DNA of 64,000 nucleotides, from assembly GCF_036971445.1 (NCBI RefSeq), contig NC_091473.1, forward strand, positions 216,194,001 through 216,258,000, written 5' to 3'. How positions within the stretch are numbered: position 1 is the stretch's first letter; every line of letters starts with the position of its first letter. This DNA comes from Narcine bancroftii (Eukaryota). The notes under the pieces were generated by a model. That model saw only the letters and a program-made list of their open reading frames with translations, searched no databases and was not told the origin of the DNA. Made by a program: the position numbers and the translations under genes. Shown piece by piece: positions 1-64,000 of the stretch.

Positions 1-230
1 ACTTCCTCCTCCAGCATACGTGCACACCTTCCATCAGCACACGGGTACACCCTCCAGCAGTGCACATGTGAACTTCCTCAGCAGCAGATGTGTGTACACC
101 CTTCAGCAGCACGTGAACTTCTTTCAAGAGCATGCACGATCATCCCCCAGAAGCACACACGCGATCATCCTCCAGCAGCACTAGCGTGATCATCCCCCAG
201 CAGCACACACATGATCGTCCCCCAGCAGAC
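1..230. repeat. Degenerate tandem repeat (cacgtgaac/gatcatcc-ccagcag type units)
   Basis: Recurring ccagcagcac...catcc units of about 25-30 nt. Confidence 0.55.
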
Positions 231-899
231 TTCAGATTTATTGTCAGAGTACATACGTACATGACATCACATCCAACCTTGAGATTCATTTTCCTGTGGG
301 TGAGGCAGAATAACCACTTGTTGGCAAAGTGTCCTCTATTTTTTAGCTGTTAGTGTGCACCAAAATCCAACATTGTGCACATTTTCTTCCTGACAAAGGT
401 ATGTGCGCACTGAATGCGTGTGAACTTGAAATTGTTTTAAGATAATTTTGGCACAGCCCATTTCTCATGGCTAATAAAACCAGTAATGTCATGTTTTAAT
501 ATAACACAAGCCTGAATGCATTCTACCAAATTACATATTTAGTTTAGATTTTATTCTATAATTTGAACTGCTTTATTCAGTTTGTTCTTCCATTAATTAA
601 AACATCAATGGGTAAATCTTATTTTTAAGGGTTGCAATGTCTAAATAAATTAGTTACAGTAATACCATCAGTTCACAGATTATTATTGTTAAAGTTGCGG
701 GAAATGGTTAAATCAAAACTCATTCAATTGCAAAGCTAGTGGACAAACTATCCAGATGCTTAATGTGAAAATCTTCACACATAGCCTGGTTTATGTAGGT
801 TTACGAAATATTTGTTCAAGTGAATCAGTGCGGACTCGAAGGGCCGATATGGCCTGTTTCCGCGCTGTAAACTGTAAACTGTTATATGGCATAAAATTG

Positions 900-3330
900 C
901 ACAGAATAAACGGCATATTTAAGTCACTCAGTTATTTTTTTTCTCTCTCCGGTACTTACCTATTCTTTTTAAACTCTATCAAGACTAATAGAACGCCCGT
1001 CCAACTGATAGCTTTTGATTCTCATTAGCATATCCAAATGGCATTCACCCAAATGGTTTCTCAGTTGATTCCTTAAGCTAACACCTCACTCACTGCCCGC
1101 ACTAGGCACGGGAAAGGTTCCCCCCAACGTCCATCAACTTTGACAACGGCTCTGTATACGCTAATCTTTGTGAGGTTTTTCAGTTGGTTGTTTTTCCAGA
1201 CTCTTTTGTGTAGTCTTCCAAAGGCGCTATTTGCCTTGGCGAGTCTGTTGTCTATTTCATTGTCGATCCTTGCATCTGATGAAATGGTGCAGCCGAGATA
1301 GGTAAACTGGTTGACCGTTTTGAGTTTTGTGTGCCCGATGGAGATGTGGGGGGGCTGGTAGTCATGGTGGGGAGCTGGCTGATGGAGGACCTCAGTTTTC
1401 TTCAGGCTGACTTCCAGGCCAAACATTTTAGCAGTTTCCGCAAAACAGGACGTCAAGCGCTGAAAAGCTGGCTCTGAATGGGCAACCCACACTCCTGTTC
1501 GGCTCCGAATCATGGGTCCTTTACCGGCATCACCTACGGCTCCTAGAATGCTTCCACCAGCGTTGTCTCCGCTCCATCCTCAACATTCATTGGAGCGACT
1601 TCATCTCCAACATCGAAGTACTCGAGCTGGCAGAGGTCGACAGCATCGAATCCATGCTGTTGAAGATCCAACTGTGCTGGGTAGGTTACGTCTCCAGAAT
1701 GGAGGACCATCGCCTTCCCAAGATCGTGTTATATGGCAAGCTCTCCACTGGCCACCGAGACAGAGGTGCACCAAAGAAGAGATACAAGGACTGCCTAAAG
1801 AAAGCTCTTGGTGCCTGCCACATTGACCACCGCCAGTGGGCTGATCTCGCCTCAAACCGTGCATCTTGGCGCCTCACAGTTCGGCGGGCAGCAACCTCCT
1901 TTGAAGAAGACCGCAGAGCCCACCTCACTGTCAAAAGAGAAAGGAGGAAAAACCCAACACCCAACCCCAACCCACCAATTTTCCCTTGCAACCGCTGCAA
2001 CCGTGTCTGCCTGTCCCGCATCGAACTTGTCAGCCACAAACGAGCCTGCAGCTGATGTGGACATTGCCCCTCCATAAATCTTCGTCCGCGAAGCCAAGCC
2101 AAAGAAAGAGAAGAAAGATCAACTTTGCAAGATCCCAAAACTCTTCTTGTTGAAGTGCAGAGTTTGGATTTAATTTTGTTCTTGCACAAAAAAATTTGAA
2201 ACCATTAAACTGTTCAACCACTGCAGTATTTTCATCTCGAAAATCTTGATATTTTAGACACAAGGCGTTGACTTTGTTTGTCGCCAAATATCAAGTCACA
2301 ATCTGTAATTGCAGAGAAATTAAAGGCTGACCAATTCTTGTGCCTTGTCTGCAGGAAACGTTTCTTCGCATCGAGCACTAAGGCGATTTATAAAAGTTGG
2401 CAGCAAACTTGTTTCTACTGTGACATTTTCGGCTGACAAGACGTTAACGCTGCCCCTCCACGAAACACTGTCCCCCAGATACTGCTCGCTTATCTCATTA
2501 ATTTTGCCTCGTGCAAAATGAAGTGAATCTGTTGGTGTCGGGCTGGCCTTTTGCAGAGTCTTGCATCATTTTAAACTGTAAAGCTGCTGTCCATGCAATG
2601 TTTATCACTTTCTTGTGACAGGGTGCAGCCACAGCGTCATTTCACTTATGTGAAAGTATGTGATGAGAGCCTCATCATTTAAAAAAAATTATTGCCTTCA
2701 ATGCAAAGTGTCTAGAAAACCACCTGAATTCACTGTGTGGGTCTGATAGCAAGAGCTTCACTTTCAGAGGAAATTTCTTTAAATTTGTATCTTTTAACTG
2801 TAGATCGAGAAAACACTGTGCAGATCATTCTCATCAAAGTTCCAATGTCTCTCATCAACTTTGCTTTTTTCCATGTATCACAAATGCCCGGATCTTCATG
2901 GGCAGTCTTGGAGCAACACCATTAACTCTGCCCAACGTTACTGACGCAACATCAGATAAAAACATCTCCATTTTAGGGGATCAAGTTTTTTTATCTTCAT
3001 AAAACTGCTTCATTTCTGAAGTAATAGCAGTAAACACTCATTCTGCCAAAAGATCTTTTACACACAAGACAATCTTTAGATCTTAACTTGAAGTACAGAA
3101 TTAGACATTTGTTCACAGAGATGTCTGTGGTTTCATCAAATGTTAATGTATGAAAATCTGCTGATTCTTCTTCTTCCAACATGTCTTTCTGAACAATATA
3201 GTTGATCATCTCCAGAAATTCGAATACGTAGCGGACACCCGACTGCAAAGTATGGAGGGAACAGCCCTCGTCCAACAAGTTGAAGCCGAAGACTGGTTTA
3301 TTGCACTGGCACCTCTGCTTATAGTCTCTC
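900..3330 (-). pseudogene. Decayed hAT-superfamily (ZNF862/Charlie-like) transposase, interrupted by an RTE insertion
   Basis: Minus-strand motif remnants in the correct order: FDETTDIS (~3140), SDVASVTLGRVNGVA (~2940), RWFSR (~2720), dimerisation-like P-S-A-x-x-E-x-G-x-S (~1090-1110); many stops. Confidence 0.7.
1141..2117. mobile_element. RTE-clade (BovB-like) LINE, 5'-truncated, with 5' inversion (1141-1486 antisense, 1487-2117 sense)
   Basis: RT C-terminal motifs FTYLG and EDHRLPKIVLYG; GAAA tail; TSD atcaactttg at 1133-1142 and 2118-2127. Confidence 0.92.
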
Positions 3331-3345
3331 CCCGCCACCGACAAC

Positions 3346-4371
3346 AGGAGTGGGGAGTACAGGGGACATAGAGACAGGGAGATTGTGGAGTAGGGGGAGC
3401 ACACGAACCAGGAGAGTGGGGAGTACGGGGAACACATAGACAGGGAGAGTGGGGAGTAGGGGGAACACACGGTCGGGGAGAGTGGGGAGTGCAGGGAACA
3501 CATGGACGGGGAGAGTGGGGAGTAGGGGGAACACATGGATGAGGAGAGTGGGGAGTGCGGGGAACACATGGACAGGGAGAGTGGGGAGTGCGGGGAACAC
3601 ATGGACGAGGAGATTGTGGAGTAGGGGGAACACACGGACCAGGAGAGTGGGGAGTACGGGGAACACATAGACAGGGAGAGTGGGGAGTAGGGGGAACACA
3701 CGGTCGGGGAGAGTGGGGAGTGCAGGGAACACATGGACGGGGAGAGTGGGGAGTAGGGGGAACACATGGATGAGGAGAGTGGGGAGTGCGGGGAACACAT
3801 GGACAGGGAGAGTGGGGAGTGCGGGGAACACATGGACGAGGAGAATGGGGAGTAGGGGGAGCACACGAACCAGGAGAGTGGGGAGTACGGGGAACACATA
3901 GACAGGGAGAGTGGGGAGTAGGGGGAACACACGGTCGGGGAGAGTGGGGAGTGCAGGGAACACATGGACGGGGAGAGTGGGGAGTAGGGGGAACACATGG
4001 ATGAGGAGAGTGGGGAGTGCGGGGAACACATGGACAGGGAGAGTGGGGAGTGCGGGGAACACATGGACGAGGAGATTGTGGAGTAGGGGGAACACACGGA
4101 CCAGGAGAGTGGGGAGTACGGGGAACACATAGACAGGGAGAGTGGGGAGTAGGGGGAACACACGGTCGGGGAGAGTGGGGAGTGCAGGGAACACATGGAC
4201 GGGGAGAGTGGGGAGTAGGGGGAACACATGGATGAGGAGAGTGGGGAGTGCGGGGAACACATGGACAGGGAGAGTGGGGAGTGCGGGGAACACATGGACG
4301 AGGAGAATGGGGAGTAGGGGGAGCAAGCGGATATGGAGAGTGGGAGAACACACACTTGGAGAGAGTGGGGA
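3346..4371 (+). repeat. G-rich 33-bp minisatellite with 231-bp (7-unit) higher-order repeat
   Basis: Unit approx. ggagagtggggagtgcggggaacacatggacgg; near-identical short ORFs recur at 3449, 3680, 3911 and 4142. Confidence 0.95.
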
Positions 4372-4850
4372 GAGGGGAGTCACGTGATGGAGTAGTGGCC
4401 GGACGGTGAACTCCAGCCCTCTCCAGAAAAGTCGGAAAAAACAAAGGAAAACACAAAGGCACAAAAATAAAAATTAAAGAAAAGTGAGTATAAAGGTGGA
4501 AAGAAGATGGCGACGAAAAAAGAAAAATCGAAATCAACGGTAAGAAGAGAGGAAGAGAAGACAACGGAAGAAGAAGGAGAAGGCCTTACCTGTTCGAAGA
4601 GGCCCGCGGTGGAGAGAGAAACCCGCTCCCTCAGGTCGGTAGAAAGTGGACTACAAAAATGGCTCGCTGAGCTGAGTAAAAGTGCGCAACCGCGCATGCA
4701 AAAAAACACACCGACGGGAGGGGTGACCAGCTGGGGAGTCGATCTCCACAGCCGGCAACGTCAGCTGCAGAACACCTGCAGCAAGAGGAGAACATAGAAG
4801 ACAACGAAAACAAGAAAGAAGAGAAGAAAAGGGCAACAAAGAAACAACAG

Positions 4851-5720
4851 ATGGCCAACCCAGAGGAAGAAGAAGAGGAAGAGTACAGTGAAATAGAAGA
4901 AGAAGGAAAAGGCAAGACAAAGGATATACTTTCTCTTATTAAAGAATACATGGAGTCATTTAAAGAATGGCAAGCGCAAGAATTTAATGATTTAAGAAGA
5001 AGAATAAACAATACAGAAGAGAAAATGAATAAAATAGATATGACTTTAACAGAAATGGGAAAGAGAATGGACAAGATAGAAGAGCGGGAAGCAGCAGTAG
5101 AAATGGAGGTAGAGGACTTAAAAAAGAAATTAGAGAAACCTAATAAAAAAGTTATAGAGACACAAGAACTGTTAGCTCAGAAAATAGATATAATGGAAAA
5201 TTATAACAGAAGAAATAACATAAAGATAGTGGGCCTTAAAGAAGATGAAGAAGGCAAGAATATGAGAGAGTTTATGAAAGATTGGATCCCCAGGATCCTA
5301 GGATGTCCAGAACTACAGCAAGAAATGGAAATAGAAAGGGCACATAGAGCATTGGCCTTTAAACCACAACCACAACAAAAGCCAAGATCTATTTTAGTAA
5401 AATTCCTAAGATATACTACAAGAGAAAAGGTACTGGAGAAGACAATGGAAAAAGTAAGAGAGGGCAACAAGCCACTGGAGTACAAAGGGCAAAAAATCTT
5501 CATTTATCCAGATATAAGTTTTGAACTCCTGAAGAAGAGAAAGGAGTTCAATACAGCAAAGGCGATTTTATGGAAGAAAGGGTATAAATTTATACTAAAG
5601 CATCCAGCGGTATTGAAAATATTTATTCCAGGACAACAAAACAGACTATTCTCGGATCCAGAGGAAGCACGAAAATTTGCAGAACAATTACAAAATAGAC
5701 TGAGGGATGAAGACGTGTAA
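4851..5720 (+). CDS. L1 ORF1p (289 aa; coiled coil + RRM + CTD), intact
   Basis: Motifs ENYNRRNNIKIVGLKE, IERAHR, PRSILVKF, IFIYPD. Confidence 0.93.
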   Translation: MANPEEEEEEEYSEIEEEGKGKTKDILSLIKEYMESFKEWQAQEFNDLRRRINNTEEKMNKIDMTLTEMGKRMDKIEEREAAVEMEVEDLKKKLEKPNKKVIETQELLAQKIDIMENYNRRNNIKIVGLKEDEEGKNMREFMKDWIPRILGCPELQQEMEIERAHRALAFKPQPQQKPRSILVKFLRYTTREKVLEKTMEKVREGNKPLEYKGQKIFIYPDISFELLKKRKEFNTAKAILWKKGYKFILKHPAVLKIFIPGQQNRLFSDPEEARKFAEQLQNRLRDEDV

Positions 5721-6400
5721 CGAGAGTACAAAAGACTGAGAATTAAAAAGACACATAAGTTTTGAACTCCTGAAGAAGAGAAAGGAGTTCAATACATCGA
5801 AAACGATCTTATGGAAAAAAAAACTATTCTCGGATCCAGAGGAAGTAAGGAAATTTGCAGAACAACTACAAAACAACCAGAGAGATGAAGATATGTAATA
5901 AGAGTAAAAATGACCACGATTTATATGTATGTGGGTAAAGAGGTATATGTGTGTATATGTATAATGTGCATACATGAATGTATCCGTATTTAGAGGAAAA
6001 TATAGATAGTATAGACAAGAATTAATAAAGGAAGGAATCGGAATAGAGGGAATAAGGAGGGAACTAAAAGAGTGACCTTTGTTACATATGAAAAGTGAAA
6101 TCTTTTTTGGGGGGGCTGGGTGGGGAGGCGTTGCGGTCTCTGCAAAATCAGCTGACGGTTGCGAGTGAATTCGCAAATCCAAATGGAGAGGGGAGATGTG
6201 GTTGTCCGACAAGGGATAAAGGACAACTCAGGAGGGGAAGGGGAGATTGGGGCTAAAGAAGTTTTAAATAGGAGAATAAGGAAAATGTTTGATGTTTTAG
6301 GAATGTTGTCTTATAAAGGGTTTAAAACAAGAAAACAGAAATGGATAAGGAGGAAAGGTAATGATGGAGAAACGGAAAGGGAAGATAAACAAAGTATAAA

Positions 6401-9400
6401 ATGGCTACGTTGAACTATATGACTTTAAATATTAATGGAATACATAACCAAATTAAAAGGAAGAAACTGCTAAATTTACTGAAAAAAGAAAAAATTGATA
6501 TAGCATTTGTGCAAGAAACACACTTAACTGAATTGGAGCACAAGAAATTAAAGAGAGATTGGGTAGGACACGTAACAGCAGCATCGTATAATTCAAAAGC
6601 AAGAGGAGTAGCTATATTAATTAGTAAAAATGTGCCATTTAAAATAGAAGAGGAAATAATAGATCCAGCAGGGAGATATGTAATGATAAAATGTCAGATA
6701 TATTCGGAGTTTTGGAATCTACTCAATGTATATTCACCTAACGAAGAAGATCAAAAGTTTATGCAAGATATCTTTTTGAAGGTAGCAGATACTCAAGGGA
6801 ACATATTAATAGGAGGGGATTTCAACCTGAATTTGGATTCAAATATGGACAAAACTGGGAAAAAAATGAACAGAAAGAACAAAGTAACCAAATTTATATT
6901 TAAATCAATGGAAGAAATGCAACTTTTGGATATATGGAGGAAACAACACCCAAAAGAAAAGGAATATTCATACTACTTGGCTAGACATAAAACATACTCA
7001 AGAATAGACCTATTTTTGTTATCAGCTAGTATGCAAGACAGAGTAAGAAAAACAGAATATAAAGCTAGAATACTATCGGACCATTCACCCTTAATATTGA
7101 CAGTAAAGTTAGAGGACATCCCTCCAAGAATGTATAGATGGAGATTAAACCCCATGTTACTTAAAAGGCAGGATTTTAGAGAATTTATTGAAAAACAAAT
7201 AAAAATGTATTTTGAAATAAATACGGAATCAGTGGAAGATAAGTTTATACTATGGGATGCAATGAAAGCATTCATTAGAGGGCAAATAATAAGTTATGTA
7301 ACCAAGATGAAGAAGGACTATAATCAGGAAACAGAGCAGTTGGAAAGGGAAATAGTAAATATAGAAAAAAAATTAGCAATGAAGAAAGATACAACTAAAA
7401 GAAGAGAATTGGCGGATAAAAAAATAAAATATGAAACACTACAAACATATAAGGTGGAGAAGAACATAATGAAGACAAAACAGAAATATTATGAACTAGG
7501 TGAAAAAACGCACAAAATCCTAGCATGGCAGCTTAAGACAGAACAAGCTAAGAAAATGGTATTGGCATCAATGAAAAAAGACAAACAAATTACATATAAT
7601 CCAAAAGAAATTAAGGAAAACTTTAGAGAATTCTATGAACAATTATACTGAACTGAAAACGAAGGGAAAGAAGGGAAAATAGATGAATTTCTGACTAAAA
7701 TTGAACTACCAAAACTACAAATAGAGGAACAAAATAAATTAACAGAGCCATTTGGAATAGTAGAAATACAAGAGATAATAAAAAAATTACCAAATAATAA
7801 GACACCAGGAGAGGATGGATTCCCAATAGAATTCTACAAAACATTTAAAGACTTATTAATTCCGCCCCTCCTGGAAGTAATCAACCAGATTGATAAAACA
7901 CAAAGCTTACCAGATTCATGTAAAACAGCAATAATTACAGTAATACTAAAGCAAGGGAAAGATCCACTCTCACCAGCGTCATATAGACCAATATCTTTAC
8001 TTAACACAGATTATAAGATAATAGCTAAACTATTAGCAAACAGATTAGCAGAGTATGTACCGAAAATGGTAAATTTAGACCAAACTGGATTTATCAAAAA
8101 AAGACGCACAACAGACAATATTTGTAAATTTATTAACTTAATTCATGCAGTAGAAGGGAATAAAGCACCTACAGTAGCAGTTGCTTTAGACGCAGAGAAG
8201 GCCTTTGACAGAGTAGAATGGAATTATTTGTTCAAAGTATTGCAAAAATTCAGTTTACCGGAGAAGTATATTAATTGGATTAAAGCATTATATAAGGGAC
8301 CGTTAGCGAAAGTGACAGTAAATGGACATGTATCAAAGCAATTTAACTTAAGCAGGTCAACACGGCAGGGATGCCCTCTATCACCTTTATTGTTTGCGTT
8401 AGCTATAGAACCACTAGCAGAATTGATAAGAACAGATAATAATATAAAAGGAATAAAAATAAAAGACAAGGAATATAAAATCAGTTTATTTGCGGATGAT
8501 GTCATAGTGTACTTAACAGAACCAGAACTATCAATAAAAGAATTATATAAGAAATTGAAGGAATATGGAGAAGTGTCGGGTTACAAGATAAACGTAAATA
8601 AAAGTGAAGCAATGCCTATGAATAATGCGGATTTCTCAAAATTTAAGAAGGAATCACCATTTGGATGGCAAATGCAAGCAATAAGATACCTAGGTGTACA
8701 AATAAACAAAAATCTCGGCCAACTATATAAACTCAATTATTATCCACTAATGAAAAAATTACAGGATGATTTAGAGCATTGGAAAGATTTACCACTAACA
8801 CTAATAGGAAGGATAAACTGTATTAAAATGAACATTTTTCCAAGGATATTATACTTATTTCAGGCATTGCCAATACAACTGACAGAGAAATTCTTCAAGG
8901 AGTTAAAGAAAATAATAAGGAAATTTTTATGGAGAGGGGGGAAACTGAGGATAGCACTAGATAAATTAACAGAATGGTATAAACAAGGAGGCTTACAACT
9001 GCCAAACTTTAAAAATTATTATAGAGCCGCACAATTAAGATACCTATCAGATTTTTATCAAACAAGGGAAAAGCCAGATTGGACGAGATTAGAATTAGAT
9101 AAAATAGGGGAATGATACCTGAACACATATTATATAAATGGGATGAAAAATTGGTACAACATAGAAGTTCTCCAGTATTACATCATCTCCTCAATATTTG
9201 GAAGAAGATTCATGTAGAAAGAAATAAAACAAATTATCAATTACCAAAACTAATATTGATGCAAAACAAGTTACTCCCTTTTACAATAGATAACCTTTCC
9301 TTTAGAGAATGGGAAAAAAAAGTGATTAAAAGAATAGAAAATTGTTTTTCAGGAAATAGATTCTTATCCTTTGAACAAATGAAAGATAAGTACAATATAA

Positions 9401-10197
9401 CTCAAGATACAGCGCTGGCATATTACCAATTGAGATCCTACTTGAAGGATAAATTAGGAAGCAGTTTGAGTTTGCCAGAGGGAAGTAACCTTGAAAATGT
9501 GATTACAGATACAATGATAATCAAAAGATTTATATCAAATATGTATATTAAACTGCAAGAAAAGGAGAATGAGGAAACAAATGGTAAAACTAAACAAAAA
9601 TGGGAACAAGATTTAAATATAAAGATAAAAAAGGAAACATGCAAGAAGTTATGATCCGGAACGATGAGAAATACAATAAATATGAGGTTACGTATGATAC
9701 AATATAACTGGATACACAGGCTATACATTACACCTCAAAAGTTAAATAAATGGGATCCAACAGTATCTGATAGATGTTTTCGATGTAAAAAAGAAATGGG
9801 AACAACAATTCATGCAATCTGGACATGTGAGAAAGTAAAAAAATTTTGGGAAGATCTAAATCAGATATTAAATAAAATAACAGAAAACAATATACCAAAG
9901 AATCCAGAGATCTTCCTCCTAAGTAACATAAAAAACAAAGAATTTGGAATTGATTTGGAGGATGCACAAAAAAGATTTGTTAAGATACCTCTAGCCGTAG
10001 CAAAAAAATGTATTATGTCAACCTGGAAATTGGAAGATAATTTGAAAATACAACAATGGTATATAGAAATGAATAAATGTATTCCATTAGAAAAAATAAC
10101 ATATAGTTTAAGAAATAATATTGAAATATTCGAACAAATATGGGAGCCTTACATTAAATACAATAGCGAAAACCTACCGGGGACAATCATTACCTAA
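6401..10197 (+). pseudogene. L1 ORF2p (endonuclease, reverse transcriptase, CCHC) with three lesions
   Basis: QETH, GGDFN, SDH, LDAEKAFD, RQGCPLSP, FADD, CFRC..H..WTC; TGA at 7649-7651, frameshift near 9110, TGA at 9652-9654. Confidence 0.94.
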
Positions 10198-10514
10198 GTT
10201 AATGGAAGGAAAAGGAAATGAAAAGAATGGACTCAGTAGAATTTCTGGTGTATTTTTATTGAATGACAACATTGTCTGACTGGTTTAATGTATCCTAGAT
10301 TGTATACCTTAAATGGACGGGGGGGGGAGGTAGGGAGGGTGGGTTGGGAGGAGGGAGGGGGGGGAGAAAATGGCACTGTATATGTGTGAAAAGGAAAAAG
10401 TGTGTACCATGGTTAATGTGATTTATGGTGTGAAAAATAAAAAATTTAAAAAAAAGAGAGAGAGTGGGGAAAGCAGAGTCATCTGGGAAGTATTTACATT
10501 TAAGAATCGTCACC

Positions 10515-10915
10515 TTTATTTATCGTTCATGCCCTGCTCGCACGGTAAAAAGAGATAGTCTTTCTCCAGGACCACGGAGCACATTTACATGCATATAAGT
10601 TAAAATAAAAGCTAAGCACATTAAAATATTATGACATATGTCCTTGGTACCCTGTCCACATATGCTCTGGGAGTTCAGGAGTCTGATGGCTTGAGGGAAA
10701 AAATACTTGCCCAAACTGGACATAAGGGCCCAAGTGCTGCAGTACCTCCTACCAGATGGCAGAAGGGAGAACAATTTATGTGAGGGGTGTGTGGACTCTT
10801 TAACAATGTTTATTGCGTTTCACCTGCTTTGAGTGTTGTTGACATCCTTTATAGTAGGAGGAGAGCCCCCAGTGATCTTTTCCACTGACTGCAGGGTCTT
10901 GCGGTCTGAAGAGGT
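10515..10915 (-). mobile_element. Rex1/Babar-type LINE 3' fragment
   Basis: C-terminal signature FSLLPSGRRY...FFPQAIRLLN. Confidence 0.75.
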
Positions 10916-11427
10916 ACAGTGTTTCCTTGAGAGGCCAAATGGCCCACTTTCATACTGTATGACAGTTTGATGTCACCCTGGGCCATCCTCAATCGAACCA
11001 GTTTCTCCAGGACCTCTCAAACAACATTATTTCCCCATCTGTGCTGTGAATTGGAGTGAAACTATGTGACTGAGGACCATGTTGGCAACAAGCCTTATTC
11101 TGAGGCTTTCTGACAGGGCTCGGCTTGAAACCCTGGGCTTGTCACTTCTGGTCTGGCTACACCTGAGGCCTTGGCACCTGGTTTTGACAACATGGCCCAA
11201 GGCTTGGGTTTGACCTCAATTGCCTGGCGGTTAATACTAGGCCACAAAGCCTGAGCCTGGAGTTGAGATTTAAGCTACAGAACAGACCCTGGAGTTTAGG
11301 GTGAGGCCACAAAGCCTGGGCCTGTTCAAGTGAAGACAAGAAATCCTAGGCTTTCGACTCTGATTCATCAACCAGCTTGAATTGAAGTCAGTGGATAATC
11401 ATGACACGCAGACTCGTCTCAATAGAA

Positions 11428-11433
11428 TTTATT
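11428..11433 (-). terminator. Putative FCER1G polyadenylation signal AATAAA
   Basis: tttatt on + strand about 425 nt downstream of the stop codon. Confidence 0.6.
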
Positions 11434-11857
11434 GCACAGAGAGAATTCACAGAGAATTGCGAGCAGAAAATAAAGGAAATAACAGGCTGCTTATCATTAA
11501 TTCAACTAGATGAGTTTTACTTCCAGCTTCAAAGATTCAAAGCATTACTGACCCCATCCATGCAAACACAGAGTCCCTTGCCTCTCCTCCTCATATTCCT
11601 CTTCCCCATCACTCAGAGCAGCCTCCTTCCATTCCCATGTTAGAGGAATGAAAGCATCTGAAGGCCCCTCCTACATGATATAGGAGGGGCTGAATAACTT
11701 CCAGGGATAGGAAGAAGGACAGCGAATCTCCACAGTCCAACGAGATATATTGGGAACTATGGCCTTCACACAGAAAAGGACTGAATGACTCTGGACTTGC
11801 GACATCCCTCCCACTACTCCCACCCGCTGCACCCACCCCTGGCTGCCAGCCCCATCA

Positions 11858-11923
11858 CTACACTTTCCCAGGAACCTGGCCTCGCAGAGACTCGTATGTA
11901 TCAATGTGGTGTTCATTCAGACC
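11858..11923 (-). CDS. FCER1G: FCER1G last coding exon: GLNEHHIDTYESLRGQVPGKV*
   Basis: Completes ITAM YTGL-x7-YESL; CAG acceptor; TAG stop. Confidence 0.93.
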   Translation of the reverse strand, partial: GLNEHHIDTYESLRGQVPGKV

Positions 11924-11934
11924 CTGTGGGGGAG

Positions 11935-12640
11935 GGAGAAAGAGAGGGGAGGTTAGAGATACATTGAAAGATGGGGGGGCGGGGGGGGGGCTAAACAGAG
12001 TGGGAGAGGGGTTAGAGATCTGAGCAGAGAGACAGGTTTGTGATAAATGAGGGGAATTAGAGAAAAATTGAGGAGAGAGAGGTTCATGATAAATCGGAGA
12101 GGAGAGAGAGGATTAGAGATAAACAGAGGGAGGGGGGTCAGAGATAAACAGAGAGGGGAGGGAGAGAGAGAGAGAGAGAAAAACAGAGGGGGGGTTAGAG
12201 ATAAATTGAAAGGACAGTGAGAGAGATAGAGAGGGGTGGTGGAGAGAGAATGAAAGGGAGAAGGGGATTTAATCAGAGAGGGGCTAGAGATAAACTGAGG
12301 AGAGAGGGGGGTTTGTGATGAACTAGAGTGATGGTTAGAGATAAATCAAGAGGGGGTTTAGATAAATAGGGAGGGAGTTAAAGATAAACAAAGGGAGGGA
12401 GAGAGAGAGAGAGATGTATATGAGATATGAGATAAAAGTGTATGAGATAAAGGGGTTTGTAATAGATTCAAAGAGAAACAGGGAAAGGGAGTCGGAGATG
12501 GAGAAGAAAGTGTGACAAATTGGACGAGAGAGATAAAGAGTGGAAAAGCTCTGAGAGAAAGAAATGGGGAGAGAAAGAAAAAATAGGAACAGAATGACTG
12601 AGGAAGTTGAAGGGAGAGAGAGTTTGGGGGTGGGGGGAGA
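11935..12640. repeat. GA-rich low-complexity repeat (agagataaa...ggggtt units) in the last FCER1G intron
   Basis: Almost purely purine on +; recurring ttagagataaa. Confidence 0.8.
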
Positions 12641-12653
12641 AGGTATGTCATAC

Positions 12654-12674
12654 CGTGTAAATTCCTTCTTCTTT
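12654..12674 (-). CDS. FCER1G: FCER1G 21-nt microexon: KEEGIYT
   Basis: Equivalent of the mammalian KSDGVYT exon; polypyrimidine tract and TAG acceptor, GTATGA donor. Confidence 0.92.
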
Positions 12675-12939
12675 CTATGAGGAAAAGAAAGATTAGAAAT
12701 AAGTTATTGAACAAGCAAATGTGTCCCATCACACTCGGGGCGTGGGTCAGACAAAAGTCTGCAGATGCTGGGAGGTACTCAGAGGTCGCACAGTGACATC
12801 AGTCTGTATATCGTTACCTCCTATGACACTGTGAGACCTGCTGGGTCACTCCAGCACTTCAGCATGAAGCTCCCTGGATACCATCCCATCACCCACTCCC
12901 AGGCCGCGATCACTGGACCCCAGCTCTCTGCCTCGGACC

Positions 12940-15130
12940 CTGTATGTTGTGCACCCTCTGCTGCCTCCCCATCTTCTGGGATTATGTCCATGCCCATGTG
13001 TTCCTGGAAAAGGAGCATGTGCTGGGGACTTTTTTTTTCTTCGCCTTCAGGAGGGCACGTGACTCCCTGTGGTGAATATCAACATTGCCAACTTGTGGGA
13101 GCTGCCTGGTTTCTTTCTGGAGTTATTACATGTCCGGGGTATGGCCGTCTCCTATTGGTGGGTATCGAGGGGTGAGGAGTGGTCCTAGCATATCCGGAAT
13201 TACTATTGGATCCAGGGTCTGAATCCTTTCTTGGGAACTGCTCTGACACAACATGAGCTGCCTTGTGGAGATGCCCACTGTTCGGTCTCATGAGGCACCA
13301 AGGCATTCATTGTATTGAATGTTCCATCTGGACGCACCCTGGTGGTCCGTTTTACTCCCCTGGAGCTGAAGGAGGTCTCTTTACAAGGGAGTCCTCCTCT
13401 GCTACATTGGAGCCCTGGTGTGCAAAATATTGTACCGAACTGGACCATGCAACAGATTTTTTTAAAGTCGGTTTACTGACACCCCAACACCTGCCATTTC
13501 TGCGGCCAGGAGGAAACGGTGTCCCATGTATATATGGAGCGGGAGAGTTCGCAGCCTCTATTTGAATACCCTCAAGCTCTGGTTACATTTCAGTCCCCAC
13601 ATTCCTAATGGGGTGGGGGTGGGGGATGTGGGTCACTTGTAGGACCTCCTGGTCTGTTTTCTCCTGGGCCCGACCAAGTTGGCCATTCATGGGTTCCAGG
13701 CAGTGGGCAGTCGAGGGTTCAGCCCGGGCTGCCTCCCCATCTTCTGGGGTTATGTCCATGTGTTCCTGGAAAAGGAGCATGCGGTGTCCACGGGTACAAC
13801 GGGGGATTTCCAGGACTGGTAGGCACCACAGGGTCTCGAGTGTGTTCTGGACGGTGATGACTGTGTTATAATTTGAGCATGAAATGCTGTAATATTGTAT
13901 TAATGTGATTGATTATAAACCACTTTTGAAAAAGGGAAATTAATAGAGCAAGGGTAATTGTACCCAGCTATCAGCTCTCCACCTCAGGACCCTGCAGAGA
14001 TACCTGTACACTGAGAACCCTTCACGATGGCATACGCTGGTGGCAATTTTCTTCACCAGGGGCACTGCTTTCAGGAGAACACACGACTCACAGCAGTGAA
14101 TATCAACAATGCCGCTCTGTGGGTGCTGCCCAGTCTCTTTTGGGAGTGGCACAGTTGATGTAGTGGTTGCCACATTCCCTTTATAGCATCAGCAAATGGG
14201 ACCATGGTTCCACACTGTCTGCAAGGAGTTTGTACGTCCTCCCCATGTCTGCAACGGTTTTTCCTGGGTGCTCCGGTTTCCTCCCACCATTGGAAACGTA
14301 CCTGGTGGGGTGGGAGGGGGGGGGGGGTGTTGGTTAATCGGGCAGCACGGACTCATGGGCCAAAATGGCCTGTTACTGTGCTGCATGTCTAAATTAAAAA
14401 AAATTATTGAGTTGCTGTGTTTGGGGCATGGTTGCCTCCGGTCGGAGTGCTCCTTCGCCAGCAGAGAGGAGTGTTCTGGCTGTGGGAGAGGCCAGTCCTT
14501 ATCCCGTCGCTGTGGGTATCAAGGTGTGGGGAGATTTCAGCTGCGCTGGCCCCATCGTTCATTACTCACTGGACCCAGGACCCGAAATCTTTCCCACAAG
14601 CTGCCTGTGGAAATGCCCACTTGTGCCATTTTGCAATGCGTCGGCATATTGTCCACTTCCTTGCCCTCACTTTCCATCCACACGCACCGCGGTAGTCTGT
14701 TTCCCATCTGGAAATGAGGGAGGTCCCCAGTGGAGGTTTCTTTACAATGGAGTCCTCCACTTTTACTTTGGAGACCCGGGGTGGAAAACATTACACAGAA
14801 CAGCCTCGAGTGATTGATTCTTAAGTCGGATTATAGACTCCCTGACTGCTTGTCATTTCTGTGTCCGGGAGGAGATAGCGTACCAGGGATATACTGAGTG
14901 TGACAGGTTGCAGCCTCTATTTGAAGGAGCTGCTCCACAGGTTCTGGCTATATTTCAGTTCCATGCTCCTGATCTTCAGTCACCCAATAGGGGGGGGGGG
15001 GGGGTTTGTGAGGGAGATTTCCTGGTTGGTTTGTTTCTGGGCTGATAGATAGTTAGATTGTGGACAGTTGAGGGTTCAGCCCAGGCTGATGGTCTGCCCC
15101 CTTCTGGGGTTACATCCATGTCTGTGTGTC
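12940..15130. repeat. Locally duplicated fragments of an unclassified interspersed repeat
   Basis: cttctggg(g/a)ttat/catccatg at ~12972, ~13740, ~15100; 13200-13600 resembles 14580-14970. Confidence 0.55.
14190..14405 (+). mobile_element. V-SINE-like element
   Basis: V-domain core ggagtttgtacgtcctcccc...gggtgctccggtttcctcccac. Confidence 0.7.
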
Positions 15131-15142
15131 TCAGGAGAAGCT

Positions 15143-15375
15143 TTAGACATACAGCAAGATCACAGGCCATTTCAGCCCACGAGTCCATGCCGCCCAATTT
15201 ACACCCCATTAACTCACAGCACCCGGTACGCTTTGAATGGTGGGAGGAAACCAGAGCCCCCAGGGAAAACCCACACAGACACGAGGAGAACGTACAAACT
15301 CCTTACAGAGAGTGCAGATTCAAAGCACAGTCCCGATGCCGGCGTTGGGCAAAACGCTACGTCAACCATGCCACT
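15143..15375 (-). mobile_element. V-SINE-like element
   Basis: Reverse V-domain core tgggaggaaaccagagc...gtacaaactcc. Confidence 0.7.
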
Positions 15376-15524
15376 ATTGGATGCCACAGGGGTTCTTGTG
15401 TGATCTGAGAAGTGATGACTGTTATAATTAGAACCTGTAAATAGTTTGCATCTTGGAGTTCAATACCTGTGTATTAATGTGACCTTGCATAAGTACTGAA
15501 AATATCACCCTTTTTAAAGTGAAA

Positions 15525-15800
15525 ATATGGGCATAGGTCAGAGGGAACCTCTCTCTAAATGTCCCATCGCACACTTCCAGGGCATGGGTCAGATCCAGGG
15601 AAAACCTCCCACTACATTGTCCCATCACACACTCCCAGGGCTCGGGTCAGACCCAGGGGGAACCTCCCTCTACATCATCCCATCGCACACTCCCAGGGCA
15701 CAGGGCAAACCCAGGGGAAACCTCCCACTAAATGTCTCATCACACACTCCCAGGACATGGGTCAGACCCAGGGGAACTTCCCTCTACACCGTCCCATCAT
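15525..15800 (+). repeat. About 57-bp interspersed minisatellite (cccatcacacactcccagggcacgggtcagacccag...ctccctctacac)
   Basis: About 5 degenerate units; same family at 33160-33345, 38240-38480, 39905-40310 and 41950-42260. Confidence 0.85.
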
Positions 15801-15827
15801 ACAGTTCTGATTTGATTCAACACTTAC

Positions 15828-15902
15828 CTTATTTTTTCCATGAGCTGTTGGTTTTTCATCCTTCAGTTCCTCGTAAATGTCTGCATTTTCTTTCTGCATT
15901 TG
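15828..15902 (-). CDS. FCER1G: FCER1G extra exon 4 (75 nt): QMQKENADIYEELKDEKPTAHGKNK (alternative acceptor would start at 15893)
   Basis: Unique stop-free island between two tandem arrays; TAG acceptor; perfect AAG|GTAAGT donor; phase 0-0; contains DIYEEL. Confidence 0.8.
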
Positions 15903-15939
15903 CTAATTAGGACACACAGACCGATTAAATTATGCACAT

Positions 15940-17045
15940 GGAACAGTCCGTACCCCATCACAGGGGATTAACCCTCTCCCCACCCACACACAGGTCAGTT
16001 CGTTCTCCATTGCAGGGGATTAACCCTCTCCCCACCATCATGGGACCATCCATTCCCCATCACAGGGAATTAACCCTCTCCCCAACCACACATGGGTCAG
16101 TCTGTTCTCCATTCCAAGGGATTAACCCTCCCCCCACCCTCATGGGACCGTCCATTCCCCATCACAAGGGATTAACCCTCTCCCCAACCACACACGGGTA
16201 AGTCTGTTCTCCACTGCAGGGGGATTAACCCTCTCCCCACCCAACCATGGGTCAGTCCCCCATCACAGGGGATTAACCCTCTCCCCACCCTCATCAGACC
16301 GTCCATTCCCCGTAGCAGGAGATTAACCCTCTCCCCATCCACACACAGGACAGTTTTTCCCAATGCAGGGGATTAACCCTCTCCCCACCCTAATCGGACC
16401 GTCCATTCCCCATCACAGGGGATTAACCCACTCCCCACCCTCATGGGACCATCCATTTCCCATCGCAGGGGATTAACCCTCTCCCCACCCAAACACGGGT
16501 CAGTCCATTCCCCATCACAGGGGATTAACCCTCTCCCCACCCTCATGGGACTGTTTATTCCCCATCGCAGGGGATTAACCCACTCCCCACCCACACACGG
16601 GTCGGTCCCTTCCCCATCATAGGGGATTAACCCTCTCCCCACCCTCATCGGACCATCCATTCCACATAGCAGGAGATTAACCCTCTCCCCACCCACACAC
16701 AGGACAGTCTGTCCCCATCACAGGGGATTAACCCTCTCCCCACCCACACTCAGGACAGTCCGTTCCCCATCGCAGGGAATTAACCCTCTCCCAACCCACA
16801 CACGGGTCAGTCCATTCCCCATTGCAGGGGATTAACCCTCTCCCCACCCACACACGGGTCAGTCCGTTCCCCATCACAGGAGATTAATCCTCTCCCCACC
16901 CTCATGGGATCGTCCATTCCCCAGGGGAGGGTATTAACCCTCTCCCCACCCACACAAGGGGCAGTCTGACCCCAGGGGAGAGGATTAACTCTCCCAATCC
17001 AAATGTGACAGCCCGTTCTGCACTGGAGGGGGTTAATCCTCTCCC
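15940..17045 (+). repeat. About 52-bp tandem repeat filling FCER1G intron 3
   Basis: About 20 units of ccccatcacaggggattaaccctctccccaccc...gtccattc. Confidence 0.93.
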
Positions 17046-17122
17046 TATAGTGGGAGAGTAGTGTCAGTCTTGAAATGGAGGGGGTTCTGTCTCGCAAGTC
17101 CTCCCTGGCTCTCCTGCCTTAC

Positions 17123-17173
17123 CTCATAATTAGAGACATTCGCTGATGGTTTACTCTTCTTCCGCTCTAAGAT
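17123..17173 (-). CDS. FCER1G: FCER1G exon 3 (51 nt): ILERKKSKPSANVSNYE
   Basis: Equivalent of mammalian IQVRKAAITSYE; CAG and GTAAGG boundaries; phase 0-0. Confidence 0.9.
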
Positions 17174-17435
17174 CTGTGTTGATTCATGAGGAAGGTCGAA
17201 GTGAGTCTTTGACATGTACAGAAATTGAATACCCAACTCTTAAAAGCAAGCAAAATGGCAGGAGGGGCCATACTGCGCCTCCAATCGGGCCCCATGCGGC
17301 TGATCTGAAACCTCAGCTCCCCTCCCCAGCCACTTCTCTTGGATGCCCTTAATAGTCCCAAACTCAGTGACTTATCCTATCAATCTTTTGACAGAGATTG
17401 TAAAACCATGAAAATCTGTAGGCACTGTGGCTAAA

Positions 17436-17570
17436 GTAAAAACACAATGCTGGAGAAACTCAACTGGTCAAATAATGTCCTTTATATAGCAAAGGTTTTG
17501 ATAAAGGACTCAAGACGATATAAAGGACACCGTTTGACCTGCTGAGTTTCTCCAGTTTTATGTTTTTTTC
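17436..17570. mobile_element. Fold-back (inverted-repeat) element, probably Penelope-derived; relatives at ~18530-18630, ~37575-37690, ~62835-62930
   Basis: gctggagaaactca..ggtcaaa...gtcctttatat paired with atataaaggacaccgtttgacctgctgagtttctccag. Confidence 0.65.
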
Positions 17571-17953
17571 CCTCAATAGAGGAGTCCCACAGTTTCTGCA
17601 GGCAAGAATCCCAAAGATACCCCTCAGGAGGAAGAGATTTCTCTCATCTTTGCCTTGAACAGCCAACCACCCCCCACCCAACTCTGAGACTAACCCCCTG
17701 GTTCTATTTACCCCTCACCCTCAACTTATTGTTTTGAAGAGAACGTTCCATTCTTTTAAAGTGCGTTAGTGAGTTAAAGAAAGGATGTGAGTTAAGAGCA
17801 AATGACTCAAGGACCCCTCTCTCCCTGCACGCTGTGTCACTGACTGCATCCCCACTGATATCATTTCACCCTCCCTTGTACTGTCCGTCAGTGACTGCTC
17901 TCCCCCAGCACCCCGTGTCATTGCCTGTACTCTTCCTGATATTAACTCCTCAC

Positions 17954-18045
17954 CTTCAGACGACAGTACAGAGCTGTTAACACCGTTCCGTAGACAAAGA
18001 GAATGGCATCCAGCACATAACAAATCTCGGGTTCCTGCAGTCCAG
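17954..18045 (-). CDS. FCER1G: FCER1G exon 2 (92 nt), transmembrane: (A)[30 protein letters not shown]
   Basis: Matches FcR gamma TM [27 protein letters not shown], including the dimerising Cys and intramembrane Asp; AG and GTGAGG boundaries. Confidence 0.97.
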
Positions 18046-19113
18046 CTGCCCAGAGAGAGGAAGAGGTGAATATGGTTCTGGCTCAAAGAAGACAGGAATC
18101 GACGAGATATTCCCAGTGTCTCTGGTCCTATCACCCACCCTCCCCATGTTACGCTCTCTTTCTCTCTCTACTCTCTCTCTCTCATTTTCCTTGTCCCCTC
18201 TTTCTCTTCTGTCTCCCGTCTTCCCTTGTCTCTTCTCTCTCCTCTCTCCATCCCTTGCTCTGCCTCCCTCTGTCGTTAACACCACTCTCCAGCCAGACAG
18301 TATTAACGTCGGCCTCCAGTTTCTGCTAGCCGACTCTCCATTCTCCCTCCCTTCCCTCCCTCTCACTTTGTCCAGCTCTCCGCAGCCTTTCCTCTTCATT
18401 CACAAAGCCATCCCTCTTCCCCTCACTTGCCAGTGTGCCCTCCCTCATCCATCTATTCCCTCCTGCCTTTGGGACCTGTGCTCCTCCTCCCCCTCCACCA
18501 TTTTGTTCAGACACCTGCCAACATTTTTTCATACCTTAACGAAGGGTTCAAGCCCAAAATGTTGATTACATATCATTGCTACATAGAGGACACTGTTTGA
18601 CCTGCTGAGTTTCTCCAGTAATGTATTTTTACTTTGTGATGGAATTGTGTTATTATTATTCTTTAGTATCATATATATTTCAGAAAAGGCTTTGTGGGTG
18701 GACAGTGACAGAGACACTCTTAGAGACACACACAATTACACACAATTTTCAGGGACTCTGCCTCTGGAAAAACAGAGCAATAAAAAAAAGCTGGAACAGT
18801 AGTGTTTGCGTGTACACAAAGAGGACTACTGCTTCAATGATCAGTGTACACAAACCTGGCTCTTTGTGGCTTCAGCAGACAATTTGGAACTTTTGGAAGA
18901 GGTGAGACTTGAAACAGAAGCAGAAGTGATGATCAAAGCAAGTGATTAAGGACATTTGAAAAGCTGCATTTTAATATTACACCAAGACACATCTGAGGTC
19001 AAAATGCAATGAGGTTCTGTGAGGAAAGAACTACTTGTGTTCTCCTTGTCAAGGGAGGAACACAAAATTGTCATGGCTTTGGAAAGGATGGCTACTTTGT
19101 GGCTTCTCTTGGT

Positions 19114-19146
<33 letters not shown>

Positions 19147-19694
19147 AGTGTTGCAGTGGGATTTTAAATAGCCACTGGTGACTGACTTAATTGTGGGTAA
19201 AAGAAAGCAATATCATTCTTATGAATCGTAACCATTGAGATGGTTACTTCTTCAGACTCGTACATGGGAAATCATCGTGGGAAACACAGATACTGAAACC
19301 TCAATGCAAGGGGTGGGAATCATTTATATGAAGAAACAATTCTCTGAAAAGAACTCTACCAGAATTCTGGGAGTTTTGAGAAGTCTCGGGCCTCACACCT
19401 ACTCCACAATTACTTTTGTGCAACAATTTAAAGTCGGAATTTCAACACAAAACGGACTGAACTTTAAAAGTTGATTCTTTTTACACTCATACCCAAACTG
19501 TAATGGTTTTGGGACCTGCCCCCTCTCCCCCCACAAACACACTTGTGCACAGTGAGGGTAAGTAAAGAAAGAAAAGAAGAAACGTTTAGAGTTAAGTAAG
19601 AAGTGTTATATTTTGAAGATACCATTGTCTTGGTGAATTTCTAATGCTGCTGGACCAAGAGGTAACAACTTCAACCATGGTGTCTACACACTTT

Positions 19695-20275
19695 CATGAT
19701 TTTTCTCTCTCATGCCTCTCCCTCTTTTGTCTTTCTCCTCATGTCTCTTTCTTTCCCCCATCCTCCGTGTCTGTCTCTCTCTCTCTACACCTCCCCTTTT
19801 CTTTCTGTCTGTTTCTCTCTCCCTCCCTGACTCTCTCATTCTGTCATGCTCTTCTTTCTCCTGCCTTTCTCACTCTGTCTCTCCCTCCCTACTCTATCCT
19901 CCCTCTGTCTCTTTCACTTTCTCCTGTCTTTCCCCCCTCCCCGTCTCTCTCCAGAATGTCTCTCAAGCTTCCTCCTCTGTCTCGTTCCTTTGTCCTCCCT
20001 CACTTTATTCCTCCTCCCTGTGCCCCCTCTCATGTCTCTCTCACTCCTTTCTGTCCTCGATCTCTCTCCCTCCCCTCTCTCTCCTCATTCTCCTTTCTCT
20101 ATCTCTCGCTCCTCTTCCTCCCCAGTCTCTCGCTCTTCCATCTCACTCTGTATCGCTTGCTGTCTCTTTCTCCTCTCTTTTCTGCCTTATGCCTCTCTCT
20201 CGTCTTTTGCACTTACTCCTCTCGTTCCTCTCTCCTCTTTCTCACTCTTGTTCCTCTCTCCCTCTGGTCTCCCCT
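19695..20275. repeat. CT-rich low-complexity tract
   Basis: Nearly pure pyrimidine on +. Confidence 0.85.
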
Positions 20276-21361
20276 TAACCATTTCAGTTAGGCTGGAGAG
20301 AAGCTCCTGGGACAAGGAAAGTAGTTCTGGGGATGGCACGATGTGTACTGGCAGACAGAGCTGTGGGCCTTGCCCCCTGAGGAGTGAAACCAGTCTGGCC
20401 GGGAAATGGGAAGTTGAGCAGAAAGGTAGAGAAAGAAAGGCTGGAATGTAGTCATGCTGTGCCAAGTGTGTAACCTCAGTGCAGGAGGTGGTGAACAAGG
20501 TGATGGAGCTGAGAGAACATAGATGCATGACAACAGCTGTGACTGAAGAGGTCAGGTCTGGATGCTTCCCATTCCCTGTGAGAGGGATACGGTGAGGGGC
20601 TGGGAAAAGGAAGACAGGGAACGACTGGCTCATGGAACAATCATGTGTATCCAGGAACAGGCCAATCAGCCCCTCTAGTCGTCTCTGCTGTTTCACGATA
20701 TCCTACATGATCCAACCATAACCTCAATCCCATCCCACCCATCACCAGTGACCTTTCACCCTCTCCTAACAAAAACCTTGACTTAAAAATATTCAAATTC
20801 TCTGCATCCACTGGCCTTTGAGGAAGAGAATTCCAAAAACTCACCACCAAGAGAAACAAGTCCATCTTCATTGGATGTCCCCTTGATGGTAACTTCTCAA
20901 TTTCACCCCTTCCCTCCTTCTCCTCGATGAAATGCCCTCTCAGGTCTCTTGGCCTCTAATGGGTTTCAACAGTCCTCTCTCCCTTTTCTACAGTGGAACA
21001 GACAATCCACCCCCCCCACCCCCCTGCCCCCACCAGTGCTGGGAACAGTTCTGTCCAATACTTCCTTCAAAAAGCTGCCCATTCCGGTTGTAGGGTCAGA
21101 GATGTCAGACACATCACCAAATGAGGCCAATGGGATTCCTGTTGACCCAGGGAGGGTCATTCATCCTGCTGAGTCAACGGCAGTCACAGAGCAATCACTA
21201 ATTTCCCTGTAACATTCTCAACTTCCTGCTAGCCTCCGTAGATTCCATCCCCTCTCACTAAGTGAAGTTAACAATGTCCATTTAACCCACTGAAAGATGG
21301 GAGGAAAATGGACAACCTGGGAAAAATTTACTGGGAGAGGATTCAAACTCCACCAGGACAT

Positions 21362-21939
21362 CTGTGTACCAAGAACATTTAATATTCCTGCTTGTTTTGG
21401 TCACAGACTGTCAGAGGCCTAACCTTGATGGAAAATAAACCATTGTATTCAAAGTGATAAGCTGAAAATTACGTTATTCGATAGAAGCCTAGGCATGCTA
21501 GCTTGCTCGCTTATCTTTCTTACTGTGCTGGGAATAGGTGCTTAGGTAAGCAGTTTTTGGGTAATATAAGCCATGGTCCCGCTGCTGAAGTTTGAGACTC
21601 TCCGAGAGGTGGCAACATCTCTCAGCAAGAAGAAGAACTTCTAGAGTCCAGTTAACATCCCGGTCGAGGGAGGTGGAGAAGCTGCTACCGGCGCCCCGAC
21701 AACCTACTACAAGTGTGTGGTCGTTGCCTCGCTTCGGCAGTTGGGACCAGTCCAGGCATTGATAAGAATAATTGGGAAGGGCTAGCATATTGTAGTGTGA
21801 ATTCAGCTTTAGATTTAGTAATAAAGACTTGTATAAACTGAACTGCTCTCGGTGTGTGTGTCTATTTTCTTTCGGTAGTTCAAACACTGTGACCAATTTA
21901 AAACGAACAAAGTGAGAGGTACAAGTTTACCCAGGACAT
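21362..21939 (+). mobile_element. Putative LTR-like insertion
   Basis: TG start at 21363, internal AATAAA followed by a GT-rich tract; ccaggacat direct repeat at 21353-21361 and 21931-21939. Confidence 0.4.
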
Positions 21940-23204
21940 ACCTAGAAGGCTAAAACTTGATGCTAATTTACTTTTTGAACTTCCTAATGAGCTCCGGTCA
22001 GAGCCATCATTATGACCCAATTCCAATGACTCACGTGGTTTCGCCTGCACGCGCTACAAGCACGTACTGTTATTTTTGTTGCTGCTGGTGTTTATATGGT
22101 CGCTGTTTTTGACATAAATCTGGTGTTTTAGCAACAATATTGTGGTCATTAATATCTGTGAACCGAGATCAATAACTTTTTTGAGAATGTAAAATCAACA
22201 TAATTTTGATGTAGTTCTTAAACACTTATTTCAAATTCTATTGTTTTCTTACTGAATTTTCACTTTAACCACATGAAACGATGTAAATGTAAATACATTT
22301 AGGCTGTGTGTATGATGTTGGAATTTAAAGGTGTAATTTTAATTTTGCTAGCTGTTTATCTCACTCCTATTGTCTTTACATTCAGTGATACACGGGAATT
22401 ATGATTTATGAGTAGCATTTTAGTACAAAAAAAATTACTGAAGATAAAAGAACATAAGAAATAGGAACAGGAGTCGCCCATCCTGCCCATCGAGCCTGCT
22501 CCGCCATTCAATAAGATCATGGCCTATCTGATCATTGACTCAACTCCACCGACCTGCCTTTCCCCCATATCCCTTAATTCTTTTTTTTATGTAAAAATCT
22601 AACTGAACCTTAAATATTTAACGAAGTAGCTTCAATCTCCTCTCTGTATGGTCTGGTATGAGAGGAAGCCCATGGTTGGGGGTGGGGGGGCGGGGAAACG
22701 TGCTGCTGACACCACGAGTTAAAGCGCTGGGTGACATCAACCCTAGTGATGCCACTGGTTTCCGGTGTCAGGCTGGGGTCTGGCTGAAGAATCCTGGAGC
22801 CATGAAGTCATGATTCTACTCACTGACACTGTGCAGCTATCAAAGTAAAAACAAAGGGCCGGAACAAAGGGCACCACAGACCTCCACACAGACACAAATG
22901 GAAGGGAGAATTTATGGACAGATTTCTGACCACCACACAAAGTTTGGAAAAGGACGTTGGGAAATTTTAATTTCTGTATTAACTGGGGTGTAAACTGTGA
23001 TCATAATTCCCAGTTACCTCCAGAAGGTATACAGCAAGCAGGGCAATTCTTGTGGGGTGATGCTGGGCAGGTTGGAGGAAGATCTGTAGGGGAGCATTTT
23101 GGTAGTAGTGATCAGAATTCAGGAGATTCAACACAGTTATGGGAAAATACAAAGATAAAAGTAGTAGAGTTCCTGGCTTTACCAGACTGACATGACGCAG
23201 CACA

Positions 23205-23460
23205 AGTGGGCGGCCAGTTTGGCGTATCGGTTACCACATTGCTTTTACAGTGCCAGCGACTGGGACAGGGGGTTGAATTCCGCACTGTCTGTGAGGAGTT
23301 TTTATGTTCTCCCGTATCAGTGTGGGGGTTTTCTCCAGTGGGCTCTGGTTTCCTCTCACTGTTCAAAACATACTGGGATGTCAGTTAAATGGGTTTAAAT
23401 TGGGCAGCACAGACTCATGGTCCGAAATGGCCTGTCACCATGCTGTGTGTGTACATATTT
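23205..23460 (+). mobile_element. V-SINE-like element with tRNA-like head
   Basis: A/B-box-like head (tggcgtatcggtt...ggttgaattcc) plus V core. Confidence 0.65.
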
Positions 23461-23594
23461 TTAAAAATTGGTTTAAAAGTGGATGGGAGGAGGATCGGTG
23501 AAGGGAGGTGGGTCGTGGATAATGGAAAGTGTTTAAGGAGGAGGTTCAAGGGAGTCAAGATAAACACATATCCATAAAAAAACCCATGTCCCGA

Positions 23595-24280
23595 TCCTCC
23601 TGAGTGACAGATTAGAAGGTAAAGAAGGTTGGGATTCATTTCTACAGGAATATTATACACTGTAAGAGCAGAGATGCAATGTTGAGGTGCTATAGGCCAC
23701 TGGCGAGACCTCACTTGAGAACTGTGTACAATTTTGGGCTCCTCATTTGAGAAAAGACATGGTGGCGTTGGACAGAATTTACTAGAATAAAAACAGGATT
23801 GAAAGGTTTAGCACATGAGGAACATTTGTCAGCTCTGGGACTGTACTCATTGGAGCACAGAAGGATGGGTGTGGGGGGGGGGGGGGGTGGTTTGAACGCT
23901 AAAAGGCCTGGATAGAGTAGATGTGGCAATGTTTTCTCCCCATGGTCGTGGATTCCAGGACAAGAGGGCACAACCTCAGGATAAAAGGGTGTCAATTTAA
24001 ACTGGAAAAGTGGAAAAAATTCTTTAGCTAGAGGGCCATGAGTCTATGGAAACAACCTATTGTTCTGGATTTTTAGTGGAGAGCATAAACTGTTTATGGT
24101 TGGGACTCCATGGTGTATTTAAGCCAAAGATTGACATATACTTGATTAGGCAGGGCATCAAGACTTCTGGGGTGAAAGCCGGAGAGAGGGGGTGAATGGG
24201 GAGGGAGGGGGAAAGAGATGGATCAGGACATGGGAAAATGCCAGAGCAGATGATTAGCCCACTTCTGCTCCTCTATCTTT
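23595..24280 (+). mobile_element. Decayed CR1 LINE 3' fragment
   Basis: RPHLExCVQFW-like and LGLYSLE-like remnants. Confidence 0.7.
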
Positions 24281-25869
24281 TGATCTTGTGAAGGGAAGGA
24301 TGTTCAACTTCAACAACACAAGGACTGAGGTACAGTGAGAAATTTTGTTTTGCAGCCACCCCAGTTGGCTCAGGTTTGAATCTGCCCCTGTCTGTAAGTA
24401 GTTTGTGTTGTTGCAAACTTGTTTTTTTAGGGAGCATTACTTTGGCGGTTGGCTCAGGGTGCAAAAACACTCTCAGATTTCATAACAACATTTTTCAAGA
24501 CAGCCTGACACCATGGAGTCCCAACCATAAACAGTTTATGTTCTCCACTAAAAATCCAGAACAATGGATTGTTTACCCAAGGAAAGACATCTGGTGAGAG
24601 AGAAGTCATGATTCTGAGTCATTTTTTGAGACTGAAACAGAAATCAGTATCCTCAGCAAGTCATCTAAAGACACTGAAGTGAAGCCTTCGTGGGAAATGG
24701 AACTTCTGCTGCTTGTCTTTGCCAGGAAAAAGTGAACCATTGTAATGGCCATTTTGCTCGATCTACATCTGGGTGAAAACACCAGGAGAATTGTTTCATT
24801 GGACCATGAGCATTTTGATGGTCATTTCATCTGTCTCTTGCCTTGTGGAAGTCACACATATAATTTCCCCTACACAAGGAAGAGGGGAGTTTTGACAACC
24901 ATTCGTATGAAAGAACATTTCTCTGGAAGCCACTTGACAAGAATTCATGAGATTTTTGGCAATCCGATCACTCAGTCTCTCACCTCCTTCGTATTTACTT
25001 CTGAACATCAACTTAAAAATTCGAGTTTCAAAATGGGAGTTCTAAGACTGAACTTTGGGAATCGACTTTTCAGAATTGTGCCTCACCTCTAATGGTTTGA
25101 GTAATCCACACCCATATACATATATAGGCAGATTTGTGCATAATGGGGTTAAGTTTAGATTTAAGTAAGATGTTATATTATTAGTAAATTAAAATATTGT
25201 TTTAAAAATAAGATTGCCATGGTGAATTTCTATTCCTGCTGGGCTGACGTCACAGTATGCTCTCCTCACATCTGTATGGACTTCCTCCCACCCTCCAAAT
25301 CGCTAGGGAGTTAGTCAGTTAATTGGGTGGCACAGGTTTTATGGGGTAGAAGGGTCTTCTACTGTGGTGCATTGTTAAAATTCAACCAGCGCTCAGACCA
25401 GTGGGTTTGAAGAGCATAGACTAGCTGGCACAGACAGCTGGCACAGACAGGAAGGGTCAAACTAACTGGCACAGACAGGAAGGGTCAAACAGCTACCTTG
25501 ATTTAAAAAAATTCTGATTTTTTTTCCCCCTCTCCACCTTTGTTTCACCCCTCAATCCACCTCTCCTTTCAATCTCTCTTCCTCTCTGACCTCCTGGTCT
25601 GTCTGCCTCCCTCTCCCCTCCCCCACCTTTCTGGGTGAGAAAAACTGCAAGGTTTATTTTTTGCCTCTCATGTGAAAGCACTCTCATTGTTTGCAACAAT
25701 TCAGAGTGTGGAAACAGCAGAACCACAAATTGTGTCTGGCTGTTCCTGTCTCTTCCCCCCACCCCCCAACGATGCCTCGACAAGAGGGCCGATCAGGCAA
25801 GGACTGGTAGGGCGAGGGAGTTGTCATCCAGTGCGTTTTGCGCCACCTACCCTCACTTTGGGATTGGCA

Positions 25870-27450
25870 GATAGAAACATAGAAACATAGAAGATAGGAG
25901 CAGGAGTAGGTCATTCGACCCTTCGAGTCTGCTCCGCCATTCAACGAAATCATGGCTGATCTTAAAGTTCAGTACCCCGTCCCCACCTTCTCTCTGTAAC
26001 CTTTAATACCCTTATACTGAAGAAATATATCTAATTCCCTCTTAAATATATTTAATGAACCTGCCTCTACTGCCCTCTGTGGCAATGAATTCCACAGATT
26101 CACCACCTTCTGGGTAAAGAAATTCCTCCTCATCTCGGTCCTAAATGGTTTGCCTATTATCCTCAAACCATGGCCCCGGGTTCTGGATTTTCCCATCATG
26201 GAAACATCCCATCTGCATCCATTCTGTCCAGTCCTGCCAGAATTTTATATGTCTCTATGAGATCCCCTCTCAACCTTCTAAACTCCAGCGAGTACAATCC
26301 CAATTTGCGCAATCTTTCCTCATAAGTCAATAGACAATAGGAGCTGGAGTAGGCCCTTCGGCCCATCGAGCCAGCACCGCCATTTTGCAGATCATGGCTG
26401 ATCACTACCATCAGTACCCCTTTCCTGCCATTCCAGTATCAGCCTGGTGAATCGCCTCTGCACTCCCTCCATTGCAAGAACATCCTTCCTTAGATCAGGT
26501 GACCAAAACTGAACACAATATTCCAGGTGTGGTCTCACCAAGGCCCTGTACAGCTGCAGTAAGGTATCCTTGTTCCTATACTCAAACCCTCTTGATATGA
26601 AGGCCAACATACCATTTGCCCTTTTAACCTCCTGCTGTACCTGCATGCTCGCCTTCAGAGACTGGTGTACAAGTACCCCTAGGTCTCTCTGCACTTCCCC
26701 ATCTCTTAATCTATTGCCATTCAAATAGTAATCTGCCCTCCGGTTCACATCCACATTGTATTGCATTTGCCATGTATCTGCCCAGTCCCTCAATTTATCC
26801 AAATCACACTAGAGCTTCCTGACCCCCTCTTCCATGCACACAACCCCTCCTAGCTTAGTGTCATCTGCAAATTTGGAGATATTACATCCAATCCCCTCAT
26901 CCAGATCATTAATGTAAATTGTGAACAGCTAGGGTCCCAGTACAGATCCCTGTGGCACCCCACTGGTCACCGCCTGCCACTCAGAAAATGAGCCATTTAT
27001 CCCAACTCTCTGTCTTCTACCTGCCAGCCAGTTCTCAATCCACATCAATACTTTGTCCCCAATCCCATGAGCCTTGATTTTGGAAGCCAATCGTTTATGT
27101 GGGACCTTATCGAAGGCCTTTTGGAAGGTACACCACATCCACTGGCTCTCCCCCATCTATTTTACCTGTCACCATCTCAAAGAATTCCAATAGATTTGTC
27201 AAGCACGATTTACCTTTTGTAAATCCATGTTGACTCTGTCCGATCCCTTCTCTGCTAGTCATATGCTCCGCTATTACATCCTTAATAATGGATTCCATCA
27301 TTTTGCCCACTACTGATGTAAGGCTCACTGGCCTATAATTCCCCGCTTTTTCTCTACCCCCCTTTTTAAATAGTGGGGTAACTTTAGCTACCCTCCAATC
27401 CATGGGTACTGATCCTGAGTCTATTGAGTTCTGGTAAATAATTCTTAAAG
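25870..27450 (-). mobile_element. CR1 LINE, 5'-truncated, with a nested ~100-bp CR1 3' tail at ~26328-26425
   Basis: NYRPVSLTS, QHGFTKGKSCLTNL, FQKAFDKVPH, GVPQGSVLGP, RPHLEYCVQFW; (atagaaac)n tail. Confidence 0.92.
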
Positions 27451-27479
27451 CATAATTCTTAAAGATAATATGGCCAAGA

Positions 27480-28560
27480 GTTCTGGAACATCACAGTGTA
27501 ACTTATATCAGTCATACCGATATAGAACAGGGTGTTTTGGTCACTGTGATCTAGAGCAGACCTCAATTGGTGCTCCATTCAAGAAAAGTTTGCCACAGAA
27601 CACGGCTATGTTGATCTAGAACCATAACTTAGGGTAATTGCAATCTGCGACAATAGCAAATAATATGACTATTATTTAGACCAACATGGCAAGACAGTCA
27701 CTAAACAGCAGCAGATCACAGGGTGCAGTGCCTAAGTTAGAACAGTTCATCACAAGATTACCAAACCAGAACATTATTTTACAGGGTTTCAGTAACTGAT
27801 CTAGAACCTTTGGTCTCAGGAATGGTGCCTTTCTGATCTAATTCAGTGACTAAAGAGAACAGGTTGAGAGTGATCTATAACAGGGATTGCAGGGAACTAG
27901 GCAGATGGATCTAGATCTAGAACATGGACCAGCCTGGCTTCAGACCATTCGGGGGGGGGGGGGGAAGTGTTCTACAACCAGGGCCTTGGCAGCCAGCTGA
28001 TCAATAATGGGGTAAGATGATCTGGAACAGGGTTACCTTGATCAAGATTATGGCACAGGACCACATTGATCTCAGCGAACAGAGTCAGACTGATCTAGAA
28101 CAGAGGCCACAGCGAATAGGTTCACCTTGATGTAGGACAGGGGGCTGCAGGGAACAGGGCCATGCTGTCTCATTCAGGGGATTTCAGGGAACAGGGTTAG
28201 ACTTGAGAACATGGGCTCACAGGGAATGGGCTCAGGCTGATCTAGAATGGAGGCTGCAGGGAATTGGTTCACCCTGATGTAGGCCAGGGCTCTGCAGGGA
28301 ACAGGGTCAGACTCTAGAACATGGGCTCACAGGGAATGGGCTCAGACTGATCTAGAACAGAATGCAGCAGGGAACAGGTTGACATTACTCTAGAATAGCA
28401 AGTCAAAGAAGAATGATCTAAAAACAATGCTTCAGAAAGGAGAGGGTGGCTCTTCTCCAGAATAACAAGGCAAAGAATGCAGATTGCTCCAATCTAGAAC
28501 AGCAAGTCATAGGGTAATTGATCTTAATCATGGAGAGCAGGGTTGATCTCAACTGCGACA
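27480..28560 (+). repeat. Old degenerate tandem array with conserved core TGATCTAGAACAG
   Basis: Recurring gatctagaac/gatctggaac cores with irregular spacing. Confidence 0.75.
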
Positions 28561-31169
28561 TTAGCTCAGGATCCAGATCACTCCATTAGGGCACCACATG
28601 CTTCTCCTCTTCCAGCAACACTGGGCACTCCACCCCCCCTCCACCACTGATTCAACATCCAGCCGATCGAGGTGATGCTTTGTCCTAGGTGGGGTTGAGC
28701 TTCGAGAGCTTCTCACATTCACCCAGGCAGGTGGAGAGTGTTCCTCAACCCTCGACATGCAACTGTAGATGAGGAAAAAGCTGGGGTCAGGTGGGGGGGC
28801 AGGGGGGGGGGGGAAGACACTCCCGATAGGATGGCCCTGTGGATGCAGTTTGGTGACTGGTCCTCTCCAGTGCCTGGTCAGTGGTGACCCCAGAATGTGG
28901 ATGGTGGGGACTGGGTGATTTCAGGAAGGGGTGGAGTTAGACTCATCTTGGTGGAGAGTCAGTGCCTCCACTTGTGTGGTCTGAATGTCGCCCACCTCTG
29001 ATCAGCTTGTGCCTGCATGTTGCCTAGGGATCACTAGTCTAAGTGAATGGGCGTGGACATGGCCAACAGGATACAATGTGGAAAAATAGAAAACCAGGCT
29101 ATAGATTGAGAGAGATGATACATGGGTCCCTGGGCATTGGAATGAGATGGTTGGTGTTGGGAGGGTCTGGGACATCCCGGGATGGGATGGTTGATGTTGG
29201 GAGGGTCCTAACTCCTTGGATACCAGTCACTGCAGAAAAAGCAGAGTCCAGAGGAAGAGTCTGTTGGCCTTTGTTGAGAGAGGGGTTGAGTCCAAGAGTC
29301 GAGACGTCTCATTCTGATGATCGAGGTTCCCAGGGAGATCACATATTGGGGACAGGTCTGATATCCCCACCTGAGGGAGTACCTACCTGTGGGAGAGGGA
29401 GTGCAGCAAAGGTTCACCGGATCGATTCCCAGGATGGCAGGAAGTGAAGCAGACTGGGACTGTCCTCTCTGGGGTTTAGGACAAGAGGTGAACCCACTAA
29501 TGCCTAAACTCCTGTCGGGGTGGATGTGGGGGTAGGAAGTCCTGAACCAGGGACCCAGTGTGGGTTGGGTGGATCAGGTCAGAGGTGTGGAGAAATCTCT
29601 TCTCCCAGAGGGTGTGGGGGCCCCGTCATTCTCAAATACTCCGGGGCTTCGGAGAAGGGGCCAGTGGTGTTCCTGAACACCACCAAAAGTAAAACTAGAA
29701 ACGGCAAGAGACTCAGAACTCCAAGATGCAGAGGACCCACAGGATAGTAATCAGAATCGTTAATATAGTGTAGTCAGTCTCAGTAAAAGATCCTGACCGA
29801 AAACATCCACTGGCCATTTCTACCTGCGGATGCTGCTTGACCCACTGAGTTCTTTCAGTAGCTCATTGTTTGCTCAAGGTTCCAGTATCTGCAGTTTTGT
29901 GTGGACAGAATTGAATACAAAAGCTGTGAGATTGTGCTTCAGTTTGGTAGGTGTAGCATCCATAACAGGGAAGAATGCATGCATTACAAAATACTTCAGA
30001 CATTAACTGGACTGAGATCTTGGTCGACACAGACAAGTTGGGCTGAAGGGCCTGTTTCCACATTGTATGACCTGATGACAGAGTGAGCTATCAGGCGAGG
30101 AAAGGTGAGTGCGAACAGAAGAGCGAGTGGGTTTTGATTAAAATGCTTGGCTGTTGAAGAGGACATCTGCTGCAAGAATCGTGAACCATTAAAAAAATAG
30201 ATGACGCTCTCTGTCGGGAGTCTCCCTCGTGGTCACGAGGGAACAGAGGGCTTGCAGCAGGAGCAGTATTGGTGATGAGTGAGGAGACGAGTCTGAGGTT
30301 GGAGCTGGAGTAGCCACTGTTTATTGAACAGGGAGAGGCCACATTTTAACAGCCTGATACGATAGGCACATGGGTGTAAGAAAAATAGTGTTATAGGTGT
30401 GAGGTAGGGAGAGATGAAATTGTTGTGTGGGATTACATAGGGTCAGCATATCGTGGGCTGTAGGGTCTGTACTATGCTGTAATATTCCACATGGGGGATT
30501 GAGAGGAGTGATGTTTTCCTCAGTGAGGGGGGAAGGTTTGGAACTCTGACCGAGGGATTGAGACCCTGGCCAACATCCTGGCCAAGGAGTTAAGGGCCCA
30601 CAGGCCGGGATCATGGGCCAGAGGGGCAGCGAGGTGAGCTGCCCTGCTGCGAAATGGCCCCTCTCCCAACCCCTGCACGATAGCCTAGGTGCAAACTTTC
30701 ATTCACCACAGCAGCTCGCCTGTCCCTGGTTTGTCTCAGGCAGCAGAGAGGTGAAGTCCATCTTCTGCACACGACACTATTATCACCCCTGGTCTATTTC
30801 ACAACAGGAAGAGAGACTGGAACCAAAATTAAACTGCGCCATTTTAGTCAGGGGGTCCCGACCACCATTTCGCGTGATTGAGAAGCAATGCTGAAGAAGA
30901 TTGAGCCACTGCTACCTCCATGGCCAGCTCTGTAAATACAAAGCCCCCCTTCTCTCTCCCAAATGACCAGTTGTTCAAGCTGGCATCCCAAAGTCCAAAT
31001 GAAGGCCTCATTGACTCTCCAAAAATTACAGCATCCTGTAAATCCAGCCCCAGCCCTTTAAATTTCACAATCCTTTGGTGTGGCCCACCCTGCCTGCCTT
31101 ATGCCCACACAACCCAGCACCCTCTCCCTCGCCATCACTAAGCCAGCCTCCTGATGGACACAAATTAAC

Positions 31170-32060
31170 CTATCTGGGTGCAAGGACTGGAGGGAATAAT
31201 AGGGATAAGGAGGGGTGCAGGTAACCAGAGGTGGTTACATAGCTGGAGAGGGGTGTAGGGGTCCAGTGGGTAGGCTGGAGTGGTAGGGCAGAGATAGGAG
31301 TAGGGGACCAGAGGAAGTTACAAAGATAGGGAGAGATGCTGGGGACCAGAGGGAGTTACAAAGATAAGGAGAGGTGTAGGGAACTGGAGGTTAAAGAAAT
31401 AACAGACCAGAGAGGGGAGGGGGTGTGGTACAGAGATAGGGAGAGGTGAGGAGACCAGAGGGCGGTTGCAGAGAAGGCAGGGATGCAGCAAACTGGTGTG
31501 CAAACAAAGATAGGGTGGGGTATAGGGTCTGGAAGGGGATTGGGAGAGGTGTAGGAGTTGGAGGGGGTTACAGAGAGATGGAGGGGTGTAGGGTCCAGAG
31601 GGGTTAACAGAGAATGGGAGGAGTTACAGACCAGATGGGGTTACAGATATACACAGAGACAGGGAAGAGTGTAAGGGTTAGAAGGAACTTCAGAGAGATG
31701 TGTGTAGGTCTGGAGGGGTTAGAGATTTGGAAGAAAAGGGGCCAGGTGATATTGCAGAAATAGGGAGGATGCCGGGGACTGGGGAGGGGGTGAATAATCA
31801 AGGGAGGGAGAACTTCAGGGACTGGTGGAGGCCACTGATAGGGTGGGTGTAGTGGCTGGAAGATTTATAAAGATAGGGAGGGGTTCGGAAGGGAATCAGT
31901 GGAGGTCTGGGATTCAGAGGAGGTTGGAGAGATAGGGAGGAGTGTCCGGATCAGAGGGGCTCACGGAGATAAGGAGTGGTGTGGAGTCCAGGAGTGAGAG
32001 ATTTGGAGGTGATGACAGACTATGAAGGTGAGACTGATGGAGGAAGGGGTTGTAGGATGA
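31170..32060 (+). repeat. Degenerate G/A-rich minisatellite (gggttacagagataggga...)
   Basis: Units of about 40 nt, gggttacagagata-gggagaggtgtagg. Confidence 0.75.
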
Positions 32061-32173
32061 GAGTGGGGAACATATCCTGGCTCTGGGGTGCCAGATATCG
32101 ATATCATAAACCATGAAGATGGGGCAGGGGGACATCCCATAAGAAGCTAGAAAAAGGGAAAGGCCTGACTTAC

Positions 32174-32222
32174 CAGCTGAAGAGGAGTGAAATAGGAAGA
32201 CGAGGGCAAAAATAGCCTTCAT
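32174..32222 (-). CDS. FCER1G: FCER1G exon 1 (49 coding nt), signal peptide MKAIFALVFLFHSSSA
   Basis: Kozak CCACCATG, hydrophobic leader, G|GTAAGT phase-1 donor; length and phase fit FcR gamma exon 1. Confidence 0.9.
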
Positions 32223-32289
32223 GGTGGAGGGAGAGGCTGCGCTCACAGACGGCACGTCCGATAGGGCTGCTGAGCACTGCACAGACTGG

Positions 32290-32480
32290 AGTGCCGCAGA
32301 TCTGTGGTCAAATGCTCACTGACTTCCAAGGGACAGGAAGTGGAGTAATTTGGGGGGGGAAGGGCGAGGGGGGGGAGGGCGTAGGGAGGAGGGGAAAGGA
32401 AAGAGGGGGTGGGGAAAGGAAGAGGGGGTGGGTGAGTGTGAGATGGGGAGACTGGGAGGAGCGGGGAGGGGGAAATTGGG
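32290..32480 (-). promoter_or_regulatory. Putative FCER1G proximal promoter with RUNX, two ETS sites and a G-rich/GC-box tract
   Basis: TGTGGT at 32303-32308, GACTTCC at 32321-32327 and ACAGGAAGTG at 32333-32342, 80-120 nt upstream of the ATG. Confidence 0.55.
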
Positions 32481-32825
32481 CTGTTTTTGAGATATCTGGA
32501 AATATAAAATGTGGGAATTATCCAATGGGGAATGAAATGTGGTGGGGGGGGGGGTGGTGGAGAACAAGAGTGAAGGGTGGGCTCCAAGGATGGGATGGGG
32601 GAAGCAAATGTAGGATTTTATTCTAGTGGCAGAAAACCCTTCCCATTGCCCATCACCGAACCACCCTGTGATGTACCCTCCTGCACCCAGAGGACTGGGT
32701 GCCTGTAGTCAAAAAGAACCACACCCACCTTGCACCCCCCCCACCCCCCAATGCAGGTCTGGATGGATGCGCGATTCCCACAGAGTTGGACAGACACAGT
32801 GTGGGCTGGAGCTCGAACAATTCCA

Positions 32826-32831
32826 TTTATT
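32826..32831 (-). terminator. NDUFS2 polyadenylation signal AATAAA (second candidate at 32617-32622)
   Basis: tttatt on + strand, about 125 nt after the stop codon. Confidence 0.7.
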
Positions 32832-32955
32832 CACGGGATGTAATATAGTTCAGGCAGGGCCCAGGGCGGGTGATAAGAGGGAAGCTGGCTGGGACATGGC
32901 ACGACGGTCCACAGTAAACGCAGGTGTTGGGACTGCTTACTTTCCAGGGAGATTG

Positions 32956-32993
32956 CTAGCGATCCACCTCCCCAAACACCACATCCTGAGTGC
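32956..32993 (-). CDS. NDUFS2: NDUFS2 last coding exon (38 nt): (G)TQDVVFGEVDR*
   Basis: Conserved C-terminal FGEVDR then TAG; pyrimidine tract and AG acceptor at 32995-32994. Confidence 0.97.
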
Positions 32994-33794
32994 CTGTAAA
33001 ATGAAAGGAAGAGGAGGAAGTTGTGTTATCGCTGTCTCTTTGCCCCAAAATCCCACAGCCAAAGAGATAAAGGGTCAGCTGCTGAGCCTAAAACAGCTGG
33101 CACGAGGAATGTGTTACCTCCTGTTGGCACAGCTCGGTTACCACAGCAGCACTCACTAACTCTGGGCATGGTTAGATCCTTGAGTGAAGCTTCCTCCATG
33201 CACTCCTTGGGCACGGCTCAGACCCAGGCAGAAGCTTCTTCCACACCGTCCTGTCACACACTTCCGGGGTACAGTTCAGTCCCAGTGAAGCTCTCTCTAC
33301 GTCGTCCCATCACACACTCCCAGGGTCAGAGACAGAGTGAAGCTACAGTCTGCATTACTGGGAAGGAAGTTGAAAAATACAGGATCGCACCTGTTGCAAA
33401 AATCTGAGACCCAAGGGAAGTTTTGTGTTTGCGCTGTGCGTGTACCTGCGCTGGACTTTTTAACATTGGCTGCTTGGTGAGCTTGATCCTGTTATTCCAA
33501 CTATACTAATCAAGTAATGAGCTGGCAGTTTTTCAGGGTGGACCTACTCCACTCCAGAACCACCATCTTTTGGCCTAATTTGCTCGTTAACATCTTAAAG
33601 TTGGCGGCAACTCTCCTGCCTGCTTGTTAACCTCAGCAATTGGTTAAAGAAGGTAAATCATCGGGTGTCTCGAAGGCATGAGAGCCTCTACCTGACCTTC
33701 AGAAGTTCAGGAGGAGTTGGAGGATGACCAGTGGGCCAGCTTGAAAAGCTGTTGGAGGACTTCTCGTTAACGTTCAACTGTCTCGAACTCTATT

Positions 33795-35870
33795 TCACAA
33801 GATAAAGGAACAGAAGCAGGCCATTAGGCCCATTGGGTCTGTTCCACAACTCTACACTGAGCTGAACTATGCTCACACCTAGTTCCAATTTCCAGCCTTT
33901 TCCCCATATCCCCTTACTAATTAGATAATTTATCAATTTCCTGTTTAAATTCTCCCAATGATCTGCATGCAGCAGTGTTCCACAGATCCACAACCCTCTG
34001 ACGAAAGAAGTTCTTCCTCATCTCTATTTTAAATGCAGAACTTCTAATTTTAAGACTGCGACCCCTACATCTACATCTACTCTGTCAAAACCTTTCAAAA
34101 TTCGAAATGTCTCTATGAGATCCCCCCCCCCCCCACCCCCCTCATTCTTCTATATTCCAATGAATACAACCCAAGAGCTGCCAAACTCTCTTCGTACATC
34201 AGTCCTTGCATTCCAGGAATCATCCTAGTAAATCTCCTCTGCACCCTCTCCAACAACATCACATCCTTTCTAAGATAGGGGCCCCCAAAACTGCACACTT
34301 TACTCCAAATGAGGTCTCACCAGTGCCACATAGAATCTTATCAACACCTCTTTACTCTTATACACTATTCCTCTTGAAATGAATGCCAACATAGCGTTCG
34401 CTTTCTTCACTTCTAATTCCACCTGGTCATTAGCTTTTAGGTTTCTCTGCACGGGGACACCCAGGTCTATTTGCACTTCCGAGGTTTGAATTTTCTCCCC
34501 ATTCAAATAGTATTCTGCCTGTTTATTTCCACCGCCAAAATGTAGAACTGAACAATTCTCAACACTGTATCTCATCTGCAATAATTTTGCCCAGTCTCCC
34601 AATCTGTCTGTATCCTTCTGCAACTTTTTGCTTTCTTCAACACTTCCTGGTCCGCCACCTATCCTGGTGTCATCTGCAAATTTGGCCACAAAACCATTCA
34701 TACCACAATCCAAATCATTAATGTAAATTGTAAACAGCAGTGGCCCCTGCAGAACGCCGCTTGCTTCAGGCAGCCATCCTGAATGGGATCCCTTAATTTC
34801 AACCCTTTGCTTCCTGCCTATCAGTCAATTTCCTATCCAGTCTAATATCATCCCTGTAATTCCATGGGCCCTCATCCTAACATGCGGCACCTTTATCAAA
34901 AGCCTTTTGAAAATCCAAATATACAACACCCTCGGCCTCCCCTTTGTCTATCCTATCTGAGATTTCTTCAAAAAACTCTAATAGGTTGGTCAGACAGGAT
35001 CTACCCTTTAAAAAAACCATGCTGACTTGGACCTCATGCATCTCCAGGTATTTCATCACCTCATCCTTGAGGATCGACTCTAATCTCTTCCCAAATCGGC
35101 CTGTAGTTACATTTTTTCTGTCTCCTACTTAAACAATGGAACCACATTTACAACCTTCCAATCCCCTGGAATCATGCCAGAGTCCACTGATTACTGGATT
35201 ATCACCAATGGGTCCACAATCTCATCCGGTCAGGGAGATTTATCAATCCTTAATCCATTCAGTTTGCCTAGCACAATTTCTCCGTAATCTTAACTGTATC
35301 CAACTCTACTCCCTGAAGCCTCTGTCTGACAGGGATATCACTAATGTCTTCCTCAGTAAAGACTGATGTAAAATATTGATAACCCATTATAATTTCCCCA
35401 GCATCGCTTTCTATTGGTCCCATGTCAACATGTGTCTCTCTTTTATTCTTTATATCTTTAAAAAAAACTCACTTTTCTTTCCTAATGACTTTCTTTGCCT
35501 CTTTCTGTAAATTTCTAAAGGAATTCCAGTTCTCTGATTTCCCACTAATTCTAGGTTCCTTGTCTGCCCTCCCCTTTGCTTTTATCTTGGCTTTCACCTC
35601 TTTTGTTAGCCACATTGGTACCATCTTTCCTTTGACAAATTTCTTTTTCCTTGGAATATATCTAAAATATCTTCCAATCCTGCTCTTTTTCTCCGACTAG
35701 TTTGCTTTTCCAGTTCCTTTCTCATACCACCAATTTCCTTTATTCCATTGAAAAATTGAGACAACCAATAACATTTTTTCATTTTCAAATTTGAAATTAA
35801 ATCCAACCATGTTATGATCACCGCTTCATGGAGGTTCTACAACCTTTAACTCCCTAATGACCTCAGCTTC
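33795..35870 (-). mobile_element. Decayed CR1 LINE
   Basis: KFADDT, SCLTNLLEFFE, YLDFQKAFDK, LERVQRRFTRMIPG remnants. Confidence 0.88.
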
Positions 35871-35989
35871 ATTTCAGAACTTGAAGACCTTGGGATATTG
35901 GGATCAGAAGAGGATTGAGGTAGCAGTTTTCAGTCAACAAGGATGGAACTCTTATCTTCAACTTTTGTTCAGTTTCAACTGTGCCCAAC

Positions 35990-38070
35990 CAATCTTCTGA
36001 AAGATCTGGGCCCTCGTGCAGAAGCTTCAACAGCCCCCTTGGCCTGGAATCCTTTTGGACGATGAAAACGTAGTGAAACTCTGCACCCTCCCCCTCCCAA
36101 ATCTCGTGCAGAAGCTTCAACAGCCCCCTTGGCCTGGAATCCTTTTGGACGATGAAAACGTAGTGAAACTCTGCACCCTCCCCCTCCCAAATCTCCGACT
36201 AGCAAAACTGGAGCCTGTATGAAGGTATTGGTGAGGTTTGTTGGCCCCCCAGCCATTGCAATACTGCAAACGTGGACAGGAAAGCTTTAATTTACCTGGA
36301 GACTGCCAAACCGGAATCCCTATCCATCAGTGAGAGGATTGAAGTGGGCAAGATGTTTCTGCAGGTGGACTCTCTCAAGTCTGCCGAGCAGCGGGTAATC
36401 CTTTCCAATGTCCTGCCTGCTATTGCCGATGATGATCTTCTACCCCACTTGCATCTTCTGGGGATAGTTCAGTCTGAGATCTCCCCAATCCTATTTGGCT
36501 TTAGGGAACCTGAATTGAAATGGATTTGCTCCTTTCAACGTCAGGTATCTAATCCTGCTGACGAAGGAGGGTGAGACTGAGGGGCAGTCCCAGGTCCAGT
36601 ACAAGGGGAGGGTGTACGAATTTACTGGTCCGTGGGACGACCGTGGGGTCATGTCTGTAAGGGGCTGGGGCACGTTTGGAAGAACTGGGTCCAACCTCCA
36701 GGAAGCGAACTCCACCTCTGATGCCAAGGAAAAGAAGAAAGACCGAGATGACTTTCAGACGATCCAGAGCCAATATCTGTCCCAGAGCTCTGAGTGGGAG
36801 AGGCTATCTGCCTGAAGACCCACAGAAAACCAAGCAGAAGGTGGTAGAATGAGAGATGGAGGATGGCCCTGGGGAACCAGGACTACCTGAGGGGAAGGTT
36901 TTTGCTATGGATGATCCCTCAGCCTTGCTCAAGGCCTTGTGCCTTAGTGTAGATGAGCCCATTGTTGGAGAGGTTGAGTGCCATCCTGAAGATGAAACAG
37001 TATATGTCAGGGGTTAAGGGAGAAGGCACTGACCTAAGATCAGTCTACCCAGGAGTTCTTCATCCCAACCCCAGTCGATCATGGTCCCATGGGAATGGAG
37101 TCTGTGGATGTTGCTGGTGGGAGTGAACCATCCTCTACCCCCACCGAGCCAGGGACCTGAGAGATCCCTGGATCAGGAGATGGAGCCGTCTTTGTGCCCA
37201 ATGTCTGCAGCAGTAGACATCTCTGCTATGCTGCCCCCTCTCCCCCCCCCCCCACCATGGGACCAAACTCTCAGAATGAGCCTGGGGAAGACCCCTCCAC
37301 TGCTGATCTGAGGGATGGGATGATGAGGGGAAACCAGGAGGTGAACTTGAGACTCCCGCTTCTCAATGCCCAGCAGGTGAGCTGGTCATCAGTAGCAGGT
37401 CTCCTGAGGAGGCTGGGGATTCAGCCCATAGAGTTGGAGATGAGCTGGCCTCCATCGACAATGAGATGATGGATACCCTCGTCCACCCTGATGTGTTTCT
37501 AGGTGTCTGCGGAGAGGAAATCCAGGGTTTGCTAAATAACTTGAATTGAAGAAGAAAGACTGCAGCACTGATTGTAGATTACACAAAAATGCTGGAGAAA
37601 CCCAAGTCCAAAACATTGGTTGTTTCTTTACCTTTGCTACACAAAGAATGCTGCGTGACATGCTGGGTTTCTCCAGCATTTTTATTTTCCTTTGGCGCTG
37701 TCAACGAATTGGCCTGTTACAGTGGTATATGTCTAATTTTTTAAAAAGGCAAGTTGGCTTCAGGATTAGGAAGGGGTGGGGGATGGGTAGAGAGAGTATG
37801 TGACAGCAAGTAATATACTCTTTCTATGTCAGTAACAATAGGAAATTTAAATGTGAACTGCAGTGGCAGGGGGAAGTATGCAGTGTGCTTCCTGCAGGAA
37901 GCTCACACCATCCTAGCAGATGAATCGACTTGGCACCTGGAGTGGTGAGGTGGTGTTTACGTGAAACACCTCAGCACCACTTCCACACCTTGTTGGCCCC
38001 AAATTTCTAGCCAGAGCTGCTCGAGGTCCAGAACCTGTTGCCAGGGTGCTTGCTGTGCGCCATTAACACA
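35990..38070 (+). mobile_element. Decayed Tx1-type L1 (ORF1 remnant and start of endonuclease), with a ~90-bp tandem duplication at 36013-36195
   Basis: VILSNVLPAIADDDL...SFQRQV ORF1 motif; VCFLQEAH...W.LEW APE motif near 37880-37945. Confidence 0.65.
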
Positions 38071-38699
38071 TCCCCAAGCCTGGTCGGTTTTGCTGAATTC
38101 ATTAGATTTTAGTGAATGTGTTGACCTTGGGTGGGGGCTGGGGACTTTAATTATCCCCTGAAGGGGAGGATTGTTCAGGATCCCAGCGAGACCAGGCATC
38201 AGTGAATAAGTTGAGGGGCATCGTTCACTTAGTAGATCTGTGTATCAGACCCAGAGTTAAGCTCCCTCTACACCGTCCCGTCACATACTCCCAGGGCATG
38301 TGTCAGACCCAGAGTGAAGCTCCCTCTACATCAACCATCACATAGCCCACATTATGGTCAAACCCAGGGTGAAGCTCGCTCTACACCGTCCCATCTCACA
38401 TCCCTGGGGCACGGGTCAGACCCAGTGAAGCTCCCGCTACACTAGTCCGCCACACAGTTACAGGGCACGGTTTAGACACACCAAAAGAGTCTCCGTTTTC
38501 AGTGGTTAATGGAAAGAGGAAGTCGTTCAGTCTGTAAACACAGATCAAACTTGTCACTAAGTTTGGAGATAGAGCAGTAGAAAATGGATGCCAAGTTGCT
38601 TATGGAACTGGGAAGGATATGGCAGGGATGAAATGAAGACTGCATGTCTTACCAAATTGGCAACTGGGTCAAGAAGTGGAGTTTCCTTGGAAAGATATT

Positions 38700-39460
38700 C
38701 TTAAAGTAAAAGGTTGAGGAATGACAGGTGCTTCATTTGGGTAAATCAAACCAGGACAAAACTTGTTCTGTTAACAGCAATGTCGTAAAGAGAGAAGTGG
38801 GGTGGGGGACAGAGAGTGCAAGTACACAGTTCACTAAAGATGGCAGCACTAATGGAAGAGTAGTGAAGAGAGCATTTGGGACACTTGCCTTCATTGGCTG
38901 GACCACTGAATGTCAGATTTGCGATGCCAAGTGAAGTTCTACAAGACATTGGTGAGACCACATTTGGAATAATGCTTGCCTAGCTTTAGGAAGGCTATTA
39001 TAAAGTTTGGAAAGGGTACACAAAAGGTTTATAAAATTGTTGCTAGGATTTAAGTTACCGCGAGACACTGCAAAAACTAGGTCTGTTTTCCTTACATTAG
39101 ATGGTCTGATGGGAACTTGTTTATTGAGGCCGATAAAATCATGAAGGCGCATAGATAAGATGAATAATTACAGTCTGCTTCCCAGAGTGGGAGAATGAAA
39201 GGGCATAACTACAAGGTGGGGAGGGGGTGGGATTTCGAAGGTTAATTGGATTATGGTTCTTCACTTATGGATCGAGCTACCAGACTGTAATGGAGACAGG
39301 GATGTTAGCTTTCATCAAGAAACACTTGGATAACTCCATGGATGGGAGAGCATTGGAGGGGTCTAGGCCAAATGTGGGCAAGTGGAACTAAAGAAGGCAC
39401 ATCACCTTCCATGGACAAGCTGGGCCTGTGAGCCTGTTTCCATCCACTGGGACTCTATAG
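38700..39460 (+). mobile_element. Highly decayed CR1 3' fragment
   Basis: VLHLGKSNQ, RAFGTLAFI and VRPHLE remnants. Confidence 0.65.
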
Positions 39461-40326
39461 GCCTTTTTACACATGTGAATGACCCGTCTTTAAAGGCAAC
39501 TTGGGTCGTTGACTCTGAACCAAAAAATGCTGGATCAGTGCAACCTCTTAGGCAAGCTGGCATCCCAGGCAGTACTTGAAACTTACAGCGCTAGCATCCT
39601 GTGTGAACCCTTTTAGACAGAAGCTGTTGCGAAACACATCAGCTCTGATACTACCTACCCTGGTAGTATCAGACATGGGATGAAAATGACCACCCCCATC
39701 CCACCTTCATTGTGTATATACAAGGAGATGAGGTAGTTAAATGTCTTTTAACGGCTATGTAAAAGGGGATAGCCAGAAACAGCTGGAGCCAAGGTTCCTG
39801 TTTCTTCTATCTTTAGAAATAGTTTAATTTCACACAGCAAAGGTCACTGACTGCAAATCAAAACTGTTCCATAATCAGGTTTCAGCCTAACTCAACACTA
39901 TCTGATCACACCCTCCCAGGGCACGGGTCAGACCCAGAGTCAAGCAACTTGTCTACCATCCTGTCACACACTCTCGAGGCATGGATTAGATAAAGTGAAG
40001 CTCCCTCTACACCATTCCATCACACACTCCCGGGGCATGGGTCAGACCCAGAATGAAGCTCCCTCTACACTGTTCCATCACACACTTCTGGGGCACGGAT
40101 CAGACCCAGGGGGAAACTCCCTCTAGACTGTCGTGTTACACACTCCCTGGGCACAGGTCAGAGCCAGGGGAAAGCTCCCTCTACACTGTCCTGCCACATT
40201 GTCCCAGGGCATGGGTCAGATACACAGTGAAGCTTCCATTGCACCGTCCACTCACACACATTCCTGGGGCAGGGATCATATACACAGTGAAGCATCCCCA
40301 ACACCACGCACAGCCGCGATACACAC

Positions 40327-40384
40327 CAATAATTGCCACCACATCCGCCAACATGTGTCCTTCTGCCATCCTGTCGAGTCCAGC
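40327..40384 (-). CDS. NDUFS2: NDUFS2 exon 13 (58 nt): AGLDRMAEGHMLADVVAII(G)
   Basis: Homology plus AG and GTGTGT boundaries. Confidence 0.97.
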
Positions 40385-40490
40385 CTGAAAAGGAGAAAGG
40401 AAAGAGTCATTTCCACAGAGGAGAAATGAGACACCTATAGAAATTGGAGGGAGAGAGGGAGGGGTGTGTGAATGGCAGGAGTCTTATCTA

Positions 40491-40862
<372 letters not shown>

Positions 40863-41044
40863 TCAATGCAAGTTAGAGATAATGTAGGTTCAAGGAACGG
40901 GAGGGGGGTCCATGCAAGGGTGGAGGCAGAACAGTGGTGCCTCAGGGGACGGCTGGACAGTGGGGGAGGGGAACGGCGGGGCAAACAGTCACATTGACCG
41001 GAAGCAGTGAGGATACCCCTCATCTCCTCTCACCCCACACTCAC

Positions 41045-41140
41045 CTTTGGGGCTTCGATTGCAGTGTAAGTGGCAGCAGGCGGCACCTGGTAACCCTCAG
41101 TGTACAACTTGAAGTGGTGAATTAGAGCTTCCATTGACGT
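41045..41140 (-). CDS. NDUFS2: NDUFS2 exon 11 (96 nt): [32 protein letters not shown]
   Basis: Homology plus AG and GTGAGT boundaries. Confidence 0.98.
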
Positions 41141-41229
41141 CTGTGGGGGTGGGGGCAGATAGATGGTGAGTGAAGGGAGGGTGGCTCCACATGCCTTCCC
41201 ACTGTGGTGAGCTTCAGCTTTGGATTTTA

Positions 41230-41877
<648 letters not shown>

Positions 41878-42292
41878 TCACAATGAGCTGAGTCTCAGCA
41901 CGTCAAGCCCCCTTCCTCCACTCCCCCGCCTCCAAGGTCTACTGAATAAGACAGAGTGAAGCTCCTTCCACACTGTCACGTCACACACATCCAGGGCACA
42001 GGTCAGACCAGGGGGAAGGTCCCTCTACCCTGTCTTATCATATGCTCCTGGGGCATGTGTCAGACCTAGGGGGAAAGTCCCTCTACAACATTCCATCGCA
42101 CAGTCCTGGGGCACGAGTCAGACCCAAAGGGAAACTCCCTCTTCAACATTCCGTCACCCACTCCCAGGGCACAGTTCAGACCCAGGTGGAACCTCCCTCT
42201 ACACCATCCCATCACACACTCCTGGGGCATGAATCTGACATGGAAAAACTCCCACGTCTGACCCACTCTCGTCCTCCTCCTTCAGCCCTCAC

Positions 42293-42412
42293 CTATCATA
42301 GCAGTCACCGTTGCTCCCAATAGGAATGTCGAACTCCACCTGGTCATATACGTCATAGGGCTGAGTCTTCCGGAGATCCCACCGTATCCCTGAGCCACGG
42401 AGCATCACCCCA
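42293..42412 (-). CDS. NDUFS2: NDUFS2 exon 9 (120 nt): [39 protein letters not shown](R)
   Basis: Homology plus AG and GTGAGG boundaries; preceded by an 87-nt intron. Confidence 0.97.
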
Positions 42413-42499
42413 CTGTGGTGGATAGAGAGTAGATGATTTGTGTGGGGTCTCCACTTAGCCCTGCAATCCCAGACTGAAGCCCACTCTCCTGCTCCCTAC

Positions 42500-42585
42500 C
42501 TGAAGCCATAGTTGAGGGCGTCCTCCGCGCTTATCACCCCAATGCCCACCGTCCTCTTCTTCCATATCCTGTTGGCAGTGAACAT
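42500..42585 (-). CDS. NDUFS2: NDUFS2 exon 8 (86 nt): [28 protein letters not shown](S)
   Basis: Homology plus AG and GTAGGG boundaries. Confidence 0.97.
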
Positions 42586-43045
42586 CTGCAACAGAAAGGA
42601 CCTGCAAGTTGTGGGCCACTCACCCCTGCTCCCAGACTACCCTTCCTCCAGAGTCTTGCCACCTATCTCTGTCTCAACAAACCCTCGCCCTGCCTCCTTC
42701 TCACCAAAACTGCCTCTATTGCCAAGCACCCAAATTCTCCCCATCCACACTCCTCTACCCCGACACCCACTCTTGCTTAAGCCTCCGTCTCCTCTTGCAA
42801 CCCTTCCTCACCCAATCACCCTCCTCCCTGACACACTGCCTCTCCCGTCCCCAACTCCTCTCCCAACTACCCTCCTTCCCCAACATCGACTCCCTCTCTT
42901 CCTCCCTGTCTCTTTCACCTGATCTCACTCTCCAAAACCCACTTACCCTCTTCCCACATATTACTAGCCCCACCTGACTCCCTCATCCCCTCTGTTCCCA
43001 GCTCCTAAACTCTGCACTCGTGTTCCCCTCCCCTTTAGTTCTCAC

Positions 43046-43123
43046 CTCCTCCACCTCGTCGATGCGGATGGAGAAGTTCTTAATGAATTCATAGATGTCG
43101 TCCATAAGGCCCAAGGGCAGGTC
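43046..43123 (-). CDS. NDUFS2: NDUFS2 exon 7 (78 nt): [26 protein letters not shown]
   Basis: Homology plus AG and GTGAGA boundaries. Confidence 0.97.
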
Positions 43124-43474
43124 CTGGAGGGGAGGAAGAGGAATCAGATACAGGCTTGCTCTGTCCAGCCAATGACCCCACACCTACTCCCAGCAGGGCC
43201 TCTCACACTCACCACCTACCGAAGGCAGAGGCTGATTCAGTCACCCTGAACCCACCATTCAGCCTGGCTCACCTGATGGTGATTCCCCCCCACCCCTCTG
43301 CTCATCTGATGAAGACCCCACCTGCCTAAACCCGCTCACCTGAAGACCCCACCTCCCCACCCCCCTGCACCTCGTCCACCTGATGATGAACAGCCCCCAC
43401 CCCCGACTTGATGAACACCCCCACCTCCCCACACCCCACTGATGAACACCCCCACCCTGCCCCATTCCACTCGC

Positions 43475-43549
43475 CTGATGAACACCCCCCGGTCTGATGT
43501 AGGCTGCGTGCATGCGAGCTCCCGATGCACGTTCATAGAACTCAAACAT
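43475..43549 (-). CDS. NDUFS2: NDUFS2 exon 6 (75 nt): [25 protein letters not shown], ending at a GC donor
   Basis: [14 protein letters not shown] motif; homology ends exactly at CAG|GCGAGT. Confidence 0.95.
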
Positions 43550-44664
43550 CTGGACAGAGAGAGGAAAGAATGGGTAATTGATAATCAACCAACAATAGCA
43601 GTTCATTCACTGGACTGATGTTTTACTAAATACCAAACTGTCTCATTAATTTGCGGGATCTCACTCTGAATGCGGAGAATGTGTCCTTTGAATCCTTACT
43701 TTGTTACCGAATATACACGTGTAATAGTAGCATTTTGTGGACCAATTTTTTGGGTAAAATTTAGGGGGGTGGGGTAGAGTATTAGATGCCTACTACATTT
43801 GACTGCAGTAAATACCTGCATGGTTCAAGGTATAGGGAGCTCGGACGGGCAGGCGGATGGGACCAGGTGGTAAATCCATGTTTGGGACGTCAGGAATTCA
43901 GATGGGCGGGGAGGTGGCCAGGACCAAGTGGGAAGCCTGGGTTCGGTGAATTGTGAGATCGGATGGGGATCGGGGTGTTGGGAGCTTGGATGGGCAGGTG
44001 TCCAGGTCAAAAATGGGGGGGGGGTTTCAATTTTTACACACGCTATATAAAAAGTACAAATTTTTGGGGCCAAAAATAGGGGGCTGACTTTTACATGGTA
44101 TTAACAATAACACAATACTAGTTTTTAGATGCATGGTGGAGTAGGAAGTTAAATCAAACTGCTGAGACAATAACCAATTAACCAGCTGGTAATTATACAC
44201 AGAATTAACTTGAGTCTCTACAGTTACTTAATTAAAAATTATTACTTTTTTATGGAACTGGTCAGTCAGTCAATTGTTTAGGTCAGTAAATAGGCAATAG
44301 TATTGTCAAGACTAAACTTTAAGATGGTAACTGATCAACAGTTAACTTATGAAATTGTGAGAAAATAGTTTGCCATTTAATCATGCGATGGGTGAATTAA
44401 ACACAAATACCGGTAACAGCCAATTTCACAAAGAAGTTCTGAAGAACGCCTCAGGGTCCAGACGAGATCCCCTCCACTCTCAACCCAGAAACGACTCAGC
44501 CCCCCACTCCCAGCTCTGGCCCTTGGTATGAAACTTCCCCCACCCCGGCTCTGGCCCTGGGGGAGGGTGACCCTTTCACTCCGGTACTGGGGGAGGGGAA
44601 AACCACCCTTCAACTCTGGTTCTTGGACGACTTCCTCACTTAGGTCACAGGGGAGTTCCCTCGC

Positions 44665-44965
44665 CCCGTCCAGTCCAGGGGTGACCCCCGCCCAGTGCAA
44701 CCCAGGGGCGACACCCCCCCCACCGGTCCAGTCCAGGGGTGACATCCCCCCTCCACCGGTCCAGTCCAGTCCAGGGACGACACCATCCCCCACCGGTCCA
44801 GTCCAGAGGCGACACCCCCCTCACTGGTCCAGTCCAGTGACCACACCCACCCTCACTGATCCAGTCCAGTGGCAACACCCCCTCACTGGTCCAGTCCGGT
44901 GGCAACACCCCCTCATTGGTCTAGTCCAGGGGCGACACCCCCCTCACCGGTCCAGTCCAGGGGTG
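44665..44965 (+). repeat. About 31-bp tandem repeat in NDUFS2 intron 5
   Basis: ccagtccaggggcgacacccccctcaccggt units. Confidence 0.85.
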
Positions 44966-45366
44966 ATACTCCCCCTCCTTTGCCCACTCTGGTCTGGGCC
45001 TGACCCTGCCCCCCTCCAGTTACAGGGCCATGAGATGACTGATGAGCTCCGTGAGGGACGTGAGATGGGACAGGAGGCATGTGACAGGACTCTGAATTAA
45101 TAGCTGGTCAAACTTTTAATTGATGAGGTTATCACATAGATAACTCAATGAAGTGTATCAGCTATTTAACTGGGTAAACCATGGGTTTTCACTTCCAATA
45201 GAATTAAACAGAGATTGGGTTAATCACAGGGAGATACTGCATGGATCCAGACTCTCTGGTGAACTAAATCTTTGCTGCCCATTCATATAGTCCACACAAT
45301 GCCTTCATCTCCCCCTGGTTCTACCCTCCTCCCAGTAAGGGAGGCCCAATCGCCCCCCACACTCAC

Positions 45367-45479
45367 CTTCTCCCTCTCCTCAAACATCCAGAAGAAGGGT
45401 GTCATGGCACCGATGTCCAGGGCGTGGGTGGTCACCGCCATGATGTGGTTCAGAAGCCGAGTCAGCTCGCTGAAGAGAA
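45367..45479 (-). CDS. NDUFS2: NDUFS2 exon 5 (113 nt): [37 protein letters not shown]
   Basis: Near-identity to vertebrate NDUFS2; AG and GTGAGT boundaries. Confidence 0.98.
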
Positions 45480-45919
45480 CTGGTGGATGGAGGACAGTGA
45501 AATGGACCAGCTGATCATTCCAGCAGTGGGATTGGGGCATTGGGTACAGGATAAATATCCCTGTGTCTTGCTGATGGGGTGAGAACCATGATACCCCTGC
45601 AGTACCCGGGGCAGGGGCTGCCTTATCACTGCTCCCCCTCCGAGCATGGACTGTAGGGGGAATGGGTGCTGTCCTAGGAGGCCAATCCCTGGACAGTGAC
45701 CCAACTGGTGTGCTCTTCACTGCTTTCCCCCACCTGAGCTGTAACCGTTCCTCATTCACCACCTCCCTCCCCAATGACATCATGGAACTGAGAAGTCAAA
45801 GTCCCCACTGAGCAGGGACTGTACACACTCCCTTCCCCACACCCCACCCCCCCCCAACCAAGATTGGGACCATTCGCCATTCCCCACCGAGCTGGGATTG
45901 TCCCCCCTTCACCCCAAAC

Positions 45920-46865
45920 ATGAACTGTCCCCTCTCCCTCACCGAGCATGGACTGCCCCCTCTCCCCCACCGAGCATGGACTGCCCCCTCTCCCCCACCG
46001 AGCATGGACTGCCCCCTCTCCCCCACTGAGCATGGACTGCCCCCTCTCCCACACCGAGCATGGACTGTCCCCTCTCCCCCACCGAGCTGGGACCATTCCC
46101 CCCTCTCACTGAGCATGGACTGTCCCCTCTACCCCACCGAGCATGGACTGTCCCCTCTCCCCCACCGAGCATGGACTGTCCCCTCTCCCCCACCGAGCAT
46201 GGACTGTCCCCTCTCCCCCACCGAGCATGGACTGTCCCCTCTCCCCCACCGAGCATGGACTGTCCCCTCTCCCCCACCGAGCATGGACTGTCCCCTCTCC
46301 CCCACCGAGCATGGACTGTCCCCTCTCCCCCACCGAGCATGGACTGTCCCCTCTCCCCAACCGAGCATGGACTGTCCCCTCTCCCCCACCGAGCATGGAC
46401 TGTCCCCTCTCCCCCACCGAGCATGGACTGTCCCCTCTCCCCCACCAAGCATGGACTGTCCCCTCTCCCCTACCGAGCATGGACTGTCCCCTCTCCCCCA
46501 CCGAGCATGGACTGTCCCCTCTCCCCCACCGAGCATGGACTGTCCCCTCTCCCCCACCGAGCATGGACTGTCCCCTCTCCCCCACCGAGCATGGACTGCC
46601 CCCTCTCCCCCACTGAGCATGGACTGTCCCCTCTCCCCCACTGAGCATGGACTGTCCCCTCTCCCCCACTGAGCATGGACTGTCTCTCTCCCCCACTGAG
46701 CATGGACTGTCCCCTCTCCCCCACCAAGCTGTGACCATTCCCCCCCTCCCCCACCAAGCTGTGACCATTCCCCCCCTCCCCCACCGAGCTGGAATTGTCC
46801 CCCATTCTCAACCGAGCTGGAATTGTCCCCCTTTCTCCACCCCGAGCTGGGACTGCCCCCTCTCC
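45920..46865 (+). repeat. 28-bp tandem repeat (about 30 units) in NDUFS2 intron 4
   Basis: gagcatggactgtcccctctcccccacc units, homogeneous core. Confidence 0.96.
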
Positions 46866-47173
46866 CAGGGGCAAGCTTGGGTGAGGGGGTTTGAGCCAAC
46901 ATTCCACCTCCAGCAGTCAAATGCCTCGTTACAGAACAACTGGCCCACCAGGCTATCTTTACCCCTCTACCCCCAGAGCACAGTGGGACAGAGGGTTGGC
47001 ATGCCTCCACTCTCTATCCAGCAGAGCTCGCCTTGGGGTTATGTATGTCCTGCCTGGAGAGTTGGGTGCCAGCTGGATCCCCGCCCCATCACACCTGGCG
47101 CGGGTTAATGACACAATGTGGATGGGAATGCGGCAGAACCAGCCGGCTGTTGCTGCCCCTACAGAGGACTCAC

Positions 47174-47294
47174 CTCGGATCCACTGGGCACGGATCGGGG
47201 GCCTGATGTTCAGGAGTTTCTCCACGGCCAAGGAGTAACACTGCTCATTACACATCATGGAGACGTAATCCAGGCGGTCAAAGTATGGCAGCGC
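47174..47294 (-). CDS. NDUFS2: NDUFS2 exon 4 (121 nt): [40 protein letters not shown](V)
   Basis: DRLDY quinone-site motif; AG and GTGAGT boundaries; frame continuous with neighbouring exons. Confidence 0.98.
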
Positions 47295-47439
47295 CTGCCA
47301 GGGGAGAGGCCAGTGTCAGTGCAAAGCGCAATCCAGACGCCAACATCAGAAGGCTCGCACACCCACACCCTCAAGGTATTCCGCACAACTTTACAGGGAG
47401 CTAGCTCTGGGGAGACCACAGGCAGCTAGCTCTGGGGAG

Positions 47440-47850
47440 ACCAGAGGCAGACTGGGAGATTGCTCCGTTGAGCACCTCTTCTCTGTCTGCTGCCACAGCG
47501 AGGACTACCCAGTGGTCAACCATTTCTATTTCACACACCAGCCCTGCACGAACTCATCTGTCCATGGCCTCATTCACTGCCTAACCAGGCCACCCGCAAA
47601 TTGGAGGAAGAACGCCTAATATTCCACTTTGGCAGTCTTCAACCAGCATCAACTTCAACAATTACTATTAACCCTCTCCTCTGGTCTCTCTCTTTCCTTC
47701 AGTTCCCCATACCCTTCCCTCTATCATAGCTACCGTTTGCCCCTCTCCCCATCACTTCTCTGCTTCTCCTACCTGTATCCACCAATTAATTACCTAGCCT
47801 GAGCTCCCCCTTTCCTCTCTCCTCCCACATTGCCGTTTACTTTTGATGAA
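47440..47850 (+). mobile_element. Penelope-like element remnant (GIY-YIG C-terminus)
   Basis: EHL...PVVNHF...RKLEEERLIFHFGSLQP-like remnant followed by a CT-rich tail. Confidence 0.6.
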
Positions 47851-48212
47851 GTTGGATGAGGCAAGAAGTAGAGGTCATGGGTTAAGGGTGAAAGGTGAAA
47901 TGCTTGAAGGGTACATCAGGGAGAACTTCTTCACACCGAATGTGTGGTGAGTGTAGAACTAGATGGCAGCTCTATTTCGATATTTGAGAAAAAGTTGGAC
48001 AGGTACATGGATGGGAGGGGTATGGAGAGCTATGGTCTGAGTGCAGGTCAATGGACTAGGCAGTTACAGATGGGTGGGGTAAATAGCCTGTTCCCAGCTC
48101 CTATAGGTTTAATTGTTCTCCACATGGCACACAGCACATGCAGCTTCGAGCGTGCCAGCACTCTGTGCATACGCGAGCCAACCCCCCCCAGGCCGCGTGT
48201 GGGCGGCGCTAC

Positions 48213-48403
48213 CTGCAGGTAGGTCTTGTACTCGATGAGCTTCTCAGTGCCACGGTGGAGCAGGCCAATGTGGGGGTCACACTTCTTCACCGACTCACCA
48301 CTCAGCTCCATCACCAGTCGCAGGACGCCGTGGGCTGCTGGATGCTGCGGCCCAAAGTTAATCACGTAGTTGGAGACGTTGCGATCCCTTGGTGGGTCCT
48401 TGT
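48213..48403 (-). CDS. NDUFS2: NDUFS2 coding exon 3 equivalent (191 nt): (D)[63 protein letters not shown]
   Basis: Hallmark [14 protein letters not shown] and [10 protein letters not shown] motifs; AG acceptor at 48405-48404, GT donor at 48212-48211. Confidence 0.98.
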
Positions 48404-49359
48404 CTGCTCCGCGGGGGAAGGGGAGGCAAAGAGAGGGCAGGTGAGAGACAGCAGCAGGCCACTCGGCCCCTCCCTTCTGCTCCACCAGTCAGTGGCTCCA
48501 TTGCTGATGTTCCTTCAGCCCCTCTCTCCTTCACTAACCCATTCCCTCAACAGCAAAAAGCCCAGTGATCTCTGCCCTGAATCAAGTTCAAGGACACACG
48601 TGCCATGAGGAAGTTTGTCTATCGAGCAGTTCAGAAAGACACCCCACATGTAATAGAGTAAAACACAGTAGTGGAGAGTTACCGGGAGGAGTAAGAAAAG
48701 AACAATTTTACTGGAAGGGGCACATTCAGGAGTATGATAATAGCAGGAAAGAAACGGTCCTCAAATCTGGTGATCCATGATCTCCATCCTGAGCGGTGGG
48801 GGGGGGGGGGGGGAAGGAGAAGAGAGTGGGTCTTGGGTGGAATGAGTCTCTTACTTGGTGCCTGCTTTTCCAAGGCAATGGGAAGTATAGACAGAGTTGA
48901 CGGAGGGGAGCAGGGTTTGTGCAATGGAGAGCTTTTTTCAGACTTGCGTGACACAATTCACATCCTATGCAGTGACATACCCAGACAGGATACTTCAGTG
49001 GAATAGGACAGGTCACTGGAGACATTTACACTGAGGGACTTAAAGCTGTTTCCTCAGTAACTAAAATGCTACCCCGTTTCTGTCTTGACCCTTCACTCTG
49101 AGACTGGTTCCCCCTCCCTACATACGCCCAGTCATGAGTTTGGACATTCCAGTGAGATCACCTCTCATTCTAAACCCCAGAGTGGTTTAGAACAGTCTGA
49201 GTCTGTTTCACCTATTCTCATGGGACACCTCCACCATCCTGGAAATCGATTCGGTGAACCTTATTAATCACAGAGAACCTATGGCATAGGGAATACTTAA
49301 GGTGGTATGTGAGTGGAAAGAAAAAGGTTGAGAACCACTGTTCTAGGTAGACACCTGAA

Positions 49360-50300
49360 TATTCAGATTTCAGAATTATTATCAAAAGTACATACGTGAC
49401 ATCACATTCAACCACGAGATTCTTTTTTCTGCTGGCGAGGAAGAATGACCACTTATTGGTAATAAGCAATGCAGCCGGTCAGCACACGTTCCACCACACA
49501 TCTGTAAAATATTGCCAGGGTTTCTGGTGTCATACCAAACCTCCGCAAACTCCTGAGAAAGTAGAGGTGCTGACGTGCTTTCTTCGTGATGCCTTTAGCG
49601 TGTTGGGTCCAGGAAAGGTCCTCCGAGATAGTGACTCTGAAGAATTTAAATGTGCTCACCCGCTCCACTTCTGATCCCCCAATGATCACTGGATTGTACA
49701 CCTCTGGATTTCCCTTCCTGAAGTCAACAATCAGCTTCTGACAATGAGTGTGAGGTTGTTGTTTTCAATCTTCCTCCTGTACGCTGACTCATCCCCTTTT
49801 TTAAAAAAAATACAACCACTACCAGCACATTTGCAGATGGTGTTATTGTGGTACTGAGCTACACAGTCATAGGTGTAAAGTGAGTGGAGCTGGGGGCTAA
49901 GAATGCAGCCCTGTGGTGCTCTGGTACTTATGGAGATTGTGGTCCAACACGGTAGGGTGTTGAGTCCCAGGTCTTGGAGTTTACTGATCTGTTTTGAGGG
50001 GATGATGGTGTTAAATGCTGAACTGTAGTCAATAAAGAGCATCCTGATTAATGCATCTTTACTGTCCAGGTGTTCCAGCCCTTTGAGTAGTCAGTGAAAA
50101 GACATCCGCTGTAGACCTGCAGCTACGATAGGTGAACTGGAATACATCCATGCCACCGCTCAGACAGGAGCTGATATGCTTCAACAACAGCCTTTCAAAG
50201 CACTTCATCACTGTTGATGTAAGCGCTACTGGTCGAGTCATTATGGCAGGTTACTGCACTCTTCTTGGGCACCACAGGTGGGTACCACACCCTGCTGGGG
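49360..50300 (-). mobile_element. Rex1/Babar-type LINE RT fragment
   Basis: RPVALTSTVMKCFERL, MLFIDYSSAFNTIIP, APQGCILSP, KKARQHLYFLR. Confidence 0.88.
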
Positions 50301-52735
50301 TGAAATATTGAAGCAATCTGTTTAAGTATTGGATTAGATATATCCTTAATGATCTTGGAAAAACTAAATGGAAGAGAGGTACCCAATAAAGAGGCCACTG
50401 CTGTATAGATCTCAGTTCTAAATCTATACATAATGGACGTTCCAATTTGTCAGAATAAAAAATCCAAAAAGTTAGATAATGAATATTAACAGCCCAGTAA
50501 TAAAATCTAAAATTAGGTAGGGGCATACCTCTGTCTTTTTTTTTTCCATTTTTATAAATGAAATTGACTAATTCTAGAGTTTTTGTTCTTCCACATAAAG
50601 GAAGAAACTCAAATCAATATTATAAAAACAGACTTTGAGATGAAAAACTGGAATCACTTGAAATAGATATAAAAACTTAGGTAATATTATCTTTTTAAAT
50701 GCACTAATACGACCTATTAAAGATAACGATGAAGGAGACCATCTAGAAAAAGACTATCTCACATATTCGAATGGAGGAGCAAAATTGAGTTCATATAAAT
50801 CTTTAAATCGTTCAGTGATTTTAACTCCTAAGTATGTGAAATTATCTCTGGCAATCTTTAATGGAACTTGAGAATAGATCGGGACCTGCATATTAATTGG
50901 AAAAAAGTTCACTTTTTACAAAGGTTTAATTTATATCCAGAGAAAGAGCTGAATTGAGAAAACACAGCTGGGATAGATCTTTCAGGATCTGAAATGTAAA
51001 CTAATAGGCCATCTACATATAAAGAAACCTCATGAGTTACTCAGTTTCTGACAAACCCTTGAACTTCGTGCGTGCCTCTAAGGGCTATTTCCACAAGAAG
51101 GATTTGTTGTTATTACCAACCATCACAGCTAAGTGGGTTTATAAATCAATTTAATCCATGATATAAAGCCCACAGCAAAATTAAATCTTCATGGTATGGG
51201 TGAATTAATTCTTTCTTATTGATTTTAATATACAATAAACAGTGGACAGAGAGAATGAGGATACATAATTACAATTATGTATGGATGGGTCACGTCTCCA
51301 GAATGGAGGACCATCGCCTTCCCAAGATCGTGTTATATGGCGAGCTCTCCACTGGCCACCGTGACAGAGGTGCACCAAAGAAAAGGTACAAGGACTGCCT
51401 AAAGAAATCTCTTGGTGCCTGCCACATTGACCACCGCCAGTGGGCTGATAACGCCTCAAACCGTGCATCTTGGCGCCTCACAGTTTAGCGGGCAGCAACC
51501 TCCTTTGAAGAAGACCGCAGAGCCCACCTCACTGACAAAAGGCAAAGGAGGAAAAACCCAACACCCAACCCCAACCAACCAATTTTCCCTTGCAACCGCT
51601 GCAATCGTGTCTGCCTGTCCCGCATCGGACTTGTCAGCCACAAACGAGCCTGCAGCTGACGTGGACTTTTTACCCCCTCCATAAATCTTCGTCCGCGAAG
51701 CCAAGCCAAAGAAAAAAAGAATTACAATATACAACAATCAGTACATAATAATAGTATCTTCATCTCCCCAAACTCAAAGAGAAAAAAGCAAGAAAAAAAA
51801 TCACATTCTAGTAAACCCATTGTACTGATCTATTGAAGAAGAGAAATAAACCCCACAAAAAACAACTGGAAAGCCTTGGATCAATGTTCAGCCAATATAA
51901 GAACCTTGGTCCTCATCCAAAAGAGAAACTTAATGGTATCAGGGACAATAAATCAAAGAAAATGTTAGAAATCATACGAAAATATTGCATGAATGGACAC
52001 CAAGTGTCCTCAAATTTAACAGAGGAATCAAATGTGGCCCCTCTTAATTTTCTCTTAGTTTTGAGAAAACCATTGAGCTATAGACGGCGGAGTGGGGTCC
52101 TTCCATTCAAAACAAATTGCTGTCCTACACATCAGGGTGGTTAAAGTGATCCAATGAGCAGAAGCCGGACAACGACCGACATCCTGCTCCTAAAACTTCA
52201 AGAAGAGTAGTTGAGGGATTTGGTTGTAAATCAATTGCAAGGATTGCTGAAAGAGTGAGTACCAACGACATCTTTCCAATACCTTTCTAGAACCGGATCG
52301 GACCAAAACATATGGTTCAATTACACCTATCACAGATTGAATTAAAATTAGGAAAAATACAGGCAGGCTTGATGTTCGACATGTGCGCCCCACGTACGAC
52401 CTTAAATAGAAAAAGTGGGTGCCGAGCACACATTGATGAAGTATTAACTAGTCTGAGAATCTTTTCCCACATCTCTGTAGATAAAGACTTTTGGAGCTCC
52501 TGCTCCCACACCCCTTTTAAATTTATCCATCGAGACTGGTCGCAATTTTAATAGCATTATATATGATTGCTATCAAACTCTTCAAAGAGGGATTTAAACG
52601 AAAAAAAAAGCATCAACCGTATCCGACTGAAACAGCAGGGAAAAATTAGGTAATACAGCACTCAGAAAAAATGTCTAATTTGAAAATATCTTAACAAATG
52701 TGAATTCGGCAGACCATATCTGTTTGATAGTTGTT
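50300..52735 (-). mobile_element. Decayed L1-clade fragments (RT to 3' end), interrupted by an RTE copy
   Basis: LPNFRFYYWA, FTYLG, LFKVV and CDRC remnants on the minus strand. Confidence 0.7.
51282..51718 (+). mobile_element. RTE LINE 3' fragment
   Basis: Near-identical to the other RTE copies; gccaagccaaag tail. Confidence 0.92.
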
Positions 52736-53104
52736 CAAAGGACAACTCTCCTCCCCTCACCCTCACTCTCTTGTTGATGCCATGGACACTGCCTGGGCCA
52801 TGAGGCCCCTCCAGCTTTTCCCATGAGGCTGGACCCGTGATCCCCCTCCCTGCCTGCCCACTGGCCGCTCATCTTAATCCACAGCCCGTCAGCTGCTCTG
52901 CTGGGTTCCACCATTCTGATGACCCGACAACCTCTGACCCCGGTCAGCAAACCCCCACCTCCAACTGCCAGTGGAAGCACAGAGGATCCTCAACACAAAC
53001 CATGGCGTGAGGAAGACTCTTCAGCCCACCGTATTCGTGCTGCATGAAAACTACATTCTGCCCTGTATGGTCTTCCATCTCATCTTGTTTCAAGAGTGCA
53101 TCTG

Positions 53105-53256
53105 ACTCAACATTTTTTCCACTCGCATACCAACTTAAATATTCCCTTAGTAACCACAGAGCACCTGTGGCATCCTATGCCATAGCATAGATGCTCTGTG
53201 GTTAGTAAGGGATAATTTAAGGTGGTATGAGTTGAAAAAAAATTGAGAACTACTGA
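53105..53256. mobile_element. Palindromic MITE; a half copy lies at ~49258-49340
   Basis: ctcaacattttttccactc..cataccaacttaa...ttaaggtggtatgagttgaaaaaaaattgag inverted arms. Confidence 0.7.
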
Positions 53257-54103
53257 TCTAAATACATCTGACACAGAGAAAGATCCTGCCTCCACCAGCT
53301 CTTCCAGAAGCCAACAGTGGAGCATCTTCCAACGTAGTCCTCTTATTCATGCTGTCAACACTGTCAACCCACTACAAGAAAAAAAATTTAATGGTGCACA
53401 TTGGGAGCGAATGATGTGTCACCGAGTGCCATGCACTACTGGGTGCAGTGATCATTGGATGTCGTGAACTTTGGGAAGTTGGTATGCTAACAGTTTGGCC
53501 CAACTAGTCAATGCAATATGGTCTTTTGGGCTAATGCCATTTTCCTGCACTTGATCCATATCCCTCCAAGGCACAAATGAATGAGAAATTAATACTTTAA
53601 GTGTTACTTGTTTGTATGTATCATGTCTTGGTCAGGCAGTTCTTGTTTTTGTCACTGAGCGTTGTTATAGAGTGAAATGATGCATTTATATTTTAACTTC
53701 AATATTTGATTAGCAATTTTGAAAGCATGATTTATTTTTTTTAAAATACATGCCAAATAAATTTTAATACAGATTTACTTCTGACTGATTTTTTTTTGGG
53801 GGGAGGGATGCTTTGAAAGGATTTAATTCTGAAAAGCTTTATTTGGGGAGGGGTGGTTCAAATGTGTAGAAGGTTGAGAGGGGATTTGATGGAGGTATTT
53901 ACGATTATGAGAGGGATAGATAGAGTTGATGTGGATTGGTTTTTCCCTTGAGGGTAGGAAAGATTGAAACGAGGTCATGAGTTAAGGAGCAAAAATTTAG
54001 AAGTAACATGAGGGGGAACTTTTTTTACTCAGAGAATGAGCTTCCAGGAGAAGTAGTGATGGCAGGGTCCATTTTGTTCTTTAATGAAAAATTGGATAGG
54101 TAT

Positions 54104-54902
54104 CTATCTCGGCTGCACCATTTCATCAGATGCAAGGATCGACAACGAGATAGACAACAGACTCGCCAAGGCAAATAGCGCCTTTGGAAGACTACACAAA
54201 AGAGTCTGGAAGAACAACCAACTGAAAAACCTCACAAAGATAAGCGTATACTGAGCCGTTGTCATACCCACACTCCTGTTAGGCTCCGAATCATGGGTCC
54301 TCTACCGGCACCACCTACGGCTCCTAGAACGCTTCCACCAGCGTTGTCTCCGCTCCATCCTCAACATCCATTGGAGCGCTTTCATCCCTAACGTCGAAGT
54401 ACTCGAGATGGCAGAGGTCGACAGCATCGAGTCCACGCTGCTGAAGATCCAGCTGCGCTGGGTGGGTCACGTCTCCAGAATGGAGGACCATCGCCTTCCC
54501 AAGATCGTGTTATATGGCGAGCTCTCCACTGGCCACCGTGACAGAGGTGCACCAAAGAAAAGGTACAAGGACTGCCTAAAGAAATCTCTTGGTGCCTGCC
54601 ACATTGACCACCGCCAGTGGGCTGATAACGCCTCAAACCGTGCATCTTGGCGCCTCACAGTTTGGCGGGCAGCAACCTCCTTTGAAGAAGACCGCAGAGC
54701 CCACCTCACTGACAAAAGGCAAAGGAGGAAAAACCCAACACCCAACCCCAACCAACCAATTTTCCCCTGCAACCGCTGCAACCGTGTCTGTCTGTCCCGC
54801 ATCGGACTTGTCAGCCACAAACGAGCCTGCAGCTGACGTGGACTTTTTACCCCCTCCATAAATCTTCGTCCGCGAAGTCAAGCCAAAGAGAAAGAGAGAG
54901 AA
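54104..54902 (+). mobile_element. RTE LINE 3' fragment inserted into a CR1 fragment (~53860-55040)
   Basis: TSD ggataggtat at 54094-54103 and 54903-54912. Confidence 0.93.
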
Positions 54903-55251
54903 GGATAGGTATATGGATGGGAGAGGAATGGAGGGTTATGGGCAGAGTTCAGGTAGGTGGGACTAGAGGAGAGTACTTGGTTCAGTGTGGACTAGAAGGG
55001 CCAAAATGGCCTGTTTCCATGCTGTATATGTTATATGGTTATAAATGTTGTTCTCTCTTTCTGGGATGTGACAGGTCATCCCTACTTTGCTGTGTGTCAT
55101 TGATGTACGCTGGCGATTTCATTATAAATAGCCAAAGTGAGGAAATGGTGAAATTTGGCAAAATAAGAACGTTTTTAAAAGCTTGGATGATTGACAATTC
55201 GTCTTGTTTACACAGAACATTTACCCTCTTGTATAGAAATGAACAGGAGTG

Positions 55252-55469
55252 TGAAGTGCCAGTTGATGAAGTAAACAAAGACAATGTAGTCAAACAATAA
55301 TCATGGCTTTTATTAGCAGAAACTCATGGTACAATAATGAAAGACAATAGATGTATATACAGTTATATCCAAGGGGAGTGTCCTTAATAGTAGAGAGAAT
55401 GCACAGCCAATGTTAGTACAGCAAGGCTCACCAGAGGGGAGACAGGCAGCTTGGCAGACATTCACCACA
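55252..55469 (-). mobile_element. Solo LTR (218 bp)
   Basis: TG...CA termini, 5-bp TSD gagtg (55247-55251 and 55470-55474), minus-strand AATAAA near 55310. Confidence 0.75.
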
Positions 55470-57961
55470 GAGTGTTTCAGCAATCTAATTACTCATGGCA
55501 CCGGATTTTGTGTGTGTGATTTCAATGTTGGTTCCTGACTGAGTCAAAACCAACTCAGCAAGACAGGCATCTCCAGCAGACAAGGGTAGACTAATGAATT
55601 TTAAACCTTGAATTCCATTTACAAGTTTGAATTGTTTATTTGCTAAACCAGTCACGTGTGCGTTTATATTTATTTGCGATGCATTATTGAATGATGTTTT
55701 ATTTGGGTGTGTGCATGTGCTTTAACTGCATTACTCTACAGGCATGTGCATTTCCCTGGCGCTGGCACAGGCAGAGTGGTTCCACCTGTGTGGGGGATTA
55801 TGGGTAATGAAGACTGCCATTGATCCTGCATTGAGCCACCTTTCTGAGTGGCCCTGCTGTTTACTTATTTCATTGAAAGCCACGTTATTGCAATTTAAAA
55901 TACTTTTAATATTGTGACTTAGTTCCCTTTGGCATCGTTGAAGTAACATTTCTATTGTTGTTTGATGGATCCCCTTAACTTCTGGGCCTCTAGGGTTTAG
56001 CCTACTCAGCCTAATGGTTAATCCTCCATTGCCTTGGTGTAGCAGTGATCAAATGTGCTTGGATCTCTGGTACAGCAGGTAACATTCTGGTGGTAGATGG
56101 GCAGGGTTTTCTTGACCGGCCTGGTTAAAGTCGTTGACTAAGATTTGTAGTGCATTGGGCTGGGCTGTCTCTTGTTTACTGACCAATCAGGGCCATTGTG
56201 ATGATGTAATGGGGGTATTATACTGACTGCTTGCTATTGGCTATGGCTATACCCTACTGGTATAACAGATGCTTTCCCACTGGCCAGTTTAGTGGTGGTT
56301 TTAATCTGTTAATAAAAGCCCTGTATTAGTATCACACTTGTCTGGTCCATGGCTATGGCATATCAATTTTATTAACAGACTCTCAATCATGGGATACTTC
56401 CCTGAAACCTGGAAGACTTGAGATAGATCAAGATGCCACCCGATCTGGAGAAATTTTTCATCACTGGCTCCAGTGTTTTGAAGCCTATATGTGAGTGAAC
56501 AATGTTGTGCAAGATGCAGCAAAAATGGACCACCTTGTGGCTCTCCTTGGAGAGGTACCCTATTCCATGGTTAGGGAGACAGCTGTCTACCAGAATGCAC
56601 TGAATCTGCTCAGAACCTACTGTGATCTGCCACAAAACACCTTGTTCAAAAGACATCAGCTTCACACTCGAAAACAACAGCTAGAGAGCGAAGATGCTTT
56701 TCCGCTCGCGCTAAAAGGGCTATCCAGAGCCTGTGCTTGCGCTGCTGTCACAGCCAAAGCCCACCGAGAATCTTTGATGCTGGACACATGCATAAGCGGA
56801 TTGGAGTCGGGGTACATCAGGTAATGTTTACTGGAGACACCGGGCCTGACCTTTAATGCTGCTCTACAACAAGCAAAGATCCTTAACTCTGCACTATTAA
56901 ATGCTAAAGGCATCGAGAAAGAAGTGCTAAAGCGGCACACCCAAGACCCGCCTGCAGCGACGATCCACTGCCGAGCACCACTAAGTCGCAGCATAAAAGA
57001 CATTACAGAAGATGCTACTTCTGTGGTTTGGAGTTGCACGTTCGCTCTCAGTGCCCGCTCAGCAAACCAATTGTGCCAACGACGGAAAGCGAGGGCATTG
57101 GGCCAGAGCCTGGCAGGTGCAAGAGTCCTCACCTAGACCACAACGTGAGTTGAAGAGTAAGCAACAGCGCTCAAGTGTTACTAATAAGCAGGGACGCCAC
57201 CACAACACTGCTACGTTGACCTGGAGAGCCAACGATTCATCTAGCTCTTCTCCCTTCTCCTTCTGCTGAAGTCGTAAGTGGAACTGCCAGCGACGAGGCA
57301 AACTCCGACAGATCTCCGCCGTCCATGACGATTAATCAAGATGGACCACACGACCCGAAGCATTCCACGATGAAGGTGGAGGTAAACAGGGAGCCTATTG
57401 ACTGTTTATTCGATTCAGGCAGTACTGACAGCTATAGACACCCTATGACCACGAGCGCCCTGAACCTTACCTTGTATCTGTCAAAGCACAGAATTTCCAT
57501 GGCTTGTTCTGGATTAAAACGAGACATTACAAGTTGTTGTAAAATAACCCTGACGGTCCAGGGAAATGGATACAAAGATTTCAAATTGCACGTGCTCCCC
57601 AGCCTGTGCGCTCCGATGCTTTTAGGATTAGATTTCCAACGCCAAATTAAAAATATCATATTGACATTTAATGGCCCATTACCATCGATCACAGTACCCC
57701 AAGAGGCTGTTTGCAGGTTATCAACTCTAAAGATTAAACCTCCATGCCTTTTTACCAATCTAACCCCAGATTGTAAGCCCATAGTTACAAAGAGTAGGCA
57801 TTATAGCAAAGAGGACAGGCTCTTTATTAAGGAACAAGGTTAGACGTTTGCTGAAAGAAAGAAAATCAAACCCAGTCCAAGTCCTTGGCGCACACAAGTT
57901 GTGGTCGTCAAAAAATGGCGCAAAACCTGGATGGTAGTGGACTACAACCAAACTATAAATA

Positions 57962-58518
57962 TGTTTTTTTTGAAACTTTATTTAAAATTTTATAACATGA
58001 ATAACATATAGGATTACATTAAAAAAAATTAAGAATAAAATAATAAAAATTACAATACAGTATCCGTAATCTAAATAAACTATACCCTCCCCAATAATTA
58101 TTACACATTAATAACCCAACTCAAATTAGTCCAACCCTCCCTTTCCCCCCCCAAAATAAAGAGTGAAGAATTAATAAAGTTAATAATATGTGAGAAAAAA
58201 AACCCACTTACTAAAAAAAACAACAAAAACATAACCGATTAAAATACTAACAAAAAGAAAAGTCATTAATACTAAAATATCAGACTTAAAAAAACATATT
58301 TAAATCAAACTTAAATGCATATATTTCACAAACGGGGTCAATTAATATAAAAAATTAGTAAAGTTAGTAACATTATCTATCAAAAATTCTTAAACAATAA
58401 TCAATTCTTAAAAAAAAATTGTAGCATAAAAAAAATGAAAAAAAAACTCTCTATAGAGATAAACATTCACCAAATATCAACTAACTTCACATCTATCATC
58501 AAATTAGTCACATAAACC
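57962..58518 (-). mobile_element. 5'-truncated LINE (L1-like) 3' end inserted in the Gypsy RT
   Basis: T-tract and tttatt at the left end; TSD aactataaata at 57951-57961 and 58519-58529. Confidence 0.75.
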
Positions 58519-58946
58519 AACTATAAATAGGTTTACGCAACTAGATGTTTATTCCCTGCCTCGTATCTCAGACATGGTAAACCAGATTGCACAATACAAA
58601 ATATATTCCACAATCAATCTGAAACAAGCTCATCATCAGAAAAATTATTATCAGGAAGCGGTAAAACTGCTTTTCACCATTCACAGAGATGAAAGGCAGT
58701 TTACCATTTTTGAGGCAGATGGCAAACTCTTTCCAGTTTAAAAGAGTCCCTTTTGGAGTTACCAAAAGTAGACGGTCATAACTTGCAAGCCACCTACCCT
58801 TATCTGGACAATGTCACTATATGTGAAAAGGACTCAAGTTATCACGATCGGAACTTACAAAACTTTCTCCAGGAGACCAAGCATCTGCACTTAACCCTTA
58901 GCAAGTGTGTATACCGCACTAAATGCCTGGCTATACTAGGCTATGT

Positions 58947-60493
58947 TTCTTCTTTGGCTTGGCTTCGCGGACGAAGATTTATGGAGGGGGTAAAAAGTCC
59001 ACGTCAGCTGCAGGCTCATTTGTGGCTGACAAGTCCAATGCGGGACAGGCAGACACGGTTGCAGCGGCTGCAGGGGAAAATTGGTTGGTTGGGGTTGGGT
59101 GTTGGGTTTTTCCTCCTTTGCCTTTTGTCAGTGAGGTGGGCTCTGCGGTCTTCTTCAAAGGAGGTTGCTGCCCGCCAAACTGTGAGGCGCCAAGATGCAC
59201 GGTTTGAGGCGTTATCAGCCCACTGGCGGTGGTCAATGTGGCAGGCACCAAGAGATTTCTTTAGGCAGTCCTTGTACCTTTTCTTTGGTGCACCTCTGTC
59301 ACGGTGGCCAGTGGAGAGCTCGCCATATAACACGATCTTGGGAAGGCGATGGTCCTCCATTCTGGAGACGTGACCCACCCAGCGCAGCTGGATCTTCAGC
59401 AGCGTGGACTCGATGCTGTCGACCTCTGCCATCTCGAGTACTTCGACGTTAGGGATGTAAGCGCTCCAATGGATGTTGAGGATGGAGCGGAGACAACGCT
59501 GCTGGAAGCGTTCTAGGTGCCGTAGGTGGTGCCGGTAGAGGACCCATGATTCGGAGCCGAACAGGAGTGTGGGTATGACAACGGCTCTGTATACGCTTAT
59601 CTTTGTGAAGTTTTTCAGTTGGTTGTTTTTCCAGACTCTTTTGTGTAGTCTTCCAAAGGCGCTATTTGCCTTGGCGAGTCTGTTGTCTATCTCATTGTCG
59701 ATCCTTGCATCTGATGAAATGGTGCAGCCGAGATAGGTAAACTGGTTGACCGTTTTGAGTTTTGTGTGCCCGATGGAGATGTGGGTGGGCTGGTAGTCAT
59801 GGTGGGGAGCTGGCTGATGGAGGACCTCAGTTTTCTTCAGGCTGACTTCCAGGCCAAACATTTTGGCAGTTTCCGCAAAGCAGGACGTCAAGCGCTGAAG
59901 AGCTGGCTCTGAATGGGCAACTAAAGCGGCATCGTCTGCAAAGAGTAGTTCACGGACAAGTTTTTCTTGTGTCTTGGTGTGAGCTTGCAGGCGCCTCAGA
60001 TTGAAGAGACTGCCATCCGTGCGGTACCGGATGTAAACAGCGTCTTCATTGTTGGGGTCTTTCATGGCTTGGTTCAGCATCATGCTGAAGAAGATTGAAA
60101 AGATCGTGTTATATGGCGAGCTCTCCACTGGCCACCGTGACAGAGGTGCACCAAAGAAAAGGTACAAGGACTGCCTAAAGAAATCTCTTGGTGCCTGCCA
60201 CACTGACCACCGCCAGTGGGCTGATAACGCCTCAAACCGTGCATCTTGGCACCTCACAGTTTGGCGGGCAGCAACCTCCTTTGAAGAAGACCGCAGAGCC
60301 CACCTCACTGACAAAAGGCAAAGGAGGAAAAACCCAACACCCAACCCCAACCAACCAATTTTCCCCTGCAACCACTGCAATCGTGTCTGCCTGTCCCACA
60401 TCGGACTTGTCAGCCACAAACGAGCCTGCAGCTGACGTGGACTTTTTACCCCCTCCATAAATCTTCGTCCGCGAAGCCAAGCCAAAGAGAGAA
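58947..60493. mobile_element. Head-to-head fused pair of RTE LINE fragments (minus 58947-60103, plus 60100-60493)
   Basis: Both outer ends are RTE 3' tails; FADD RT motif in the left copy; junction microhomology aaga. Confidence 0.92.
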
Positions 60494-63400
60494 GACATGT
60501 TCAACACTAAGTTGAGGAGCAAGATCAAAAATGATAAGATCATGCACTGGCGAATTGAGCTTTCTACTGATGATTATGATGTACTCTATCGCCCGGGAAA
60601 ATTCAATGACCTTCTGGACGTGCTTTCTCACATGACCTGTGCAAGACTGCAGCTAGACTGTTTGAAATACCTTCACGATGAATTATGTCACCCAGAGGTC
60701 ACTATATTTTATCATTATGTGGAGTCCCTCAATTTGCCGTACTTACTAGAAGACATCAAGGAACTAACTAACGAGTGTCCTGTCTGCGGAGTGTAAATCA
60801 CCCTATTATAAACCTTCCGCTTCCACATTGATTAAGGCGCCAAGACCATTTAAACACCTCAGTGTGGATTTTAAATGACCACTACCCTCAAATAATAAGA
60901 ATTCCCATTTCCTTAACATTATTGATGAATTTTTCTCATTTCCCCTTCGCTGATGTTTCTGCTAGTTCTGTTATTAAATGTCGTGATATGATTTTTGGTT
61001 ATCCTAACCATTCATAGTGACAGAGGGTCAGCTTTTGTGAGTTCTGAATACCTTCTTGATAGGGGTATAGCTACCAGTCAAACTACAAGCTATAACCTAC
61101 AGGGTAATGGTCAAGTGGAGCGCAGTAATGGTACAATCTGGAAAGCTATCATTCTAGCGCTAAAATCACAATGCCAGAAGCATTAAACTCTTTCGTACAT
61201 GGCTTTGTCCAGCTACCAATGAGACCCCTCTCCAACATCTTTTTGTTTTCCCTAGAAAATCGAAACCTGGATCAACTTTGCCGACTTGGCTACCTAGGCC
61301 CGGAGAGGTTTCATTAAGAAAACATGTTAAACCCAGCAAAACTGACCAGCTCGTAGAGCACGTTCAACTGCTTCATGCTAATGTGCAGTATGCTCATGTT
61401 ATTTTTCCTGATGGAAGAAAGGACATCATTTTCCTGCTAAGCCCTTCCACTGACCTGACTCCTCCTCTACCGTCCCTGTCATGAGAAACACTTGAGGAAC
61501 AACACTCCCTTCATGGGAATGTTTCCTCGCACTCTCCACTCCCTTCCACACCTGGCGACATGAAGCTCAAAGCCTCCACAGTCCTAGTCCTAGCCATGAT
61601 TACAGTAAGTAGTCACTCTATTATCTCAGGCTCGCAGCTTGTTTTTTTTTTGCTATGTATTCTCATTAATTCTGTTTGTAACCCTTGATGATCTGTAATT
61701 TTTTTTTGTTGATTTACCATTATTGTATTTTATTAAAATTGGTCAATTTTTTTGGAAGGTGGGTGAATGTGATGATGTAATGGGGGGCATATTATTCTGA
61801 CTGCTTGCTATTGGCTATGCCTGTAGAGATACTCCACCCTACTGGTATAATAGATGGAGATGCTTTCCCACTGGCCAGTTTAGTCTGTTGATAAAAGCCC
61901 TGTATTAGTATAACACTTGTCTGGTCCATGTCTATGGCATAGCACCCATTTGTAATTGGCGTCGGGAAGGATATAAACTCTGGTGAGAATCACTGATGAG
62001 AACTCTCAATGGTCTGAATTTAATCAAGATTTGCTCTAAGGCAGTGGAGCAGGACATCTAAATACGAAGTGGACAAAGGGGTATCTATCAGATACAGGCA
62101 GCAGAGTTTTACTTTAATTTGGGCATCGCGGTTAGCATAGACACGTGATCCTGAAGGGCCTGTTCCTGCACTGTACTGCTTTATTTGTGTCCCCTGTGTC
62201 CAGCCTCTCCTATTAATTTGAGCCCTTGAGTCCTGCAAACGTGCTTATGAAACCTTTCTGTAACCGAGCTTAAGGCCAACTTTTCTACTTACAACAGTGT
62301 GGTGTAAGCGACATCCTGTACAGTTGTAACATGACCAACGAAGACAAATGTATCAAATGGCTTCTTCACCCTCTAACCAACCACCCTCCGCCCCCCCCCC
62401 CCCACCACAAGTCTACTGGTTCTATAACGGATTCCAGGGCAGTACCTGTATGTTCATTATGCAAGCTCTGCCCTGTTTAGCCTCTGACTTGTCCAAATTA
62501 AATCTTATCATTCCTTTGCCCATCCTCCCAACTCATATCCATCAGCTTAAAAAACTTCAAAAGGGAAGTGAGAGAGTTAAAACAGGAAGCAGTAGACCGT
62601 TTTGTTTAAGATCTGCTGCATGAGACATTCAAAAGCTATTTGCAGTACACTTTTTAGAAAAGATCAAGCAAAGTCATCATGATTTCATGAAAGGGAAGTG
62701 ATGCTCTTACTTACTGGAGTTCTCAGAAGAACTTGGACGACGGACAAAGGGAAATGTTGACACGTTCAAAGAAGCAACAGCATGGAAACAGGGCCCACCA
62801 TATCCACGCTGAACCACTCCGCACTAATCTCAACACACACAGTCCTGGAGAAACTCAGCAGGACATCCAGCATCCATAGGAAGTTAAGGGCAATCAAAGT
62901 TTCGGGACTGAGCCTTTTGTCAGGAATCTGGAAAAATAGGTAGATGCCAGGATAAAAAAAAAGGGGGGTGGAGTGGGGCAAGGCCAAAAGGAGAGAAAGC
63001 ACAGGCTACAGGTTAGAGGTAATACATGGGTGGATAGAGGTGTGAGGGTAGAAGGAAGCTGAGATGATTGGAGGAGAGGGCTAAGATGGGTAGCTCTCTG
63101 AAAGAAGGAAGGATGGGGGCTGATGGAAAAGGAGGTAGGTGGAGCCTTACCAGTGCAGCAGAACCTCCCTGCTCAAAGTCAAACCCTCTTGCACTGAAGG
63201 ACATTCCAAATTGCCCTCATGATGACCTGTTGCACCGACAAACCAATCTTTTGTGATTCAAGCACGAGCACGCCCAAGTTCCTCTGCACAACAGCAGGCT
63301 GCAATGTTTCACTATTTAAATAAGCTGGTCTACTTGTTATTTTTTTGAATAAATTAACATCAATAAAGTGGTTGGCCAAAATGGTGGCTCTGCTTGTTGC

Positions 63401-64000
63401 AGCAGGCAGAGCAAAGGTGAAAGACCCCATTGTTTTCTCAACCCAGTCCCCCATCCCATCTATATTCACCTATCACCTGCCAGCCCCCGCCAATATTATA
63501 TTTGGGTTCTGGCAGCTCCTTGCTAGTCCTGAGGAAGGATTATGGCCAGAGAGGTTGACTGTCTCTTACCTTAACAGATGCTGGCTGACCTGCCGCAGCC
63601 CTCCAGCACTTTGTGTGCAGCTCCATTGTGTTGACCACAACAGATTGCAATAAGGTAGTGAAAACAGTTTGAAAAGGAAAACATTGAACTGACTAGAACA
63701 CAAGTTGAAATTGTCGTGAATTGTGGCAGCACTTCAGAAATGACCTCCCTGGTCTTGTGTCCTGTGCCCTCTTAATCAAAAGCCTGGGTCCCAGGTGCCT
63801 CCTTCGCCATCTGACCTCATGCTGCCACCTTCAGGAAATTCGGACACATACTCAAGTCTGTCAGCTTCTCAACGCTCCCGAGAGACCTACCATTTATTTG
63901 TTCACATTTATTTAGCCTCCAAAACATGTGTAGGCTCACACTTGCCAGAATTCAATTCCATGTGCTATTAATCTGTCCATCCTACCAACTGCTCATATTT

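Follow-up and report, generated by a model that had tools for sequence, protein, structure and literature searches.

The window, the whole stretch of 64,000 nucleotides analysed here, carries a gene of Narcine bancroftii that we assign to FCER1G and, upstream of it, exons of NDUFS2. The features are as follows.

40184-48488, minus strand: exons of NDUFS2, the upstream neighbour in the same orientation (range of the mapped exons, 5' end of the gene excluded)
32174-32222, minus strand: coding part of FCER1G exon 1, 49 nt, ATG at 32222, signal peptide, ends in phase 1
17954-18045, minus strand: FCER1G exon 2, 92 nt, short ectodomain with the dimerising Cys, and transmembrane (TM) helix with the conserved Asp
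17123-17173, minus strand: FCER1G exon 3, 51 nt, juxtamembrane, ends in SNYE, of which YE are residues 1-2 of ITAM1
15828-15902, minus strand: FCER1G exon 4, 75 nt, phase 0/0, extra cassette exon (QMQKENADIYEEL plus linker) that completes ITAM1
12654-12674, minus strand: FCER1G exon 5, 21-nt mini-exon, KEEGIYT, supplies the first two residues of ITAM2
11410-11923, minus strand: FCER1G exon 6, GLNEHHIDTYESLRGQVPGKV, stop codon TAG at 11858-11860, and 3' UTR (3' end approximate)

The first-pass annotation had proposed six minus-strand exons spliced in frame to a protein of 117 aa. The splice sites and a database protein both bore this out. Every exon was preceded by AG and followed by GT, or bounded by the ATG or the stop codon at the ends of the gene. 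Exon by exon, the product was identical to RefSeq XP_069797273.1 (117 aa, "high affinity IgE receptor subunit gamma-like", Narcine bancroftii), in which the translations of exons 1 to 6 start consecutively at residues 1, 18, 48, 65, 90 and 97. The exon 1 translation (MKAIFALVFLFHSSSA, donor GTAAGT) matched residues 1-16. For exon 2, a single AG..GT candidate of 92 nt had a TM-like open frame. An AATAAA lies at 11428-11433, about 425 nt beyond the stop codon.

The possibility that exon 4 is a piece of a tandem repeat was rejected. The arrays at 15935-16966 and 15603-15803 end short of the exon, and a 65% 'copy' of it from the repeat search was an extension artefact. Pfam searches with exons 4 and 6 singly gave no match, both being too short for the ITAM model. 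A possible alternative acceptor was seen 9 nt inside exon 4, directly after CAAATGCAG.

Exon 2 scored 56.2 bits against PF11628, the zeta/gamma TM family (cut-off 25), and carries both the Cys of the ectodomain and the Asp of the TM helix. Against PDB, the same exon gave 43.8 bits with FcERI gamma and 35-39 bits with CD3 zeta. NDUFS2 was called from conserved peptides and from PF00346, whose positions 1-30, 91-137, 137-180 and 211-242 were colinear on the minus strand. It lies at 40.2-48.5 kb, about 8 kb upstream of FCER1G exon 1. Fused NDUFS2-FcRg mispredictions in other vertebrates (P0049, P0080 and P0114) show the same adjacency.

Transcription of the extra exon

The junctions linking exons 2, 3, 4, 5 and 6 were found in RNA contigs of four public runs from one study. 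The joints 17123->15902, 15828->12674 and 12654->11923 lay in high-depth contigs in all four runs; the first two were those that the first-pass annotation had named as the check on exon 4. The junction between exons 2 and 3 was based on an RNA loose end at 17175, which continues into exon 2 at its 3' end. At all joints, the skipped stretch ended in CT..AC on the plus strand, which is GT..AG on the minus strand. Depth was 950-2800 in the spliced contigs versus 4-27 in the introns, about 100 times the intron depth, and contigs spanned 11457-11922 of exon 6.

Since these high-depth joints flank exon 4, the 75-nt exon is part of the assembled mRNA. The proposed phase-0 exon, which makes a second ITAM split after Y-x, is thus transcribed. 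No variant letters were present within exon 4 in the RNA contigs, which indicated that the Met codon of YEQM is real. No joint skipping from exon 3 to exon 5 was seen among the Narcine RNA contigs of the four runs, although contigs cannot prove its absence. The runs were labelled only 'RNA?' and belong to a single study, and their contigs give neither an inclusion ratio nor exclusion of a minor skipped isoform.

The two ITAMs of the ray protein

ITAM1 reads YEQM-x7-YEEL and is cut after YE by the intron between exons 3 and 4. ITAM2 reads YTGL-x7-YESL and is cut after YT by the intron between exons 5 and 6. The latter is the C-terminal ITAM of the YTGL-x7-YE[ST]L type, located after the 21-nt exon, and its junctions were in the RNA contigs.

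A canonical ITAM was taken as D/E/N-x-x-Y-x-x-L/I-x6-8-Y-x-x-L/I. The Met at the first +3 position of Narcine ITAM1 falls outside strict YxxL/I, and the other eight elasmobranchs sampled are canonical. Among the chondrichthyans sampled, the first half-motif is YEQM only in Narcine, YEHL in the other batoids and YEEI in sharks. In the chimaera it is degenerate (YGIE).

From its sequence, YEQM may make Syk-type binding weaker or create an additional YxxM (PI3K p85-type) site. The confinement of the Met to Narcine, its real codon and the degenerate chimaera motif would also fit a stronger reading, that Narcine ITAM1 does not work as such. It would then be a YxxM (PI3K p85-type, DAP10-like) site, a half-ITAM or nothing, and the protein would signal essentially as a one-ITAM gamma. 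We consider this rather unlikely. The motif keeps its two tyrosines, its x7 spacing and an unaltered second half, YEEL; Met for L/I is a conservative hydrophobic replacement, and in all other elasmobranchs sampled the motif is canonical.

The product consists of a signal peptide, an ectodomain that is very short and holds the dimerising cysteine, a TM helix with the conserved aspartate, and a tail with two ITAMs, of which the additional one (ITAM1) comes from a 75-nt phase-0 cassette exon orthologous to the extra exon of Xenopus. The mechanism may be inferred from the established biology of FcR gamma and CD3 zeta. As disulfide-linked homodimers, the chain would use its TM Asp to engage a basic residue in the TM segment of ligand-binding receptors. 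On receptor clustering, Src-family kinases would phosphorylate the ITAM tyrosines, and each doubly phosphorylated ITAM would dock the tandem SH2 domains of Syk or ZAP-70. The Narcine dimer is predicted to offer four docking sites, versus two in mammals. ITAM number sets the signalling gain of immunoreceptors, and designers of CARs choose between zeta (three ITAMs) and gamma (one).

Distribution and origin of the two-ITAM form

The comparison of the exon 4 peptide across relatives, which had also been proposed, showed that the cassette is conserved in the elasmobranchs and amphibians sampled. Two ITAMs were present in nine elasmobranchs and in more than 20 amphibians (Gymnophiona, Caudata and Anura); the chimaera retains the segment, with a similar protein length. 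Sharks, rays and amphibians have in common an orthologous cassette of 25 aa, and a Y-to-Y spacing of 32 residues is common to rays, sharks, caecilians and Bombina. For the non-motif residues of ITAM1, the chondrichthyan-amphibian comparison scored 13.6 (null -4.3 +/- 4.0; 0/5000 permutations).

RefSeq isoforms that lack exactly this cassette were found in a shark (S. torazame), a caecilian (Geotrypetes) and a newt (Lissotriton); exon boundaries outside Narcine were inferred from such isoform pairs. Across the junction, the skipped isoforms read YE followed by x.EG.YTGL, an arrangement also seen in the proteins of coelacanth, lungfish and amniotes. In coelacanth, lungfish, turtle, alligator and Varanus, the 7-aa mini-exon follows a 'YE' relic; for the first two, the one-ITAM state comes from automated models that could be skipped isoforms. 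The match between the exact-skip isoforms and the one-ITAM layout supported the earlier suggestion that the tyrosine of 'SYE' is a relic of the first ITAM.

As every elasmobranch sampled and each of the three amphibian orders has the exon, jawed vertebrates most likely started out with the two-ITAM form. The shared exon, the alike non-motif residues and the YE relic together favour a two-ITAM ancestral FCER1G with repeated loss of the exon. From such an ancestor, ray-finned fishes, coelacanth, lungfish and amniotes most likely lost the exon or permanently skip it.

On the other hand, unweighted parsimony on the accepted species tree requires two gains (chondrichthyan stem and amphibian stem) versus four losses. 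By this count, chondrichthyans and amphibians would each have acquired an ITAM-completing exon, and the ancestral FCER1G would have had one ITAM, as in teleosts and amniotes. Such convergence is improbable. It would have to produce, twice, an exon at the same position after the YE that ends exon 3, with the same size, the same spacing and significantly similar non-motif residues, and the YE half-motif persists in one-ITAM sarcopterygians. ITAM1 was also tried as a copy of ITAM2 and rejected (score -3.2, null -6.1 +/- 3.6). This dissimilarity argues against a recent internal duplication, and hence against convergent gain.

The first-pass annotation had placed several ITAMs already in the common ancestor of zeta and gamma. 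The two-ITAM ancestor of FCER1G was supported; the step back to the zeta/gamma ancestor was not, as ITAM1 matched no particular zeta ITAM above background. Its scores against the three zeta ITAMs exceeded the permutation null by only 1.5-2.3 SD and were reached in 136-405 of 5000 permutations, and none of the three comparisons gave a specific correspondence.

With the two-ITAM ancestor preferred, a fuller account appears somewhat better than an even bet. The earliest jawed vertebrates would have had a two-ITAM gamma with a skippable 75-nt cassette, still used by sharks, rays and amphibians, and some species would use alternative splicing to vary the dimer from four ITAMs to two. The one-ITAM gamma of teleosts and amniotes would be the skipped form made permanent, with the lone mammalian tyrosine as its relic. 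If cartilaginous fishes and amphibians have kept a two-ITAM gamma for more than 400 million years, the mammalian one-ITAM form would be a derived reduction, and some lineages may tune ITAM number through exon skipping.

For this window alone the result is modest: the ray model is already annotated in RefSeq, and the six-exon, two-ITAM architecture has been published for Xenopus. That every sampled elasmobranch and each of the three orders of amphibians has the extra exon, with alike non-motif residues and a sarcopterygian YE relic, appears to be unreported; the literature searched, subscription journals being outside its scope, yielded nothing on the FcR gamma of chondrichthyans or on how many ITAMs it has. 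It has been stated that cartilaginous fish lack the gamma chain (PMC4016189, PMC5742104). Contrary to these statements, they possess it, and a search for gamma-coupled activating receptors in sharks and rays is therefore reasonable. If true, the ancestral two-ITAM reading would overturn published opinion, which confines the origin of the gamma chain to bony fish.

Relation to known gamma and zeta chains

The phylogeny with CD247 that had been called for gave a branch between zeta and gamma at 100/100, with the Narcine protein inside the batoid gamma clade at 97/95. A distinct gene on another contig encodes the three-ITAM CD247 of Narcine (P0210). With the TM-exon scores and the NDUFS2 synteny, these results upheld the original call of FCER1G rather than CD247. 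Membership of CD247 was judged by three ITAMs, a zeta-type TM and orthology; the ray gene has two ITAMs and a tree position outside zeta. The possibility that it is zeta-like or a third paralogue, to which its more than one ITAM (as in zeta) and the RefSeq label 'gamma-like' might point, is scarcely credible against its place beside the other batoid gammas, a CD247 of its own in Narcine, the NDUFS2 synteny, and a 21-nt mini-exon and YTGL..YESL tail typical of gamma. With six exons and two ITAMs, the ray gene also departs from the mammalian and teleost layout of five exons and a single ITAM. This Xenopus-type layout is a variant architecture inside the FCER1G orthologue group and no ground for exclusion. 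Taken together, it is probable that this locus holds the lesser electric ray's single-copy orthologue of FCER1G (the FcR common gamma chain), that its mRNA encodes two ITAMs, and that the ancestral state explains them.

In Xenopus, FcR gamma is encoded by six exons and carries two ITAMs (Guselnikov et al. 2003; 2015), a feature that the authors took to be unique to Xenopus (PMC4536121). In X. laevis and X. tropicalis, as in the ray, the extra exon gives a membrane-proximal ITAM split in its first tyrosine module. The TM with Cys and Asp and the C-terminal YTGL-x7-YETL/YESL ITAM are also alike. The Xenopus linker is shorter, with a Y-to-Y distance of 27 residues versus 32 in the ray, and ITAM1 is YEHL..YEKI in Xenopus versus YEQM..YEEL in Narcine.

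Mammalian FCER1G has five exons and one ITAM (PMC4536121). The 43.8-bit match of the ray TM exon covered residues 19-47 of the mammalian protein (PDB 8zgs, 8ywa, 8k7t). Both genes adjoin NDUFS2, and both have a C-terminal ITAM of the YTGL..YETL type. A 21-nt mini-exon is present in the mammalian gene too, ahead of the last exon, which begins with GL. The lone tyrosine before this mini-exon corresponds in position to the first half of the ray ITAM1.

CD3 zeta, including that of Narcine, shares with ray gamma the PF11628 TM and multiple ITAMs, each split after Y-x. Homology between its last ITAM (YQGLS..TYD.L) and gamma ITAM2 is clear (17.6 versus a null of -4.0). CD3 zeta differs in having three ITAMs, a TM of the LCY[IL]LDGILF type with YL[KR]L, a different chromosome, and a position on the opposite side of the 100/100 branch.

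Identity and exon structure of the ray gamma-chain gene

The translated transmembrane (TM) exon of the minus-strand gene at 11858-32222 matched Pfam PF11628 at 56 bits, and in PDB it scored higher against FcERI gamma (43.8 bits, residues 19-47) than against CD3 zeta (35-39 bits). A maximum-likelihood phylogeny built from 14 zeta proteins and 33 proteins of gamma or gamma-like type split the two families at 100/100 support. The window protein grouped with the gamma chains of Leucoraja, Mobula and Hypanus at 97/95. The three-ITAM CD247 (CD3 zeta) of Narcine, P0210, is a separate protein on another contig, and it clustered with the batoid zetas.

Exons of NDUFS2 lay upstream (40.2-48.5 kb) on the same strand as FCER1G, with colinear PF00346 positions. 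NDUFS2-FcR gamma fusions were present among the mispredicted proteins of other vertebrates (P0049, P0080 and P0114), which indicated that the two genes are adjacent there too.

The window gene is the FCER1G orthologue. The first-pass annotation had called it FCER1G rather than CD247 and proposed a phylogeny with CD247 as a check. The TM scores, the tree split, the separate P0210 and the NDUFS2 neighbour bore out this call, and the protein fell inside the batoid gamma clade and outside zeta. The six minus-strand exons of that annotation were also recovered, the internal ones bounded by AG and GT and each matched in P0001, the 117-aa Narcine gamma protein.

Exons of FCER1G
32174-32222, minus strand: exon 1, beginning at ATG; donor GTAAGT
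17954-18045, minus strand: exon 2 (92 nt, TM); AG before, GT after
17123-17173, minus strand: exon 3; AG before, GT after
15828-15902, minus strand: exon 4 (the extra exon); AG before, GT after
12654-12674, minus strand: exon 5; AG before, GT after
11858-11923, minus strand: exon 6; TAG at its end

Exon 2 was the sole 92-nt AG..GT candidate with a TM-like open frame in the 15-kb gap scanned. Judging by an AATAAA at 11428-11433, the 3' UTR is about 0.43 kb long. P0001, found with the TM exon as query, included all six exon translations at consecutive positions 1, 18, 48, 65, 90 and 97. It is RefSeq XP_069797273.1, so the exact Narcine model was already public.

Repeats in and around FCER1G
4851-10197, plus strand: L1-like LINE, nearly full-length, just downstream of FCER1G, broken into several ORFs
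14213-14312 and 15215-15314: inverted copies of a very abundant repeat in intron 4, 82% complementary, 902 nt apart
15603-15803: minisatellite, 58-nt unit x3.5, in intron 4 just downstream of exon 4
15935-16966: minisatellite, 52-nt unit x20 (alternatively 102-nt x10), most of intron 3
26.4-27.4 kb, minus strand: LINE-type reverse-transcriptase fragment in FCER1G intron 1, with translated RT-like peptides
34.3-35.1 kb, minus strand: LINE-type reverse-transcriptase fragment in the FCER1G-NDUFS2 spacer
41217-41877 and 44380-47013, minus-strand frames: GC-rich long tandem arrays inside NDUFS2 introns
49.4-50.3 and 59.0-60.5 kb, minus strand: LINE-type reverse-transcriptase fragments among the mapped NDUFS2 exons or upstream of them

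The minisatellites flank exon 4 on both sides; neither array overlaps it. Matches to an APE endonuclease (PF03372, 1e-13), reverse transcriptase (PF00078, 4e-33) and zf-RVT marked the downstream LINE, which also had a coiled-coil segment resembling ORF1 and sits in an AT-rich region with strong strand skew. The ORF tested at 26.4-27.4 kb gave no Pfam match. The arrays in the NDUFS2 introns were open in several phases (for example, repeated ...GGEGTVHARWGRGDSPCSVGERGQSMLG...), and their entries in the ORF lists were rejected as genes and regarded as repeat artefacts.

Transcription of exon 4

Logan contigs from four public runs of one study, labeled only "RNA?", were compared with 11410-17409. 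The 3' exon of FCER1G was present in all four. Each run gave a contig at a depth of 950-2800, against 4-27 over the introns. The high-depth contigs showed the joints 11922/3->12653/4, 12674->15828 and 15902->17123, and the skipped stretches all had CT..AC ends on the plus strand, that is, GT..AG on the minus. A loose contig end at 17175 continued with the plus-strand letters from 17956 on, the 3' end of exon 2. The roughly 100-fold ratio of exon to intron depth and the exact removal of the introns indicated that these contigs were cDNA. No variant letters were reported within the FCER1G exons in the contigs of the four runs.

Exon 4 is therefore part of the assembled FCER1G mRNA. Both junctions by which the first-pass annotation had joined it to its neighbors (17123->15902 and 15828->12674) were seen in high-depth contigs of the four runs. 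No joint skipping exon 4 was seen in the Narcine contigs, whose assembly drops minor isoforms. A second AG was noted 9 nt into exon 4 (15894-15902, minus strand CAAATGCAG). This could act as an alternative acceptor, dropping QMQ and destroying the YEQM half-motif; the upstream acceptor at 15902 was the one used in 4/4 RNA contigs.

The inverted repeat copies in intron 4 reached contig depths of 4,000-30,000, far over the FCER1G exons, with many spurious joints. They resemble an expressed element of the SINE type; no tRNA was found in them by ARAGORN.

Distribution and origin of the two-ITAM tail

Exon 4 encodes a 25-aa cassette that completes the membrane-proximal ITAM (ITAM1). Two canonical ITAMs were found in rays (Leucoraja, Mobula and Hypanus), sharks (Mustelus, Hemiscyllium, Carcharodon, Stegostoma, Scyliorhinus canicula and S. 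torazame), caecilians (Microcaecilia, Geotrypetes and Rhinatrema), salamanders (Ambystoma and Pleurodeles) and frogs, from Ascaphus and Bombina through neobatrachians. The 116-aa protein of the chimaera Callorhinchus has also kept this segment; there, with YGIE, the first half-motif is degenerate. A single ITAM was found in Erpetoichthys (bichir family), sturgeon, teleosts, coelacanth, lungfish and amniotes, the state of coelacanth and lungfish being taken from automated models.

The RefSeq X2 isoforms of S. torazame (93 vs 118 aa) and Geotrypetes (95 vs 120 aa) lacked exactly the cassette, and the Lissotriton X2 (96 aa) had the same skipped layout. This indicated that the exon boundaries are equal in shark and caecilian, and that skipping yields an in-frame, mammal-like one-ITAM protein.

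The tails of snake gamma chains differed from one another. Pantherophis P0072 had the ordinary YEK..YTGL layout, whereas Crotalus P0104 had one ITAM (YEEL-x7-YDTL), apparently beginning at the relic YE position, and no YTGL. In the latter, the ITAM may have been rebuilt specifically in that lineage.

Plain parsimony prefers two independent gains of the extra ITAM, in chondrichthyans and in amphibians, to four losses. Four observations spoke for a single origin and made such gains improbable. In both groups it is located identically, after the YE closing exon 3, and is of equal size, and the Y-to-Y spacing of 32 residues is common to rays, sharks, caecilians and Bombina. When the four motif-defining positions were masked and the remaining 15 scored against a column-permutation null, chondrichthyan and amphibian ITAM1 scored 13.6 (null -4.3 +/- 4.0; 0/5000 permutations as high). 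ITAM1 scored -6.6 to 4.9 against each other ITAM class at these positions, and the masked scoring ruled out that it is a recent copy of the C-terminal ITAM2. In addition, one-ITAM sarcopterygians have kept "YE" immediately ahead of the mini-exon that corresponds to the 21-nt exon 5 of Narcine (DYE|K in coelacanth, NYE|K in lungfish, VYE|K in turtle, VYE|T in alligator and IYE|K in Varanus), the arrangement also seen when the cassette is skipped.

Position and size, the likeness of ITAM1, the YE relics and the distinctness of ITAM1 from ITAM2 together make it likely that the ancestral FCER1G had two ITAMs and that the exon was then lost repeatedly. The first-pass annotation had taken the tyrosine of mammalian SYE for a relic of the first ITAM, and the YE junctions, matching the skipped layout, agreed with this. 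The exon-4 segment, whose conservation it had proposed to check, was shared by sharks, rays and amphibians. It had also proposed a zeta/gamma ancestor with several ITAMs. The evidence supports two ITAMs for the FCER1G ancestor and does not extend to the zeta/gamma ancestor: ITAM1 was just 1.5-2.3 SD over null against the zeta ITAMs and favored no single one. Gamma ITAM2, at 17.6 against zeta ITAM3 (null -4.0), is clearly homologous to it.

Proposed signaling and published comparisons

Two motifs occupy the Narcine tail, YEQM-x7-YEEL first and YTGL-x7-YESL at a distance of 32 residues from it. The mature protein has kept the ectodomain Cys and the TM Asp. By analogy with established gamma/zeta biology, the Cys would link a disulfide dimer, and the Asp would pair, by a salt bridge, with ligand-binding receptors that carry a basic residue in the TM. 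Once receptors cluster, the ITAM tyrosines would become substrates of Src-family kinases, and Syk or ZAP-70 would bind, through its tandem SH2 domains, to each ITAM phosphorylated at both tyrosines. A Narcine dimer would thus offer four docking sites; the mammalian gamma dimer has two and the zeta dimer six. Among the species compared, the first +3 residue was Met in Narcine only, the motif being YEHL in other batoids and YEEI in sharks. Since YxxM is a PI3K p85-type motif, the Narcine half-motif may behave differently from those of other species.

The gamma chain has been stated to be absent from cartilaginous fish (Akula et al.; PMC4016189, PMC5742104). Our literature search, which covered few subscription journals, found no paper dealing with FcR gamma in chondrichthyans or with how many ITAMs it has. 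The wider pattern, a two-ITAM form across chondrichthyans and amphibians that is probably ancestral, appears to be unreported. It contradicts both this statement and the published description of the two-ITAM form as "a unique feature of X. laevis FcRgamma" (PMC4536121), and lends itself to a brief comparative study. The Narcine gene itself is already annotated, and its kind is known from Xenopus. In X. laevis FcRgamma, an additional exon gives rise to a second ITAM, split by an intron in its first tyrosine module (Guselnikov et al., PMC4536121), and this architecture is also that of the ray gene.
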